The position numbers were made by a program, and so were the translations under genes. A stretch of DNA of 64,000 nucleotides, taken from NCBI GenBank assembly GCA_047602425.1, contig JASGHG010000001.1, positions 2,528,001 through 2,592,000 of the forward strand, given 5' to 3'. The stretch is from Nibricoccus sp. (GTDB lineage Bacteria; Verrucomicrobiota; Verrucomicrobiia; Opitutales; Opitutaceae). The notes beneath the pieces were generated by a model that saw nothing but the letters and a program-made list of their open reading frames with translations, was not told the DNA's origin and made no database searches. Positions 1 through 64,000 of the stretch are shown here, piece by piece (within the stretch, counting starts at the first letter, position 1; each line of letters begins with the position of its first letter).

Positions 1-9
1 TGTTGCGGG

Positions 10-1077
10 TCAGGCTTTGCGGCGGCGCCAGTTGATGAACGCCATTACGCTGCGGCTGAGCAAGCCTCCCGGATGGGAGTGAGGAGGAAGTTGGGTTACA
101 TCCTTACCGCCGAAACCGCTTTTGAAGTGATAACCGCCCGGATTGGAGACCGGGTCAATACCGCCAAGATCGTATGCGTTCGCGCCTTGTTGCTTCAACC
201 AGAGCATGGCCTGCCATTGCAGGAAATACGCGGCTTTCAGCTCGCGGGCTTTCTCGTCGGTCGCTCCGAGCAGGTAGATGGCCGTCGTTCCCATGAGAGA
301 GCAAACGAGCGCCCCGATGGCTTGGCCGTCTTTCTTCGCCAAGAAGGTCTGCATCCGGGCCGAACCAATAAGAAGATCCTGCATCCGGCCAAATTCCTCG
401 GGATCGACGGAAGTCTCGAACCGTTTGCGCTCCCACATCCCTTTGTAGAGTTTTAGAAATTCGCCATAGGCCGCCGGGCCATCGCTAACCTCGAGCACGA
501 GGTCGTTTTTTTCCGAGCGGTTGAGCTGATTGCGCCATTTTTGATCGAGGGCTTTGCGCATGGCTTCGGGAGCCGGCGCAAGATCGACCACAACCGTTCG
601 ATAGGAGGAAGTATTGAATTCCGGTGTGATGCCCGCGGCGGTCATGGCTTGGGCATATTCCACGGCTCGGGCTTCGTCGGCAAAGGCGTTGGCGATCACT
701 TTGAGCGAAAGTCCACGACGCTGACCATATTCACGCTGGAGATGGACGAACATCGCGCGGACGACTGCGGCGTCGAGGGGTTGGCCCTTGCGTTGGCAAA
801 GCGGTCCCCAGCGCAAATACGCCACGCCGGCCGGCAAGACCGGGACTCGGGCGATGCGGAGTTGCGCGGCGGCGATGACTTGCCCTTCGCGGCGGAGAAT
901 GAGATGGCTCAGGTTTTGCGCGCCCCACCGAACCGCTCCATAGGCCCAGGATTGATAGATGCTGGCATCCTCGAATTGCTCAAGGATTGCGCTCCAGGAT
1001 TCCAATGTCTGTCCGTCGACCTGCACCTCGATGGTGCTGGCTTGGGATAAAGACGGGCTTACTGGCTGGGTCGGCAT
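10..1077 (-). CDS. FemAB/FemX-like GNAT (peptidoglycan-bridge glycyltransferase fold), EPS-associated
   Basis: Motifs YQSWAYG, YLRWGP, KWRNQLNRS, YDLGGI and FKSGFGG are typical of FemAB-like GNATs; likely start MPTQP at 1077. Confidence 0.75.
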   Translation of the reverse strand: MPTQPVSPSLSQASTIEVQVDGQTLESWSAILEQFEDASIYQSWAYGAVRWGAQNLSHLILRREGQVIAAAQLRIARVPVLPAGVAYLRWGPLCQRKGQPLDAAVVRAMFVHLQREYGQRRGLSLKVIANAFADEARAVEYAQAMTAAGITPEFNTSSYRTVVVDLAPAPEAMRKALDQKWRNQLNRSEKNDLVLEVSDGPAAYGEFLKLYKGMWERKRFETSVDPEEFGRMQDLLIGSARMQTFLAKKDGQAIGALVCSLMGTTAIYLLGATDEKARELKAAYFLQWQAMLWLKQQGANAYDLGGIDPVSNPGGYHFKSGFGGKDVTQLPPHSHPGGLLSRSVMAFINWRRRKA

Positions 1078-1093
1078 TTTTCGAGAAGAGAGG

Positions 1094-1753
1094 TCAGCGG
1101 AGTCGTTTGATGAACTTGCGGGCATTAATCAGCATTTGGGTGCGCAAGCCCGGACCTTTTTGCACAAGTTTGCGAATGGCATCGAGCGACATCGAGCGGG
1201 TGATAGTGGTGCGGGCTTGCAGCCATTGACGCGGCGAGGCGGTTCCACCGTCGCTGGTGAAAACCTTCTGGTAGCCGGCTTGGCGTAGTCCGCTTAACAC
1301 GCGACGATCGTAGGAACCGAAAGGACATGCGGCGCTTTGGATGGATTTGCCGCAGACGTGTTCGAGGGTCTCTTTGCTTTGCGCGAGTTCCTTGTGCAGT
1401 TCGTCCGCAGTTGTTCGCCGCCAGGGAACGTGATTAATTCCGTGGCTGCCGATCTCCATGCCCGCAATTTGTAGTTCAATGACTTGGTTCGGCTTTAAAA
1501 AGGTGGACTGGTCGAGGCGACCGGAACAAATGAAGAAGGTCGCCTTGAGGCCGCGTTTTTGGAGCGCAGGCAAGGCAAGTTCCAGATCGGAAACATTGCC
1601 ATCGTCGAAGGTCAGTTGGATGTGGGATTGTCCGCGCACGAGGTTAAGCACCGTTTCAAAAAATCCCTGGTCCAGCCAGCAGTTGAATTCGCCGGCGTCG
1701 ATCTCGCGCGTGACCGGTCCGACACCGTGGAAATTCAAGATCAGGGGAGACAT
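1094..1753 (-). CDS. Polysaccharide deacetylase (CE4/NodB)
   Basis: LTFDDG, ATFFI, EIGSHGINH, CPFG motifs. Confidence 0.9.
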   Translation of the reverse strand: MSPLILNFHGVGPVTREIDAGEFNCWLDQGFFETVLNLVRGQSHIQLTFDDGNVSDLELALPALQKRGLKATFFICSGRLDQSTFLKPNQVIELQIAGMEIGSHGINHVPWRRTTADELHKELAQSKETLEHVCGKSIQSAACPFGSYDRRVLSGLRQAGYQKVFTSDGGTASPRQWLQARTTITRSMSLDAIRKLVQKGPGLRTQMLINARKFIKRLR

Positions 1754-1796
1754 GGACGAAAGCGTGGCGTGTGTGATGGGTCTGCCGTGATCGCTT

Positions 1797-2672
1797 TCAA
1801 CGGGCGAGGCGAAACAATTTCAGCATGCGTTGTTTTTGTTCGCGATGCAGGAATTTCAACAGCGGGGCCGGCACGTGGCGTTTGCGTTGCCGCAGCAGGG
1901 CGGAGCAATAACCCAGCCACCAGATCAGGCTGCCGAAAAGAAATGGACGCGTGCGGATGCGCGTCAGGCATTTCATGAGTTCGAAAAGCGGATGGTAACC
2001 TATCGCGTAGTCGCGCACTCCAAATTGCCAAAGGCGACGAATCAGCCCTCCCTCGGCGATATTGCGTGGTTTCAAATGATCCATCATCACGTGGGTCAAT
2101 AACCGGGTCTCGTAACCAAGCATGCGTGCACGGGCGCAGGTGAGGGCGTCCCAACCACCTTCGGGAATTGCGACTAGTCCGCCGAGTTCCTCGAAGCAGG
2201 ATCTCCTGAAAAACTGTGCAGCGCCGGGAATGTCTTCGCGGTTTCGCGGAAGTCGATCCTTCGGCGTTCCGATGTCGATCACCACGCCGCCCGTCATGCC
2301 GAGGCGCGGTGACGCTTCGCAGGCTTCGAGTACTTTTTCGAAATAGTCGGGTGCGAAGCGAACGTCGGAATCAAGCAGGCCGATATATTGATAATCCTGG
2401 GTTGTGAGTGTTTTGACGCCGAGTTCCGTGGCGCGGACGACCGCCGCGAAATTTCGTTCCTTGGTGGGAGGCAACGCCAGGAGACGAATCCAAGGATGGG
2501 CGGCGGCGGCGGTGGCGACAATCTCATTGGTGCGGTCCGTGGATCCATCGCTGACGACAATCCATTCGGCCGGGCGTACCGTTTGATTTATCACGGATTC
2601 CAACGTTTCTCCAATCAGCCGCTCTTCGTTTTTGGCCGGGGTGATCAGTACGTAATTGGGATGTTTTTTCAT
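1797..2672 (-). CDS. Glycosyltransferase family 2
   Basis: LITPAKNEE, VSDGSTD, LDSD (DxD) motifs. Confidence 0.9.
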   Translation of the reverse strand: MKKHPNYVLITPAKNEERLIGETLESVINQTVRPAEWIVVSDGSTDRTNEIVATAAAAHPWIRLLALPPTKERNFAAVVRATELGVKTLTTQDYQYIGLLDSDVRFAPDYFEKVLEACEASPRLGMTGGVVIDIGTPKDRLPRNREDIPGAAQFFRRSCFEELGGLVAIPEGGWDALTCARARMLGYETRLLTHVMMDHLKPRNIAEGGLIRRLWQFGVRDYAIGYHPLFELMKCLTRIRTRPFLFGSLIWWLGYCSALLRQRKRHVPAPLLKFLHREQKQRMLKLFRLAR

Positions 2673-2678
2673 GCCGGA

Positions 2679-3536
2679 TCAGCGCCGTCTCAGCTTTTTG
2701 GATACGAGTTGGAAAAGGGAAATCCAATCGTAGGCGCCGGTAAGCTTGGCTTCGAGCAGAGCGCGGTCGTCGGCGTTGTTCACCGGAAGCCGTTTCAGCT
2801 GGAGCAGGTCATCGCCCGGTCTTGCCTGGCCGACGGCGGTGGTCACGCAATTTTCATAGCCGGTCTGCACGAGAGTCTCGCAAAAACGCCGGGCGAAGGC
2901 GACCCTGGCTTGTGGAAAGGCGAAAGGGTAGGCGAAGCTGTGAACCGGCTGTCCCAGTTGCGCTTCAATGGTCGAACGGGATTCGCGCAACTCCGCGGCG
3001 ATCTCGGGCCAGTCGAGGTCCACCAACTTGGGATGGGTGACCGTATGGGAGCCGAACTCCATTCCGGCTTGGTGGAGCTCCTTGACCTCGGTCCAGGTCA
3101 GGCATTCGCGGGACTTGAACGATTTGCGTTCGTCCGCGACGTATCCGGTGGCTAAATACATGGTGGCGGTGAAGCCGAACCTCTTCAAGGAGGGAAACGC
3201 CTCCGTATGGAAATCGCGAAAACCGTCATCGAACGTGATGGCGACGGGCCGGGGCCCGGCCGGCGAATTTCCGGCCAGGAAAGAAAGTCCTTCCTGAAGC
3301 GATACGCCCCGGTATCCGGCGTCTGCCAGCCATTGCATTTGTTCGGCAAACCGTTTCGGGGCCGTGCAGACTTTGTAGTAGGGCGAGAAATCGTGTTCCG
3401 GGTCATCCGAAATGCTGTGATACATCAGGATGGGCAGAAGCCGCGTCTTTGCGGGGGTTCGCAAAAAGCCCCGCAGCCGCACAACCGGCTTCGCGAGGCC
3501 AAGGGTAATCAGACGATCTGGACGAAGCGTGGACAA
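2679..3536 (-). CDS. Polysaccharide deacetylase (IcaB/PgaB-like CE4)
   Basis: ILMYH, ITFDDGF, FGSHTVTH, FAYPF motifs. Confidence 0.9.
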   Translation of the reverse strand: MSTLRPDRLITLGLAKPVVRLRGFLRTPAKTRLLPILMYHSISDDPEHDFSPYYKVCTAPKRFAEQMQWLADAGYRGVSLQEGLSFLAGNSPAGPRPVAITFDDGFRDFHTEAFPSLKRFGFTATMYLATGYVADERKSFKSRECLTWTEVKELHQAGMEFGSHTVTHPKLVDLDWPEIAAELRESRSTIEAQLGQPVHSFAYPFAFPQARVAFARRFCETLVQTGYENCVTTAVGQARPGDDLLQLKRLPVNNADDRALLEAKLTGAYDWISLFQLVSKKLRRR

Positions 3537-3647
3537 TTAAACCTAAAGAAAAATTGGTTTGTGCGAGAATGCTGGGTTGTGCCTCCACCGGCGAAACGGA
3601 GCGGGGGCGCCGGCGTTCACCGGGTCGATGTTCGACGATGCCCCGGC

Positions 3648-5930
3648 CTAGCCTTCGCCAAGGGCGTCGTTGTTCAGAATTTTTGGAACGTAGGTCTTGG
3701 TTTTGTTCAAGACGATGCCGACGGGCGATTTCGATTCGGTCAGCATGTTGCAAGCTTTGGCGGTGGCATCGCGATCGGCTTTTTCCGCTTCGACGACCAT
3801 CAGCATCATATCCATGAAATTCGCCAGTCTGGGCGTGATGCTGATCTGGTTCACTGGCGGCATATCGAAAATAATATAATCGAAGTCGCTCGCCTTGAGT
3901 TTGGGTATGAGCTGGTTGAACCGTTGCGGCATGCCTTTGGCCAGACGTTCGCTGTTTGAATCCTCAGACACGACGTAGAGGTTGGTGTTGACCAGGGCGG
4001 AATCCTTCGTTTCCAGCATTTGTTCAAGGCCGACTCGTGCGCTTCCTTTGTGGAAATGCTGTGCGGAACCCTGGCCTTTGGTCATATCGACAAGAAGCAC
4101 ATTTCCCTCGCCAGTTTCGGAAAAGCTGCGGGCAAGTCCGGCGGCGATCGTGGTGATGCCGCTATTTTTCCCGAGGCCCGTGACTGCGACGAGCTTGGGC
4201 TTGTGCCGCACGTCGAGGGTGTCGAAGTAGTTAATCAGCCGGTCCCGCAGTGTTTCATAAAACGGACTGAGGGCTGGCTCGTCTCCATTGGCGCGAACGG
4301 CGAGCGTGGCGGGAGGCGTTTCTGACGACCCCGCTTTGCCGGAGGGCGGAAGCAAAAGTTTGGTGGTGGCACCTCCGACAAGGCTGACTCCTTTCGCCTT
4401 CATCCTGGGGATTGAGAGGAAAAGAGGAAGTTTGAGCGTGCGCTCAATGTCGGAGGAGCGGCGGATGGAACGGTCGATAAACAATTCGATCAAGAAGGCC
4501 CAACCAAGACCTATCGCTATGCCACCGCCGGCGAGGCCGGCCAGAATCTTGGATTTCTTTTTCCAGTCCTTAAAGGGGCGGGTGGGGGCCTCGATCATGC
4601 TGATGTTGGAAACCCGTCCGCTGCCGAGGGTCTCCTTGATGCGAGCCTGTTCAAGGCTGTCGGAATAGTAGCGGTAATTGGCTTCCTCGCGATCCCGGCG
4701 GCGGCGCAATTCGAGGATCGATGTTTCAAACTGGTCGACTTTTGCGGCTTCGGTCCGAACGGCTTCAAGCTGGTTGTTCAGCTCGTTGATCCGTGACTGA
4801 AGGGCGACGATCTGGGCGGCTTCGGCGTTCGGATCGTACGTGTTGGCTGACACCGTGGCCGGCGACGCCGTTCCGGAGGATGTCCGGAGCAGGGCGGGAT
4901 AGTCGGCTTCGAGCTTTTTGCGCCGCTCCTCGAGCTCGGCCTGCTGGGCGCGGACTTCTTGGACCATGGAGCTTTGTTCGGTATAGTTCGCGCGGAGAGC
5001 CTCCTCACGCTGGCGAAGCGAGGCGAGCAGGGCCAAGGTTTTTTGGTGTGCCTCGACTTGGTCGGCGGGGACGGTCTGGGGCTTCCACTCGGAGGCGGGC
5101 GTGGTACTGTCCTTGGTCAGTTCCTTGAGGATGGATGTGCGCTGGGCGAGGTCGGCTTTGAGATCGTTGATCTGCTGGCGGAGGCGGGCGGCCTGGTCGG
5201 CGAGGGTTTTCTTGGATTCTTCCAGCGAGATGACGCCGGCTTTTTTCATGGCTTGCCGTAATTCCTCCTCGGTCTGGTTCAGGCGTGCGCGAAGCTGGTC
5301 TGTTTCCTGCGAGAGGAAATCGCCCACGATGCCGACAGCTTGGTGGATGGAGACGTGTTTTTTAAGATAGCTGCCAATGATTTCCCGCAGCACGTTCTGG
5401 GTGACAGTGGGATTGGTGTGGCGGTAGACGAGACGTATGACGCTGCTTTTGGGTGGAACCTCGGTGGTTAGACCGTTGTTCACGACAAAGGCGGCGACGG
5501 CGACGGGATCGCCATTCACAGGACCGGAAATAATTTTATCCGCGCCGACGGCTCGCACGACCTCCTCGGCGAGATCCATGCTGTTCAGAATTTCCAGTTC
5601 GGACGTAATGATGGTTTCGCCGCGCTGGTCGGGAGATTTGATGACAGTGTCGTCGCGTCCCGGCCCGGTGGTTTTGCCGTCCTCGGAAACGACATAGCGG
5701 ATGAAAAGCTTCGCCTCCGATTGGAAAGGCGGTGGGCTCATCGTGTACATTGCCGCCGCGAGTCCAAAGCCCAACAACGAGCACAGGATGATTTTCCACT
5801 TATGGCGGAACAGCGTGTAATAGATATCCCCGATGCTCAGGCTCAACCCTGACTGTGGCGCGGCGCCGGGTCGGATCGACGAAGGGGTGCGGTTGACGAG
5901 ACGAGGTTCGGGTGAAGTAGAAGTGGGCAC
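3648..5930 (-). CDS. Wzc/GumC-like polysaccharide co-polymerase with degenerate BY-kinase domain
   Basis: Two TM helices flank a coiled-coil periplasmic region; C-terminal VLLVD and YIIFDMPP motifs. Confidence 0.85.
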   Translation of the reverse strand: MPTSTSPEPRLVNRTPSSIRPGAAPQSGLSLSIGDIYYTLFRHKWKIILCSLLGFGLAAAMYTMSPPPFQSEAKLFIRYVVSEDGKTTGPGRDDTVIKSPDQRGETIITSELEILNSMDLAEEVVRAVGADKIISGPVNGDPVAVAAFVVNNGLTTEVPPKSSVIRLVYRHTNPTVTQNVLREIIGSYLKKHVSIHQAVGIVGDFLSQETDQLRARLNQTEEELRQAMKKAGVISLEESKKTLADQAARLRQQINDLKADLAQRTSILKELTKDSTTPASEWKPQTVPADQVEAHQKTLALLASLRQREEALRANYTEQSSMVQEVRAQQAELEERRKKLEADYPALLRTSSGTASPATVSANTYDPNAEAAQIVALQSRINELNNQLEAVRTEAAKVDQFETSILELRRRRDREEANYRYYSDSLEQARIKETLGSGRVSNISMIEAPTRPFKDWKKKSKILAGLAGGGIAIGLGWAFLIELFIDRSIRRSSDIERTLKLPLFLSIPRMKAKGVSLVGGATTKLLLPPSGKAGSSETPPATLAVRANGDEPALSPFYETLRDRLINYFDTLDVRHKPKLVAVTGLGKNSGITTIAAGLARSFSETGEGNVLLVDMTKGQGSAQHFHKGSARVGLEQMLETKDSALVNTNLYVVSEDSNSERLAKGMPQRFNQLIPKLKASDFDYIIFDMPPVNQISITPRLANFMDMMLMVVEAEKADRDATAKACNMLTESKSPVGIVLNKTKTYVPKILNNDALGEG

Positions 5931-6135
5931 GGTGGAGGGGGATGCAGGTTAGGGGCAGCGTTGGCGCCGATGCATCTTTGGCGGGTTATGTCAGGCAGTT
6001 TGGCGGTAGGAAAAGGCTTGGCGCGCATGTGGCGCCAGAGCAGCCTCGGTTCCTCCCGATGTCGGGTCCATTTTGTTGTGGGTTAATGTCACCTTGGCTT
6101 GGAGCATACCACATTTTCAAAATCTTGCGATTGGC

Positions 6136-6147
6136 TACGCTGCCGCC
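6136..6147 (-). promoter_or_regulatory. ops-like element (GGCGGCAGCGTA) upstream of the wzc-like gene
   Basis: Resembles ops GGCGGTAGnnTG; lies on the non-template strand of an RfaH-led operon; a second copy is at 10362. Confidence 0.45.
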
Positions 6148-6286
6148 AAGCCCGAATTCTTTGCCGATGGGTTCGGAAATCGGGTGAGTTTGCACTCCGT
6201 GAAAGGTCTTTGGGGCCTCCATTCAGCCCCGATAAAACTCGAAATTCTGAAAAAGAGGCCAACCGCTAACCGGCGACGCCGGATAA

Positions 6287-7402
6287 TCAGCTTCCAAGAA
6301 CCGCTTTCAAGGCGGAGGCCACCGCGTCGGTTTGCTGGTCGGTGAGCTCCGGGTACATCGGAAGCGAGAGGAAGGTATCGCCGCAGGATTCGCTGACGGG
6401 GAAATCGCCCTTTTTGTAGCCGAGGTGGGCGTAGGCTTCCTGAAGGTGTACGGGGACCGGGTAATGAATGCCGCAACTGATGCCGCGTTCGCCCATGGCC
6501 TTGAGGACCTCGTCGCGATTTTGCAGACGAAGAGCGTAGACGTGGTAAATATGGTGGCGACCGGGCAGTTCGACCGGAAGCGTGAGGCCTTTGACGCCAG
6601 CAAGGAGCTGGTTGTAGCGGGCGGCGGCGCGACGGCGCCCGTCGTTGGCCTTGTCGAGATACTTCAATTTAACGCGAAGGACGGCGGCTTGCAGGCCGTC
6701 CATGCGCCCATTCCAACCAATGACGTCGTGGTAATATTTCTTTTTCTGACCGTGCTCACGGAGCATTTTCATGCGGTCGGCGAGGGCAGCGTCATCCGTG
6801 GTGACGGCGCCGGCTTCGCCCCACGCACCAAGGTTCTTGCCGGGATAGAAACTGAAGGAACCGGCTGCGCCGATCGTGCCAGCCTTGCGGCCCTTGTAGA
6901 GGGCACCCTGGGCTTGGGCGGCGTCCTCGATCACATGCAAATTATGCTTTTTTGCGATGGCGAGGATCGGGTCCATGTCGGCGCACTGGCCGAAGAGGTG
7001 CACGGGCATGATGGCCTTCGTGCGGGGAGTGACGGCAGCCTCGATCTTGGCGGTATCGAGCGTATAGGAAACGGGATCGATGTCGACGAAGACGGGCTTG
7101 GCGCCGGAGTAGCTGATGGCTTCGGCCGTGGCCATGAACGTCATGGGCGCGGTGATGACCTCGTCGCCTTGGCCGATGCCGAGGGCAAGGAGCGCAAACC
7201 ACAGGGTATCGGTGCCATTGCCGGCACCGACGCAGAACTTGGAGCCGCAATATTTCGCGTAGTCCTCCTCGAACTTGGCGACAAACGGACCGCCAGCGAA
7301 GGCGTTGGTATCGATGACCTCGTTCATCGCGGCCATGACTTCGGCGCGGATCGGGTCGTGATGAGCTTTGAGATCGAGGAACGGAACTTTAACGTTTTGC
7401 AT
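6287..7402 (-). CDS. DegT/DnrJ/EryC1/StrS sugar aminotransferase (WbpE-like)
   Basis: [25 protein letters not shown] (PLP lysine), LSLPMYP. Confidence 0.95.
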
Positions 7403-7886
7403 CGAGAGTTTTGATTACGCGCGCGGGATTGCCAACAACGACGGCGTTGGCCGGGACATCCTTGGTGACAACACTTCCGGCACCGATCAACGCATTTTCG
7501 CCAATCGTTATGCCGCAGAGGATGGTTGCGTTGGAACCGATTGAGGCGCCGCGTTTGATGAGCGTTTTAATGCAGGTCCAGTCGGCCTCCGTCTGGAGTT
7601 TGCCGCCGGCGGCGGTGGCCCGGGGAAAAAGATCGTTGGTGAACATCACGCCGTGGCCGACAAAAACCTCGTCTTCAATCTCAACGCCTTCGCAGATGAA
7701 ACTGTGGCTGGAGATCTTGCAGCGGCGGCCGATTTTCGAGCCTTTTTGAACCTCCACGAACGTGCCGATCTTGGTTTCGTCGCCAATTTCGCAGCCATAG
7801 AGATTGGTGAAGGCGAAGATTTTAACGTCTTTGCCGAGCTTGACGGAGGGCGCTATCAACTGGTTGGGCGTCGATGGTTGGCTCAT
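7389..7886 (-). CDS. Hexapeptide-repeat N-acetyltransferase (WbpD-like)
   Basis: Left-handed beta-helix repeats; [15 protein letters not shown]...GNPAR. Confidence 0.9.
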
Positions 7887-7940
7887 GGCAATAAACGTGT
7901 ATTACCTTTCGGTCGATGCACAGAAGGCTGGCAATGCGGC

Positions 7941-8987
7941 TTAGCGGGCCGCAACCAATTTTTCAGCCGGCGCGAATTCCACTGCGGCGCCACCCAGCTT
8001 GAGGGACTCGGAAGAAGCCTCAAGGATGCGAACGACCTCCAGGCCTTTTTGTCCGCTGGTGATCGGCGTAGTACCATTCTTGATACAATCGAGGAAGTGC
8101 TGACACTCGGTTTTGAGCGGTTCGTCCTGCTTGATGTACGGGGCGTAAATGTCGCCATAATGATAGGCGTAGTGAAATTCGGCGAAAGTATCGTAGTGGG
8201 GCGGACGTTCGACGCGGGCGTCGAAGATCTTGATTTTTTCCTGCGGCATCAGGTCATCGTAAACAATCATGCGCTTGCTACCCACGATGGTCATTTCACG
8301 AACCTTGCGCGGATCAAGCCAGCTGCTCTGAATGATGGCGGAACGCTCTTTCGAGAATTGCAGGTACATCGTGGTAACATCCTCGATGCCGCGGGTGACG
8401 TGCGCGGTGCCGTTGCAATTGATGGTCTTGGGTTGTTCGCCCAGGATGTAGAGAATGACAGAGATGTCGTGCGGCGCGAGATCCCAAGCGACGTTGATGT
8501 CTTTTTGGAAGAGGCCGAGATTGAGGCGGCGGGCACTGATGTAGCGGATTTCGCCGATGTCGCCGGAATCGACGATTTCTTTGATCTTACGAACGGGCGG
8601 CGAATAGAGGAAAGTGTGGCCAACCATTAGGATCACGCCTTTGGCCTTGGCGATATCGATGAGCTCCTCGCATTCCGCGGTCGAGGCGGCGAGGGGCTTT
8701 TCGATCATAACGTGTTTGCCGGCGTTCAGCGCGGCCTTGGCCATTGGATAGTGAAAGCGAACGGAAGTGGCGATGACGATGGCATCGTGGTTGTTGCCCT
8801 CGAGCATGCGATCGTAGTTGGTCTCGCAGCCAACTTCGGGGTAAAGACCCTTGAGGTGCTTCAAACGCGCCTCGCTGATGTCGCACATCGTCTTGAGCTG
8901 GCAGTCTTGGAGCGAACGGAAGTTACGAATAAGGTTTGGGCCCCAGTAGCCGCAACCGACGACGCCGAGCTTTATGCCAGTCTTCAT
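7941..8987 (-). CDS. Gfo/Idh/MocA NAD-dependent oxidoreductase (WbpB-like)
   Basis: GCGYWG, EKP, WDLAPHD motifs. Confidence 0.9.
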   Translation of the reverse strand: MKTGIKLGVVGCGYWGPNLIRNFRSLQDCQLKTMCDISEARLKHLKGLYPEVGCETNYDRMLEGNNHDAIVIATSVRFHYPMAKAALNAGKHVMIEKPLAASTAECEELIDIAKAKGVILMVGHTFLYSPPVRKIKEIVDSGDIGEIRYISARRLNLGLFQKDINVAWDLAPHDISVILYILGEQPKTINCNGTAHVTRGIEDVTTMYLQFSKERSAIIQSSWLDPRKVREMTIVGSKRMIVYDDLMPQEKIKIFDARVERPPHYDTFAEFHYAYHYGDIYAPYIKQDEPLKTECQHFLDCIKNGTTPITSGQKGLEVVRILEASSESLKLGGAAVEFAPAEKLVAAR

Positions 8988-9028
8988 GTAGTAGTATTAA
9001 GAGTTAGTTGAAAAAAGGAGAGGACGGA

Positions 9029-9790
9029 TCAGACGGTGCTAAGCTGGGCGTTGGAGACGCTGGAGTTTTGCGTGGCGGCCGGTTGTGTCGTGGTGGCGGC
9101 GACGGGAGCGGCTTTGCGGCTCAAGCGAGTCTCGATCACTTGCTGGAAGAGGGCGGGGCCGGTCATGAGCATGATCTTGAGATCGAGCCACAGCGACTTC
9201 TGGTGAGCGTATTTGATGTCCAAGTAGATCATTTCGCTGAAGGTGGTTTTGTTTTTACCGCTGACCTGCCAGAGGCCGGTCAAACCGGGGACGGACGCGA
9301 AACGGCGCTTTTGCACGATGGTGTAGTTCTCGTATTCGTAGGGAATGCAAGGACGCGGACCGACGAGGCTCATCTCGCCGCGGAGGACGTTAATGAGCTG
9401 AGGCAGTTCATCGAGGCCGGTGGCGCGCAGAATCCAGCCGCCGGGAATGAGGCGGGAATCCTTCTTGGTGTCCATCTTCACCATCGGAGCATTGGAGCCG
9501 ATCAGTTCCTTGAGGTAGGCCTGATGGGTGTTGGTCTCCGCGTTCATTTTCATGGTGCGGAATTTGTAGCAAAGGAACGTTTTGCCGCGGAGGCCGACGC
9601 GGGTTTGTTTGAAGAGCACGGGGCCGGGAGAGCTGATTTTGGTGATCACCGCAATGATGGTGACCAGCGGTAACAGCAAGGGGAACGCGGCGACGCAGCA
9701 TGCGATATCGAGTGCGCGCTTCCAAGTGGGGGAGGGGTTCCCGATCGGTTCGCAGAGGTCGGGTTGGACTGTTTGGATCTCGGAGTTCAT
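9029..9790 (-). CDS. Priming sugar transferase (bacterial sugar transferase, PGT)
   Basis: KRALD, YKFRTM, LDELPQLINVLRGEMSLVGPRP, PGLTGLWQV. Confidence 0.93.
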   Translation of the reverse strand: MNSEIQTVQPDLCEPIGNPSPTWKRALDIACCVAAFPLLLPLVTIIAVITKISSPGPVLFKQTRVGLRGKTFLCYKFRTMKMNAETNTHQAYLKELIGSNAPMVKMDTKKDSRLIPGGWILRATGLDELPQLINVLRGEMSLVGPRPCIPYEYENYTIVQKRRFASVPGLTGLWQVSGKNKTTFSEMIYLDIKYAHQKSLWLDLKIMLMTGPALFQQVIETRLSRKAAPVAATTTQPAATQNSSVSNAQLSTV

Positions 9791-9834
9791 GATGCGAATT
9801 TTGTGTAGTTAAATCTTAGGGTTTATTGAGTGGA

Positions 9835-10332
9835 TCAGATGGCCTTTGCCAGGAGGCTGCGGTCGATCGTCAGGCGCGCGTCGCAGCCGAGGATCGAAAG
9901 CAGAACGGCGACGCGTTCGCGGTCGTTGTGTGCGTCGAGGATGACGGCATGGAGGCCCTGCATGGGCCCGAAAGTGATTTCAACCTGTTCGCCAGCGGAG
10001 AACGCCGAGGCGGGGCTCGGAAGGGCGTTGCTTTCGGCCCAGGCCTTGATCTGAGCGATCAATTGCTCATCGACCCGGGCGGGCTGGGCACCGAAGCTGA
10101 CGAGATCGATGACATCGCGCGCATAACGGACGGCGCGGTAATCGGTGGTGAGGTCGCAACGGCAGAAAAGGTAGCGCGGGAAAAGCGGCTCCACGACTTC
10201 GCGGCGTACGCGGCGAATGGTTTTGTGAAGACGAATGGTTGGGAAATAGACCTCGAGGCCGAGGAAGGTGCTGAGTTGTTCAGCGACGAATTGTTCCCTC
10301 TGCGGACGGGTGTGGATGCAGTACCAGTTCAT
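9835..10332 (-). CDS. RfaH/NusG-family transcription antiterminator
   Basis: WYCIHT...E, PLFPRYLF (NGN domain), KOW GEQVEITFGP; first gene of the EPS operon. Confidence 0.88.
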   Translation of the reverse strand: MNWYCIHTRPQREQFVAEQLSTFLGLEVYFPTIRLHKTIRRVRREVVEPLFPRYLFCRCDLTTDYRAVRYARDVIDLVSFGAQPARVDEQLIAQIKAWAESNALPSPASAFSAGEQVEITFGPMQGLHAVILDAHNDRERVAVLLSILGCDARLTIDRSLLAKAI

Positions 10333-10361
10333 TGGGGTAGCTGTGAGGGGTTTTGTCCGGC

Positions 10362-10373
10362 CAAGCTGCCGCC
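10362..10373 (-). promoter_or_regulatory. ops-like element (GGCGGCAGCTTG) in the operon leader
   Basis: One mismatch to GGCGGTAGnnTG; 30 nt upstream of the RfaH-like start codon. Confidence 0.5.
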
Positions 10374-10783
10374 ATCTCGGTGCATCCAGCTTTTGACTGG
10401 AAGGAAACCGGTGCTTTTCGACAGCGTTCGTGGCTGAGCTGACATTGCTTAGGTGGAGCGGGGCACAACCGGGGTCGTGGCCGTTCTTGAGGAATGAGAA
10501 AAGGAAGCGGGACGTTCGACGGAGGCGTACACCGATGCACGCACACGGGCGGAAAGGATCGAATAGCGCGCTTCGTGGGGACGATAGGAACTGGTTTTAC
10601 GGTCAAGCGTGGACGGCAGAGTCAGGTTCGCACGCAAGTCGGCGGAATTCTGGGGTGTTCCAGCCGTTTGGTATCGAACTTGGTTTGCATTATTCACGCC
10701 TCCTGCAATCGCCCTACTGACGTAAGTAAACAATTCTAAAACCCTTCTGCGTCTCAAAACCGGGCTTACCCCGAAGAATAGTT

Positions 10784-10798
10784 TAGGGGTTTCCCCTA
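10784..10798. promoter_or_regulatory. Perfect palindrome TAGGGG-N3-CCCCTA, candidate operator
   Basis: Inverted repeat in the long non-coding region upstream of the EPS operon. Confidence 0.35.
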
Positions 10799-11134
10799 GT
10801 TGTCATTCGGGGCGGAAGTTTTCGCGCCGGTGGCGGTTGGGTAACTTATGTAACGGTTATGTGCCTCGGGAACGGGTGCGGATTGTGAATAACTTCCGAC
10901 TAACCCCAGTAAATAGATGGAAATCATTGGGAAGCATCTCACCTATTTTTGGTGTGCGCTTTTGAAGAGCACACACGGGACTTCCCCTACGGGGGGGTGA
11001 GGGAGGTCAAGACCCCATTTCGTGGTGCACGACTCCCGTTTAAGCGGTTGCGGCGCTGTCCGGCGGGCTTGTATTCTAAATTCGGATACCAAATTAACCG
11101 TTCGCCAAGGCTGCGTTTTGACTCTGGCTGATGG

Positions 11135-11827
11135 TTATTTGGCTTTGACAGCCTTCAGCACGACGAGGGTCAGCGGTATTTTTTGCGTGAGCGGCGGATG
11201 ATCGGGACGCGCAAGTTGAAGGGTGATTTCGGCGCGAGTCGAAGCGGCGGAGGGCTTGGGCGTGACCTGCAGGGTGGCGGGTGTGACGGTTTCCTCGAGT
11301 TTTAGTTCAAACTGGTCGTTGTCGCAGGTGGCGGTCAACTTGGCGGACGCGACGTCGTTCACAACGATGGTTATGGTTTTGCTCGTGTAGGGAGGACGGG
11401 ACCAAACGAGCTCACGCGGAGTTACGACAATTGCAGACGCGCTTGTCGTGAGAGGTGTGCCGCCGGAGGGAAGGTCCGCGGTGATTTTCAGAACGTAAGG
11501 CGGGGTGTCGGGCTCGCTGGTTTGGAGACTAATGGTATGGGTGTGGCGGCCCTGGCTGAGGCCAATGGTGTAGGTGGCTGTGATGACGCCCGTTTCGCCG
11601 GGCTGGTATTCTGTTTTGTCAGCCGTGGCCTTGGTGCAGCCGCAGGAGGTAGCGAGTTGCACGATCCATACGGGAGCGGGGCCGGAGTTGGTGAAGGTGT
11701 ATTGAGCCTGAAGTTCCTTGTCCTGCGGGCCGGCTTTGACGACGAGATCGGTGGTGGTGAACCGCAAACTGGCGGAGGCCACCACAACGGGTAGAAGGAA
11801 AAACAGGACGGATAGCCGGCAAAACAT
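11135..11827 (-). CDS. DUF1573 (Ig-like) domain exported protein
   Basis: Signal peptide; YTFTNSG...TSCGCT...PGETG motif; likely start MFCRL. Confidence 0.75.
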   Translation of the reverse strand: MFCRLSVLFFLLPVVVASASLRFTTTDLVVKAGPQDKELQAQYTFTNSGPAPVWIVQLATSCGCTKATADKTEYQPGETGVITATYTIGLSQGRHTHTISLQTSEPDTPPYVLKITADLPSGGTPLTTSASAIVVTPRELVWSRPPYTSKTITIVVNDVASAKLTATCDNDQFELKLEETVTPATLQVTPKPSAASTRAEITLQLARPDHPPLTQKIPLTLVVLKAVKAK

Positions 11828-11909
11828 GGCACTTGGAGCAATTTGAAATTTGAAAGTGACTGGGGGTTTGGTCATGAAATCGCAGCCCGAAAAGTTTACT
11901 CCTGTCTTC

Positions 11910-12683
11910 ATGTACCTCGATAAAAAAGTAGTGGTGATCATGCCTGCGTACAACGCTGCGAAAACTTTGCAGCGCACCTATGACGAGGTGATGGCGCAGG
12001 GGGTGGTCGACGAGGTCATCGTGGTCGACGACGCCAGCCGGGACGAGACGGTGGCTCTGGCCCGAACTCTGCCGCGGACGCAGGTCATCGTGCATCCGAA
12101 AAACCTGGGTTACGGGGGTAACCAGAAAACATGCTACACTGCGGCGCTGGCATCGGGCGCGGATATCGTGATCATGGTGCATCCAGATTATCAATACACG
12201 CCCAAGCTCATTCCCGCCATGGTGTCGATCATCGCGAATGGAGTTTATCCCTGCGTGATCGGCAGTCGGATTCTGGGCAACTATGCGTTGAGAGGCGGTA
12301 TGCCCGGGTGGAAATACGTGGCAAACCGCGGCCTGACGTTGCTGGAGAATATTTTGTTTGGTGCGAAACTATCGGAGTACCACACGGGATACCGGGCATT
12401 TTCACGCGAGGTGCTGGAGCGCGTGCCCTGGCAGGGAAATTCGGACGACTTCGTTTTCGACAACCAGATGTTGGGACAGATTCTCTGGTGCGGCTTCATG
12501 ATCGCGGAGGTCAGTTGTCCGACGAAATATTTCGCCGAAGCGTCGTCGATCAATTTCCGACGGAGTGTGCGCTATGGCCTGGGCTGTCTGGCGACGGCGG
12601 CGCGGTTTCGACTGGCGCGTATCGGCCTGATGGGCTCGCGAATTTTCCCGCGCGAACTGCAGGGCGAGCCATTCAGGGAGTAG
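11910..12683 (+). CDS. GT2, polyprenol-phosphate-sugar synthase (DPM1/Ppm1-like)
   Basis: MPAYN, VVDDAS, NLGYGG, HPDYQY, GSR, GYRAF motifs of DPM-synthase-like GT2s. Confidence 0.8.
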   Translation: MYLDKKVVVIMPAYNAAKTLQRTYDEVMAQGVVDEVIVVDDASRDETVALARTLPRTQVIVHPKNLGYGGNQKTCYTAALASGADIVIMVHPDYQYTPKLIPAMVSIIANGVYPCVIGSRILGNYALRGGMPGWKYVANRGLTLLENILFGAKLSEYHTGYRAFSREVLERVPWQGNSDDFVFDNQMLGQILWCGFMIAEVSCPTKYFAEASSINFRRSVRYGLGCLATAARFRLARIGLMGSRIFPRELQGEPFRE

Positions 12684-14883
12684 TGCGCCAGGGGCGTTCG
12701 GCTTCGTAGGCCGCGAGTTGGGCCTGAAGAAGATCGGCGAGGAGCTGACGATCCGTCGTGGCGATGACGGGGCGGAGGGTGTCGGCGGCTTGGGTATATT
12801 GGCCGGTTTCGGCGAGGGCGGCGGCGAGGATTTGGAGCACCTGATTGTTGCGACCGGAAAAGTGATTGTTAACGGCGGTAGCGAGTCGGAGTGCCTGCGG
12901 ACCGTCGCGGAGCGTGTCGTTGGAGGCCGTCGCAAGGAGCCACGCGAGATTGCAGGCGGCGTCGAGCTCAGCGGGATTGTTGGCGATGGCGGATTGGTAG
13001 GCGCGAATGGCGCCGGCAGGGTCGTGGGCGGCAAGCAGCAGGTGGCCGAGCGCGGTCTGGGCGCGACCGAAGGTGGGATCGAGAGCGATGGCGCGTTCGA
13101 GATGGGACTGGGCCTTGGCCGTCCGATTGAGGGCTAGAAGAGCTTGCGCGAGATTGAAATGGCGGGGGGCAGAATCGGGCTGTTGAGCGAGTGCTTTTTC
13201 GAAAAGCGGAAACGCCTCGGCCGGCCGGTTCAGAGCCAAGAGGGCGCTGGCGTAATTGGTCAGCGCATCGGGATTTTCAGGCCGGAGCGAGAGGGCATGG
13301 CGGGCGTGCGGAAGAGCGTCAGCGGGACGATTCTGGTCGAGGAGAAGTCCCGCGAGGTTGACGTGGGCGTCGACATATTCAGGACGAAGCTCAACGGCTT
13401 TCTGAAAATGAGGAAGAGCCTCGGCGGACTGATGTTGAATGAGCAGCAGGGCGCCGAGATTGTAGTGCGCTTGGGCGAGATTTGGACGGATTTGCAATGC
13501 CTGTTGATAAAGAGCGCGCGCTTCGTCGAGCCGACCTTGGTCGCGCAGGGCGTTGCCGAGATTGTTGTGGATTTCAGCGAAGGCGGGTTGAAGTTGGCGG
13601 GCCTTTTGGAGGTGGAAAATGGCTTCGGCAAGTTGGCCGCGTTGGTGAAGATGAAGTCCGAGGTTGCTATGGGCGACGAAGCAGCTGGGGTTTTTTGCGA
13701 GCGTGTCGCGCCAGATCGTCTCGGTGTTGCGGTAGATATGGCTCTGGTGCCAGGTTGTGGTTGCGAGCGCAACGAGCAGGACGAAGCTGAGTGTGCGTGG
13801 AACGGCCGCATTGAAGGGAAGCCAATGCCTGAGCAAGGTGGCAAAGACGCTGGAGACAGCCGCAATGAAGCCGAGGCTGGCGAGATAGACGTAATGATCG
13901 GCCACGAACGAATAGCGGAACGGATAGACGTTGAGAAAACCGAGGGCGGGAAAGAGCGTGCCGGCGAAAAGAAGCGTGGTCGCGAGCGGACCGCGTCGGC
14001 GGGTTCGAAGTATCCATAATCCGGCTACGAGCAGGACCGCGGCGACGGGGAAAAGAAATTGCCAGACGGAGGCTTCGTTTAAATTCCAGCGCGGATAAAT
14101 GAAGGTAAGGTTTGCGGGCCAGAAAAGTTTTCCCAGGTAAAACCAAAAGGCACGGCCCGCGATAAGAAGCCGCTGAATGGTGCCCAAGTCGAAGTCCGCG
14201 CCCTCGGCGCCGATGAACCGCCGTTCGATCCAGGCGGTGAACAATCCTGAACCAATACCGAGGAGAAAAAACGGCAGCAGGGGGAAAACGTCGCGTTGCG
14301 GCGAGAGCCGCCCGCGCTGCCACCAGAGAACAACCAAAAGAGCGGCGGGCAGGCTGGCGGTGACACTTTTGGAAAGAAGGGCCAGGATGAACAGAACGAG
14401 GGCGATGAAATAGTCGGTACACCGTCGGTCTTGATCGAAGCGCAACCAGGCCAGCGCGGCGCCGAGATAAAAGGCGGTCGAGAGCGTATTTTTGAGTTCG
14501 GAGATCCAGGCGACAGATTCGGCGTGGACGGGATGCAGGGCAAAGATCGCCGCCGCGAGCCACGCGCCGGGAAGGGCGAGGCGTTGAAGAATTCTAAAAA
14601 ACAAAAACGCGCATAAAACGTGCAGCGCAAGATTGGTGAAATGGTATCCAGGCATTGCATGTCCCCATAGACGATTCTGCAGCCAGAAGGCGGTGTGGGT
14701 GACAGGGTAGTATTGGGATACCGCGCCTGGTTCGGTCCAGATGCGGACGAGGCCATGGAAGGAGGCAAATTCCGGCGAAGTAAGATGATCGTCGTCGTCG
14801 AAAACGGCGTCGCCACGCCAGGCCGGTTGGTAAGCCAAAAACGTGACAACGACCAAAACTAAACCTAAGAGCCAAGAACGCAT
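12673..14883 (-). CDS. TMTC-like GT-C glycosyltransferase with C-terminal TPRs
   Basis: FDDDDH after TM1, HPVHAESVAWISELK, LLSK, ADHY; multi-TM N-terminal half and multiple TPRs. Confidence 0.8.
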   Translation of the reverse strand: MRSWLLGLVLVVVTFLAYQPAWRGDAVFDDDDHLTSPEFASFHGLVRIWTEPGAVSQYYPVTHTAFWLQNRLWGHAMPGYHFTNLALHVLCAFLFFRILQRLALPGAWLAAAIFALHPVHAESVAWISELKNTLSTAFYLGAALAWLRFDQDRRCTDYFIALVLFILALLSKSVTASLPAALLVVLWWQRGRLSPQRDVFPLLPFFLLGIGSGLFTAWIERRFIGAEGADFDLGTIQRLLIAGRAFWFYLGKLFWPANLTFIYPRWNLNEASVWQFLFPVAAVLLVAGLWILRTRRRGPLATTLLFAGTLFPALGFLNVYPFRYSFVADHYVYLASLGFIAAVSSVFATLLRHWLPFNAAVPRTLSFVLLVALATTTWHQSHIYRNTETIWRDTLAKNPSCFVAHSNLGLHLHQRGQLAEAIFHLQKARQLQPAFAEIHNNLGNALRDQGRLDEARALYQQALQIRPNLAQAHYNLGALLLIQHQSAEALPHFQKAVELRPEYVDAHVNLAGLLLDQNRPADALPHARHALSLRPENPDALTNYASALLALNRPAEAFPLFEKALAQQPDSAPRHFNLAQALLALNRTAKAQSHLERAIALDPTFGRAQTALGHLLLAAHDPAGAIRAYQSAIANNPAELDAACNLAWLLATASNDTLRDGPQALRLATAVNNHFSGRNNQVLQILAAALAETGQYTQAADTLRPVIATTDRQLLADLLQAQLAAYEAERPWRTTP

Positions 14884-14924
14884 GTATGACAGGTGTGCGG
14901 GCGGGGCAGGGAACTCTCTGAATC

Positions 14925-17036
14925 TTATTTCGGGGGGAACTGCTGGCGGAGGGCTTCGGCCAGTGTGGTGTCTCCGGTCGCAATGGCGAGAGCAAGCGCG
15001 CGGTTCGCGACCTCGGCAGCTTCGGCTTCACGGCCGCCTTGTCGCAACGCCAGCGCCAGGTTCGCCTGCATGCGGGGATTGGCGGGTTGGAGCCGCAGGG
15101 CGGTTTCGAAATGGACGATGGCGGCGGCGAAATCGCCTTGTTGCAGGCGGGCGACGGCGAGGGCATTGAGCGCATCGATGTCATGGGGCGCAGCGGCGAG
15201 CGCTTGTTCGAAATGAAGGGCGGCGTCGGCGGGAAGATTTTGTTGGAGCAGGAGATTGCCGAGATGAAAATGGGCATTGGCATGCCGCGGATTCAGTTTT
15301 AGCGCGTTTTCAAGATGGGCGCGCGCTTCGTCGGCGCGGTTGATTTGCGCCAAAACGAAGCCGAGATTGCTATGCGCATCGGCGAGATCCGGTTGAAGTG
15401 CGAGGGCTTTTTCGTAACTGGCGATGGCGGTTTGAAAATCGTTTTTTTGGAGGTAGGCATTGCCTAGGTTAAGCGCTGGCAGGGCGGATTCCGTTTGGAG
15501 CGCAGCGGCCTGGTTGAGCGCAGCGACGGCTTCGTCGAGACGACCGAGTTGGAGCAACGTGGTGCCAAGATTGTAATGAGCATGGCCAAGGTGAGGCTGG
15601 AGTTGGATCGCCTGCTGATAGTGAGCGATAGCGTCCTGCGGGCGCTGTTTTAGAAGAAGCGCGTTGCCGAAATCGACGTGGGCTTCGGCGTAGCGAGGAT
15701 GGATCGCCAGGGTTTTCTCAAATTGTTCGATGGCCTCGTCGACGCGAGCGGAATGGAGCAGGGAGGAACCGAGGTTGTAGTGCGCGACAAAGTTGTTGCG
15801 GGTGACGGCGAGCGTGTGGCGGAAAAGTGTTTCGCTATTGTGCCAATGACGGAGTTGGGCACGCGTCAGAAACCCCAGGGCGATAACGGCTGAAACGACA
15901 ACAAGGGACAGGCAGGTTTGGGAAAGTTTATCTTTGGCGAGAAGTTCGGCTATCCCCCATACGAACAGAATCAAAAGGCCGATCGATGGCAGGTAGGTGT
16001 AACGATCGGCCATGGACTGGCTGCCGACCTGAATCAAGCCGATGACTGGGATTAGCATGCCGGTGAACCAAAACCAACCCAGTGCGACAAACGGTTTGGC
16101 TTGTGCTTGTTTTACGGCAAAAACGGTGACCGCAATAAGGCAGACGAGTGCGATCAGCGGCGTTGTAACGGTCCATTGAGAGGGTTGAGGATAATAAATT
16201 GCGAGGTCGACAGGCCGAAAAGTGAGGCCGAGGTATTGAAGGTAGGCGACGCAGGCGTTTTCGAGCCGTTGGAAAAAGGAAAGGCTCGTGAAGGCGCGGA
16301 CGGCACCGCCTTGGTTTTGGGCGTGGTAGGTGGCGACGCAGGAAGCGGCGCTCAGGGCAAAAAAAGGAAGTTTTTCGCGAAGCAGCGGTTTAAGAAAAAC
16401 CGTTCGCCCGAGGGGCCAGACATCAAGCAGCAGCAGGACGCACGGCAGAGTGACAAGCATGGGTTTGCTCAGAAGGCCAAGGGCAGAAAGCGCCAGCGTG
16501 ACTACGTACCATACGGTGCGCCGCTGCGACTTTTTCGTGTAATGCGCGTATGAATACAGCGTAAGCAGGAAGAAGAACGCGCTGAGCACATCCTTGCGTT
16601 CGGAAACCCAGGAGACCGACTCGACGCGCAAGGGGTGCAGGGCGAAGAGAGCGGCGACGCCGGCGCTGCGCCAGAGAGAACCGGTGAGCCGACGCAACAG
16701 GAGCAACACGAGAACGGCGTTGGCGACGTGCAGCGCGAGGTTGACGCCGTGGGGTCCTCGGGGGCCTGGGCCGAACAGCGTCATATCGACCATGTGCGAA
16801 AGCCACGTGAGCGGATGCCAGTTGCAGGCATGAAAGGTTTTGAAGGCCCATTTTATCCCCGACCAAGTCAGGCCAGCCCGTACGTGGGGATTGTCCGTAA
16901 CGTAGTCAGCGTCATCGAGGGAAATGAACGGAAGGCGTGCGACCGGGAGGAAGGTGATCCAGACGACGATGGCAAGGGCAAGCGCCACTACCCACACGTG
17001 CCAGGCGGGACGTAGTGACTGGCCGCGCGTTTGCAT
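14925..17036 (-). CDS. TMTC-like GT-C glycosyltransferase with C-terminal TPRs
   Basis: LDDADYV, NWHPLTWLSH, HPLRVESVSWVSERKD, ADRYTY; TPRs; likely start MQTRG. Confidence 0.8.
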   Translation of the reverse strand: MQTRGQSLRPAWHVWVVALALAIVVWITFLPVARLPFISLDDADYVTDNPHVRAGLTWSGIKWAFKTFHACNWHPLTWLSHMVDMTLFGPGPRGPHGVNLALHVANAVLVLLLLRRLTGSLWRSAGVAALFALHPLRVESVSWVSERKDVLSAFFFLLTLYSYAHYTKKSQRRTVWYVVTLALSALGLLSKPMLVTLPCVLLLLDVWPLGRTVFLKPLLREKLPFFALSAASCVATYHAQNQGGAVRAFTSLSFFQRLENACVAYLQYLGLTFRPVDLAIYYPQPSQWTVTTPLIALVCLIAVTVFAVKQAQAKPFVALGWFWFTGMLIPVIGLIQVGSQSMADRYTYLPSIGLLILFVWGIAELLAKDKLSQTCLSLVVVSAVIALGFLTRAQLRHWHNSETLFRHTLAVTRNNFVAHYNLGSSLLHSARVDEAIEQFEKTLAIHPRYAEAHVDFGNALLLKQRPQDAIAHYQQAIQLQPHLGHAHYNLGTTLLQLGRLDEAVAALNQAAALQTESALPALNLGNAYLQKNDFQTAIASYEKALALQPDLADAHSNLGFVLAQINRADEARAHLENALKLNPRHANAHFHLGNLLLQQNLPADAALHFEQALAAAPHDIDALNALAVARLQQGDFAAAIVHFETALRLQPANPRMQANLALALRQGGREAEAAEVANRALALAIATGDTTLAEALRQQFPPK

Positions 17037-17076
17037 TGGATGTTCCAAATGGTTTCGGAATGTCGCCTCTGCGGCT

Positions 17077-19428
17077 CTACGGTGCAGCGAGGCCCGGGTG
17101 GCCGACACTGTTGAGCCAGGCTTGGGCGGCGGCGGGGTTATTTTTCATCCAGTAGCGGGCAACACTTTCGATGGCCGACTGCCGCTGCTGGGGATTTTCG
17201 ATTTTTTCAGCCCAGCGCGAGGCGAACTCCGGACGCTCAACGGCAATCGCCTCCGTGTAGGAGGACAGAGCCTTGTCGCGACCCTGACCGGCCGGAAGAG
17301 CGAGGATCCATTTGCCGGTATTAACCGGATCCTGACGTCCCCAGTTTTCGGCGAGGGAGTTGACGGCGGTGTCACGGGCCTGGCCGGCCGGCAGCGTGGC
17401 CGCCCAATTGGCGGTGGACGTAGGATCGGATTTTGCCCAATTTTCAACGAGCACACCGACAGTGACGTCGTTGATTTCACCGCGCGGAAGGCGCGAGGCG
17501 AAGGCGGCCGCGTCCGACGGGCTGTATTGGGAGAGGGCAGAAACGAGGGCGTTGTTGAATTCCTGGCGAAACGCGCCGGGCGGCGTGGCGCGCGCGCTTT
17601 CCATCGCGGCTTGAGGGTTGTCGCGAGCCCACGATTGGGTGATATGACCGATGAGGTCGCTTTGGTTGTCGCCGGGAGGTATTTGCCGGGCGATCTGAAA
17701 ACTGGTGCCGGGATCGGAGTAGACCAGAATGGCACCGATGGTGGCTAGCGCGCCCTGTTTGAGCGGACCCTCGGGCAACTGGCCGGCCCAGGCGAGGGCC
17801 GAGGTGGAATCGTCCCTGGCCCATTGGTTCAGGGCGCCAGTTAGGGCATTGCTCCGAGCTTCTTCTGACGGCAGGGCAGCCGCCCAGGCGATGGCGGCGC
17901 GCGGGTCGGTTTGTGCGCGGGCTTCACCGATTTGAGTGAGCGCGGCGGTTTTGAGCGGGCTTTCCGGCAAGGACTCGATCCAGGCGAGGGCCTGATGCGG
18001 ATCTTCGCGGGCATAGCGTATTATGATGTTGGATACGGCGTCGCGCTGGAGATTGCCGCCGGGCGGGAGGGCTTGGGCGAAAACGGAAGCGAGTTCAGGA
18101 TCCTCGGCGGCCAGTTCGAGGCTGATGGACTTGAGAAGCTCGTTGCGTTCGCTGCCGGTGGAGGTGGTCATGACATGTTCGATGGCGGCATCGGCGTCTT
18201 GTTGGGCGAGGCGGCTGATTGCGGTTGTCAACGTGGTGGTGCGAACGTCTCCGGGCGGCAATTTGCCGGCAAGCGTCAGCGCCTCGCGCGGGTCATTGAG
18301 CGACCAGAGCAAAAGGACGTTGTTGACGATGGTGTTTTTCGCGGTGCCCTCGGGCAGATTTTGCGCATATTCGAGCGCTCCTTTGGCGTCGACGTTGGCC
18401 CAATTGCCGACGATATGACCGAGCACGGTGTCGCGCATGCCTCCGGCGGGAAGGCGTTCGGCGAATTGCAAGGCGCCTTGGGAATCGGTCGCAGGCCAGG
18501 CGGTCGCGGTCATGGTGAGAGCCGCGTTGCGGTCTAGGCCGGCGGGGAGATTGAGCGCATATTCGGCGGCCGCAGAAGGCTGACGCGCGGCCCAATTCAA
18601 CATGACAACGCTGAAAACGGATTTTTTGTCGGCTCCATCCGGCAGCGACGAGACCCAGGCGAGAGCGGCTTCGGGCTGATTCGTGCCCCAGGCGCGCGCA
18701 ATGGCTTCAAGGATGTTGCGACGCTCGACCGATGGAAGTTTGAGCTTGTCGGCGTGGGCAGCCGCCGCCGCAGGATCAGTCTCGGCCCACGTGTTGAAAA
18801 CGGTGGCATAAGCCTCTGAGCGTTGGTTCGGTGGAAGCTGGACAACCAGTTCGAGCGCGATGCGGGGGTTTTGCGAGGACAGGATGGGCAGGGCGAGAAG
18901 GATGGCGTCGTTCCTGACGGCGCCGGCGGGCAATTTGCGAATCCAGGCGGCGGCTTCGAGGGGATTGGTGCGCAGCCAGCCGTTGAGGGCGGCGAGGATC
19001 GAGGCTTCGCGCATGCGGGAAGGCGGAAGTTTTTCCGCGAAAGCGAGGGCAGCGGCGGGATCAAGTTCGGACCAGAGCCCAAGCAAGGTCCGACGGAGCT
19101 CTTCCTGCACGGGATTGAGGACAAGATGGCGGGCTCCGGCGATCAGCCGCGCGAGATCGGCACCGGAGAGGCGGCCGAGAATGGCCGACCACTCGCGTGT
19201 TTGTCGCCAGATCCCTCGCTTGCATTCGAGTTCCAGACGTTCGACCAGTTGGTCGATGGTGAGAGGTTGTGCCGAGCTCTCGGAGACCGTGCCGGAAGAC
19301 TGGGCGGAACCGGAAATTTTGCGTAGGGCGTCGTTGGATACGCGGTTGGCAGGTGCGGTGGCCCGACCGAACCAGAAGCCGGCGGCAATGGTGGCGGCGA
19401 GGGCAAAGGTGAGCGCAAGGGGTTTCAT
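17077..19428 (-). CDS. Exported/anchored alpha-solenoid protein, ~21 repeats of ~32 aa
   Basis: N-terminal hydrophobic anchor; recurring W-x3-DPxAAxxWxxxLPxGxxR unit. Confidence 0.75.
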   Translation of the reverse strand: MKPLALTFALAATIAAGFWFGRATAPANRVSNDALRKISGSAQSSGTVSESSAQPLTIDQLVERLELECKRGIWRQTREWSAILGRLSGADLARLIAGARHLVLNPVQEELRRTLLGLWSELDPAAALAFAEKLPPSRMREASILAALNGWLRTNPLEAAAWIRKLPAGAVRNDAILLALPILSSQNPRIALELVVQLPPNQRSEAYATVFNTWAETDPAAAAAHADKLKLPSVERRNILEAIARAWGTNQPEAALAWVSSLPDGADKKSVFSVVMLNWAARQPSAAAEYALNLPAGLDRNAALTMTATAWPATDSQGALQFAERLPAGGMRDTVLGHIVGNWANVDAKGALEYAQNLPEGTAKNTIVNNVLLLWSLNDPREALTLAGKLPPGDVRTTTLTTAISRLAQQDADAAIEHVMTTSTGSERNELLKSISLELAAEDPELASVFAQALPPGGNLQRDAVSNIIIRYAREDPHQALAWIESLPESPLKTAALTQIGEARAQTDPRAAIAWAAALPSEEARSNALTGALNQWARDDSTSALAWAGQLPEGPLKQGALATIGAILVYSDPGTSFQIARQIPPGDNQSDLIGHITQSWARDNPQAAMESARATPPGAFRQEFNNALVSALSQYSPSDAAAFASRLPRGEINDVTVGVLVENWAKSDPTSTANWAATLPAGQARDTAVNSLAENWGRQDPVNTGKWILALPAGQGRDKALSSYTEAIAVERPEFASRWAEKIENPQQRQSAIESVARYWMKNNPAAAQAWLNSVGHPGLAAP

Positions 19429-21341
19429 GGCGAGGAAGTGGGGAGGGCGGCGCGATAATTTTGAAGTTGTGCGCGCAAGGCCGCGGTTTGCGCGGAATCG
19501 CCGGCGGAGGAGGCGAGCGCCAGGGCGTGTTCCACCGAGGCAATCGCCTCCTGCTCGCGGCCTTGCTGGTGATAAGCGAGAGCGAGGTTCGCGTGGGCGT
19601 GGATCAAGGCGGGTTGGAGGTGGATGACGGTTGTGAAACGTTCGATGGCGGCGTCGATCTGGCCATCCTGGAGAAGCGTCCAGCCGAGGTTGTTGAGGAA
19701 TTCGATATTTTGCGGCCGGAGCGTGGCGGCAATGGTCAGATGCAAGAGCGCGTCGGAGAGTTGTTGTTTTTGAAACAAAATCAGGCCGAGGTGATAGTGG
19801 GCTTCGGCGAAATCGGAATTGAGCTCAAGCGCGCGCTGGGCGGACGCAGTGGCTTCGTCAAGTCGACCGAGTCGCAGCAAGCCGTGGGCAAGATCGGCGT
19901 GAGCCTTGGGCTCGTTGGGCTCGATTTCGATGGCGCGTCGGAAATGAGCCAGGGCCTCTTCGCTTTGGCCCTTTTGCAGCAACGCGTGGGCGAGGTTGCC
20001 ATGGGCGTTGCCGTGATTGGGAAGGATTTCGAGTGCGGTGCGAAAATGAACGATGGCCTGGTCGATGTTGCCTTGTTGGAGAAAAATCGCGCCGAGATTG
20101 TTGTGACCCATGAAGGAGCGCGGATTTTTTTCGATGGTAGTCTGCCAGAGAGATCGAAGGTCCTTGTACATGTGGCTCTGGCGAAAGGTTGCGGCGGCGC
20201 AGGCCAGGAGGATGACAGCGGAAAGCCCGAGGCGCAGAGCGGGGAGACGAAGGGAATGAAGGCCGGCGGCGAGCAAAGCGGCGGGGCCGAGCAGGGCGAC
20301 GTAGACGTAGTGATCGGCGACGAACGTGTACTTGAAAGTGTACAGCATGATGAAACCCAGGAGCGGGCTGAGCATGGCGGCAAACCAGACCAATGCCGTG
20401 CCAGGCCCGCGGCCGAACTGTTTACGCAGAAGGAAAAGCACTGCGGTGAGCGCGAGCAGAAGAATTAGCCAGACGTAGGCGAGCAGGGAAGCGGCGTCGA
20501 TTTTCCAGAGCGGATAGGAAAAGGTGAGGTCGACGGGCCAAAGGAATTTGCCGAGGTAAAAACAAAGCGAGCGGCTGGCGATGAGCAGGCGGTCGAGCGC
20601 GTTGTAGGAAAAGGCGACGGCGCCGGTGCCCTGGTGATGACGCTCCCACCAAACCGTGAGCAGTCCCATGGCCAGGCTGAGCAAAACGAACGGCGCAAGC
20701 TGCAGCCACCGGCGAAGGTCGATGGGTTTATGCTTGAGCCAGAGAATCAAAACGAGGGCGGCGGGCAAAGTGCAGGCGGTGGTTTTGCTCAGCAGCGCAA
20801 GCGCGTGAAAAAGCAAAGCGAGCGCGTACCAGCGCCAGGGCTTCGGTCGCTCGGCCCACTCAAGCCACGCGAGCAAGGCGAGCAGGAAAAAGAAAAGCGA
20901 CTGGACGTTTTTAAGCTCGGTGATCCAGGCGACGGACTCGACCTGCAGCGGATGCAGGGCGAAAACTGCCGCGCCGAACCAGGCGCCAGGAAGAGAAAGC
21001 CGTGCAAGCAGGCGCCAGACCAGCAAGGCGTTGACGGCGTGAAGCAGGATGTTGACCCAGTGGTAGCCGGCGGGATTGAGCGCCCAAAGCGAATATTGCA
21101 AACGGAAGCTGGAGTAGGTGAGCGGAAAATACTGCGAAGGCGAATCGGTGGAAAACCAGATGCGCCAAAGACCGTCCGGTGCGCTGAGCAGAGGATTATT
21201 GGTGACGTAATCGTCGTCGTCCCAGATGAAACCCGCGGTCCACGCCGGCTGATACGCCAGCACGACCATCGCAACCAAAACCAAACCCAAGAGCCACGGT
21301 AGAAGGCGTCGCATGGAAATATTTTTCGTGAACGGGGTCAT
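19425..21341 (-). CDS. TMTC-like GT-C glycosyltransferase with TPRs
   Basis: WDDDDYV, SQYFPLT, HPLQVESVAWITELK, ADHY; TPRs; 4-nt overlaps with both neighbours. Confidence 0.8.
   Translation of the reverse strand: MTPFTKNISMRRLLPWLLGLVLVAMVVLAYQPAWTAGFIWDDDDYVTNNPLLSAPDGLWRIWFSTDSPSQYFPLTYSSFRLQYSLWALNPAGYHWVNILLHAVNALLVWRLLARLSLPGAWFGAAVFALHPLQVESVAWITELKNVQSLFFFLLALLAWLEWAERPKPWRWYALALLFHALALLSKTTACTLPAALVLILWLKHKPIDLRRWLQLAPFVLLSLAMGLLTVWWERHHQGTGAVAFSYNALDRLLIASRSLCFYLGKFLWPVDLTFSYPLWKIDAASLLAYVWLILLLALTAVLFLLRKQFGRGPGTALVWFAAMLSPLLGFIMLYTFKYTFVADHYVYVALLGPAALLAAGLHSLRLPALRLGLSAVILLACAAATFRQSHMYKDLRSLWQTTIEKNPRSFMGHNNLGAIFLQQGNIDQAIVHFRTALEILPNHGNAHGNLAHALLQKGQSEEALAHFRRAIEIEPNEPKAHADLAHGLLRLGRLDEATASAQRALELNSDFAEAHYHLGLILFQKQQLSDALLHLTIAATLRPQNIEFLNNLGWTLLQDGQIDAAIERFTTVIHLQPALIHAHANLALAYHQQGREQEAIASVEHALALASSAGDSAQTAALRAQLQNYRAALPTSSP
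20121..21298. repeat. ~1.18 kb near-identical direct repeat, copy 1 (GT-C domain)
   Basis: Matches 22031-23208 at a constant offset of 1910 nt. Confidence 0.9.
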
Positions 21342-23314
21342 GACCTGTGCTCGCGGCAGGCGGCGAGCTGAGCTTGAAGCGTTTCCTTGAGCGAAAGGTC
21401 GGGCTGTTTTTCCAGAAGCTTGAGCGCGCGTTCCAGCACCGTGGCGGCCTCGTCGGGGCGGCCTGTTTGGAGAAGGGCATAGGCTAGGTTGCTGTGGCTC
21501 TGGATATTTGTTGGGGCAAGTTCTAGTGCGTGCTGAAAATGAACGACAGCCTCGCCGAGGCGCTGTTGGCGCAGGCAGGCGCTGGCGAGATTGGTGTGGA
21601 TGTCGGGATCGGTGGGATTGCTCGCGAGCGACGCTTGATATTCACGAATCGCCTCGTCGAAAGCGCCTTTGTCGAAATAGGCATTGCCGAGATTGTAGTG
21701 GGCATTGGCGTGCGCTGGGGCGAGGGCGATGGCCTTTTGAAAACAATGCATGGCGGCATCTAGGTCGCCCTTGCGACGCAAGGCGCTGCCGAGATTGTTG
21801 TGGGCGTCGGCGAGGTCTGGCTGCGTCTCGACCGCTTTTTGTAGTTGAAAAATGGATTCATCAACGCGACCGAGTTGAAGGAGCGCATTGCCCTGATTGA
21901 TGTGGCTGAGCGCGCGGTCGGACTGGGGCGGGTCGAGAGCAAGGGCTTCTTGCGCGTGCCGGAGAGCCTCGTCCGCGTGTCCCTTGGCGAGAAGAGCCGC
22001 ACTGAGATTGTTGTGCGCGATGTGCGACGCCGGATTTTTTTCGATGGTGGTCTGCCAGAGGGATTGAAGGTTTTTGTACATGTGGCTCTGGCGAAAGGTT
22101 GCGCCGGCGCAGGCCAGGAGGATGACAGCGGAAAGCCCGAGGCGCAGAGCCGGGAGACGAAGGGAATGAAGGCCGGCGGCGAGCAGGGCGGCGGGGCCGA
22201 GCAGGGCGACATAAACGTAGTGATCGGCGACAAACGTGTACTTGAAAGTGTACAGCATGATGAAGCCGAGCAGGGGGCTGAGCATGGAGGCAAACCAGAC
22301 CAGCGCCGTGCCAGGCCCGCGGCCGAACTGTTTACGCAGAAGGAAAAGCACTGCGGTGAGCGCGAGCAGAAGAATCAGCCAGGCATAGGCGAGCAGAGAA
22401 GCCGCGTCGATTTTCCAGAGCGGATAGGAAAAGGTGAGGTCGACGGGCCAAAGGAATTTGCCGAGGTAAAAACAAAGCGAGCGGCTGGCGATGAGCAGAC
22501 GGTCGAGCGCGTTGTAGGAAAAAGCGACCGCGCCGGTGCCCTGGTGATGACGCTCCCACCAAACCGTGAGCAGTCCCATGGCCAGGCTGAGCAAAACGAA
22601 CGGCGCAATCTGCAGCCACCGGCGAAGGTCAATGGGTTTATGTTTGAGCCAAAGAATCAAAACGAGGGCGGCGGGCAAAGTGCAGGCGGTGGTTTTGCTC
22701 AGCAGCGCAAGCGCGTGAAAAAGCAAAGCGAGCGCATACCAGCGCCAGGGCTTCGGTCGCTCGGCCCACTCAAGCCACGCGAGCAAGGCGAGCAGGAAAA
22801 AGAAAAGCGACTGCACGTTTTTAAGCTCGGTGATCCAGGCGACCGACTCGACTTGAAGAGGATGCAAGGCGAAAACCGCCGCGCCGAACCAGGCGCCAGG
22901 AAGAGAAAGCCGTGCAAGCAGGCGCCAGACCAGCAGGGCGTTGACGGCGTGAAGCAGGATGTTGACCCAGTGGTAGCCGGCGGGATTGAGCTGCCAAAGC
23001 GAATATTGCAAACGGAAGCTGGAGTAAGTGAGCGGAAAATACTGCGAAGGCGAATCGGTGGAAAACCAGATGCGCCAAAGACCGTCCGGCGCGCTGAGCA
23101 GAGGATTGTTGGTGACGTAATCGTCGTCGTCCCAGATGAAACCCGCTGTCCACGCCGGTTGATACGCCAGCACGACCATCGCAGCCAAAACCAAACCCAA
23201 GAGCCACGACTGGATCGAAGGGCTTAATGAACCGAGGGGCTGGAAAGCGGTAGGCTTTGGGGTGGTTTCAGGCATTGGCAGGGTTTTTGCCACAGGGAGC
23301 ACGGAGCTCTTCAT
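21338..23314 (-). CDS. TMTC-like GT-C glycosyltransferase with TPRs
   Basis: Membrane domain almost identical to that of 19425..21341; TPR half clearly different. Confidence 0.8.
   Translation of the reverse strand: MKSSVLPVAKTLPMPETTPKPTAFQPLGSLSPSIQSWLLGLVLAAMVVLAYQPAWTAGFIWDDDDYVTNNPLLSAPDGLWRIWFSTDSPSQYFPLTYSSFRLQYSLWQLNPAGYHWVNILLHAVNALLVWRLLARLSLPGAWFGAAVFALHPLQVESVAWITELKNVQSLFFFLLALLAWLEWAERPKPWRWYALALLFHALALLSKTTACTLPAALVLILWLKHKPIDLRRWLQIAPFVLLSLAMGLLTVWWERHHQGTGAVAFSYNALDRLLIASRSLCFYLGKFLWPVDLTFSYPLWKIDAASLLAYAWLILLLALTAVLFLLRKQFGRGPGTALVWFASMLSPLLGFIMLYTFKYTFVADHYVYVALLGPAALLAAGLHSLRLPALRLGLSAVILLACAGATFRQSHMYKNLQSLWQTTIEKNPASHIAHNNLSAALLAKGHADEALRHAQEALALDPPQSDRALSHINQGNALLQLGRVDESIFQLQKAVETQPDLADAHNNLGSALRRKGDLDAAMHCFQKAIALAPAHANAHYNLGNAYFDKGAFDEAIREYQASLASNPTDPDIHTNLASACLRQQRLGEAVVHFQHALELAPTNIQSHSNLAYALLQTGRPDEAATVLERALKLLEKQPDLSLKETLQAQLAACREHRS
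22031..23208. repeat. ~1.18 kb near-identical direct repeat, copy 2 (GT-C domain)
   Basis: Matches 20121-21298. Confidence 0.9.
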
Positions 23315-23428
23315 GGGCTCAGGGCCTTGAGCGAAGTCGAAACGGCTTGGACGCAGAGGTCACGGTGATCGGAGGGAAGCGGACGGTGGTAAACGTTTGT
23401 AGGGGAGGACTGGTTTTGGGCGAATTTT

Positions 23429-25726
23429 TTAAGGGTTCGAACCGACGATCGACTTGAGCCAGGCAGACGCGGCGTAGGGGTCGGTTTTTTGCCAGATGGC
23501 CGCCACGGACTCGGCGGCCTTTTTTCGTTCCGCCGGCGTGGCAATGGCGGTCACCCATTTCGCGGCAGACTCGGGTTGTTTCTGTGCGATTTGTTCGGCA
23601 TAGGCTCCATACGCGATGTCGCGCGCTCCGTCGGGTGGCAGAGTATTGAGCCATTGGCCGGCCTTGCTGGCGTCGGTGCGGCCCCACTGCTCGGCGATGT
23701 TGCGCAGGGCGAAGTCACGCACGGCGCCCGGTGCGAACTGACTGGCCCAGGAGGCTGTCGCCGAGGGATCGGAAATCGCCCAGTGCACGACTACGTCGTT
23801 GATCGCATTGTTTTTCACATCGGATGGCGGCAACGTGGCGACGAGTGCGGCGGCCTCGGGCGGGGCGGTTTGCGAAAAATAGGAAACGAGGCTGCTGATA
23901 AACTCGGTGCGGGTCTGACCCGGTGGCAGTTGCTGGGCGCGCTGCAGGGCGGTGTTCGGGTCCTGGCGAACCCATTCGAGGGCGACTGTATTCAAAATTC
24001 CATACTGGTCGGCGCCGGGTTGGATCTTAAGTGCGAGGGCGAAACCCGCGGCGGGGTCCATGCCCGCGAGATGCCCGCTCACGGCGGTGAGGGCATTGTG
24101 ACGCGCAAGTCCCTCGGGCTGTTCCAGCGCCCAATTCGTGGCAGTGAGGGCGTCGGTTTTCACCCATTCAGCCAGCGTTTTCTCCAAGACACGGGTTCGG
24201 CCTTCGTTTTCCGGCAGCGATGACGCCCAGGCGACGGCGGCCTGGGGATTTGTCGCGACGAGGCTGGTGGCGATTTGCGAGAGGGCGATATTTTTGCTCA
24301 TGCCGTCGGGCAGGGAGCGGGCCCAAGTGATGGCTTGTTGCGGATCGGCCTTGGCGAGTCCGTCGGCGATGTAGTTGACGGCTTTGCCCTGCTCCTCACT
24401 GGGAGGCATCAGCACGGCGAAACGAGAAGCCGTCTTCGCGTCGCTGGCGGCGAGGTTCATGGTCACAGTTTGCAGGATGGTGTCGCGTTCGCTGCCGGCA
24501 GGAGTTTTGCGAATGAAATTGAGGGCGGCGTCCGGGTCCTGTTGTGCGAGTTGGCTGAGGACGGATTTGAGCGCGGTGGTGCGAATGCTGTTGGGCGGCA
24601 GGCTGGCGGCGCTGGCGAGAGCGGCGTTGGGATCGTCGCTGGCCCAGCGGCTCATGATGCTGTCGATCACATCGCCCTGGGTGGCGCTGGCGGGAAGGTT
24701 GCGCGCGTAGGCAAACGCGGACGCGGGATCGAGGTTGGCCCAATTGGCGATGAGATCGCGGGTGAAAATATTGCGGTTGCCGCCGGCGGGGAGGTTTTCG
24801 GCGAAGCGCACGGCGCCCTGGGGGTCGGAAGCGGGCCAATGGGAAGCGATCATGGTGATCGCGGCGCCGCGCTCTGAACCAGGAGGTAGAGACAAAGCAT
24901 AACCGGCGGCGGCGGTGGGATCGGCTGACGCCCAGTCGGAAAGGATGCGATTAAACGCGGTGGTGCGCATGCCGCCTTCCGGCAGGCCGCCGGCCCAGGC
25001 GAGCGCACTGCGGGGATCGCGCGCGCCCCACGCGGCGGCGATGGCGTCGTGAACGGAAGTGCGATCGGACGGGTTGAGCTTGAGCGTGGCTGCAAACGCG
25101 GCGGCGGCCTTGGGATCCTTGGAGGCCCAGGTTTTGAAAATGGCCGCGTAGCCGGAAGAGCGCATGGTGACCGGAAGCTCTTCGAGAAGGGCAAGGGCGG
25201 CGTGTGGATCTTTGGCGGCGAGGTGGGGCAGCGCGAGATTGAGGGCCTCGTATTTCAGCGGGCCGGTCGGAAGCTGCCGAATCCAGGCGATGGCGGCGTC
25301 CTGTTTGGCGGTGAGCCAGGTTTGGAGAATGGCGACCATGCTCGTTTCGCGCATCACGGGGTCGGTGAACGCCGAGGCAAACGCGATCGCCGCGGGAGCA
25401 TCTCCTTCCCCCCAGCACGCAAGGAGCGTGCGGCGCAATTCGTTTTGGGCGGGCGCGGTCAGCCGGGAGCGGACGCGGGCGACAAGGCGGGAAAGCTCGG
25501 TCGGGGTGAACGAGCGCAGAAGACGCTCCCACTCGCGACTGGCGCGCCAGATCCCCTGCCGGCAGGCGGCATCGATCTCCGCGGCGGCCTGGGCAACGGG
25601 ATCGGCGACGGCGGTTTGGGTGTGATCAGTGGTTTTGGTTGTGTCCGGACGCCAGAAGCGACCGAACCAGAATCCTGCGGCAAGACCGAGGGCGAGCAGG
25701 CATGCGGGTAGAACAGCCTTTTTCAT
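23429..25726 (-). CDS. Exported/anchored alpha-solenoid repeat protein, paralogue of 17077..19428
   Basis: Shared AAGFWFGR anchor, CxxGIWR and ELRRTLL motifs, and ~20 DPxAA...LP repeats. Confidence 0.75.
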   Translation of the reverse strand: MKKAVLPACLLALGLAAGFWFGRFWRPDTTKTTDHTQTAVADPVAQAAAEIDAACRQGIWRASREWERLLRSFTPTELSRLVARVRSRLTAPAQNELRRTLLACWGEGDAPAAIAFASAFTDPVMRETSMVAILQTWLTAKQDAAIAWIRQLPTGPLKYEALNLALPHLAAKDPHAALALLEELPVTMRSSGYAAIFKTWASKDPKAAAAFAATLKLNPSDRTSVHDAIAAAWGARDPRSALAWAGGLPEGGMRTTAFNRILSDWASADPTAAAGYALSLPPGSERGAAITMIASHWPASDPQGAVRFAENLPAGGNRNIFTRDLIANWANLDPASAFAYARNLPASATQGDVIDSIMSRWASDDPNAALASAASLPPNSIRTTALKSVLSQLAQQDPDAALNFIRKTPAGSERDTILQTVTMNLAASDAKTASRFAVLMPPSEEQGKAVNYIADGLAKADPQQAITWARSLPDGMSKNIALSQIATSLVATNPQAAVAWASSLPENEGRTRVLEKTLAEWVKTDALTATNWALEQPEGLARHNALTAVSGHLAGMDPAAGFALALKIQPGADQYGILNTVALEWVRQDPNTALQRAQQLPPGQTRTEFISSLVSYFSQTAPPEAAALVATLPPSDVKNNAINDVVVHWAISDPSATASWASQFAPGAVRDFALRNIAEQWGRTDASKAGQWLNTLPPDGARDIAYGAYAEQIAQKQPESAAKWVTAIATPAERKKAAESVAAIWQKTDPYAASAWLKSIVGSNP

Positions 25727-25744
25727 GGGGCGGTATCTATAGAT

Positions 25745-25777
25745 AAAAAAGCCGCAGCGCCAAGCAGGTGCCGCGGC
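25745..25777 (-). terminator. Rho-independent terminator after the secreted beta-helix gene
   Basis: Minus strand GCCGCGGCACC-loop-GGCGCTGCGGC followed by TTTTTT. Confidence 0.7.
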
Positions 25778-25810
25778 CTTGGAGGTTAAAAGATGAAGGT
25801 CAGCGGAAGC

Positions 25811-26743
25811 TTATTTGCAGGTCACGTTGATCGAGTTGCCGCCGCCGTCGGAGCTGATGGCGGAGCAAGGATGGCAGTTCGTGACGGTGCCGGAATTGAC
25901 CTTGGAGTTGGAGGCGGTCTGGAGCCAGACGCCATGGCTGCTGCAGTTGGTGGCGTTCACCGTGCTGATGGTGGTGCCGCCGCTGCCGGAAACCGAGAAG
26001 AAGCCGCGGCCGCAGCTGGTCGAATTGACCGTGCCGAGGGTGGTGCTCTTGTTGGTGTTGGCGACGCGGAAGCCGGCGTAGCCGCCGCCGTAATTGCAAC
26101 GAGTGCCGTTGACGGCGGTGCCGTTGGCGCTGCTCGAGTAGTTCAGGAGCATGCCGCAAGCGCCGCGATCGGTGGCGTTGACGGTGTTCCACGAAACGCC
26201 GGAGATGCCGTAGGTTTCGACGCCATTGTCGCCGCCGGCGGTGAGCTTGACCTGGCCGAAGGTGAAGTTGGAGCCGCCGCCGCCTTTGCAATTATCGATG
26301 CGGTAGGCGATGCCGGAGGTGCCGTGCGTCGAACTGAACGACGTGCCTTGGCAGGTGCTGAAGTACATGCCGAAGTAAGCCGAACCAGCCATGTTGATAT
26401 TGTCGCAACCGGTGCTGGAGATGTTGGCGCCGCGAACGATGCCGCCGGTGCCGGAGCCCGTGAGGGTGACGCCGTTGCCGTTAACGCGGATGTTGCTCTT
26501 GACGTTGATCTGGCCGGTGCTGCCGGAGTTGCGGATATTGACGGTGCCGGAACTCATGGCGGCGACGCAGGCGTTGGCCGCGGCGGCGAGACTGGAACCG
26601 GTGTATTTGGTGACGCCATCGACTTTGCCCGTCCACGTGCTGCCGGAAAGGGTGACTTCACCGGTGGCTGCGAACGCGCTGGGACTAACAACAAGGCCGA
26701 CAAGGGCCGCGATAGACATGATCTTCGAGAACGAAGTTTTCAT
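25811..26743 (-). CDS. Secreted Gly/Ser/Thr/Asn-rich right-handed parallel beta-helix protein
   Basis: Signal peptide ending AFA; repeated TVN-x-T-x-C/G coils; GVETYG and GYAGFRVAN motifs; 11 Cys; strongly biased codons. Confidence 0.7.
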   Translation of the reverse strand: MKTSFSKIMSIAALVGLVVSPSAFAATGEVTLSGSTWTGKVDGVTKYTGSSLAAAANACVAAMSSGTVNIRNSGSTGQINVKSNIRVNGNGVTLTGSGTGGIVRGANISSTGCDNINMAGSAYFGMYFSTCQGTSFSSTHGTSGIAYRIDNCKGGGGSNFTFGQVKLTAGGDNGVETYGISGVSWNTVNATDRGACGMLLNYSSSANGTAVNGTRCNYGGGYAGFRVANTNKSTTLGTVNSTSCGRGFFSVSGSGGTTISTVNATNCSSHGVWLQTASNSKVNSGTVTNCHPCSAISSDGGGNSINVTCK

Positions 26744-26766
26744 TGGGTTTTTTGTTGGGGTTTAAT

Positions 26767-26853
26767 GTCAGTCACGCCAATATCCAAGGGCATCACACGC
26801 ATTGGGATACGTGCGTTGCTTGGACACAGACGTGCAGGGGTACGACAACTGAC
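26767..26853 (-). promoter_or_regulatory. Long structured 5' leader (candidate cis-regulatory RNA)
   Basis: Nested pairings GUCAGU/ACUGAC, CACGUC/GGCGUG, UGUCCAAG/CUUGGAUA, ACGCA/UGCGU. Confidence 0.45.
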
Positions 26854-27362
26854 AGTGGGTGTTGGGGTATTAGCGCTAGTTGCGCTAATGATTGGGACTG
26901 CTAATAGCGAGAGGTTGGAAAGCGAAACGTTTTTTCTCGGACAGTAAGAGGGTGAAAACGCTCTTAACAGGGTCCAAAAGGACGCATCGCAGGGGTGGTC
27001 GGGTAGGGGTGAGTGTGCGTTTAAGTAATTTTTGGAAACCGCCAAAAGCAAATTGATTTCAAATTTAAGGCCCTCCCTATTTATGGGGAGAAAAGAAGGT
27101 CTGAGGCCTTCCGCCTCGTGCGCGCTCAGCGCCCTTCGCCCAAGCTTTTTACGTCGCAATTCCCTAACCGGCAAAGTCATCCAGCTGGCGGGAGAGCGAG
27201 AATGTTGGGCTGCGGCTGGATCAGGGAAGTCGTTCCGAAAAAGCCGATAACCGTTACCGAAGTGAGTGAGGGGGTGCCACGCAACCGTCCTCAGGTACAA
27301 GATGCCGATTTTAATTAGTTCGGAATCGGGGTTGAAACTTTTGCGCCGTCAATTCATGAAAC

Positions 27363-28955
27363 TTAAGGCAGCGCTTTGTAACGGAAGTTCTTGAAGCGAA
27401 CTTCGCCAATGCCTGCGGCGATGAGCGTCGGCCGCAGACTGAGGAAACCGCCGGCCACGTTGTGGTGGTAGCCGGAGACTTCGAACTGCATCCAATGTTT
27501 GGTCCAGCGCTGGCCGTCGGTGCTGTGCCAAACAGTGACGACGTGGTGGTCGTTGCGGAGCCGCAAATGGAAATGTTGGCCGATAGAGGATGGTTTCTGA
27601 AACGTCGAGGTGTCGCCCTTGCTGTACTCCAGCATGTTGTCCTTGGAGAAACCGAGCCCGGCGAAGAGGCGCTCGCTGTAGAACACGAGAAGACCCGCAG
27701 TCGCACCGGTGTCGCAATCGACTTCGACTTCCATCTCGTAGGCTTGATCGCCGCAAACAAACGAAAGCGGCGAACAATCCTTCGGCGACGTGCCGGCGGC
27801 CTTCACCACCAGTGCGCCGTTTTCGTAGCGGAAACGTTCTTTGATCGGGCCGTTGGGATGGAAGAAGCTCCACTGGTTGCCGATTTTGTTGGTTTTAAAA
27901 TCGTCGGAAAACGCGAGCCCATGCGGAACCGCCGTGCCGCCCGTCGGCATTGGGATGGGCCGCGACACGTCGTAGTCGGACGCTTTCACCCAGCCGTCGT
28001 TAGTCCACTCGACTGGTTCGAGCAGGGTTTGGCGGCCGAGATTGTAGTAGCCGTTTTCGTAAGCGTGATAAACAAGGTACCATTGTTTGCCGTCCGGGCC
28101 TTCGACCAGGGTTGCGTGGCCTTTCGACCACCATTTCTCCGCGGCGGTATGCGTGCGGACCACGGGATTGTAGGGCGAGTTTTCCCACGGGCCTTCGATG
28201 TTTTTGGAGCGGGCCATGATGACCATGTGACTCGTCGCCGGTCCGGCTGTGCCGCCTTCGGCCAGCACCATGTAGTAGTAGTCGCCATGCCGCAGAATCT
28301 TCGGCCCTTCTTGTGCGAAGGTTTCCACATCCCAATGCTCGGGATATTGCCAGCCGTCGTAGATTTTTTTGGCCGGGCCGGTCACGCTCAACCCGTCGTC
28401 AGACAACGGCGCGTAGTGACCGCCGCTGAGGAAAACGTAGCGCTTGCCGTCCGGTCCCACGGCGTGACCGGGATCGATGTGGCTCACCTTGAGGTCCACG
28501 GGATCGCTCCACGGCCCGTGAATATCGTCAGCATAGACCACCATGTTGGTTAGACTATTCGCGCCGAGTGCTGGAAAATAGATGTAGAAACGGCCCTTGT
28601 GATAAGCCAGATCGGGAGCCCAGACATTTCCGACGTAACGATTGAGCGCGGGGCCAACCGGCTCCCAATTCACCAAATCGCGCGAGTGCCAGATCAAAAG
28701 CCCGGGAACGCTTTCGAACGACGAGTGCACCATGTAGTAGTCGCTCCCAACTTTCAGCACCGACGGGTCGGGATGGTCACCCGCGAGAATCGGATTGAGG
28801 AAGGAGCCGTTGCCGAGATCGGCCTTGCGCTGGCCTTCGATGCCTCGGCCCCAGGTCGATGGCATAGAGTTCGGCATGGCGGAAAAACCGGCGGCCGCGG
28901 TCAGGAAACCGGAAGCCAGGACGAGCGGTGAGAGAAATCGTTTGATGAAGGGCAT
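27363..28955 (-). CDS. GH43 beta-xylosidase/arabinofuranosidase (XynB/YagH-like), secreted
   Basis: NPILAGDHPDPS, WAPD, IDP, QEGP, GHATL, GRQT; C-terminal beta-sandwich. Confidence 0.9.
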   Translation of the reverse strand: MPFIKRFLSPLVLASGFLTAAAGFSAMPNSMPSTWGRGIEGQRKADLGNGSFLNPILAGDHPDPSVLKVGSDYYMVHSSFESVPGLLIWHSRDLVNWEPVGPALNRYVGNVWAPDLAYHKGRFYIYFPALGANSLTNMVVYADDIHGPWSDPVDLKVSHIDPGHAVGPDGKRYVFLSGGHYAPLSDDGLSVTGPAKKIYDGWQYPEHWDVETFAQEGPKILRHGDYYYMVLAEGGTAGPATSHMVIMARSKNIEGPWENSPYNPVVRTHTAAEKWWSKGHATLVEGPDGKQWYLVYHAYENGYYNLGRQTLLEPVEWTNDGWVKASDYDVSRPIPMPTGGTAVPHGLAFSDDFKTNKIGNQWSFFHPNGPIKERFRYENGALVVKAAGTSPKDCSPLSFVCGDQAYEMEVEVDCDTGATAGLLVFYSERLFAGLGFSKDNMLEYSKGDTSTFQKPSSIGQHFHLRLRNDHHVVTVWHSTDGQRWTKHWMQFEVSGYHHNVAGGFLSLRPTLIAAGIGEVRFKNFRYKALP

Positions 28956-29014
28956 GACATGGGCGGGGTTGATTGAAGACGGCGTAGTCTAGCCAAAATC
29001 GACGGCAGGATCCT

Positions 29015-29872
29015 ATGGACAAAACTGCCCAAAGCATGGACGGTTTAAACATGCCCTCCAAGATCAAGGCCGTGCGCTGGCGCACCGCGCAGACCCTCCA
29101 TCAGATCCAGATTTTGTCGTGCGATCTTTGCGACTTTGTCACTTGGGAATCTCCCGACCACTGCGCGCCTTTTTGGCGATTGTACTGGCACAACAAACGA
29201 GGCGGGGAAATCGCCGTGGCCGGAAAATCGATTCCCCTCCGGCCGGGCTGCTTGCTGTTGATCCCGCCCAATACCCATTTCTCGTCGCGGCTGCGAAATC
29301 CCGTGCGACAACTGTTCGTGCATTTCCTCGTCGAACCACGCTTCCGCGGTAAAGGGAACGCGGTGTTTCAAATTCCTCTGACGAAGGAGCTGGCCAGCCA
29401 CTGCAAACAGATCGCCGGGCAGCTCACGAGCGACACCTTGAGTCTCAGGACGTCGCTGTTAAGTCAGATTCTTGTCTCAAAGGCATTGTTAGAGCTCCCG
29501 CTCAACGAATGGGCTCCTCGGTTTGAGGATCCGCGCATCACGAACGCCGTCGAGGCGATCGCGAAGGAGTATCCCGCCAGGCTCGACAACGTGACGCTGG
29601 CCCGCAAAGCGCGCATGCATCCGTCGGCCTTCATCCGGCTCTTTCGCCAGTGCACGGGTCACACTCCGCTCGACTACCTCACCAACCTGCGACTCGAGGA
29701 AGCCTGCTCCATGCTTCACTACGACGAAGCATCGCTCGACGAAATTGCCGATAAGACCGGTTTCGGCGAACGCGGATATTTCACCCGGATTTTTTCGCGG
29801 AACATGAATTGTTCGCCCGCCAGATATCGGAAACTCGTCAATGTCAGCAACCGCCTGCGTCCGGGCGGTTGA
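29015..29872 (+). CDS. AraC-family transcriptional regulator
   Basis: N-terminal cupin; C-terminal double HTH (IADKTGF...YFTRIF...SPARYR); divergent from the GH43 gene. Confidence 0.9.
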   Translation: MDKTAQSMDGLNMPSKIKAVRWRTAQTLHQIQILSCDLCDFVTWESPDHCAPFWRLYWHNKRGGEIAVAGKSIPLRPGCLLLIPPNTHFSSRLRNPVRQLFVHFLVEPRFRGKGNAVFQIPLTKELASHCKQIAGQLTSDTLSLRTSLLSQILVSKALLELPLNEWAPRFEDPRITNAVEAIAKEYPARLDNVTLARKARMHPSAFIRLFRQCTGHTPLDYLTNLRLEEACSMLHYDEASLDEIADKTGFGERGYFTRIFSRNMNCSPARYRKLVNVSNRLRPGG

Positions 29873-30024
29873 GTTGCTCGCCCCGCCCGAAATAAGGCCG
29901 CGCGGCGCTTTCGATCTATTTCACTTCCATGTCCGAAAACGGCGAGCGCGCTTCGCAAAAATGGTCCATAATGCGCACAGTTGAAACAACGCTGCTGCAG
30001 CAGACCAACCTGAGGAAAAGAGAA

Positions 30025-30570
30025 ATGACCTACTTCTACAAAGAGATGAAATCGCCCGTCGGCCTGCTGAAACTCGTGGCCGGTGCGGAGGGACTGGCGG
30101 CCATTCTGTGGGAGAACGACGATCCAAAACGCGTTCGGCTCAGCCCGCTCGAGGAAAATGAAAACCACCCGACCTTGCTCGAAGCCGAGCGTCAGTTGAC
30201 CGACTATTTTGCGGGCAAACTCGAAAGATTTTCCGTGAAACTCGCTTTCGCCGGCGGCACCGCCTTTCAGAAACAAGTCTGGACGGCGCTTACAACCATC
30301 CCGTTCGGCGAAACCCGAAGCTATGCCGAAATCGCCCGCCAAATCGGCAGCCCCAAAGCCGTGCGCGCCGTCGGCGCCGCCAACGGCAGAAATCCCATTT
30401 CGATCATCGCGCCCTGTCACCGTGTGATCGGGGCAAACGGCAAGCTCACCGGCTTTGCCGGCGGCTTGGAAACTAAGGCCTTCCTGTTGAAGCTGGAGGC
30501 CAAAGACGAACCTTCTGAAAGCGGTGAACAATTCCAACTGCAATCGCTCGGCGGGGATGGCGATGATTGA
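30025..30570 (+). CDS. ogt: Methylated-DNA--protein-cysteine methyltransferase
   Basis: RAVGAANGRNPISIIAPCHRV active-site motif. Confidence 0.93.
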   Translation: MTYFYKEMKSPVGLLKLVAGAEGLAAILWENDDPKRVRLSPLEENENHPTLLEAERQLTDYFAGKLERFSVKLAFAGGTAFQKQVWTALTTIPFGETRSYAEIARQIGSPKAVRAVGAANGRNPISIIAPCHRVIGANGKLTGFAGGLETKAFLLKLEAKDEPSESGEQFQLQSLGGDGDD

Positions 30571-32071
30571 CGGCAACATCGCCTACCGCGCGCTGACCTC
30601 CCGCGATCCGCGCTTCGACGGCGTGTTTTTCGTCGGCGTCACGTCGACGGGAATTTATTGCCGTCCCGTTTGCCCGGTAAAAACACCGCGGCAAAAGAAC
30701 TGTCGTTTTTTCGAGAGCGCCGAAGCGGCGGAAAAAGCGCGCTTCCGCCCATGTCTGCGCTGCCGCCCCGAACTCGCGCCGGGCCATGCGCCGATGGATA
30801 ACGCCGATCGCATCGCACACTTGATGGTTCAGCGCATCAACGAAGGGCAGGTGACCGACGGCACGAATCTGGACGAAATCGCCGCGCAATTTGGCATTAG
30901 CTCCCGCCAGTTGCGCCGCATCGTGCAGAGTGAGCTCGGCGTTTCGCCGATCGAGCTGCTGCAAACGCGCCGGTTGCTCCTGGCGAAGCAATTGCTGACA
31001 GAAACCCAGCTTCCCGTCACCGAAATCGCGTTTGCCAGCGGCTTTTCCAGCCTGCGCCGCTTCAATGACGCCTTCAGCGCCCAATATCGCATGCCGCCAA
31101 CCCGTCTGCGTCGGGAGGCTACGAACCACGTGCCAGATGCCAACAGCGCCGGCACTTCGACGCTGCAACTCAGCTATCGTCCTCCCTACGACTGGCCGGG
31201 AATCCTCGCCTTTCTCGACGCGCGAAAGATCAAGGACGTGGAACACATTTCCGACGGCTGCTATTTGCGCACCGTTCGCCTCGGCAAACACACGGGTTGG
31301 ATCAAAGTCGCCCACGCTTCGGAAAAACGCGCGCTGTTGGTGGAGTTTAGCCACTCGTTGATGCCGGTTCTGCCGGCGTTGTTGGGACGTTTGCGCAACC
31401 TGTTCGATCTCGCCGCGCGGCCGGATTTGATCGCCGCTCAACTCGCCAAATCCGCAGCGTTGAAAAAAATCGTCGCGAAAAATCCGGGCCTGCGCGTCCC
31501 CGGCGCCTTCGACGGCTTCGAAATGGCGGTGCGGGCCATCCTCGGGCAACAAATCACCGTGAAGGCCGCCACGACCCTCAGCTGCCGTTTCGCCGAGGCT
31601 TTCGGGGAGAAAATCGAAACGCCGTATTCGGAGCTCACGCGCTTGACGCCCCTGGCCGAACGCATTGCCAGAGCCAGCGTCGACGACGTCGCCCGGCTCG
31701 GCATCATCGGCACGCGCGCGCAAAGCATCGTCGCTTTGGCGCAGGCCTGTGGTTCCGGTCTTCTCGCGCTCGAGGCCGGAGCCAATCACGAATCAGCGAT
31801 GGCCCGTCTCGTGACAATTCCCGGCATCGGCCCCTGGACGGCGCACTACGTCGCCATGCGAGCCCTGCGCTGGCCGGACGCTTTTCCCAAGGAAGACATC
31901 GCCGTGCGCAACAACCTCGGCGGCGTGAGCCCGAAACAAGCGGAGGAACTATCGCAAGCGTGGCGCCCCTGGCGCAGCTACGCGGTCATGCACATCTGGC
32001 GAAGCTTGTCCTCGGTAAAACCGCCCTCCGTCTCCCTCATAAAGACAGAGCCCGCGCATGTCGCAGGATGA
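30563..32071 (+). CDS. alkA: Ada-AlkA fusion (Zn-binding Ada domain, AraC HTH, DNA-3-methyladenine glycosylase II)
   Basis: GIYCRPVC...FRPCLRC, HTH, ILGQQI, IPGIGPWTA, WRPWRSYA. Confidence 0.9.
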   Translation: MIDGNIAYRALTSRDPRFDGVFFVGVTSTGIYCRPVCPVKTPRQKNCRFFESAEAAEKARFRPCLRCRPELAPGHAPMDNADRIAHLMVQRINEGQVTDGTNLDEIAAQFGISSRQLRRIVQSELGVSPIELLQTRRLLLAKQLLTETQLPVTEIAFASGFSSLRRFNDAFSAQYRMPPTRLRREATNHVPDANSAGTSTLQLSYRPPYDWPGILAFLDARKIKDVEHISDGCYLRTVRLGKHTGWIKVAHASEKRALLVEFSHSLMPVLPALLGRLRNLFDLAARPDLIAAQLAKSAALKKIVAKNPGLRVPGAFDGFEMAVRAILGQQITVKAATTLSCRFAEAFGEKIETPYSELTRLTPLAERIARASVDDVARLGIIGTRAQSIVALAQACGSGLLALEAGANHESAMARLVTIPGIGPWTAHYVAMRALRWPDAFPKEDIAVRNNLGGVSPKQAEELSQAWRPWRSYAVMHIWRSLSSVKPPSVSLIKTEPAHVAG

Positions 32072-32359
32072 TCACGGAGCCCACGACTTTGCGCGAATCG
32101 GCCCGGGGTGGAGCGCATTGACTCAATGCACTGGTTCGAGAATCACGTCGCCCAACGCGTTGCTTCGATCAGCGCCTTGAGGTCAAGTCGCTCCACCTCG
32201 GAGATAGTTCGGCCAGCCAGCCTCTTGAGGCCGGGCCAGACGGATTCACGCGGCTTTGATCCCTATTCTCGTCCGCGCTTCCGCTTACCCGGATTCTCCG
32301 GATAAAACCGAACCAAAATAATGGATAAATTTAATGTCGGGACCGATTCCCGAAGGCCC

Positions 32360-32761
32360 TTACGGCATCATGCCGCCCGAAGACCGGCCGCCCGACGAGC
32401 TGCTCATGCCGGAGGAGCTGCCGCTCGATCCGCTGCTGCTCGACGAACTGCTGGAGGCACCGCTCGACGAATAGCCATCCCGGCCATGCTCATGATCGCC
32501 CTTTTTGTGTTTGCGGTCATTATCCCGTTGGGAATCGCGGTCGCGGTTACGATTTCGATCAGGACGATCGTATCCACCGGAGCTGCCGCTGGAACTGCTG
32601 CTACTGGAGCTGGAGGAACTCGATCCGTAAGAGCCGCCCGAACCGGAAGGCATGGAGTCCGTTTGCGCGAAGGCGTTGGACACGCAGAGGGGAAATGCCG
32701 CGACGCAGGCGAACGCGACAGCACGTGCAAGCGCACGCGGGTGGGATTTTTTATTTTTCAT
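32360..32761 (-). CDS. Small secreted Ser/Gly-rich low-complexity protein
   Basis: Signal peptide (AFA-Q); two poly-Ser tracts flank a charged RD/RN-rich core. Confidence 0.6.
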   Translation of the reverse strand: MKNKKSHPRALARAVAFACVAAFPLCVSNAFAQTDSMPSGSGGSYGSSSSSSSSSSSSGSSGGYDRPDRNRNRDRDSQRDNDRKHKKGDHEHGRDGYSSSGASSSSSSSSGSSGSSSGMSSSSGGRSSGGMMP

Positions 32762-32971
32762 AGCCCACGGATCATAGCCCGTTCCCGCCCGGGATAAATC
32801 AGGCCCCCGCCGACCATTCCTCACGGAAATTCCTCCCGAGCCCCGGTCGGGAAACCACGCGGAGAACGGGAGAATCGACCCCACCGCGCCTTGTTCGCGC
32901 AACGGCAGGGCAGGGATGGGAACGGCCTGCCGTAGCCGCCGTTTCGAACTCAATTTTGCGGACGGATAAAC

Positions 32972-33151
32972 CACTGAATTTCGCTGAATGGCACTGACGA
33001 AGTGAGGGAGGAAAGTTTGCTGCTGCCGCCCGTGGTCCAATGGGTGAGTAGCGATCTATTCACTGCAGGTTTTCTCAGTGAAAATAAGTGAACTTCAGTG
33101 GTTCAAAATGCCTTGAGGGATTAACCACTGATTATCACTTATTGATACTGA
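32972..33151. repeat. Three triplets of CACTGA-like hexamers at exact 10-bp spacing; two triplets form a 29-bp imperfect inverted repeat
   Basis: 32972/82/92 (cactga, cgctga, cactga); 33075/85/95 (tcagtg, taagtg, tcagtg); 33126/36/46 (cactga, cactta, tactga). Confidence 0.75.
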
Positions 33152-33371
33152 TGAAGGAGGGGATGGCAGGTTGGGGCTGCGATCAGGCGCGTCGGATGGG
33201 CAATGATCATTTCATGGGCGACGACGGTGCCTCGCCCTCCATTAGAAAAATGAACAAACAACAAAGGCGCAGCCCAAAGGATGCGCATTGTTAGGGTCAA
33301 CACGTTGGTTCGGCTCGCGGGGATTTCGGAAGGCGGAGGACAAGCCGCTCCACCCACGACGCGATGCGAAC

Positions 33372-33746
33372 TCACGCGGCCTTAACCGCGGGAGACGCTG
33401 CGACGGCACGCACCGCTCGTTTGCGATCGGACTTCCGTTTGCCGCCGGCCTGTTCGTACTCGTTGCTGTCGCGTCCGAATTTGGCGGACACTGCGGCCAG
33501 CATGCGTTCGGTGAGATCGCGGAGATTGGCCTCCGCGGCTTCGAACACGTTGGCAGCCTCGTCGCTCTCCGCGAGCAGGGTGTTGTACTTGGTCTGTTTA
33601 TCCCGGGCGTCCTGGATGGCGGCGTTGTAGGCTGCGACGGTGAGGCCCCCTCCGAGATCGAGCGCGGGATCGATCGATTCGATGCCGGCCGCGCGGGCCG
33701 AGGCATTTTGAAGAGCGCGAGAGCTGGTGCGTTTTCTGCGAGACAT
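33372..33746 (-). CDS. Conserved hypothetical helical protein (124 aa)
   Basis: Clean ORF; coiled-coil core; ends FGRDSNEYEQAGGKRKS, resembling a widespread uncharacterised family. Confidence 0.7.
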   Translation of the reverse strand: MSRRKRTSSRALQNASARAAGIESIDPALDLGGGLTVAAYNAAIQDARDKQTKYNTLLAESDEAANVFEAAEANLRDLTERMLAAVSAKFGRDSNEYEQAGGKRKSDRKRAVRAVAASPAVKAA

Positions 33747-34306
33747 ATGTTTTTCCTGTAGTTTCCCGATCCGCCGGCCGGCCGTGATTGGCCGGTTCCT
33801 ACTGAATCGTTGTGCGACCAGAATATCAGGGAGGGTGGGACATCTGTGGACCCACCCTAAGAAAAAATCGCTTCACTTACCCCGGTTTTCATTTCTTCCA
33901 GCCCCGCCGCCACTTCGGCATGATTTTTCTTTTCAACCGAACCAACGTCCCCCTAAGCCGCTCCTCCCGCGATCGACGCACCATGCTCGGCGGTAGATTC
34001 AGCCCCAGCGCCAATCAATGCAGCTCCCACAACAACGTCCACCGCCACGCCTGCGCTTCACGCCGCTCCCTCCGAAACGTTTGCTGACGTCTCCGTGATG
34101 ATTGCCGACGTCTCCGCGCCCTTCGCCACTTAAGTCGCAGCCATTCCCGCCCGAGTCGCACTCTGCGCCGCTCAAACTGCGCTCGCTGCCGCTCCAGCCG
34201 CAGACATTGCGGTCATAACTGCAATCGCTGCGGAGATCCCCACATCAATCGCAGTCGAGCGTTGCACCCCTGCACGCATCACCTTCAATCTCCGCGTTTC
34301 GCCTCC

Positions 34307-36874
34307 ATGCTTACTGCCGAAACCAAGCGCCGCATCGATGCCTGCCGCGACATCCTTGTTGGCAAACTCCCGCTACCTACCGATCAGGTCGAACTGATCA
34401 CTCTCGCCCTCATCTACAAGTTCATGGATGACCTCGACGAGGAATCCGTGTCGATGGGCGGCAAGCGCACTTTCTTCGTCGAAGCTCTCGCCCCTTACCG
34501 CTGGCGCGCGATCATCGTACAAACCGTCTCAGCAGACGAACGCATGGCCCGTTTCGCCGATGGCCTCGAAATCCTTGGCGGCAGCAAAAAGGTCCGCATT
34601 CCGAAAAAGGGAGGAAAAAAGGGCGAAGAAGTAGACGCCGACATCGCCGCCCACCTGCCCGCGCTCTTCCGCGACATTTTTCGCAACGCCTTTCTCAAAT
34701 TCCGCGACGGCCGCACGCTCTCCCTCTTTCTCGCCGAGCTCAACGGCTTCGCCTACTCGCACAGCGAGGAACTAGGCAACGCCTTCGAATACATCCTCCA
34801 GTGCATGGGCGCGCAGGGCGACAACGGCCAGTTCCGCACGCCCCGCCACATTATCGACTTCATGGTCGCCTGCCTCGAACCAAAGCTGACCGACAAGATC
34901 CTCGACCCCGCCTGCGGCACCGGCGGCTTCCTCGTCTCCGCCTTCAAACACATCCTGCACCAGCACACAACGCCCGGCTCCTCCGTGCCCGGCGACCGCC
35001 TCAGCCACAACCAGCGCGAAAAGCTCTTCGCCGCCTTCACCGGCTACGACATCAACGACCAGATGGTGAAGCTCAGCCGCGTCAACCTCTTCCTCCACCA
35101 GTTCGCCACCCCCACGATCCACATCTACGACACGCTCACCAACGACGCCCGCTGGCACGAGAAGGCCGACCTCATTCTCGCCAACCCGCCGTTCATGACG
35201 CCGAAAGGCGGAGTCGTGCCGCACACCAAGTTCCGCGTCCCCGCGAAAAAGTCCGAAGTCCTCTTCACCGATTACATCGCCGAACACCTCACACCCGACG
35301 GCCGCGCCGGCATCATCGTGCCCAACGGCATCGTCGCCACCACGCAGACCGCCTACGTGAAACTCCGCCGCTTCCTCGTCGAAGACAGTCTCGTCGCCGT
35401 CGTCAGCCTACCCGCCGGCTGCTTCAAACCCTACAGCGGCGTGAAAACCAGTATCCTCCTCCTCGACAAAAAACTCGCCCGAACCACCGACAAGGTCCTT
35501 TTCCTGAAAATCACCGCCGACGGTTTCGACCTCGGCGACAAACGAAACGAAATCGAAGCGAATGACCTCCCCGAGGCGGAGCGCGTGGTGCGTGCGTGGC
35601 TGACAGGAAAACTCAATGACGATTTTGCCACACCACTCGCATGGAAGCTCATCGCGAAGAAGGAAATATCGGCAGAACGCAGCTCCTCCCTCAGCGCCGA
35701 GCGTTTTTTTGGTGAAAATGGCGCAGCGACGGAAATCGAAACCGTACGGCTTGGCGACCTCTGCGAGAAATGCCAACAAACGAACCCAACTGCTCTCGGC
35801 CGAGAAACCTTCCGCTACATCGACATCGACTCCGTGGACAATGAGCGACTTCGCATCACCGAGCCCAAACCCATGCCAGTCGGTGACGCACCAAGCCGAG
35901 CTCGCAAACTCGTCCGTACTGACGACGTGCTCTTTAGCACGGTTCGCCCGTACCTTCGGAACATCGCAAGGGTACCACCGCATCTGAATGGAGAAATCGC
36001 TTCCACCGGACTTGCGGTTGTGCGAGCTGACAGTTCACGCGCACTTCCCGGGTATCTTTTCGCAATTGTCTCCGATCAAAGGTTCGTCGATAGCGCAAAT
36101 GCGCTCACCAACGGAGCAGCCTATCCTGCCATAACGGAAAACCAGCTGTTTGACCTCGAAATCCCCCTGCCGCCGCTTGAGGAACAGCGGCGGATCGTGG
36201 CGGAGATCGAGGGCTACCAGCAGGTCATCGACGGCGCCCGCCAAATCCTCTCCGCCTACAGCACACAAGTTGAGCCCGGCGAAGAATGCCCGACTGCAAC
36301 GCTCGGCGACGCTGGCGAATTGATCGGTGGTTACGCATTCAAAAGTGCGGACATGACGCCCGAACCAAGAAACCCATCAGACCTTCCGGTCGTGAAGATC
36401 GGCAACGTTGGGCGAGATGGCCGACTCGATTTGTCTGATGTCCAATACCACGCATTCACACCCGAATTAACCCGATATTCTCTTCACATTGGGGACATCG
36501 TCGTCGCAATGACCGGTGCCACCGTCGGCAAAGCAGCTGAAGTTGATCGCAACAATCTTTTACTGAACCAGCGCGTTGGCGTGATCCGGGCAAAGACGAC
36601 GGCTAGCCAACGTTACTTGCTACACATTCTTCGAGCCCGAGCATTCTACGATTATTGCCAGACAACCGCAGGTGGTGGAGCCCAAGGCAACATCGCACCG
36701 CGACAAATCTTGGAGTACGAAATCCCCCTGCCCTCGCTGCCCGAGCAAGAGAAGATCGTGGCGGAGCTGGACGCGGAAGCGTCTCGGATCGAAGCCGTGC
36801 GCGGCCTGATCCCCGCCTTCGAAGCCAAAATCCACCGCGTCCTCGCCCGCGTCTGGGGCAACACTATTGCGTAA
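34307..36874 (+). CDS. hsdM: Type I RM fused methyltransferase-specificity subunit (HsdM-HsdS), m6A
   Basis: GQFRTPRH, DPACGTGGF, NPPF; two TRDs each ending IPLPxLxEQxxIV. Confidence 0.9.
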   Translation: MLTAETKRRIDACRDILVGKLPLPTDQVELITLALIYKFMDDLDEESVSMGGKRTFFVEALAPYRWRAIIVQTVSADERMARFADGLEILGGSKKVRIPKKGGKKGEEVDADIAAHLPALFRDIFRNAFLKFRDGRTLSLFLAELNGFAYSHSEELGNAFEYILQCMGAQGDNGQFRTPRHIIDFMVACLEPKLTDKILDPACGTGGFLVSAFKHILHQHTTPGSSVPGDRLSHNQREKLFAAFTGYDINDQMVKLSRVNLFLHQFATPTIHIYDTLTNDARWHEKADLILANPPFMTPKGGVVPHTKFRVPAKKSEVLFTDYIAEHLTPDGRAGIIVPNGIVATTQTAYVKLRRFLVEDSLVAVVSLPAGCFKPYSGVKTSILLLDKKLARTTDKVLFLKITADGFDLGDKRNEIEANDLPEAERVVRAWLTGKLNDDFATPLAWKLIAKKEISAERSSSLSAERFFGENGAATEIETVRLGDLCEKCQQTNPTALGRETFRYIDIDSVDNERLRITEPKPMPVGDAPSRARKLVRTDDVLFSTVRPYLRNIARVPPHLNGEIASTGLAVVRADSSRALPGYLFAIVSDQRFVDSANALTNGAAYPAITENQLFDLEIPLPPLEEQRRIVAEIEGYQQVIDGARQILSAYSTQVEPGEECPTATLGDAGELIGGYAFKSADMTPEPRNPSDLPVVKIGNVGRDGRLDLSDVQYHAFTPELTRYSLHIGDIVVAMTGATVGKAAEVDRNNLLLNQRVGVIRAKTTASQRYLLHILRARAFYDYCQTTAGGGAQGNIAPRQILEYEIPLPSLPEQEKIVAELDAEASRIEAVRGLIPAFEAKIHRVLARVWGNTIA

Positions 36875-36914
36875 TGCCCCAACATCTCTCACGGTACTGA
36901 CAATCGGACTGACC

Positions 36915-38006
36915 ATGCGCACCCTCGAAAAACTGACGATCAAAGGCTTTAAGTCCATTCGTGAGCAGACGCTTGAGCTGGGTAAACTGAACGTCTTCAT
37001 CGGCGGCAACGGTGCGGGCAAATCCAATCTTGTGCAGTCGTTTCGCTTCCTGCGCGAAGTAGTCAGCAAAAACCTGGCCGGCTATGTACTACAAAGCGGC
37101 GGAGCCAATGCCCTGCTGCATTTTGGCCAGAAACGCACTCCTCGTATGGAGATGCAGGTCACCTTTGGCGAAGGCGCTTATGGCAACGGATACAAACTCG
37201 TCCTTGCTCCCAATGCCGACGATACCCTCTTTGTGAAAGAGGAATGGACGTACTACCATGATCGGAGTCGATTTCCCGGCGCAGTTGGAACCATGATCGG
37301 CAGCAACACGCCAGAGGCAAAACTGCCGGATGATAAGGCCTCAGTCCCGTCTTATGTACGTCACGACTTGAAGAGCTATCGCGTTTACCATTTTCACGAC
37401 ACGAGTAGCACCGCCGCAGTTAAGCTCTTGTGTCAGGTTGATGATAACCGGTTTCTCCGCGCCGACGCCGGAAATCTGGCTGCCTTCTTGTATTTCCTGA
37501 AGCAGCAACACCCCGAGACGCTGCGCAATATCGAAGACACGGTGCGGCAGATCGCCCCATTTTTTGAGAGCTTCATTCTGGATCCATTGCGCAACAATCC
37601 AGAGAAAATGCGGCTCGAGTGGAAAGAAAAGGGGAGTGACGCCTACTTCAACGGCTCCGCGCTTTCGGATGGAACTCTTCGTTTTATTTGTCTGGCAACC
37701 CTGCTGATGCAGCCAGACCTGCCAGCCGTCGTACTGCTGGACGAGCCGGAGCTTGGTTTGCATCCAGCCGCGATTGTGTTGCTGGCGGATTTGCTTTCTT
37801 CGATCGCAACCCGCACGCAGGTGCTTGTCGCCACTCAATCGGTTGGCCTCGTCGGACAGTTTTCTCACGAAAATGTTTGGACTGTGGATCGTGAAGATGG
37901 GGCAAGCGTGTTCAAACACTTGGCGAAGGAAGATCTGAGCGGTTGGCTGGAAGGCTACTCGCTCGGCGAGTTGTGGGAAATGAACCGACTGGGGGCTCGT
38001 CCATAG
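36915..38006 (+). CDS. ABC/AAA_21-type ATPase
   Basis: IKGFKSI, GGNGAGKS, LSDGT signature, LLDEPELGLHP. Confidence 0.9.
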   Translation: MRTLEKLTIKGFKSIREQTLELGKLNVFIGGNGAGKSNLVQSFRFLREVVSKNLAGYVLQSGGANALLHFGQKRTPRMEMQVTFGEGAYGNGYKLVLAPNADDTLFVKEEWTYYHDRSRFPGAVGTMIGSNTPEAKLPDDKASVPSYVRHDLKSYRVYHFHDTSSTAAVKLLCQVDDNRFLRADAGNLAAFLYFLKQQHPETLRNIEDTVRQIAPFFESFILDPLRNNPEKMRLEWKEKGSDAYFNGSALSDGTLRFICLATLLMQPDLPAVVLLDEPELGLHPAAIVLLADLLSSIATRTQVLVATQSVGLVGQFSHENVWTVDREDGASVFKHLAKEDLSGWLEGYSLGELWEMNRLGARP

Positions 38007-38007
38007 A

Positions 38008-38676
38008 ATGAAACGGGGATTGATTTTGGTAGAGGGCCCCACGGAGGAGAGGTTCATCAAGGATGTGCTGGCACCGCATCTTTTGGGAATGCAGCTGGCA
38101 CTTACCCCAACGGTGATCCCCACCAAAAGAATGTTTGATGGGACCACATTCAAAGGAGGGATCAGCCATTTCGAGCAAATCAACAAGGCGATGCGCCTAT
38201 TGTTACACGGGTCTGGCGGTGCATTGGTCACGACGATGATCGATTATTATCGGCTGCCTGCCGATGTTCCCGGCATGTCCAGCCGCCCAACCGGCACGCC
38301 AGAACAAAGAGTGATGCATGTGGAACAAATGATCGCGGCACACTATGGCAGCCCCGCAAACCTTCATGTTTACCTGTCGCTACATGAATTCGAGGCTTTG
38401 CTTTTTGCGGGACCAGCTGAAATCGCCGCTGTTTTAGAGTCACGCCGACAATCGCCAGAACTATCTGCAATCACCCAAGACTTCCCGAACCCAGAACACA
38501 TAAATGAGCGGCCAGACCTTGCGCCCTCCTGCCGTCTTGAACGTATATTCCCGGCCTACCGAAAACGTTTACATGGACCAAACGCAGCAAGCCGGATTGG
38601 GATAGGGCAACTACGCAAATCCTGTCTACACTTCGACGAGTGGGTGACAAAACTGGAGGCGCATGCCGCTGCCTGA
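38008..38676 (+). CDS. DUF4276-family TOPRIM-like protein
   Basis: LVEGPTE, TMIDYY, HEFEALL, HINE...PS, C.HF..W; starts 1 nt after the ATPase. Confidence 0.8.
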   Translation: MKRGLILVEGPTEERFIKDVLAPHLLGMQLALTPTVIPTKRMFDGTTFKGGISHFEQINKAMRLLLHGSGGALVTTMIDYYRLPADVPGMSSRPTGTPEQRVMHVEQMIAAHYGSPANLHVYLSLHEFEALLFAGPAEIAAVLESRRQSPELSAITQDFPNPEHINERPDLAPSCRLERIFPAYRKRLHGPNAASRIGIGQLRKSCLHFDEWVTKLEAHAAA

Positions 38677-38865
38677 TTCAGCGCACGCTATGAATACTTG
38701 TTACCCTTGTCTCTTTAATTAATTCAAACCGAACAAAGCCCATAAATAACGTGTTTGCAGCATGTTCTTATATGCTTAGAAAAACGACATCCTGAAATAG
38801 TGGATGGCAAACCCGTTGGAGTTGCTCTGCTCATTTTCGGAAAAAATCACTGTTCCCGCTCGCAC

Positions 38866-39345
38866 ATGATCGAACTCGTCCAAGGAGACCTGCTTGCAGC
38901 ACGCACCGAAGCCTTGGTGAATGCGGTCAACACGGTTGGTATTATGGGCAAAGGAATCGCGCTTCAGTTTCGAAATCGTTTTCCGGAGATGTTCGTCGCC
39001 TACGAAACAGCTTGCCGCTCTGGGTTGGTTCAGTCGGGGAAAATGCATGTGTTCGATCGCGGCGAGTCATGCACTTCCGCTCGGTGGATCATTAACTTTC
39101 CCACCAAAAAACACTGGCGTGACGCCAGTCGCCTATCAGATGTGGAAACCGGGCTAGTCGATCTCGTCGCGACAGTGCAACGATTGAGGATAAAATCTAT
39201 CGCCATTCCTCCCTTGGGTTGCGGGCTTGGTGGGCTCGATTGGGTTGCTGTCAGACCACGAATTGAAACTGCATTCGCGAGCTTGGCAGACACAAAGGTG
39301 CTTCTCTACGCTCCATCGGTAGCCACCGTTCCAGTACCCCACTGA
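38866..39345 (+). CDS. DarG-like macrodomain (ADP-ribose glycohydrolase), stand-alone
   Basis: GDLL, NAVNTVGIMGKGIALQF, IINFPTKKHW, AIPPLGCGLGGLDW. Confidence 0.85.
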   Translation: MIELVQGDLLAARTEALVNAVNTVGIMGKGIALQFRNRFPEMFVAYETACRSGLVQSGKMHVFDRGESCTSARWIINFPTKKHWRDASRLSDVETGLVDLVATVQRLRIKSIAIPPLGCGLGGLDWVAVRPRIETAFASLADTKVLLYAPSVATVPVPH

Positions 39346-39346
39346 C

Positions 39347-41893
39347 ATGCCCTCCGAAGCCCAGGCCCGCATCATAATCAATAAGCTGTTGGAGCAGGCG
39401 GGCTGGCGGTTTCTACCAGATCGTGATGGCCAGCGTGAGAATATCGTCTGCGAACACCGGGTCGCGAGAAAGGTCTTCGCACCGAACATTTATCTAGGGA
39501 CAGATTTCCAGCACGCGCCGCAGGGTTTTGTCGATTACGTGCTGCTCGGCAACGACGGTAAAGCGGTTGGCGTGGTCGAAGCTAAAAAGGAATCGATCGA
39601 TCCGCTCACCGCCAAGGAACAAGCCCGCGCCTACGCGGCCTCGCTCGGCGTCAGTCACATCTATCTCAGCAACGGGCTCGTTCATTACTACTGGAACCTC
39701 CGTCAGGGAAATCCGGTGCGTGTCTCGCAATTTCTACCGGCGGACAAACTCGGCCAAACCGCCAAATGGCAGCCCGACGCCCAGCGCCTCGCCAGCGTCA
39801 ACGTTGACGAGAACTACATCGCCCTCTCGCAGGACTCCGCCTGGCTCACCTACGCCGCCACCGAACGCGCCGAGGTGGCGGTCAATAAAAAGATCCGTCT
39901 GCTGCGCGATTATCAGATCGCCGCCGTCAAAGCGCTCCAATTCGCCGCGCTACCCGGCAAGCATCGCTTCTTGTTCGAGATGGCCACCGGCACGGGCAAG
40001 ACGCTGCTCAGCGCCGCCATCGCCAAACTTTACCTGCGCACGGAAAACGCCACGCGCATCCTCTTCCTCGTCGATCGGCTGGAGTTGGAGCGGCAGGCGT
40101 GGAAAAACTTCAACGCCTACCTGGCCGCCGATGGCATCTCGACCGTCATCTTCAAACAAAAGCGATCCGATTGGCGCAATGCACAGGTTGTGGTCACAAC
40201 GGTCCAGAGCCTCGCGACCAACAACCGGTTTCTCACCGATTTCTGCCCGACGGATTTCCAGCTCATCATCAGCGACGAAGCCCACCGCACGATCTCGGGC
40301 AACAACCGAACCATTTTCGAATACTTCGTCGGCGCGAAACTCGGCCTGACCGCCACGCCACGCGACTACCTCAAAGGCGTCTCGGAAAAAGAACAACAGA
40401 ACGATCCGTCTGCTTTCGAACGTCGCCTCCTGCTCGACACTTATCGCACCTTCGGCTGCGACGACGGCGCGCCGACGTTCCGCTACAGCCTGCTCGACGC
40501 CGTAAAACACAAGCCGCCCTACCTCGTTAATCCCCTCGCCCTCGACGCCCGCACCGAGATCACCACCAGGCTTCTTGCCGATGGCTACAAGGTAAGTATC
40601 AAGGCCGACGAAGACGGCCAGGAGTCCGAAGTGGTTTTCACCGGTAGCGATTTCGAGCGGAAATTTTTCTCCGACGAGACGAATCTCAGCTTCGTCCAAT
40701 GTTTTCTGGATCACGCCAAGTGCGACCCGCTCACGAATGAGGTCGGCAAAACGATCTTCTTTGCCGTCAGCCGTAAGCATGCGACCAAGATCGTGAAATT
40801 GCTCAATGAGGAAGCGCCCCGGCGTTGGCCCTCGGCCTACGGAGCAGGCTCCTCCTTCGCCGTGCAGGTGACCTCCGATCAACCGGGAGCCCAGCAGATG
40901 ACGATCGATTTCGCGAACAACAACCTGAACGGGAAATCGAAGTGGGCCGCTGAGAAATTTCCCGACTACGACACCAGCCGCACGCGCGTTTGCGTGACCG
41001 TGGGCATGATGACAACCGGCTATGATTGCGAGGACGTGCTCAACGTGGTGCTTGCGCGACCGATTTTCTCGCCGACCGATTTCGTCCAGATCAAAGGCCG
41101 TGGCACCCGGCTCTACACGTTCGCGCACGATGCGAGCAAAGCTTCGGGCGCGAAGGATGGCTTTGCGCTGTTCGACTTCTTTGCTAACTGCGAGTACTTC
41201 GAGAAGAAGTTCGACTACGACAAAAAGCTCACACTGCCCAAGCCCGAAACCACTGGCGGCACGGACGGCGGCAGCAGTGGTCCGCGCCCTTCGACCTACA
41301 TCAACACTTCGGCAGATCCAATCGCCGTCGTGGCGCAAGACGCCATCGGTCACGATGGAATGAAGATTGACCGCGAGATGTTTCGCCAGCGTTTCGCCTC
41401 ACAGGCCAAGGAAGCCGCCGCCAAATTTCCCGAACTTAATACAGCCGTGGCCGCCGAAGACTGGCCCTCTGCTGAAGCGCTCGCAGCCAAACTCCTCCTC
41501 GAAAAACCAAAAGAGTTCTGGAATCTACTCAAACTCCGCGAAGTTTTCCGAACGGATCGTGATCCCTCCTTCCGCGAAATCCTCAAATACATCTTCGGCT
41601 TTGAGCCTAAAGTTCCGACTCGCGAGCAATTGGCCGCCGAATACTTCGAAAGATACATGGCAACCGAATCTGCCGAACCAGTCGTCATCCGCGAGCTGCG
41701 CCACGTATTCAACGCTTACCTACTTAATGGAGACGTTCGGCACTTGATCGACGAAGGACGCTTTGCCGACCTGCGTGCCCACGATCCTGGATTGATACAG
41801 AGCATCAAAACGCTCGGCAAAGATCGAGTGACTGCGCTTATGAACTATATTCGGCAAACCGTGCCGCTGGAAAACTTCGTCCGTGTTGCCTGA
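39347..41893 (+). CDS. hsdR: Type I restriction endonuclease subunit R
   Basis: DYVL...EAKK nuclease motif, LRDYQ, MATGTGKT, DEAH, TATP, QIKGRGTR. Confidence 0.9.
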   Translation: MPSEAQARIIINKLLEQAGWRFLPDRDGQRENIVCEHRVARKVFAPNIYLGTDFQHAPQGFVDYVLLGNDGKAVGVVEAKKESIDPLTAKEQARAYAASLGVSHIYLSNGLVHYYWNLRQGNPVRVSQFLPADKLGQTAKWQPDAQRLASVNVDENYIALSQDSAWLTYAATERAEVAVNKKIRLLRDYQIAAVKALQFAALPGKHRFLFEMATGTGKTLLSAAIAKLYLRTENATRILFLVDRLELERQAWKNFNAYLAADGISTVIFKQKRSDWRNAQVVVTTVQSLATNNRFLTDFCPTDFQLIISDEAHRTISGNNRTIFEYFVGAKLGLTATPRDYLKGVSEKEQQNDPSAFERRLLLDTYRTFGCDDGAPTFRYSLLDAVKHKPPYLVNPLALDARTEITTRLLADGYKVSIKADEDGQESEVVFTGSDFERKFFSDETNLSFVQCFLDHAKCDPLTNEVGKTIFFAVSRKHATKIVKLLNEEAPRRWPSAYGAGSSFAVQVTSDQPGAQQMTIDFANNNLNGKSKWAAEKFPDYDTSRTRVCVTVGMMTTGYDCEDVLNVVLARPIFSPTDFVQIKGRGTRLYTFAHDASKASGAKDGFALFDFFANCEYFEKKFDYDKKLTLPKPETTGGTDGGSSGPRPSTYINTSADPIAVVAQDAIGHDGMKIDREMFRQRFASQAKEAAAKFPELNTAVAAEDWPSAEALAAKLLLEKPKEFWNLLKLREVFRTDRDPSFREILKYIFGFEPKVPTREQLAAEYFERYMATESAEPVVIRELRHVFNAYLLNGDVRHLIDEGRFADLRAHDPGLIQSIKTLGKDRVTALMNYIRQTVPLENFVRVA

Positions 41894-42009
41894 TGGGGAT
41901 CGAGCAAATAACATCATGCCTTGACTCTGGACTGGGACGTTTTTTGTTTACAGACGGTATTGGTTGGTTTGGTTCTGATGGCAGTAACAGCGTGGTTTGT
42001 AATGACACG

Positions 42010-42705
42010 TTAGGGTTTGATGAATTGCCGGATGGCTTCCACGTATTCCGGACGCCGGTGCAGATCGTTGTGTCCTGCGTTCCTGATGACTTTATACTCC
42101 TTCGGTCCCTGCCAAATCCGAAAAAGAGCGTGGGTTTGGCGGTTTGGAATTAGGGTGTCGTTTTCTGCCATTACCATCAGCATCGGCGTTTGATTGGTTC
42201 TGGCGTATTGATCGGAGGGAAATCGGTTGCGAAGGAAGTAGTGAAGCAGTGGCGCCTTTTCTCGGACCAGAGAGGTCATGCTTTGGAAGGGCGTAACTAG
42301 GACAACCCGTTTGGTCGCGCGGTGGGCGGATACATAGGCGGCCACGCTCGCTCCGAGACTGCGGCCAACAATGACGGGAATTCCGTCGGCACCGGCGTGG
42401 TCGTGAATCATCAGCCCGTCCTCGTACAATGCACGCTGTGAAGGTTTGCCTTCGCTTAGGCCGTAGCCGCGATAATTGAAGAGATAGGAAACGCGAAAAC
42501 CGAAGTTTGAAAATAGATCTGCCGTGAGGGAGACATCCTCGGCATTGCCGCCAAAATAGACTCCCACATCCATTCCCTGCGGGTTTTCAATACGCCATCC
42601 TTGCAGTCCATTGAGGCGAACTTCATGAGCCTTGAGTTTGGAATAGGTGAGGTATTCCGGTTTGGGAGCTGGAAATATAACTTTGTCTAAGAAGTAGCCG
42701 AGCAC
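42010..42705 (-). CDS. Alpha/beta hydrolase (ABHD13-like)
   Basis: FGGNAE, NYRGYG, GRSLG, AGHND; probable GTG start at 42705. Confidence 0.85.
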   Translation of the reverse strand: MLGYFLDKVIFPAPKPEYLTYSKLKAHEVRLNGLQGWRIENPQGMDVGVYFGGNAEDVSLTADLFSNFGFRVSYLFNYRGYGLSEGKPSQRALYEDGLMIHDHAGADGIPVIVGRSLGASVAAYVSAHRATKRVVLVTPFQSMTSLVREKAPLLHYFLRNRFPSDQYARTNQTPMLMVMAENDTLIPNRQTHALFRIWQGPKEYKVIRNAGHNDLHRRPEYVEAIRQFIKP

Positions 42706-42709
42706 GTGA

Positions 42710-43015
42710 CTATTTCTTGAGACTGATGCACGCGGAATCGATAAGGCCCAACTGGACAATATCGCCAACCTGGATCTCTTTGAGGTATTCCAGAGGCATG
42801 GTGAGAAGCAGTGATTTGTCCCTGGTGTGGTGGTCGCCACTCGTCACAACGCCGACGAGGTCCATCGAATCCGGGTAGTTATAAACGTAGGAAGGGGATT
42901 TCTTGAAGCCAAACAGGCCTGTCGACGTGCGTTTGATGCTCTTTACCTGAACTTGGAGGGTTCCTGTAGGAGTGCGATCATCCGGCCATTCCCAGTGAAG
43001 TTCGATGTCTTTCAT
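42710..43015 (-). CDS. Hypothetical protein (101 aa)
   Basis: Tightly packed between neighbouring genes (3-4 nt gaps). Confidence 0.6.
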   Translation of the reverse strand: MKDIELHWEWPDDRTPTGTLQVQVKSIKRTSTGLFGFKKSPSYVYNYPDSMDLVGVVTSGDHHTRDKSLLLTMPLEYLKEIQVGDIVQLGLIDSACISLKK

Positions 43016-43018
43016 GAG

Positions 43019-43606
43019 TTAAAGGATTTCGACCGCCAGTTTACCGTTATGTTGAACAAAACCAATGTGCCCGGAGTAACTCATTGTTTTCAGTCCATTG
43101 TGCCTGGCTAATTGGTTGTAGAGGTTGTTTGGCGTATCCATTCCGGGAATCGACGATGTCAGAATTTTGGCGTGTCGAAAAGCCCGGGATGCGTAGGAGG
43201 AGCAATTGCCGCCGAAGATATAGAACCCGCCAGGGGAATTTCGTTGGAGCTGCCAGTATCCGTCAAAGGCGCTGACGTTTTCCTGGCTGGTCTCCACGAG
43301 AATGAAGGTGGAGAGGCATCCTGTCTGCCGGGCACGGCTGGCATCAGTAAAGTGGGGCATAAGCCTTTTCATCGCCTTGTAGTCCACGACCATTCCTTCC
43401 CTGCCTTTGTCTGCGCTTTGAAACACGCTGGACGGTACCGCCATCGATGACATCCCAAACGGCGCACCTAGGAAAAAATAACCGATGGGTTCCCCATTGG
43501 AAAGAATGCAATCGGCGTGTTGCTCCATGAGACTGGGCGCATGTTCCTTGTTCTTTTTACCCCGGACGATGAGCCCGACGTGATTCGGCGGTATTTCTAT
43601 AATCAT
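43019..43606 (-). CDS. Hypothetical protein, possible permuted papain-like amidase
   Basis: An early His (QHAD) followed by Y-x4-NCSSY and DTPNNL. Confidence 0.5.
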   Translation of the reverse strand: MIIEIPPNHVGLIVRGKKNKEHAPSLMEQHADCILSNGEPIGYFFLGAPFGMSSMAVPSSVFQSADKGREGMVVDYKAMKRLMPHFTDASRARQTGCLSTFILVETSQENVSAFDGYWQLQRNSPGGFYIFGGNCSSYASRAFRHAKILTSSIPGMDTPNNLYNQLARHNGLKTMSYSGHIGFVQHNGKLAVEIL

Positions 43607-43920
43607 ATCCCGTACCTAAATAACCTCGGATGTCGGATGGTTAGGCAAGCCTTACGGCAGCAAACAAGTGGCGTTACTGGAAATGACTAAGATTTTACGA
43701 GTTATTAATGAGATGGACGCTGGCGCTTTAAATAAACTAATGCGGAGAACAGTCGAGGGATGTCGGCGCCGTGTGACAGTCAAAGAGCTGATTGGTCGGG
43801 TATCAGTCTTATGCGAGTTCGGTGAGGAAAAGCGGGGGTGGCGTTGCGTTGGGGGTAAAAGTCGGTCTTTTGCTGGAGCTACGTTAGCGTTGGGCGGGAG
43901 CTCGGCGCGAGGAGGCTGTC

Positions 43921-46170
43921 ATGCGTGTCGCGAGTTCTATTGTCCCTACCATCCGGTTTGATTTTCTTGGCGGAAGTTTGCTTTGGCTGGCGTGCGCGTT
44001 CGTCGCGTCGCGCGGATTTGGCCAGAGCGTCCATGACCGCCATGTGATTTTCGACAATGGGCTGGGCGCGGGCGGTTACTATCATAGCGAAGGGTTCGTG
44101 GTCGCTCCGAGCACGTTGGGACTTTGGAACGGGAAATTCCCGGTCGCGACGGATCGTTTCGTCAGTCCTGACAACAGTCTGCGGCTGCACTGGAAATCGG
44201 CCGAGGGCGGCGACTGGCGGATGACCGTGATGGTGCCGACGCGTTACGTGAGGAAATTTTATTTCGAGGGCGATACGCTGGCTTTTTGGTGTTATCCGGA
44301 AACGGAGATCGATGAACTCAATTCACCGCTCGTTTATGTGCAGGACTCCACCAAGCTCGGTTCCCCCGCGACCACTCTCGTGAAAGGCGATGAGCGATTG
44401 CCGGAGAAAAAATGGACGCTGGTGAAGCTGCCCATCGCGGAACTCATTGCGACCGGGCGCACGACGGATTCCGCGCGCTGCGATTTGCACAAGCTCGTGA
44501 GCCTTTCGTTCATGCAGGGCCTCGATGACGGGAAGGAGCACGTGCTCTACATCGACGACGTGAAAATTGTCGATGGCAAACAGGTCGACAACACGCCGCC
44601 ACCTGCGCCGGAAGGACTCAAGGTCAAAGGGCATGAGCGACACTTCGATCTCAGCTGGCAACCTTCGTCGGCGAAGGATCTGCTTTCATACCGGATTCTT
44701 CGCTCCTCCGATGGGAAAACCTACGAGCCAGCGGGCACGCAGGATGGAGCCTGGACCCGTTTTGAGGATTTTGTGCCGGTGGAGGCCGAGTCGGGGCCGA
44801 AGACGTTTTATTATAAAGTCAGTGCAATCGATATTGCGGGCAACGAATCGCCGCCTTCGTCCGCCGGCTCCGACCGTTTGCGTCCGGCCGATGACGACGC
44901 GTTACTGACCATGGCGCAGGAAGGTTGTTTTCGTTACTATTGGGAGGCGGCTCATCCGAACGCGGGGCTCGCGCCGGAGGTTTTGCCCGGCGACGAAAAC
45001 CTCATCGCTGTCGGTGGGAATGGTTTTGGTGTGATGGCGTTGCTGGTGGCGATCGAACGGCAGTTCGTGACCCGCGAGGAAGGTGTGAGGCGGTTGACCA
45101 AGATTCTGCGGTTCCTTTCCAAGGCCGACCGGTTTCACGGCGTCTGGCCGCACTATCTCGACGGGCGGACGGGCCGGACCATTCCGCTTTTCGGGACTTA
45201 CGACAACGGCGGGGATTTGGTCGAAACAGCCTTTATGATCCAAGGGCTTCTCGCCGCGCGCCAATATTTCGATCGTGACGAACCAGCCGAACGCGACATT
45301 CGGGAAACGATCACGAGACTGTGGCGCGAGGTGGAATGGGATTGGTACCGGAAGACTCCCGACAGCGATGTGCTCTATTGGCACTGGTCGCCGGAGCACG
45401 ACTTCACGATCAATCATCCGCTGGTGGGTTGGAACGAAACGATGATTGTGTATCTGCTGGCGATCGCATCGCCGACGCATGCGGTTCCGGCGAGCCTGTA
45501 TTATTCGGGTTGGGCCGGCCAATCCGATGTTCACGTCCGTTACCGCCGCAACTGGAGCCGCACGACGGCGGGCGATCACTATGCGAATGGAAACAGTTAT
45601 TATGGGATAAAGCTGGAGGTGGGCGTGGGCAATGGCGGGGATTTGTTTTTCACCCACTTCTCGTTTCTCGGCTTCGATCCGCGCGGAATCCGCGATCGTT
45701 ATACCAACTATTTTTCAAACAACCGGAATATCGCGCTGATCAATCGCGCCTATTGCATCGACAACCCGCGCAAATTCGTCGGCTACGGTCCCGATTGCTG
45801 GGGACGCTCGGCGGGCATCAACGTCCACGGCGGCCGCGCCCTGCCGCGCGACGACAACGGCACGATCAACTGCATGGCCGCGCTCGCCTCCATGCCCTAC
45901 ACGCCGGCGGAATCGCTCGCGGCGCTCAAACATTTCTACCGCGATCTCGGACCGAAGGTGTGGGGAATCTATGGTTTTCACGACGGCTTCAACGAAACGC
46001 AGGATTGGTTCGAGGCGAACTTCATGGCGCTCAACCAGGCGCCCATCACGGTGATGATTGAAAACCATCGCACCGGCCTCCTCTGGAAATATTTCATGAC
46101 CAACCCCGAAATTCACCCCGCCCTCGACGCCATCGGCTTCACGCGCGAGCCAGCGCAAGCGGATCGCTGA
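43921..46170 (+). CDS. Glycoamylase-domain protein (GH144-like beta-1,2-glucanase) with N-terminal CBM-like and Fn3 domains
   Basis: RFHGVWPH, GGDLVETAF, GWNETMI, YGFHDGFN; Fn3 motif YYKVSAIDIAGNES. Confidence 0.75.
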   Translation: MRVASSIVPTIRFDFLGGSLLWLACAFVASRGFGQSVHDRHVIFDNGLGAGGYYHSEGFVVAPSTLGLWNGKFPVATDRFVSPDNSLRLHWKSAEGGDWRMTVMVPTRYVRKFYFEGDTLAFWCYPETEIDELNSPLVYVQDSTKLGSPATTLVKGDERLPEKKWTLVKLPIAELIATGRTTDSARCDLHKLVSLSFMQGLDDGKEHVLYIDDVKIVDGKQVDNTPPPAPEGLKVKGHERHFDLSWQPSSAKDLLSYRILRSSDGKTYEPAGTQDGAWTRFEDFVPVEAESGPKTFYYKVSAIDIAGNESPPSSAGSDRLRPADDDALLTMAQEGCFRYYWEAAHPNAGLAPEVLPGDENLIAVGGNGFGVMALLVAIERQFVTREEGVRRLTKILRFLSKADRFHGVWPHYLDGRTGRTIPLFGTYDNGGDLVETAFMIQGLLAARQYFDRDEPAERDIRETITRLWREVEWDWYRKTPDSDVLYWHWSPEHDFTINHPLVGWNETMIVYLLAIASPTHAVPASLYYSGWAGQSDVHVRYRRNWSRTTAGDHYANGNSYYGIKLEVGVGNGGDLFFTHFSFLGFDPRGIRDRYTNYFSNNRNIALINRAYCIDNPRKFVGYGPDCWGRSAGINVHGGRALPRDDNGTINCMAALASMPYTPAESLAALKHFYRDLGPKVWGIYGFHDGFNETQDWFEANFMALNQAPITVMIENHRTGLLWKYFMTNPEIHPALDAIGFTREPAQADR

Positions 46171-46302
46171 GATACGACCAGCCAGGCGATGTGCCGGGCA
46201 TTCGTTTTAGGTTCAATGGACTTGTTCGGGTATTGACCGATAGCAACGGCCGGTTTAGGGAATGACCGCGATTCGCAAATAAACTTTCAGTCTACCGGCG
46301 TT

Positions 46303-46806
46303 ATGAAGGTTAAAAACAAGCCCGCCTTTATTTTTGGAATACTATACGTGGTATTTTTTGGATGCCTCGCAATTTCGGCATCGAATCTGCCTGCGCGTGT
46401 AGCGAGCCACTTTGATGCCGCCGGAAGAGCAAATGGCTGGATGGATAATTCCTCCTACCTGCTGTTTATCGCGATTTTGGGCGGAGTGTTTCCGTTGGTT
46501 GTTCCAGCGATCTGCTACTGCACGCGCTTTTTGCCCGACGAGATGCACAATATTCCCAATCGCGCCCACTGGTTGGCGCCTGAACGACGGGATGCGACGC
46601 ACGCTTATCTCTTTCGACATTCGCTTTGGCTCGCATCGGCATCGCTTTGTTTTGTAACGGCCGTTCACCTGGCGGTGGTGCAGGCGAACCGCCCGGGCAC
46701 GGCCCATCTTCAACCCACGGTGATCGTCCCTGTGTTGGTGGGTTTTGTAACTGCCGTGATTATTTGGATCATTGGTTTATTTCGGCATTTCAAGCGCGTT
46801 GAATAA
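46303..46806 (+). CDS. DUF1648 membrane protein
   Basis: LPARVASHFDAAGRANGW; four TM helices. Confidence 0.75.
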   Translation: MKVKNKPAFIFGILYVVFFGCLAISASNLPARVASHFDAAGRANGWMDNSSYLLFIAILGGVFPLVVPAICYCTRFLPDEMHNIPNRAHWLAPERRDATHAYLFRHSLWLASASLCFVTAVHLAVVQANRPGTAHLQPTVIVPVLVGFVTAVIIWIIGLFRHFKRVE

Positions 46807-46877
46807 ACCATCGTTAAACCTGGAAACATTACGTTTCGAGGTTGGACGTCAGTTGGTTAGTCAATCCGAGGAAGCGC

Positions 46878-47609
46878 TCATTTCCTCGCTTCATACCACT
46901 TTGCCGCAAAGGTTTTGTCCCCGATCAATTTCCTTGGGGAGAGCCAGAATCTGACCGCTGTTTTGGCCCACGACCAAAATCCATGTTCGGCGCCTTTCCG
47001 GCCTGAGGCGTTGAAGGGATGCCGATGTAGTATGAGAAATCTCTGGCCGCGGTTCGCGCCCAGTTTCTTCAAGCGTTTCACGAAGTCCGCCTCTTCGAAA
47101 ATATAGTGATCTCGTGGGAATCCTCCGAGCTCCCTGAAGGTATCACGCCGGCAAAGAATAAAACCGCCCGGACACCATTTCAGCAATCGCATGCTGAGAT
47201 TTTTGCTCTCCCAGGCTTTCTTGAACCACCAAGGACCGTCAAAGATCCGAATCGTGCTGCCGCAACCGATCGCTTTGGGATTGTTCATCACCCGTACGGT
47301 GTCCTCCATCAGCTCGGGCGATGGCCACGAATCGGCGTCGATGAACAACAACCAATCGCCTGACGCAACGGCCGCCCCGGTGTTTCTGGCCAGCGATATT
47401 TGATTGATCGGCTCGAATACGACCTTACAGCCCAACTCTGCTGCAATGGCTGCAGTAGCATCCGTGGAGTTGTTGTTGCACACAATGATCTCGGCGCTCG
47501 TCAGAGACGGCCGGACGCGGGCGAGGGCGGCCTGCACACGGCTGATGCACGCACGTATCCCAGCAGCCTCATTGTAGGCTGGAATAACGATTGAAAGCGT
47601 CGGCGCCAT
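46878..47609 (-). CDS. Glycosyltransferase family 2
   Basis: IVIPAYNE, NNSTD, ARNTG, FIDAD. Confidence 0.88.
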   Translation of the reverse strand: MAPTLSIVIPAYNEAAGIRACISRVQAALARVRPSLTSAEIIVCNNNSTDATAAIAAELGCKVVFEPINQISLARNTGAAVASGDWLLFIDADSWPSPELMEDTVRVMNNPKAIGCGSTIRIFDGPWWFKKAWESKNLSMRLLKWCPGGFILCRRDTFRELGGFPRDHYIFEEADFVKRLKKLGANRGQRFLILHRHPFNASGRKGAEHGFWSWAKTAVRFWLSPRKLIGDKTFAAKWYEARK

Positions 47610-47647
47610 TGTCGGTTTTCTGAGGTTATTAGATACGCCGTGAACGT

Positions 47648-48010
47648 TTATTTCTGCGGCCGGGAAATGAGCAGCAGTTCCACGCGTTTCACCTCACGCA
47701 GAATGCGGTTCTTATGCATCTCGAGCCAGAACCAAAGTTTCATCAGCGTCACCATCACCAAAAACACCACGGCTGCTCCGCCCCAGCGCAACTGCGTAGT
47801 CACGTCGGGCGCTTGATAAAACCGAATCGCGGTGAAGACGAGGCCGATGAAAGCCGCGAGATTCAAGGCGATCAGGGCCGAAGTGAGCCAGCGTTGACGG
47901 CTGCGGAAGGTGAGGAGCACTTCCTCGGCGATGTTGGGCTCGCCCGGAGACAAAGCGTCGGCGGGGTCGCTCCGAAGCGCGGCTTGAATTTTTTTGTCGA
48001 TGTCGTTCAT
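47648..48010 (-). CDS. Small 2-TM protein, putative anti-sigma partner (DUF6768-like)
   Basis: KLWFWLEM...REVKRVEL; overlaps the end of the ECF sigma gene. Confidence 0.7.
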   Translation of the reverse strand: MNDIDKKIQAALRSDPADALSPGEPNIAEEVLLTFRSRQRWLTSALIALNLAAFIGLVFTAIRFYQAPDVTTQLRWGGAAVVFLVMVTLMKLWFWLEMHKNRILREVKRVELLLISRPQK

Positions 48011-48567
48011 GTTCGTTTCCTTTCGAGTATTCTTTTGAGACTTTCGCGGACGGAAAAAAGGCGCGATTTGACGGTGCCCGCCGGGATGCCGAAGGCCTCC
48101 GCAACCTCCGAAACGGTTCGGCCGAGGTCGTAAAACAGATGGAGCAGTTTCCGATCGTCCGCGGGCAGCGCGGCCACCGCGAGACGCAGCCGGAAAACGT
48201 CGTCGGCTTCCTCGGGCGGTTGCGTGGGCGGCGGGGCCAGGTTTTCAGCTTCGGCCGAGGCGGCTTTTTCGCGTCGCCGGGCCAGGTCGCGTTGGCGTAT
48301 CCAGTCGTTGCAGCGGCGTTCCACGATGCGAAAGGCCCAGCGCGGAAAACACGCCGGGTCATCGAGCCGGGACAGGCCGCGGGCGATGGCGAGCCAGATG
48401 TCGGTTGAAACTTCGTCAGCGCCCTCCGCCCGCTCAACGCGAGTCAATGCGAGCCGGCGAAGGTCGGCTTGCCAGAGATCGTACAAGTCCTTGAACGCCG
48501 CCTCGCTGCCGCCTTGGGCGGACAGCACGAGCCACTCAGTCAGGACTTGGCGGGAATCTCGGTTCAT
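48007..48567 (-). CDS. ECF sigma-70 factor
   Basis: Region 2 FPRWAFRI; region 4 EVAEAFGIPAGTVKSRL. Confidence 0.9.
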   Translation of the reverse strand: MNRDSRQVLTEWLVLSAQGGSEAAFKDLYDLWQADLRRLALTRVERAEGADEVSTDIWLAIARGLSRLDDPACFPRWAFRIVERRCNDWIRQRDLARRREKAASAEAENLAPPPTQPPEEADDVFRLRLAVAALPADDRKLLHLFYDLGRTVSEVAEAFGIPAGTVKSRLFSVRESLKRILERKRT

Positions 48568-48805
48568 CGGTTTCGTACAAAGGTCGCGACTTAGCCGGCA
48601 ACGGTTCAAAAAATCGTTGGGGAGGTTTGGAAATAATATCAGCCGAGGGCCTTGTGGCAACCGGAGGATGTTTCGACGCTTCCGAAGAGCGGCAGACGCA
48701 GCGCATAACGGTGGGCTACGTGCATGGCGCGCCGGCCTTCACCATGCCGTTGGTGGCCGGTGAGTTCACTGCGGACTCTGGAGCCTCAGCTCGCGCACGT
48801 TGCCA

Positions 48806-49172
48806 TCACTCCGCCCGCAACGCCTCTGCCGGGTTCACCCGCAACGCTTGCAACACAGGTACCAGCGTCGCCGCGAGCACGCCGATCGTGAGCAAGGCCA
48901 CCGCGCTCAACAGCACCACCGGGTCCACTCCGTCCACGCCGTACAACTGGCTTCGCATAAGCCCCGCTAGCTCCCACGCCGCCCACCCACCGAGCGCCGC
49001 GCCGATCAACGCCAGCACGCCGACTCGACCGAGGACGAGGCGGACCACGTGTGCTCTTGACGCACCGATCGCGAAACGAATGCCAAACTCCCGCGTGCGT
49101 TGCGCCGTCGCATAACCCGTCACGCCAAAGACGCCCACCGCCGCGAGAATCACCGCCAGCACTGAAAACGCG
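48806..49172 (-). pseudogene. Orphan duplicate of the 3' end of the ABC permease gene
   Basis: About 20 substitutions in 367 nt versus 50245-50611; no 5' part. Confidence 0.85.
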
Positions 49173-49536
49173 GGCATGTCTCCGCGAAAGATCGCCCGCT
49201 GCTCTGGCTATTAATCGTGAATACCTGGGTCATCGGACTGTGGGGCTGGCGCGTCCTCGTCCGGCGAAAGGTGCGAATCGTGCCTATATGGTTTTGAAAG
49301 CGGAACAGTAGGGTCGGATCTGCGGGGCGGACTGCGCTCACCTCCGCTGTGCTCTATGCGGTTTACCGCGCCCAAGCTTCCGGTGGACCGGCGAAATCTG
49401 GCACCCCAATTATCTCCACGCCATCGCGGCCGCCCCCGACAGCCTCAAAGCCCTACCGGCGAAACCAGCGCCTAGAGACAGCGGTCCGAAAATGGGAATA
49501 CCGTGTCGGCGAACCCCTCCGCACCAGATTCACGCG

Positions 49537-49935
49537 TCACGGTGATTTTTCGTCCGGAAGCTTTCGCAGGAAAATACGCGGGAAGAGAAAATGTCTCACG
49601 AAGACATAAAGCGCCAAAGCCAGTAATCCCATGCCGAAACATCGCCAGCCGAAGGATTTCGCCGCGTGGTCATGCCGCATGACGCCGCCGAGCCACGTCA
49701 GACCTCCAGCGCCCCAGTTAACGGCAAGGAAGAACAACAGGGGCGCCGTCACGTAAGTAACACTGAACATATACCAGAACCCCCCTTTCTTCTCACGCTC
49801 GGAAAACATACGGTAGTACCCCCACCCCCTGGCACGGATGCCGGTCCATACCATGATAAGCGATATGACAGAGTTCCAGATGAGAGCGACGACGAAAAAT
49901 TCCAGCGGTGGCTTTGCCGGATAAAGGGAGAACAT
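49537..49935 (-). CDS. Hypothetical membrane protein
   Basis: Three hydrophobic segments; lies between the two permease 3' copies. Confidence 0.55.
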   Translation of the reverse strand: MFSLYPAKPPLEFFVVALIWNSVISLIMVWTGIRARGWGYYRMFSEREKKGGFWYMFSVTYVTAPLLFFLAVNWGAGGLTWLGGVMRHDHAAKSFGWRCFGMGLLALALYVFVRHFLFPRIFLRKLPDEKSP

Positions 49936-50244
49936 ATTACTAGAGGTAACTGAGTAGGAGTCCGTGGCGATGGGAAACAGACTGCAATGGGTATCGTTGA
50001 ATGTCTGCGGGCGCGTCAGCCAGCATTTTGTTTGCGCATGAACGGCTTCCGCCCTCAAGAGCAAGAGTTAGGGTCGGTGCGAAGAGCCGACCGTTTTGTC
50101 TGCCCGCGTCGGATCAAATTTCGGCTCCTGTGCATCCATTGGGAAAAGTCTGCGGGCTTGTTCCCAGAAATTCTTAGTCTCAGCCGCCCGGTTGTGCTCA
50201 GGAAACGGCGGTCGGATATCGAACTCTCAGCTCGCGGCGCGCCG

Positions 50245-52665
50245 TCACTCCGCCCGTAACGCCTCTGCCGGGTTCACCCGCAACGCTTGCAACACCGGCA
50301 CCAGCGTCGCTGCGAGCACGCCGACCGTGAGCAAAGCCACCGCGCTCAACAGCGCCACCGGGTCCACTCCGTCCACGCCGTACAACTGGCTTCGCATCAG
50401 CCCCGCTAACTCCCACGCCGCCCACCCACCGAGCGCCGCGCCAATCACCGCCAGAACGCCGACTCGACCGAGGACGAGGCGGACTACGTGCGCCCTTGAC
50501 GCACCGATCGCGAAACGAATGCCAAATTCCCGCGTGCGTTGCGCGGTTGCGTAACCCGTCACGCCAAAGACGCCCACCGCGGCGAGAATCACCGCCAGCA
50601 CTGAAAACGCGCTGACCAGGCTCGCGAGGAATCGCGGCAATGCGAGCGCCGAGCCCACGCGGTGTTCCATCGTATCCACGAAGTACATCGGCACCGTCGC
50701 GTCGACCGCTGCCAGCTGTGCGCGCACCGCCCGGGTGAGCGACGCTGCCGGCAGCGTCGTCTTCACGACCGTGTACATGCCGCGTTGGTAGTACTGCGCA
50801 TGCGGCACGTAAGCCTCTCCCTGCGGCGGGCGGCCCGGGCCCCAGTGCTTCATCCGGTGAATCACTCCCACGATCGTGCGCACGTGCGCATCGTTTCCGT
50901 TGCTAAACTTCACGGCCTGCCCAACCGCGTTCGCGGAGCTGCCCCAGTAGCGCTCGGCAAACAGATCGTCGACGATCGCGACCGGCTGCGACTTGGCCGT
51001 GTCTTCCGACCCGAAATCCCGGCCGTGCAGCAGCCGTGCCCCGATGGTCGCGAAATACGGCCCCCGAACCACGCGCCAGGGGGACGACGCCGGTGCATTT
51101 GCCGCGATGGGAACGGTCGGTGTGAGCGGCGCCACCGCGCGGTATTGTGACTCCCCGCTCAAGGGCAGGTACGACACCGCCGCGACGGCCGTCACGCCGG
51201 GCAACGCTGTGAGCCTAGATCCGAGTTGCTCATAAAACGCATTCGCGCGGGCCATGTTCGGGTACGCGTCGTTCGTGAGGTTGGTCTTGAACGTGAAAAG
51301 TTGCGGCGCGCGAAAACCGACATCGTCGCGCAACAGATTCTGCAGGCTGCGCAAGGCGAGTCCGCCCCCGATCAGCAGAAGGACCGCAAGCGCGATTTCC
51401 ACCACGAGCAAGGCTTCACGCGCCCGCGTCGCCGCGCGCCCCTCGGTCACGCGCGCCGTGGCATGCAAGCCGCCCATCGCCTTGGCCGACAACAACGGCA
51501 ACGCCGGCGCGAGTCCCACCACAACCGTCACGAGGCCAAGGACGCCCATCATGAACACGGCCGTCGGCACGTTCAGCGTCACCTCGGCCAGCCGCGGAAT
51601 TTCCGCGGGCGGAAACGCCTTCAGCAGATGGATCGCCCCCACCGCGAGCGCCAATCCGCCGACCCCGCCCGCAATGCAGAGCAGCAGGCTCTCGGCGAGC
51701 AGCTGACGCACGATGTGCCAGCGTCCCGCGCCCAGTGACAACCGGATTGCCATCTCGCGCCGTCGCACCGCCGCGCGGAGCAGACTCATGATGGCGACGT
51801 TGACCGTCCCGATCAGCAGCACCGCGCTCGCGGCCGCGAGCAACGCGCCGAGCGGAGCCCGAAATTTTCCGAACTGCGTTTCCTTGACCGGCAAGACGCG
51901 CAGCGACCAATCGGGCGCCGCGGGGAAAACGTCGGGCGAAGCCGCCCGCAACTCGCGCGCAATCCGGTCCATGTCCGCCTGCGCCTGCGCGAGCGTCACA
52001 CCTGCTTTGAGCCGCGCCGTCGTCGGCAGATAATGTTCCAGCCGATCCGACGCGCCCTTGCTCGACAGATCCACCGGCTGCCAGAAAGCGATCGCCGGAT
52101 CCTCGAACACGAACCCCGCCGGCATCACGCCAACAACCGTGTGTGGCTTCCCGTCGATCCGCAGCGTGCGACCCAGCACGTCGGCCGCGCCGCCGAACTG
52201 CGCCTGCCAAAACGCATGACTGATCACCAGCACGCGGTCACGCCCGGCGGTCTCTTCGGTTTCCTCGAAGCCGCGGCCCAGCGTCGGCTGCACGCCGAGC
52301 AGTGGGAAAAGATTCGCCGTCACCACCGCGCAGAGCACGCGCTCCGCGCCATCGTCGCTGCCCAAGGTGACGCGTCCGATCGCATGCGAGCCGATCCCAT
52401 CGAAACTGTGTTGACGTGCCCGGTACTCGGCCAACTCGTAGCGCGACACCCGGCCGAGGTTCCCGCCGAGTCGTTCGCCGACGTTCTGGATTTCGACGAG
52501 CTGGTGCGATTGCGGAAACGGGAGCGGCTTCAGCGCGACCCCGTAGAGCGCGCTGAAAAACGTGGTATTCGCTCCGATGCCCAGCGCCAGCGTGAGGATG
52601 GCGACCGCCGCGAAGCGGGGCGATTTTCGAAACGACCGAAAGGCGAGACAGAGATCGGAGAACAT
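50245..52665 (-). CDS. ABC transporter permease (ADOP/MacB-FtsX duplicated type)
   Basis: ILTLALGIGANT, RRREMAIRLSLGA, QRTREFGIRFAIGA, ALRAE end; start MFSDL. Confidence 0.92.
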   Translation of the reverse strand: MFSDLCLAFRSFRKSPRFAAVAILTLALGIGANTTFFSALYGVALKPLPFPQSHQLVEIQNVGERLGGNLGRVSRYELAEYRARQHSFDGIGSHAIGRVTLGSDDGAERVLCAVVTANLFPLLGVQPTLGRGFEETEETAGRDRVLVISHAFWQAQFGGAADVLGRTLRIDGKPHTVVGVMPAGFVFEDPAIAFWQPVDLSSKGASDRLEHYLPTTARLKAGVTLAQAQADMDRIARELRAASPDVFPAAPDWSLRVLPVKETQFGKFRAPLGALLAAASAVLLIGTVNVAIMSLLRAAVRRREMAIRLSLGAGRWHIVRQLLAESLLLCIAGGVGGLALAVGAIHLLKAFPPAEIPRLAEVTLNVPTAVFMMGVLGLVTVVVGLAPALPLLSAKAMGGLHATARVTEGRAATRAREALLVVEIALAVLLLIGGGLALRSLQNLLRDDVGFRAPQLFTFKTNLTNDAYPNMARANAFYEQLGSRLTALPGVTAVAAVSYLPLSGESQYRAVAPLTPTVPIAANAPASSPWRVVRGPYFATIGARLLHGRDFGSEDTAKSQPVAIVDDLFAERYWGSSANAVGQAVKFSNGNDAHVRTIVGVIHRMKHWGPGRPPQGEAYVPHAQYYQRGMYTVVKTTLPAASLTRAVRAQLAAVDATVPMYFVDTMEHRVGSALALPRFLASLVSAFSVLAVILAAVGVFGVTGYATAQRTREFGIRFAIGASRAHVVRLVLGRVGVLAVIGAALGGWAAWELAGLMRSQLYGVDGVDPVALLSAVALLTVGVLAATLVPVLQALRVNPAEALRAE

Positions 52666-52982
52666 GTGGGAGTGGCAATGTGGGCGGATGGGGAGCCGAA
52701 ATGAGCGAAGGATTCGCCCCCTCGGCAAGTGGGAGCGCCCCTTTGCAGCTTTGATGCCACCGACCGCTGCCGTGCACCCGCCCCAGTGAGGAAATCTTTC
52801 GCCTACCCTGCCGCGCTCCAATCGCGTCCCGCTCCCGGAACCCCGAAGTCCCAAGATCGAGACGGGAGGGTCTAGGATCGGGGGATACGGGGTCTGGAAG
52901 CCTTTGAGCTGCGACGTCCCCGTCACGTCCTGTTAGGTGAGTCTCCATCGAGCTTCGAACTGCTGTGCAGCGCCAGAAATGC

Positions 52983-53008
52983 AAAAAGCCCGCTTAATGC
53001 GGGCTTTA
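52983..53008 (-). terminator. Rho-independent terminator after tRNA-Glu
   Basis: AAAGCCCGC-N5-GCGGGCTTTTT. Confidence 0.8.
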
Positions 53009-53012
53009 TCGC

Positions 53013-53089
53013 TGGCGTCCCCACGGGGATTCGAACCCCGGTTCTCACCGTGAAAGGGTGGTGTCCTAACCGGGCTAGACGATGGGGAC
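53013..53089 (-). tRNA. tRNA-Glu(TTC)
   Basis: GTCCCCATCGTCTAG...CTTTCAC...GGTTCGAATCCCCGTGGGGACGCCA; encoded CCA end. Confidence 0.95.
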
Positions 53090-53221
53090 TAACCGCGGAA
53101 GGGGGTGGACGCTAGGTTTCCATTCCTTTCACGCAAGGATTATTTTCAGGTGTTTTTCGGCCCCGACATTTGAAAAAATGCCTCGCTCCTCCATCGCTTT
53201 GCGGAGAAAGAAATTACTTCC

Positions 53222-54133
53222 ATGACCTACGCCGACATCGCCGCCGAAATTCCCACCCAAGCCATCACTGCCGTCGATAACCTGCCTTTCCCAAAAATCG
53301 CGTCCGGTAAGGTGCGCGAAATCTTCGATCTCGGCGATGCGTTGCTCATTGTCGCGACGGACCGCCTTTCCGCTTTCGACGTCATTTTGCCCGACGGCAT
53401 CCCGGGCAAGGGCATCATCCTCACGCAGCTGAGCAACTGGTGGTTTTCCCAAACGACGAAGATCATCTCGAACCATTTGCTTCCCGACCAGGCGAGTCTC
53501 ATGTCGCGCAAGTACAACCTGCCGCGCGAACTGCGGCTGCGCAGCATGATCGTGCGCAAACTAAAACCGCTTCCCATCGAATGCGTCGTGCGCGGTTACC
53601 TGGTGGGCAGTGGTTGGAGTTCCTACCAAAAAAACGGCACGGTCTGCGGCATCGAGCTGCCTCCGGGCATGCGCCAGGCCGAACGCATTGCCGAACCAAT
53701 CTTCACGCCCACGACCAAGGCCCCGAAGGGCCAGCATGACGAGCCGATCAACGATGCGCAGGGCGAAGCGCTGATCGGCGAGGAGATGTACCGCCATGTT
53801 CGCGCCGTCAGTCTGAGTCTTTATAAGCTGGGTCACGACCGCACGGCCAAGGCCGGGATGATTCTGGCCGACACGAAATTCGAATTCGGCACGGATGCGG
53901 ACGGCAAACTCGTGCTGATCGACGAAATTCTCACGCCCGATTCTTCGCGCTACTGGCCGAAGGACCGTTACGCGGTCGATCAATCGCCGCCAAGCTATGA
54001 CAAGCAGTACGTGCGTGACCATCTGGTTGGCATCAAGTGGGACCAGAAGCCGCCCGCGCCGAAATTGCCGGCCGAAGTGATCCGCGTGACGCAGGAGAAA
54101 TACCTCGCGGCGCTGCGCAACCTGCTCGGTTGA
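53222..54133 (+). CDS. purC: SAICAR synthase
   Basis: SGKVREIF, TDRLSAFDV, ECVVRGY, DTKFEFG, LTPDSSRYW, DKQYVRD. Confidence 0.97.
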   Translation: MTYADIAAEIPTQAITAVDNLPFPKIASGKVREIFDLGDALLIVATDRLSAFDVILPDGIPGKGIILTQLSNWWFSQTTKIISNHLLPDQASLMSRKYNLPRELRLRSMIVRKLKPLPIECVVRGYLVGSGWSSYQKNGTVCGIELPPGMRQAERIAEPIFTPTTKAPKGQHDEPINDAQGEALIGEEMYRHVRAVSLSLYKLGHDRTAKAGMILADTKFEFGTDADGKLVLIDEILTPDSSRYWPKDRYAVDQSPPSYDKQYVRDHLVGIKWDQKPPAPKLPAEVIRVTQEKYLAALRNLLG

Positions 54134-54327
54134 GTCAGGTTGGCCGCAATTTAACTGAAGACGCCCGACGGAACGGAGGACATTCGTTTCCGTCGGCGAT
54201 GGCTTGGTCTCTTCTGCAAACCGGTTTGAAAAAACTCTGTGTCGACATGGGCTGGTTGTTGTCCCATGGTTCGGGGCCAGCTTTTACCCTTTTGGAGGGA
54301 CAACCTTAACCAGCTCCATCGTTTCCC

Positions 54328-55251
54328 ATGAAAATTGTTCAGCTTGCCACCCTTGTTTTAGGTTTGGTTTTTGCCAATCAGGCTCTGCGCGCGGCGGATA
54401 ATCCGCCCGCTTCGATAGCGGCGCCCGCCGCGCCGGAGCAGGCTCAGCAGCCCAAAAAGCGCGAAATCCCGGGCGTCAATCTCACGCACGGTCCCGCGGT
54501 GGTAAAATTGGGCAAGGTGGCCGAACTCACCCTGCCGGAAGGTTATTCCTTTGTCGGGCCGGACTCGTTGGACAAATTTTATGCGCTGACGCAAAACACG
54601 CGCAGCGGCAATGAAGTAGGTGTTGTTCTTTCTCCTGCGCATTGGTTGTTGTTTTTCGATTACGACGACATCGGCTACGTGAAGGACGACGAAAAAAAGG
54701 ACCTCGATGCGGCCAAGCTCTACCAGACGATCGAAGAAGGCCAAATCGCCGCGAACGAAAGCCGCAAGAAGAAGGGCTGGGACGAATTGAAGCTGCGCGG
54801 CTGGGCCACGGAGCCGCACTACGACGAGAAAACGCACAATTTGAAATGGGCTTTCAAACTTTCCTCCTCAAGCGACCAGCATCAATCGATCGGCATCAAC
54901 GAAAACATCAAGTTGCTCGGCCGCGGCGGCGTCATGAACGTGGTTCTGGTGGGCGATCTTGAAGCTTTCAAGGAGCAGGAGGCGCAGGCCGACCAATTGT
55001 TGACGGAGTTTCGTTACGTACCGGGTTCGAAGTACGCGGAATTTAGATCTGGCGACAAGATCGCCAAGATCGGTTTGACGGCGTTGGTTGTCGGCGGCGC
55101 GGGCGTCGCGGCGGCAAAGCTCGGCTTGCTGGGCAAATTGGGCGGACTGCTGGCGAAGCTGGGCAAGGGCATCGTCCTCATTGTCGCCGGCATCGGCGCA
55201 GCCATCGCGAAGCTCTGGAAGAAAATCGTCGGCCGCGACAAGGTCGAGTGA
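54328..55251 (+). CDS. DUF2167 membrane-anchored protein
   Basis: IGYVKDDE, GWATEPHYD, LGRGG, AAAKLGL. Confidence 0.85.
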   Translation: MKIVQLATLVLGLVFANQALRAADNPPASIAAPAAPEQAQQPKKREIPGVNLTHGPAVVKLGKVAELTLPEGYSFVGPDSLDKFYALTQNTRSGNEVGVVLSPAHWLLFFDYDDIGYVKDDEKKDLDAAKLYQTIEEGQIAANESRKKKGWDELKLRGWATEPHYDEKTHNLKWAFKLSSSSDQHQSIGINENIKLLGRGGVMNVVLVGDLEAFKEQEAQADQLLTEFRYVPGSKYAEFRSGDKIAKIGLTALVVGGAGVAAAKLGLLGKLGGLLAKLGKGIVLIVAGIGAAIAKLWKKIVGRDKVE

Positions 55252-55263
55252 ACCAGTTCCGCG

Positions 55264-56415
55264 ATGTCTCAATGGTGGCTGCTGATCGCCGCGTTTTGGT
55301 TCTGGTATCTAGTTGATTCCGTCAAGCCCGGGCGCCGTCTGCGCTTTGTGCTGACCCGCGCGCTCGGCCGGGGGCCCACGGCGGCGAGCCATGGGACAGT
55401 GGCGGTGACATCGGTGTCGCCCTTGGGCTGGCATGTGCGCACGGAGGATCCGCCGGTTGCGTTCTCGCCCGAGGGGTTGAGCAACGTGCCGGTGGGCTCG
55501 GCCGGCCGGCCGGCGCCGATGCCGGTCCATGCCAAAGCTTGGCGGTGGGAGGAAATTCGTCAGTTGTCCGCCAAGCGCGGCCGCATCTTCATCAACGGAG
55601 AGTATTTTTGCGCGGTCACGCCCTTTACGACGGCGAAAAGACTGCGGGACTTGATCGACGGCTGCAAGAATCGCGAACCAAAGGCACGGGCAGCTTGGCT
55701 TGAGGCGCGGATCGCGGAAGGATTCCGGGTTGCGCGGCTGAGACGGCAGCGGAACGTTCTACTGGGACGCACGGGCAGTCTGGCGATTTGGGCTGGTTTT
55801 GGCCTGGGACTGGCGCTGGTGGTTTCGGCGTACCTGCTGTTGGGCGGGGTGCTGCCCGTGAGTGAAATGCTGGCGGGAAAGATCGGGCGGGTGTTGCCCT
55901 TGCTTGGGTTGTACCTGGCGGGGCTGCACATGTGCCTTGTGATCGCCGGTTGGATTGCGCACCGGCGATTGCTGCCAAAGCACGGCGAGGCGCGCTTCAG
56001 TCTGCTTTTCAGTGCGTTATTGCTGCCCCCGCAGGCGTACCGGCTGCGTTCACGGATCGGCGCGGAGTATTTTCAGGCGGCGCACCCGCTGGCTTGGCTG
56101 GCAGCGGTGGGCAAGCAGGGGGATTTTATTTTGTACGCGCGGCAGGCACTGGCGGATCTGCGCTGGCAGCTGGCTCCGGCGCACTTGGAGACCGAGCGGC
56201 GGGAATTGTATCAAACAATCAGTTCGTGGATGCGGAAGCGAATGGAAAACGAGTTCGGCCGGCTTTTGCGGGAGCGGAAAGTGTCCGAAGGCGAACTATT
56301 GGCGCCGCCCAAGAAAGATTGTCCGGAGAGTTGCGCTTATTGTCCGCGTTGTGGAAGCCAGTTTACGGTGCCCGAGGGGCGGTGCCCGCATGGAATCGAG
56401 CTGGCCAAGTTTTAA
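55264..56415 (+). CDS. Hypothetical membrane protein with C-terminal Cys cluster
   Basis: Several TM segments; CAYCPRC...CPHG. Confidence 0.65.
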   Translation: MSQWWLLIAAFWFWYLVDSVKPGRRLRFVLTRALGRGPTAASHGTVAVTSVSPLGWHVRTEDPPVAFSPEGLSNVPVGSAGRPAPMPVHAKAWRWEEIRQLSAKRGRIFINGEYFCAVTPFTTAKRLRDLIDGCKNREPKARAAWLEARIAEGFRVARLRRQRNVLLGRTGSLAIWAGFGLGLALVVSAYLLLGGVLPVSEMLAGKIGRVLPLLGLYLAGLHMCLVIAGWIAHRRLLPKHGEARFSLLFSALLLPPQAYRLRSRIGAEYFQAAHPLAWLAAVGKQGDFILYARQALADLRWQLAPAHLETERRELYQTISSWMRKRMENEFGRLLRERKVSEGELLAPPKKDCPESCAYCPRCGSQFTVPEGRCPHGIELAKF

Positions 56416-56486
56416 GGCGGCAATCCGTCCGCGGTTTTCAGGGGCGGGAGGGAATCGAAGCCGAGCCGATTACCAGAACCAAGAGT

Positions 56487-57008
56487 TCAGCTGAGGGAGA
56501 AGTTCTCGATGCGATCGGGCATCTTCAACTGCACCTTGCCGGAGCCAATGTCGAGATGGACGGTGCGGTTGACGCTGCCGCCAAGGTCGCGTCCGATGAC
56601 GGCATAACCGTTGGAACGGAGAAAAGATTCCACCGCGGCGCTATTGCGTTCCCCGATTTTGAAAGGATCGGCGCCGTTGAGCACGCTGGCTCCGCCGGCG
56701 ATGAAAATTTTCAGGCGTGAACGCTCGGCGCGCACGCCGAGGAGGGCCTTGAAAAGCAAGGGCAAGCCGGTGTCGGCGAACATGGCGGGCTGCTTCACGG
56801 CTTTGTCGGGGGAAATGGTGGAGTCGGGAAGCATCAGGTGAAGGATGCCGCCGGCTTTGGAAGTGGGGTCGAACACGATGACGCCGACACAGGAACCGAG
56901 GGCGTAAGTGCTGAGCGTCACCATGCTGTTGTTGGAGACGGCCATGTCTCCCACGCCGATGACGACACGTTGGGCGAAGAGTGCTCCGATGGTGGGTGCT
57001 CCGGCCAT
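56487..57008 (-). CDS. cheD: Chemoreceptor glutamine deamidase
   Basis: LGSCVG, HLMLP, FADTG, IGERN, DLGG. Confidence 0.92.
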   Translation of the reverse strand: MAGAPTIGALFAQRVVIGVGDMAVSNNSMVTLSTYALGSCVGVIVFDPTSKAGGILHLMLPDSTISPDKAVKQPAMFADTGLPLLFKALLGVRAERSRLKIFIAGGASVLNGADPFKIGERNSAAVESFLRSNGYAVIGRDLGGSVNRTVHLDIGSGKVQLKMPDRIENFSLS

Positions 57009-57308
57009 GGGGTTAAAAGTGCTTTAAACCTCTGCAAATCATTGGGCAGAGTAAGATTGTTGGGAAAATTTGCATGGCCGGCAGGCGTGTGACGCGAGTC
57101 GTGAATCTATTTACGGCGCAAAGTGCCGCCAAACTTGAGGTAAGCGCGCTCAAAATCGTGCGATGGGGCAACTTGAAGCTGATTGGCGGTAAGTAGGATC
57201 TTTCGAACCACCAAAACGAGTGAGTACGGCACAACGCCTTCCAAGCGGCGGCCCGTCTATGGCCGAACTGGTTCGACCGATGCCTTAAAGAGGACGGCGG
57301 CTGCCGGC

Positions 57309-58583
57309 TTACGTATAAACCAGCAGGCGCTGACTGATGGGATCGATGAGATTGTGGTCGCGGATCTTGGTGATCATCGCGGGGCTGAGGCTTTGGCCTT
57401 CGCCAACCAACAACAGGCCATGCGGACTGTAGAGTCCATTGGCCAGGATCATGCCCGGTTTCAGTTCTTCGAGGAGGATTTCCTTCACCTGACGCGGGAG
57501 CTCAAGCAGATGGGTAACTTTTAGGAAAAGGCGGACAGCTTCGGGATCGAGGGCTTTGCCGGATTCGGCGATGACGGACTCGATGGATTGCTCCTTGGTG
57601 GCGCCGCTTTCGATGAACCAGACGGCGACGGCGAGGCAGCGTGCGGTCCACGGAATCGACATGCCGCTGAGACCGTCGGGGTAGCCCTGGCCGTCGAAAC
57701 GTTCGTGGTGGGCGCGGATGGTTTCGCCCACGGCGGGGTTGCTGTCGACAAAGGAGGCGAGGGTCTGGCTGTAAATCGGATGGCTCTGGATGGTGGTTAG
57801 CTCGCGTTCGCTGAGCCGCTCGGGGGCGGAGCGGAAATTGCGGATCAGGTCGCGGGGAACGCCGATCAAGCCGAGGTCGCAGAGCCAGGCGCTGGCGCGG
57901 AGAACGTGGCGCTCCTCGTCGGAGAAGTGCTCGGTCTCGGCCATCTTCTTCGCGATTTCCACCATGGCTTTGGTTTGGCCGCCGCGGAGCGGATCGTAGG
58001 TGGTGAGGATGCGGGTGCAAAGATCGAGCGAGTGTTCGTAGCTGGTGGCGAGCTCGCGGTTGGCCTTGTCGAGTTCGCGTTTTTGAGCTTCGAGATTTTT
58101 GACCTGCTCGTTCAGCGCGTTGTTGGCGGCGGTGAGCTGTTGGTTGAGGCGCTGGGTCTCGGCGGTGAGGTGGTCGTTCTTGACGATGAGCTCGTACCGG
58201 TTGATCGCGTTTTTGACGGTGGCGGTTAGTTCTTCACGGAGCCAGGGCTTGGCGACGAAGCGGAAGATTTCGCCCTTGTTGATGGCGTCGACGATCGTGG
58301 GCAGCGAGAGGACGGCCGTGATCAGAATACGCGAGCAAAGGGGGCGGAGTTTTTTGCTTTCGATGAGGAAATCGAGCCCGAGCATTTCGGGCATACGCTG
58401 GTCGGAAATGATGACGGCGAATTCGCGGTCGCGAAGAATTTCCAAGGCTTTCAACGCGCTGGTCGTGGCGACGACGTGGTATTTTTCGCGTTCGAGGGTT
58501 TCCTTGAGCGCAGCCAGCACGATGGGCTCATCGTCAACGATGAGCAACGAAGGCGGGGTCGTGATGGCGTTGCTGGGCGTCAT
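57309..58583 (-). CDS. Response regulator with degenerate HD-GYP domain
   Basis: Intact REC (VDDE, SDQRMP, KPW); coiled coil; HHERFDGQGYP retained but HD is replaced by CD. Confidence 0.85.
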   Translation of the reverse strand: MTPSNAITTPPSLLIVDDEPIVLAALKETLEREKYHVVATTSALKALEILRDREFAVIISDQRMPEMLGLDFLIESKKLRPLCSRILITAVLSLPTIVDAINKGEIFRFVAKPWLREELTATVKNAINRYELIVKNDHLTAETQRLNQQLTAANNALNEQVKNLEAQKRELDKANRELATSYEHSLDLCTRILTTYDPLRGGQTKAMVEIAKKMAETEHFSDEERHVLRASAWLCDLGLIGVPRDLIRNFRSAPERLSERELTTIQSHPIYSQTLASFVDSNPAVGETIRAHHERFDGQGYPDGLSGMSIPWTARCLAVAVWFIESGATKEQSIESVIAESGKALDPEAVRLFLKVTHLLELPRQVKEILLEELKPGMILANGLYSPHGLLLVGEGQSLSPAMITKIRDHNLIDPISQRLLVYT

Positions 58584-60634
58584 GGTGTGCGAAGCAATTT
58601 GGCAAAGGGGTCGGCAGCGTCTCGGTCACGTAAACCGGCTGGGAGAAGGAGGTCAACCTGCGATCTTAACGTGGCGGGAAGCTCGTTTGCGCTCTGGTAG
58701 GTGAGGGCGAGAGCGATGGGAAGCCCGGGATGGTCGCGGCGGATTTCCGCGAGGAGAATGCGAAGTTCGGCATCGGCGCGGGCTTGGCGGATAATAACAA
58801 GTTCGAGACGCGAGCCGTCCTCGCGCAGGATGCGGCGGGCATGTTCCTGGGTGGCGACGGTGCGCACTTCCCAATCGGGATGATGGAGTTCGTCGAGGAC
58901 GGTGGACTCCTCCGTCATGCCGGGCTCAAAATAAAGAACCCGCGTGCGGCGAAGGTTCGGTTTGGCGGTGGCCAGTGGCGAACGGGTGCCATGGGCGAGC
59001 GAGAGGTCGGCCAAGGGGAGGACGAGAACGATTTCCGTGCCCTTGTCCGGCGTGCTGCGGGCGGCGATGGTGCCACCATGGGACTCGGCAAAAAGGCGGG
59101 CATGGTATAGACCAAGGCCGGAGCCGCGACGGGACTCCTTGGTGCTGAAGAAAGGATCGAAAATTCGCGGGAGGTGGGCGGGGTCGATGCCCGCTCCATT
59201 GTCGGCAAAGACGAGTTCGATCGAAGGCTGGGTCAGCGGCGCGATGGGCGGAATGGTGTTGGCCAATGGTTGGGCACCGGCTTCGAGGCGGCGAAGCGTC
59301 AGGCGAATGGCGCCGGGCCCGCGCAAGGCATCGCGGGAGTTGAGCGCGAGGTTGACGAGCGTCTGGCGAAAAGCGGTTTCGTCGATGAGGACAGGCCAAT
59401 CGCCTTCGAGAAGCGGACCGGAAAGCTGGGTGCCGCGCGGAAGGATGATCTTGATGAGCTCAAGCTGGTCGCGGACGAGTTTGCCGAGGTTGGCATAGCC
59501 TTTTTCGCCGGTGGCTTCGCGGTTGAGGTCGATAATCTTGCGAAGCAAGCGTTGCGCCTGGGCGGCGTTGTCTTTGATAAGGCCAAGGCCGTTATGAAGC
59601 GGGTGTTTGGAGGCGAGTGTCTTGTGGTAAAGTTCGCTCAGCGAATAAATGCCAGTCATCGCGTCACTGAACTGATCGAGCAGGCCGCTGGTGAGCGTAG
59701 CGATGCTTTCCTTCCAAGCGTGGGTGGTAAGGTGATGTTCGGCAATTTTCTGACGCGTGATGTCGAGCCAGACGCCTTCATAGCCGAGGAGCAATCCGTC
59801 GGCGGAGCGCACGGGGGAACGCACGTCCAGGAGATAGAGATAGGTTCCGGTTTGCGGATTGAGAACGCGGTAGACGAGACTGAAGGGTTTGAGGGACGAA
59901 GCCTGGCGGTCCAACTCCTGGTAATAACCGCCTTCGTCGGCGGGATGGATGAGACGAAGAAGAGCCTGGCTGTCCTTGCTCAACGACTGGCTTTCGAGCC
60001 CCATCAGGGCTTCGCAGCCGGGGCCGATAAAGGCGAACGAAAGATCGGCATGCTGGTGGAAAACGACGCCGGGCAGATGGGCGAGGTAGTGATCCAGCCG
60101 GTTCTCGACCGTGCGCAGACGGAGGAAAATTTTGGCGAAGGTGGCTGGATCGGGGGTGAAGTCGGAGATGCCGGCATGCTTGAGCAAGTCGCGCGGAGCG
60201 AGTTCCGGCACGAGCGTGACATGCATCTGGCCGCCGCAGCGCAGGCGGTGAACGGCGAGCACGAGGCCGGGCAGGCCGGGGGCGATGTCGGGCAGGTAAA
60301 AGGTTTCGTCGGAATCGAAAAGGCTGGAGGGAAGACGATGGCCCCATTCCGGGTGACGACCGGCGAGGACGGTGCGGAGGGATTTGCCGTCGAGACTGGC
60401 GGGGTTGTGAAACCAGGGCTCGTCGCTGGAAAATTGGTGGGCGAGAATGGTGTCGGTGCGGTCGATGACAAAGAGCGCGCAGGTCGCCGGACCACCGGGC
60501 GCGCCGCCAACGCGGCTGGACACGCCCCAAGGCGCGGTAGTGGTTTCGTCAATACGCTGGAAATACGGACGGCGGAGCGGCGAATTGCTGTCCGTGCTGG
60601 CGAAAGGCTGGGAAGAACGGTCAGGAACCGGCAT
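58580..60634 (-). CDS. PAS-containing hybrid histidine-kinase-like protein (degenerate H-box and REC)
   Basis: PAS (IHPAD, DITRQK); HATPase NLALNSRDA, DNGAG, FFSTK, GSGLGL; start MPVPD. Confidence 0.8.
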   Translation of the reverse strand: MPVPDRSSQPFASTDSNSPLRRPYFQRIDETTTAPWGVSSRVGGAPGGPATCALFVIDRTDTILAHQFSSDEPWFHNPASLDGKSLRTVLAGRHPEWGHRLPSSLFDSDETFYLPDIAPGLPGLVLAVHRLRCGGQMHVTLVPELAPRDLLKHAGISDFTPDPATFAKIFLRLRTVENRLDHYLAHLPGVVFHQHADLSFAFIGPGCEALMGLESQSLSKDSQALLRLIHPADEGGYYQELDRQASSLKPFSLVYRVLNPQTGTYLYLLDVRSPVRSADGLLLGYEGVWLDITRQKIAEHHLTTHAWKESIATLTSGLLDQFSDAMTGIYSLSELYHKTLASKHPLHNGLGLIKDNAAQAQRLLRKIIDLNREATGEKGYANLGKLVRDQLELIKIILPRGTQLSGPLLEGDWPVLIDETAFRQTLVNLALNSRDALRGPGAIRLTLRRLEAGAQPLANTIPPIAPLTQPSIELVFADNGAGIDPAHLPRIFDPFFSTKESRRGSGLGLYHARLFAESHGGTIAARSTPDKGTEIVLVLPLADLSLAHGTRSPLATAKPNLRRTRVLYFEPGMTEESTVLDELHHPDWEVRTVATQEHARRILREDGSRLELVIIRQARADAELRILLAEIRRDHPGLPIALALTYQSANELPATLRSQVDLLLPAGLRDRDAADPFAKLLRTP

Positions 60635-61913
60635 GAGCGGAGGACGCGTGGGAAGCGGAGGAGGAGGCCACGGCTTGAATGATGTGGGAGGGAATTTGTT
60701 CGAGGGAAATTTGTCGCTGGGCGGCGCCGTTTTCCCAGGCGGCCCGCGGCATGCCGTAGACGACGGAGGACTCCTCGTCCTGGGCGAAAGTGACGGCACC
60801 CTTTTCGCGGAGACGGAGCAGACCTTCGGCTCCGTCCTTGCCCATGCCGGTGAGGATGCCGGCGATGGCATGCTGGCCGACGAGGTCGGCGGCGGATTTG
60901 AAGAGGATGTCCACGGCAGGGCGTTGATGCCAAACCATGGGGCCATCGGCCACGCGCACGCGATAACCGTCGCCCGCCCACTGGAGCATCATGTGGAAAT
61001 TGCCGGGCGCGACGAGAGCGAGGCCGGGGACGAGCCGGTCGCCGTCAACCGCCTCGCGGACTTCAAAGGCGCAGGAGGCATTGAGACGGTCGGCAAACGC
61101 ACGGGAAAAATGCGCGGGGATATGCTGGACAATGGCGATGCCCGGAAGATCGCCGGGAAGCTGGGTGAGGACGTCGCGAAGGGCTTCGGTGCCGCCGGTC
61201 GACGCGCCCAAAAGAATGAGCCGTCGTGGATGATGGCGTGTGGCGGTGGGAAGAACCGTGAGCTGCGGGCGGGGCGGGAGTGGGGCGACGGGGCGGGACG
61301 CGGCGACGATTGGCGGCTTGGAATTGGTGGGAGCGGCCGGTTGGACTGGAGCTTTGAGATTGGAAATCGGAGAAGGCGCGGGTGGCTTCGCGGGGTTGGC
61401 GGCCGGAGTCGAAGCAGGCGCCGGAAGGGGCGAGGCCGAACCATTTTGGCCCGGTGAAGAGGAGGCGGCGGGCCGGCGGAAAGGCGCGCGAGTCGGGGTG
61501 GGGCGGCGGAGCCGGGCGGTGGCGGCGGTTTTGATCTTGTCGATCAACTGCGGGCCGAGGTCGCCGAAGGAGTAGGCGCCGCCCGGTTTGCCCAACACGT
61601 CGACAGCGCCAAGACGGAGCGCTTCCATCGCATGGTGCGAGCCGGTCTTGGTGAGCGAGCTCATGATGATCACCGGGAGGGGGCGTTCCTCCATGATGAT
61701 TTTCAAAAACGTGAGGCCGTCCATGCGGGGCATCTCGATGTCGAGGGTGAGAACATCGGGTTTGAGCTGCACGATCTTGTCGCGCGCGATGTACGGGTCC
61801 ATGGCCGTGCCAACGACCTCGATTTCGGAATCGTGGGCGAGCGCGTCGCTGACAACCTTTCGGACGACTGCAGAGTCGTCGACGATGAGGACGCGTATTT
61901 TTTTAGAGGGCAT
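60621..61913 (-). CDS. cheB: Chemotaxis methylesterase with long Pro/Ala linker
   Basis: VLIVDDS, LDIEMP, GASTGG, VQHIP, TGMGKDGA. Confidence 0.95.
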   Translation of the reverse strand: MPSKKIRVLIVDDSAVVRKVVSDALAHDSEIEVVGTAMDPYIARDKIVQLKPDVLTLDIEMPRMDGLTFLKIIMEERPLPVIIMSSLTKTGSHHAMEALRLGAVDVLGKPGGAYSFGDLGPQLIDKIKTAATARLRRPTPTRAPFRRPAASSSPGQNGSASPLPAPASTPAANPAKPPAPSPISNLKAPVQPAAPTNSKPPIVAASRPVAPLPPRPQLTVLPTATRHHPRRLILLGASTGGTEALRDVLTQLPGDLPGIAIVQHIPAHFSRAFADRLNASCAFEVREAVDGDRLVPGLALVAPGNFHMMLQWAGDGYRVRVADGPMVWHQRPAVDILFKSAADLVGQHAIAGILTGMGKDGAEGLLRLREKGAVTFAQDEESSVVYGMPRAAWENGAAQRQISLEQIPSHIIQAVASSSASHASSAHAGS

Positions 61914-61996
61914 GGAGGGGAACGGAAAAGGCTGAAAGGCTGAAACTGAGAGTTGGATGGCGGCGATGCGGATTGTTGGAGGTGGCGAGAGGTTGT

Positions 61997-62830
61997 TTAT
62001 TTCAACGGTTTTTGGTAGATCGCCGGCTTGATCATATGAAGCGGATGCTTGATGCCGCTGAGGCTTTCGGAATGACCGACAAAAAGGTAGCCGCCGGGGA
62101 CGAGTTGTTTGGAAAGTTTGTTGACCAGTTCGGTCTGGGTGGGGCGGTCGAAATAAATCATGACGTTGCGGCAGAAGATGACTTGGAACTGTTCGTTGAA
62201 GGGGAAGGCGCCTTCGAGGAGGTTGAGCTGCCGGAAAGTGACACATTCCAGGAGGCTAGGTTTCACGCGGTAATTGCCGTCCTGGGGGCCGAAGCCTTTT
62301 TGGAAGTAGGTTTTGAGGAGATTGGCGGGGACTTTTTTCACCGCTTCCTCGCGATAGATGCCGACGCGGGCTTTTTGAAGGATGCGATGGGAAATATCGG
62401 TGGCCTCGATGCGCCAGGGCCAGTTGTGGTCGGCGCCGAAGAACTGCGACATGGCGATGGCGATGGAGTAGGGCTCTTCGCCGGAGGAACTGGCGGCGCT
62501 CCAGACGTTGCAACGCGGCCAACGTTCGGTGGCGCGGCGCTTGGTCAGTTCCGGGAGGGCATGGTTGGAGAGGAAGTCGAAGTGCTCGTGCTCGCGGAAG
62601 AAATAAGTGTGATTGGTCGAGATCGCATCGATGAGGTGGGCGAGCTCCTCTTCGCCGCCTTCCTTGGCTTGGATGAACCGACAATAGTCGCTGATCGACG
62701 TGATGTTGGTTGCACGCAGGCGTTTGCCGAGGCGCGCGGAAACCAGCTCCTTTTTATCGGGGCCTAAGTTGATTCGACTGTGGCTATAAACCAGTTCGCG
62801 GATGAATTCGTAGTCGCTATCCCGCATCAT
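61997..62830 (-). CDS. cheR: Chemotaxis methyltransferase
   Basis: TNHTYFFRE, WSAASSSGEEPYS, IFCRNVMIYF, GHSESL. Confidence 0.95.
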   Translation of the reverse strand: MMRDSDYEFIRELVYSHSRINLGPDKKELVSARLGKRLRATNITSISDYCRFIQAKEGGEEELAHLIDAISTNHTYFFREHEHFDFLSNHALPELTKRRATERWPRCNVWSAASSSGEEPYSIAIAMSQFFGADHNWPWRIEATDISHRILQKARVGIYREEAVKKVPANLLKTYFQKGFGPQDGNYRVKPSLLECVTFRQLNLLEGAFPFNEQFQVIFCRNVMIYFDRPTQTELVNKLSKQLVPGGYLFVGHSESLSGIKHPLHMIKPAIYQKPLK

Positions 62831-62900
62831 AGTTGGGTTGAGGGTGCTGCGAAAACTATCGGCGCGTTTGAGCGCGAATGTAGACGCACTTGCGCAAATC

Positions 62901-62920
62901 CTCCGGGGGAAACCCCGGAG
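62901..62920. promoter_or_regulatory. Perfect palindrome CTCCGGGG-GAAA-CCCCGGAG in the cheR/flgB divergent region
   Basis: 8-bp arms, about 150 nt upstream of the sigma54 promoter. Confidence 0.4.
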
Positions 62921-63067
62921 ACGATTTCCAAGGTTTGAGAGCGCCCGGCAAAAATTGCCGTGGACGGAACAGGGCGGCTGGGCATTTTGCCCGGTCTCTT
63001 CTAGGGAAAACACCCTGATTTTTTTAATCGGTTGATAACCATGCCGATCTGCGGGTGTTAAGGCGGC

Positions 63068-63083
63068 TGGCACCGCCGTTGCT
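63068..63083 (+). promoter_or_regulatory. Sigma54 (-24/-12) promoter of flgB
   Basis: TGGCAC-CGCCG-TTGCT, an exact consensus match, just upstream of the flgB ATG. Confidence 0.8.
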
Positions 63084-63097
63084 AAATGTGGAGCGCG

Positions 63098-63481
63098 ATG
63101 ATCGATCCAGTATTTCAGTCCGACAATTACCTTTTGGCCCGAAAACTCCTCGACGCCTCGGTGGTGCGGCAGGAGGCCATCGCTTCGAACATCGCCAACG
63201 CCGACACCCCTGGTTACCGCCGCTTGGACGTCGCCGCGGACTTTGCCACGCAACTCCGCACGCGTCTCGAAACCGGCAAAGCTTCCGAGGTCGCCGCGCT
63301 GAAGCCGTCGCTGGTCGAAGATCCTTCCGCCCGTTCCGTCCGTCCCGATGGCAACACCATCGAACTCGAACGCGAGCTTCTGGAAATGAACCGCAATTCC
63401 GTCGAATTCGACTACCTCGCCGAGGTCGTCAGTCGGAACATCAAGCAAATGAAAATGGCGATTTCCGGCCGCGTCCTCTGA
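63098..63481 (+). CDS. flgB: Flagellar basal-body rod protein FlgB
   Basis: IASNIANADTPGY, RPDGNTIELE. Confidence 0.95.
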   Translation: MIDPVFQSDNYLLARKLLDASVVRQEAIASNIANADTPGYRRLDVAADFATQLRTRLETGKASEVAALKPSLVEDPSARSVRPDGNTIELERELLEMNRNSVEFDYLAEVVSRNIKQMKMAISGRVL

Positions 63482-63512
63482 TGCCGACTGAGCTCCCTCT
63501 CAACCCCTACCC

Positions 63513-63938
63513 ATGAACATCATTTCCGGCATCGACATCACCGCAGGCGCGCTGAATGCCCAAAAAACCCGCCTCGACATCGTCGCGCAAAACATCGCCA
63601 ACGCCCAGACGACCCGTGGACCCGACGGTCAACCTTATCACCGCAAAGTCGTTTCGTTCGAAACCGAGCTCGTTCGCCAATCCGGCACGTCGACGCCCGG
63701 CGCCGGCCTGCAAAGTGTTCGCGTCAGCTCCATCAAGGACGACAAATCCGAGGGCCAGAGCCTTTACGATCCGCAGCATCCCGACGCCACGGCCGATGGT
63801 TATGTGAAAATGCCCAACGTGAACATGGCCTACGAAATGATCGACCTCATGACCGCATCCCGCGCCTACGAGGCCAATCTTTCCGTCGTGAAAAACGCCC
63901 GCCAGATGACCATGCGCGCGCTTGAGATCGGCAAGTAG
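63513..63938 (+). CDS. flgC: Flagellar basal-body rod protein FlgC
   Basis: NIANAQTTR, YDPQHPDA, PNVN, ASRAYEAN. Confidence 0.96.
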   Translation: MNIISGIDITAGALNAQKTRLDIVAQNIANAQTTRGPDGQPYHRKVVSFETELVRQSGTSTPGAGLQSVRVSSIKDDKSEGQSLYDPQHPDATADGYVKMPNVNMAYEMIDLMTASRAYEANLSVVKNARQMTMRALEIGK

Positions 63939-63986
63939 TAAAACCTTTCCCCACCGCCAAACCCCGCAACCCGGCCCTTTTTTCCC

Positions 63987-64000
63987 ATGGCTCTCATCGG
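63987..64000 (+). CDS. Start of the next flagellar gene (probably fliE), truncated by the window edge
   Basis: ATG after flgC; identity inferred from synteny only. Confidence 0.3.

Follow-up and report, generated by a model that had tools for sequence, protein, structure and literature searches.

A verrucomicrobial gene cassette pairing a predicted secreted beta-helix protein and its likely escorts with a candidate lipid-linked glycosylation arm

Gene content and layout

Nine open reading frames occupy positions 11135 to 26743 of the window (the whole stretch of 64,000 nucleotides from Nibricoccus sp. that was analysed), encoding a secreted protein (SEC), two helical-repeat solenoids (S1 and S2), four TMTC-like transferases (T1-T4), a family 2 glycosyltransferase (GT2), and an exported DUF1573 protein (Table 1). 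The initial annotation described a minus-strand run with an opposite-strand GT2, and this layout was borne out, all nine frames being placed and ordered as it had them. Likely true starts, read off the sequence, are 11827 for the DUF1573 gene, 11910 for GT2, and 17036 for T3, whose open reading frame runs on to 17108. Four-nucleotide overlaps had been proposed to link parts of the run; two are present (T1/T2, 21338-21341; T2/S2, 19425-19428), but the latter spans the boundary between the two gene blocks into which the run had been divided. The convergent T4 and GT2 genes share 11 nt at their 3' ends.

The terminator claimed to follow the SEC gene was also recovered, as a hairpin and U run in the SEC/S1 spacer (z -2.9, with 3 of 200 shuffles folding equally well); it is absent from the list of a simple terminator scan, and a similar hairpin occurs in 3 clear cases among 11 related SEC-solenoid spacers. 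Terminators in enzyme/solenoid spacers at large were set aside as evidence, hairpins having been counted without a shuffle control in 7 of 11 such spacers of this genome (of which some are weak or lie within the following gene) and in 4 of 11 from relatives.

Table 1. Features of the cassette, by position in the window
Feature	Position	Strand	Basis
SEC, 310-aa secreted right-handed beta-helix protein (predicted); candidate sugar acceptor	25811..26743	-	AF2 model, VIA fold match
Intrinsic-terminator-like hairpin between SEC and S1	25744..25780	-	11-bp stem and U run
S1, 765-aa membrane-anchored 32-residue helical-repeat (DPxAA/W) protein; likely SEC escort	23429..25726	-	Hydrophobic N-terminus, repeat period, co-occurrence
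T1, TMTC-like GT-C + TPR transferase, cassette-specific clade	21338..23314	-	Fold, PMT_2 and TPR, tree
T2, TMTC-like GT-C + TPR transferase	19425..21341	-	Domains, comparison with T1
S2, 783-aa S1 paralog, 42% identical to S1	17077..19428	-	Sequence comparison
T3, TMTC-like GT-C + TPR transferase, second clade; RxD and DRxxY retained	14925..17036	-	Domains, motifs, tree
T4, TMTC-like GT-C + TPR transferase, third clade	12673..14883	-	Domains, motifs, tree
GT2, soluble; likely polyprenol-phosphate-sugar synthase, HPD instead of DAD	11910..12683	+	PDB/NCBIfam matches, neighbourhood
Exported DUF1573 (Ig-like, HYDIN/VesB-type) protein; second candidate acceptor or helper	11135..11827	-	Pfam, composition

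TMTC-like transferases and the putative donor synthase

Pfam profiles place TPRs in all four transferases and PMT_2 above its cut-off in T1, T2, and T4, T3 scoring 26.3 bits against a cut-off of 26.1. The motifs to which the initial annotation had drawn attention (DD after TM1; HP-x3-ESV-x-W, given there with x2; SK; and AD(H/R)Y) are each present in a single copy in all four. T1, the sole transferase modelled (pLDDT 81.7), is predicted to adopt the GT-C fold, its closest VIA matches being STT3B of OST (Z 18.8), AglB (18.7), Pmt2 (18.7), and ArnT (17.8) at rmsd 4.4-4.9 over 304-327 aligned residues; proteins of this fold account for all of the top 20 rows (Z 18.8 to 10.2), and the next row falls to 5.2. 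Foldseek returned no match below E 0.001, yet GT-C proteins fill nearly all of its top rows, and PDB sequence searches with T1 or with a 16-member TMTC profile yielded nothing meaningful.

Animal TMTC1-4 (CAZy GT105) are described in part of PMC7801869 as O-mannosyltransferases, and with these enzymes, as far as they are set out there, T1-T4 share a GT-C membrane domain with C-terminal TPRs, a DD in the first outside loop, an HP that closes TM3, a conserved loop-3 Lys, and the existence of several paralogs, which here lie side by side. In contrast to them, the cassette is bacterial and has its own GT2 and solenoid partners, and a profile search detected no DUF1736 (PF08409) in T1-T4; the other TMTC-like paralogs of the genome give three weak matches to this domain (best E 0.069), and one relative of the same transferase family (G019) passes its cut-off. 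Further differences emerge when the TMTC motifs are matched to Table 4 of PMC7801869 through their order of occurrence rather than by direct alignment to animal TMTCs. M1, the outside-loop DD, is present in all four transferases and in 99-100% of 150 homologs, whereas M2 (SHKSYRP, the mannose contact) is absent save for its aromatic-x-Pro core; M3 (RxD) and M7 (ERxxY) correspond to RxD and DRxxY in T3 and to xKN and DHxxY in T1, T2, and T4; and of M4 (KE) and M5 (DW), the metal/phosphate ligands, the Lys is present and the Glu and DW are missing throughout, leaving T1, T2, and T4 without M2, M3, the M4 glutamate, M5, or the M7 arginine. KE and DY are retained by other TMTC-like paralogs of the genome. 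The TMTC identity first assigned to T1-T4 thus stands as regards the fold, the TPRs, and the DD; with DUF1736 and several donor/metal motifs absent from their sequences, they are TMTC-like rather than proven TMTCs.

Lumenal polar residues (D62, D63, H151, E156, E163, K165, N166, K207, D364, and H365) are kept in 97-100% of the 150 best homologs. T1 and T2 are 97% identical in their membrane halves and 33% identical in their TPR halves. The genome encodes 13 further TMTC-like genes. With 65,139 clusters (E no higher than 0.001), the bacterial TMTC-like family is very large, and no functional study of it was found in the literature searched. Five of 12 TMTC-like loci of the genome adjoin TonB-receptor-like genes, against a background of 1.5% that is biased low because the seeds were partly picked from TMTC neighbours, and one locus lies beside pilin-like genes.

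The GT2 domain was confirmed with Pfam. The best PDB match is the Pyrococcus DPM synthase (E 9e-10), with whose DAD the HPD of GT2 aligns, so that the DxD metal motif is not kept, and the best NCBIfam matches are AglJ, PpgS, and dolichyl-P hexose transferase, at 53-59 bits against cut-offs of 325-375. No terminal membrane helix was found in GT2, and GtrA (PF04138) and DUF2304 (PF10066) were not found in the genome by searches that recovered the control profiles. Of 30 loci with a GT2 of this type, 13 have a TMTC-like gene alongside, in support of a role in donor synthesis, and 3 more have one within the cluster; at 13 of the 30, no neighbouring GT-C gene lies within 1.5 kb. By sequence, GT2 is likely a polyprenol-phosphate-sugar synthase: the proposed kinship with DPM1/Ppm1 holds in that its nearest relatives are lipid-phosphate sugar synthases and its link to TMTC-like genes is kept, but not in its metal motif, its membrane anchoring, or its scores, which fall far below the curated cut-offs. 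Actinobacterial Pmt/Ppm1, ArnT/ArnC, and GtrABC are bacterial polyprenol-phosphate-sugar systems, and the cassette resembles them in placing a GT2 gene, a candidate donor synthase, beside GT-C transferases; it differs from them in its four TPR-bearing transferases, in the GT2 features just described, in the lack of a detected GtrA, and in its linkage to a predicted secreted enzyme and repeat proteins. A self-contained glycosylation machine, as first envisaged, is at odds with the 13 other TMTC-like genes, the missing GtrA and DUF2304, and a cassette in which no flippase or sugar-nucleotide genes were found.

The secreted protein and its solenoid partners

SEC carries a signal peptide and is predicted with high model confidence (AF2 pLDDT 92.9) to form a right-handed beta-helix. 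No Pfam family or PDB sequence match was found for it; by VIA, the model superimposes on an alginate epimerase/lyase (8ja4; Z 30.1, rmsd 2.0, 263 aligned) and on polygalacturonases (Z 26). Among homologs R148, D150, E176, R226, and R246 are invariant and W273 is kept at 97%, all on or next to successive short strands of the model, and 4 of 120 homologs, among the matches listed, are fused to a ricin-B lectin. SEC thereby resembles beta-helix polysaccharide enzymes and their kin (8ja4, AlgE4, GH28, phage tailspikes) in fold (Z 26-30), in having a signal peptide, in the conserved Arg, Asp, Glu, and Trp of its stacked strands, and in the lectin fusions of its homologs, but differs from them in sequence (9-15% identity). 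Judged by its model, SEC is likely a polysaccharide-active beta-helix with an enzyme-like conserved face, which also fits the composition that had been read as that of a Ser/Thr-rich substrate. Ser/Thr enrichment was rejected as a sign of glycosylation: in genus g4 the Ser+Thr fraction is 0.294 in copies linked to the transferase genes versus 0.229 in unlinked copies (a single contrast), whereas in genus g64, where G192 carries the arm elsewhere, the values are 0.233 and 0.229. The DUF1573 domain of the other exported protein was confirmed with Pfam, and the protein contains 22% Ser+Thr.

S1 has a hydrophobic N-terminal segment (residues 4-22) and a repeat period of 32 aa; the N-terminus of S2 is hydrophobic yet below the membrane-helix threshold used. 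Matches of S1 in the PDB are weak and confined to LapB and alphaRep repeats, and no foldase family in Pfam, NCBIfam, or the PDB matched the solenoids. The two proteins are held apart across genomes, with 52-56% identity to the positional ortholog versus 43-44% to the other. Co-oriented degradative CAZyme genes adjoin solenoid paralogs at 11 of 11 other loci, such enzymes making up 1-2 of 87 genes sampled. Among the more distant long solenoids, several are not flanked by a secreted enzyme, and fusions to ECF sigma factors or TIR occur in some homologs; a scan of the genome contigs with S1 gave two loci, neither informative. Since the solenoids follow SEC, even where the transferases are lacking, and their paralogs abut CAZyme genes, they are likely escorts rather than glycosyltransferase scaffolds. 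Type II secretion chaperones (Lif/LipH, LipB, and CpaB), as presented in part of PMC4713064, similarly combine an N-terminal membrane helix with a periplasmic body and a gene beside that of a secreted enzyme; the solenoids, in contrast, are about 770 aa long, are built from 32-residue repeats, lack a foldase sequence match, and accompany many unrelated CAZyme folds. The genome contains three secretin genes. A complex prediction for S1 (55-765) with SEC (26-310), run without controls, scored 0.15 against a mark of 0.32 and was set aside as evidence.

Conservation and interpretation

The cassette recurs in identical order in two genomes of another genus (G151:C12 and G175:C44), so that the arrangement exceeds chance, and in reshuffled, interleaved versions in G175:C50, G063, G214, G274, and G192 and on metagenome contigs L084, L085, and L090. 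In L090, G274, and G214, GT2 is co-oriented and directly follows SEC. The gene association is therefore conserved in other genomes, and it extends to the DUF1573 gene in G063, in G151, and at two loci of G175. Of the 300 family genomes sampled, the same 8 contain close homologs of SEC and close long solenoids, and the T1 clade was found in 6 of these 8 and in none of the remaining genomes, counts that may include misses, as the runs scored 6-8 candidates per genome and one run missed G151 and G063, both of which carry the T1 clade. The cassette genomes all belong to four genera, and a single transferred ancestor may lie behind them; the counts are thus not independent, and hypergeometric p-values for co-occurrence overstate the association among such kin. 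A 30-genome search in which SEC was not found had suggested chance assembly, a reading that the searches of 300 genomes and of metagenomes then reversed. SEC-solenoid pairs persist without the T1 clade or this GT2 in G080 and G120 and without linked TMTC genes at L098/L100, L105, L110, and three loci of G192, and distant homologs of SEC lack both the solenoid and the TMTC partner, all of which indicates that the glycosylation arm is dispensable.

Our leading interpretation, held tentatively, is that enzyme and escort form a core, joined in some genomes by an optional arm for lipid-linked glycosylation whose likely acceptors are exported proteins. SEC would be exported through its signal peptide and fold as the predicted beta-helix; by analogy with type II secretion chaperones and from the gene pairing, S1 and S2, tethered by N-terminal helices, may hold or fold it in the periplasm before release. 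GT2 would load a sugar, which need not be mannose, onto polyprenol phosphate at the inner face, with a flippase presumably encoded outside the cassette, and the four GT-C enzymes, whose activity is suggested by fold and invariant DD, would transfer it in the periplasm, their differing TPR halves picking sites or clients. The neighbourhood and the animal TMTCs point to beta-strand Ser/Thr of SEC, the DUF1573 protein, or both as putative acceptors. The common catalytic half and distinct TPRs of T1 and T2 count for this interpretation, as do the TMTC-like genes beside those for other exported proteins (TonB receptors and pilins). A bolder version, which we regard as doubtful, would make the cassette a bacterial counterpart of animal cadherin O-mannosylation, in which the solenoid holds SEC while TMTC-like enzymes of common chemistry but with different TPR readers add single sugars to its beta-strand Ser/Thr before secretion; the wider family, tens of thousands of bacterial proteins, would then consist of glycosylases each devoted to its own client, whether secreted enzyme, TonB receptor, or pilin.

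It is unlikely that the GT2/TMTC arm instead acts on an envelope component other than protein (lipid A/LPS or capsule, in the manner of ArnT) or on unrelated envelope proteins, SEC and its escort being co-inherited for a shared lifestyle and not as acceptors. GT-C homology alone does not fix the substrate, as part of PMC7801869 states, and ArnT matches T1 about as closely as PMT and OST do; moreover, larger cassettes (G063 and G175:C50) add GT9, second GT2, and PMT_2 genes, and G192:C13 has a TMTC-TMTC-GT2 set after a sugar-synthesis operon, with neither SEC nor solenoid. Nevertheless, the TPR halves suggest protein clients by analogy (PMC11292533, in part), the solenoid genes lie among those of the transferases, with translational coupling through the T2/S2 overlap, exported-protein genes recur beside TMTC-like genes, and the RfaH-led polysaccharide cluster that adjoins the cassette here is not kept beside it in G151 or G175.

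Rather improbable is a single fusion of two independent mobile units, SEC-solenoid and TMTC-GT2, that spread jointly without a functional link. Each unit is also found alone, the distribution is patchy (none of 4 further genomes from this genus was found to carry SEC), and both families are large, with 17 TMTC-like and 15 solenoid paralogs here; however, at least five different interleaved orders retain all parts, the genomes in which the T1 clade was found all carry SEC, an AT-rich contig from another lineage (L099) joins SEC to two following TMTC-like genes of a different clade, and 3 of 12 TMTC loci of the genome lie within 3 kb of a solenoid against a background of 2.3%, two of the three being duplicates. 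The original proposal of a self-contained TMTC complex with the solenoids as its structural scaffolds draws on the solenoid that heads each transferase pair in three genomes, the T2/S2 overlap, and the separate retention of S1 and S2 orthologs, but is quite improbable, as 9 of 12 TMTC loci have no solenoid within 3 kb, the solenoids remain with SEC where transferases are missing, and GtrA and DUF2304 were not found.

In agreement with the initial annotation, the literature searched held no characterised bacterial locus of such a layout. The cassette makes the role of the bacterial TMTC-like family directly testable, as it offers a putative donor synthase, putative acceptors, and a built-in control in the genomes that have enzyme and escort but not the arm. 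If true, the preferred interpretation of a core with an optional arm would provide a small bacterial model for TMTC-type recognition of beta-rich clients, where PMC11292533, in part, lists as unknown whether folded or unfolded domains are targeted. The locus also points to an unnamed family of likely escorts and an unassigned family of predicted beta-helix enzymes in plant-polysaccharide-degrading Verrucomicrobiota.

Gene content, setting and distribution of the cassette

All nine genes of the layout described in the initial annotation were found in the source genome, which is complete at 5.16 Mb (see the table): genes for a secreted protein of 310 residues (SEC), two long solenoids (S1 and S2), four TMTC-like transferases (T1–T4), a putative polyprenol-phosphate-sugar synthase (GT2), and an exported Ig-like protein (DUF1573). 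The terminator placed after SEC corresponds to a terminator-like hairpin there, and the gene association is conserved elsewhere, the same genes recurring in the same order and orientation in G151:C12 and G175:C44 (another genus). Interleaved variants occur in G175:C50, G063, G214, and G274, and further variants on metagenome contigs L084, L085, and L090; in G192, a solenoid-solenoid-TMTC-TMTC-TMTC-GT2 run and a TMTC-SEC pair occupy separate contigs. DUF1573 is present in four of these cassettes; two cassettes encode a DUF1573 protein with a c-type cytochrome domain attached.

Coordinates of the cassette genes and associated features (window positions unless a genome, contig or protein is named)
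Feature	Position	Strand
SEC	25811-26743	minus
S1	23429-25726	minus
T1	21338-23314	minus
T2	19425-21341	minus
S2	17077-19428	minus
T3	14925-17036	minus
T4	12673-14883	minus
GT2	11910-12683	plus
DUF1573	11135-11827	minus
RfaH/NusG-led polysaccharide cluster	1-10332	
GH43 and AraC-like genes	27363-29872	
Near-identical T1/T2 tracts	20112-21311; 22085-23224	
DUF1573-cytochrome fusions	L160:7270-8079; L166:2645-3457	
Solenoid-repeat fusions (ECF sigma or TIR)	P0129, P0133, P0195, P0201, P0203, P0124, P0150; L060:4900-7329	
Stand-alone TMTC-like genes abutting TonB-dependent-receptor-like genes	G000:C1 16457, 2165937, 3070633, 3535806, 4045033	

Directly downstream of DUF1573 lies a surface-polysaccharide cluster led by RfaH/NusG (sugar transferase, DegT aminotransferase, hexapeptide acetyltransferase, and Gfo/Idh oxidoreductase), which is absent beside the cassette in G151 and G175. 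Upstream of SEC, and outside the conserved cassette, are a gene for a secreted GH43 and a divergent AraC-like regulator, the latter judged by eye.

Of 300 family genomes, the 8 that carry a close SEC homolog (E below 1e-90) are also the 8 with a close long solenoid (at least 41% identity). A phylum-wide sample of 300 genomes yielded SEC in only 2, each time as a distant match, and four other genomes of the same genus yielded none; distant homologs have neither a solenoid nor a TMTC-like partner. Across 47 metagenome SEC loci, including several duplicates and many too short to judge, a solenoid lies directly downstream in 15 and TMTC-like genes in 6, and on an AT-rich contig of another lineage (L099) SEC precedes two TMTC-like genes of a different clade. 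The cassette genomes represent four genera, and their cassettes may descend from one transferred cassette.

The secreted protein and its solenoid partners

SEC matches no Pfam family and no PDB sequence; its model is a predicted right-handed beta-helix (pLDDT 92.9) resembling alginate epimerase/lyase (Z 30.1) and polygalacturonases (Z 26). Across 92 aligned sequences, R148, D150, E176, R226, and R246 never vary, and W273 reaches 97% conservation; all six lie on or next to successive short strands of the model, as if arranged in an active groove. A ricin-B lectin is carried by 4 of 120 SEC homologs among the matches listed. Fold, conserved residues, and lectin fusions together make SEC a likely carbohydrate-active enzyme, its composition suiting a beta-helix. 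The composition behind its earlier designation as a Ser/Thr-rich substrate is no evidence of glycosylation, though SEC may still be a glycoprotein.

S1 and S2 combine an N-terminal hydrophobic segment with a 32-residue period, matched weakly by LapB and alphaRep repeats. Another 11 loci of the source genome encode 13 shorter paralogs, and each of these loci has a co-oriented degradative CAZyme gene as a neighbor (PL1 at three, PL3 at two, and PL4, PL11, alginate-lyase-like, GH53, GH127, and CBM64 proteins), against a background of 1-2 such genes in 87 sampled; at one PL1 locus, a pectinesterase directly adjoins the solenoid and PL1 lies one gene further. Type II secretion chaperones display the same gene pattern, a membrane-anchored protein being encoded beside a secreted enzyme (PMC4713064), and by analogy S1 and S2 would escort a secreted enzyme. 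In some homologs the repeat is joined to an ECF sigma factor or a TIR domain, suggesting that it could double as an outside sensor; these fusions, along with five more distant long solenoids (one in an evident CAZyme cluster), argue against a single solenoid role. G019 contains 103 stretches matching the repeat. At L006 (G000:C1:1409001-1427000), a PL3 lyase-solenoid-solenoid-ankyrin unit occurs twice, each facing a TMTC-like gene, and one copy is kept in G004.

The transferases and the GT2 enzyme

Each of T1–T4 carries a membrane domain, TPRs, and one occurrence of each of the four motifs initially reported. The proposed GT-C fold is predicted for T1, whose membrane-domain model (pLDDT 81.7) matches STT3B (Z 18.8), AglB (18.7), Pmt2 (18.7), and ArnT (17.8), the top 20 rows all being GT-C-fold proteins and the next falling to Z 5.2. 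DUF1736 is without a match in T1–T4, and one G019 member of the same bacterial family exceeds its cut-off. Mapped by order, not direct alignment, to the seven motifs in Table 4 of PMC7801869, T1–T4 share with animal TMTC proteins (GT105) their architecture, the DD, and the loop-3 Lys (the latter two in all four), whereas SHKSYRP, the KE glutamate, and DW are in none; RxD and the motif-7 Arg are retained in T3 only. T1–T4 are TMTC-like in architecture, but present evidence does not justify assigning them to GT105. Prokaryotic TMTC homologs are noted in section 6 of that source; the bacterial TMTC-like family comprises 65,139 clusters, with 17 members at 12 loci in the source genome. Across its 150 best homologs, the T1-type clade retains a distinctive set of polar residues almost without variation, pointing to a functional active site that may use a different donor.

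The membrane halves of T1 and T2 are 97% identical (DNA, 94.9% over 1220 nt) and the TPR halves 33%, with the same trend in paralog pairs of G151 (79 vs 42) and L085 (82 vs 58). This pattern suggests (repeated) gene conversion homogenizing the catalytic half while the recognition halves stay separate; TPR halves resemble their positional orthologs in other genomes.

The closest solved relative of GT2 is the Pyrococcus dolichol-phosphate-mannose synthase (E 9e-10), with HPD in GT2 where that enzyme has DAD. Among curated families, the top matches to GT2 are without exception synthases of lipid-phosphate sugars, at scores far under cut-off. Orthologs occur in 40 of 300 family genomes (E up to 1e-100). 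A TMTC-like gene adjoins GT2 at 13 of 30 loci (the present one counted) and shares its cluster at three more, another PMT_2 gene lies beside it at one, and neither was seen within 1.5 kb at 13; this neighborhood supports a donor synthase for TMTC-like enzymes and indicates no particular sugar. GtrA and DUF2304 were not found in the source genome. Serpin genes adjoin GT2 orthologs in three genomes (L188, L189, and L193), and in G004 (L213:8527-13654) two type IV pilin-like genes neighbor a convergent group made up of a GT2 ortholog, a PMT_2 gene, and a TMTC-like gene.

Possible roles of the cassette

We tentatively prefer, at a little under even probability, an enzyme-plus-escort core with an optional glycosylation arm, wherein the solenoids would escort the secreted enzyme, GT2 would synthesize a sugar donor, and the GT-C enzymes would transfer the sugar in the periplasm to SEC and/or DUF1573. 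A protein acceptor is favored because TMTC-like genes elsewhere also adjoin exported-protein genes: TonB-receptor-like genes at 5 of 12 source-genome loci (the background sample being biased) and in several relatives, and pilin-like genes in G004. TonB-dependent-receptor-like proteins are candidate acceptors; such neighbors recur at L061-L070, many in relatives. The same neighbors speak against the arm acting on a non-protein or unrelated target, such as an envelope glycan, an unlikely alternative consistent with the GT9 and additional GT2/PMT_2 genes of larger cassettes. Less probable again is that the arm and the SEC-solenoid pair hitch-hike together. G080 and G120 hold the pair with neither the T1 clade (the cassette-specific transferase branch) nor a close GT2 ortholog. 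Searches for that clade detected it in 6 of the 8 genomes with SEC and solenoid, and in 0 of the remaining 292. The solenoids as a scaffold of the glycosylation machinery, as initially proposed, are the least probable of these readings.

Lipid-linked protein glycosylation is known in bacteria. Membrane-anchored secretion chaperones, too, are already known (PMC4713064). No account of the two coupled within a single conserved cassette that also encodes TMTC-like enzymes was found in searches of open-licence papers and preprints.
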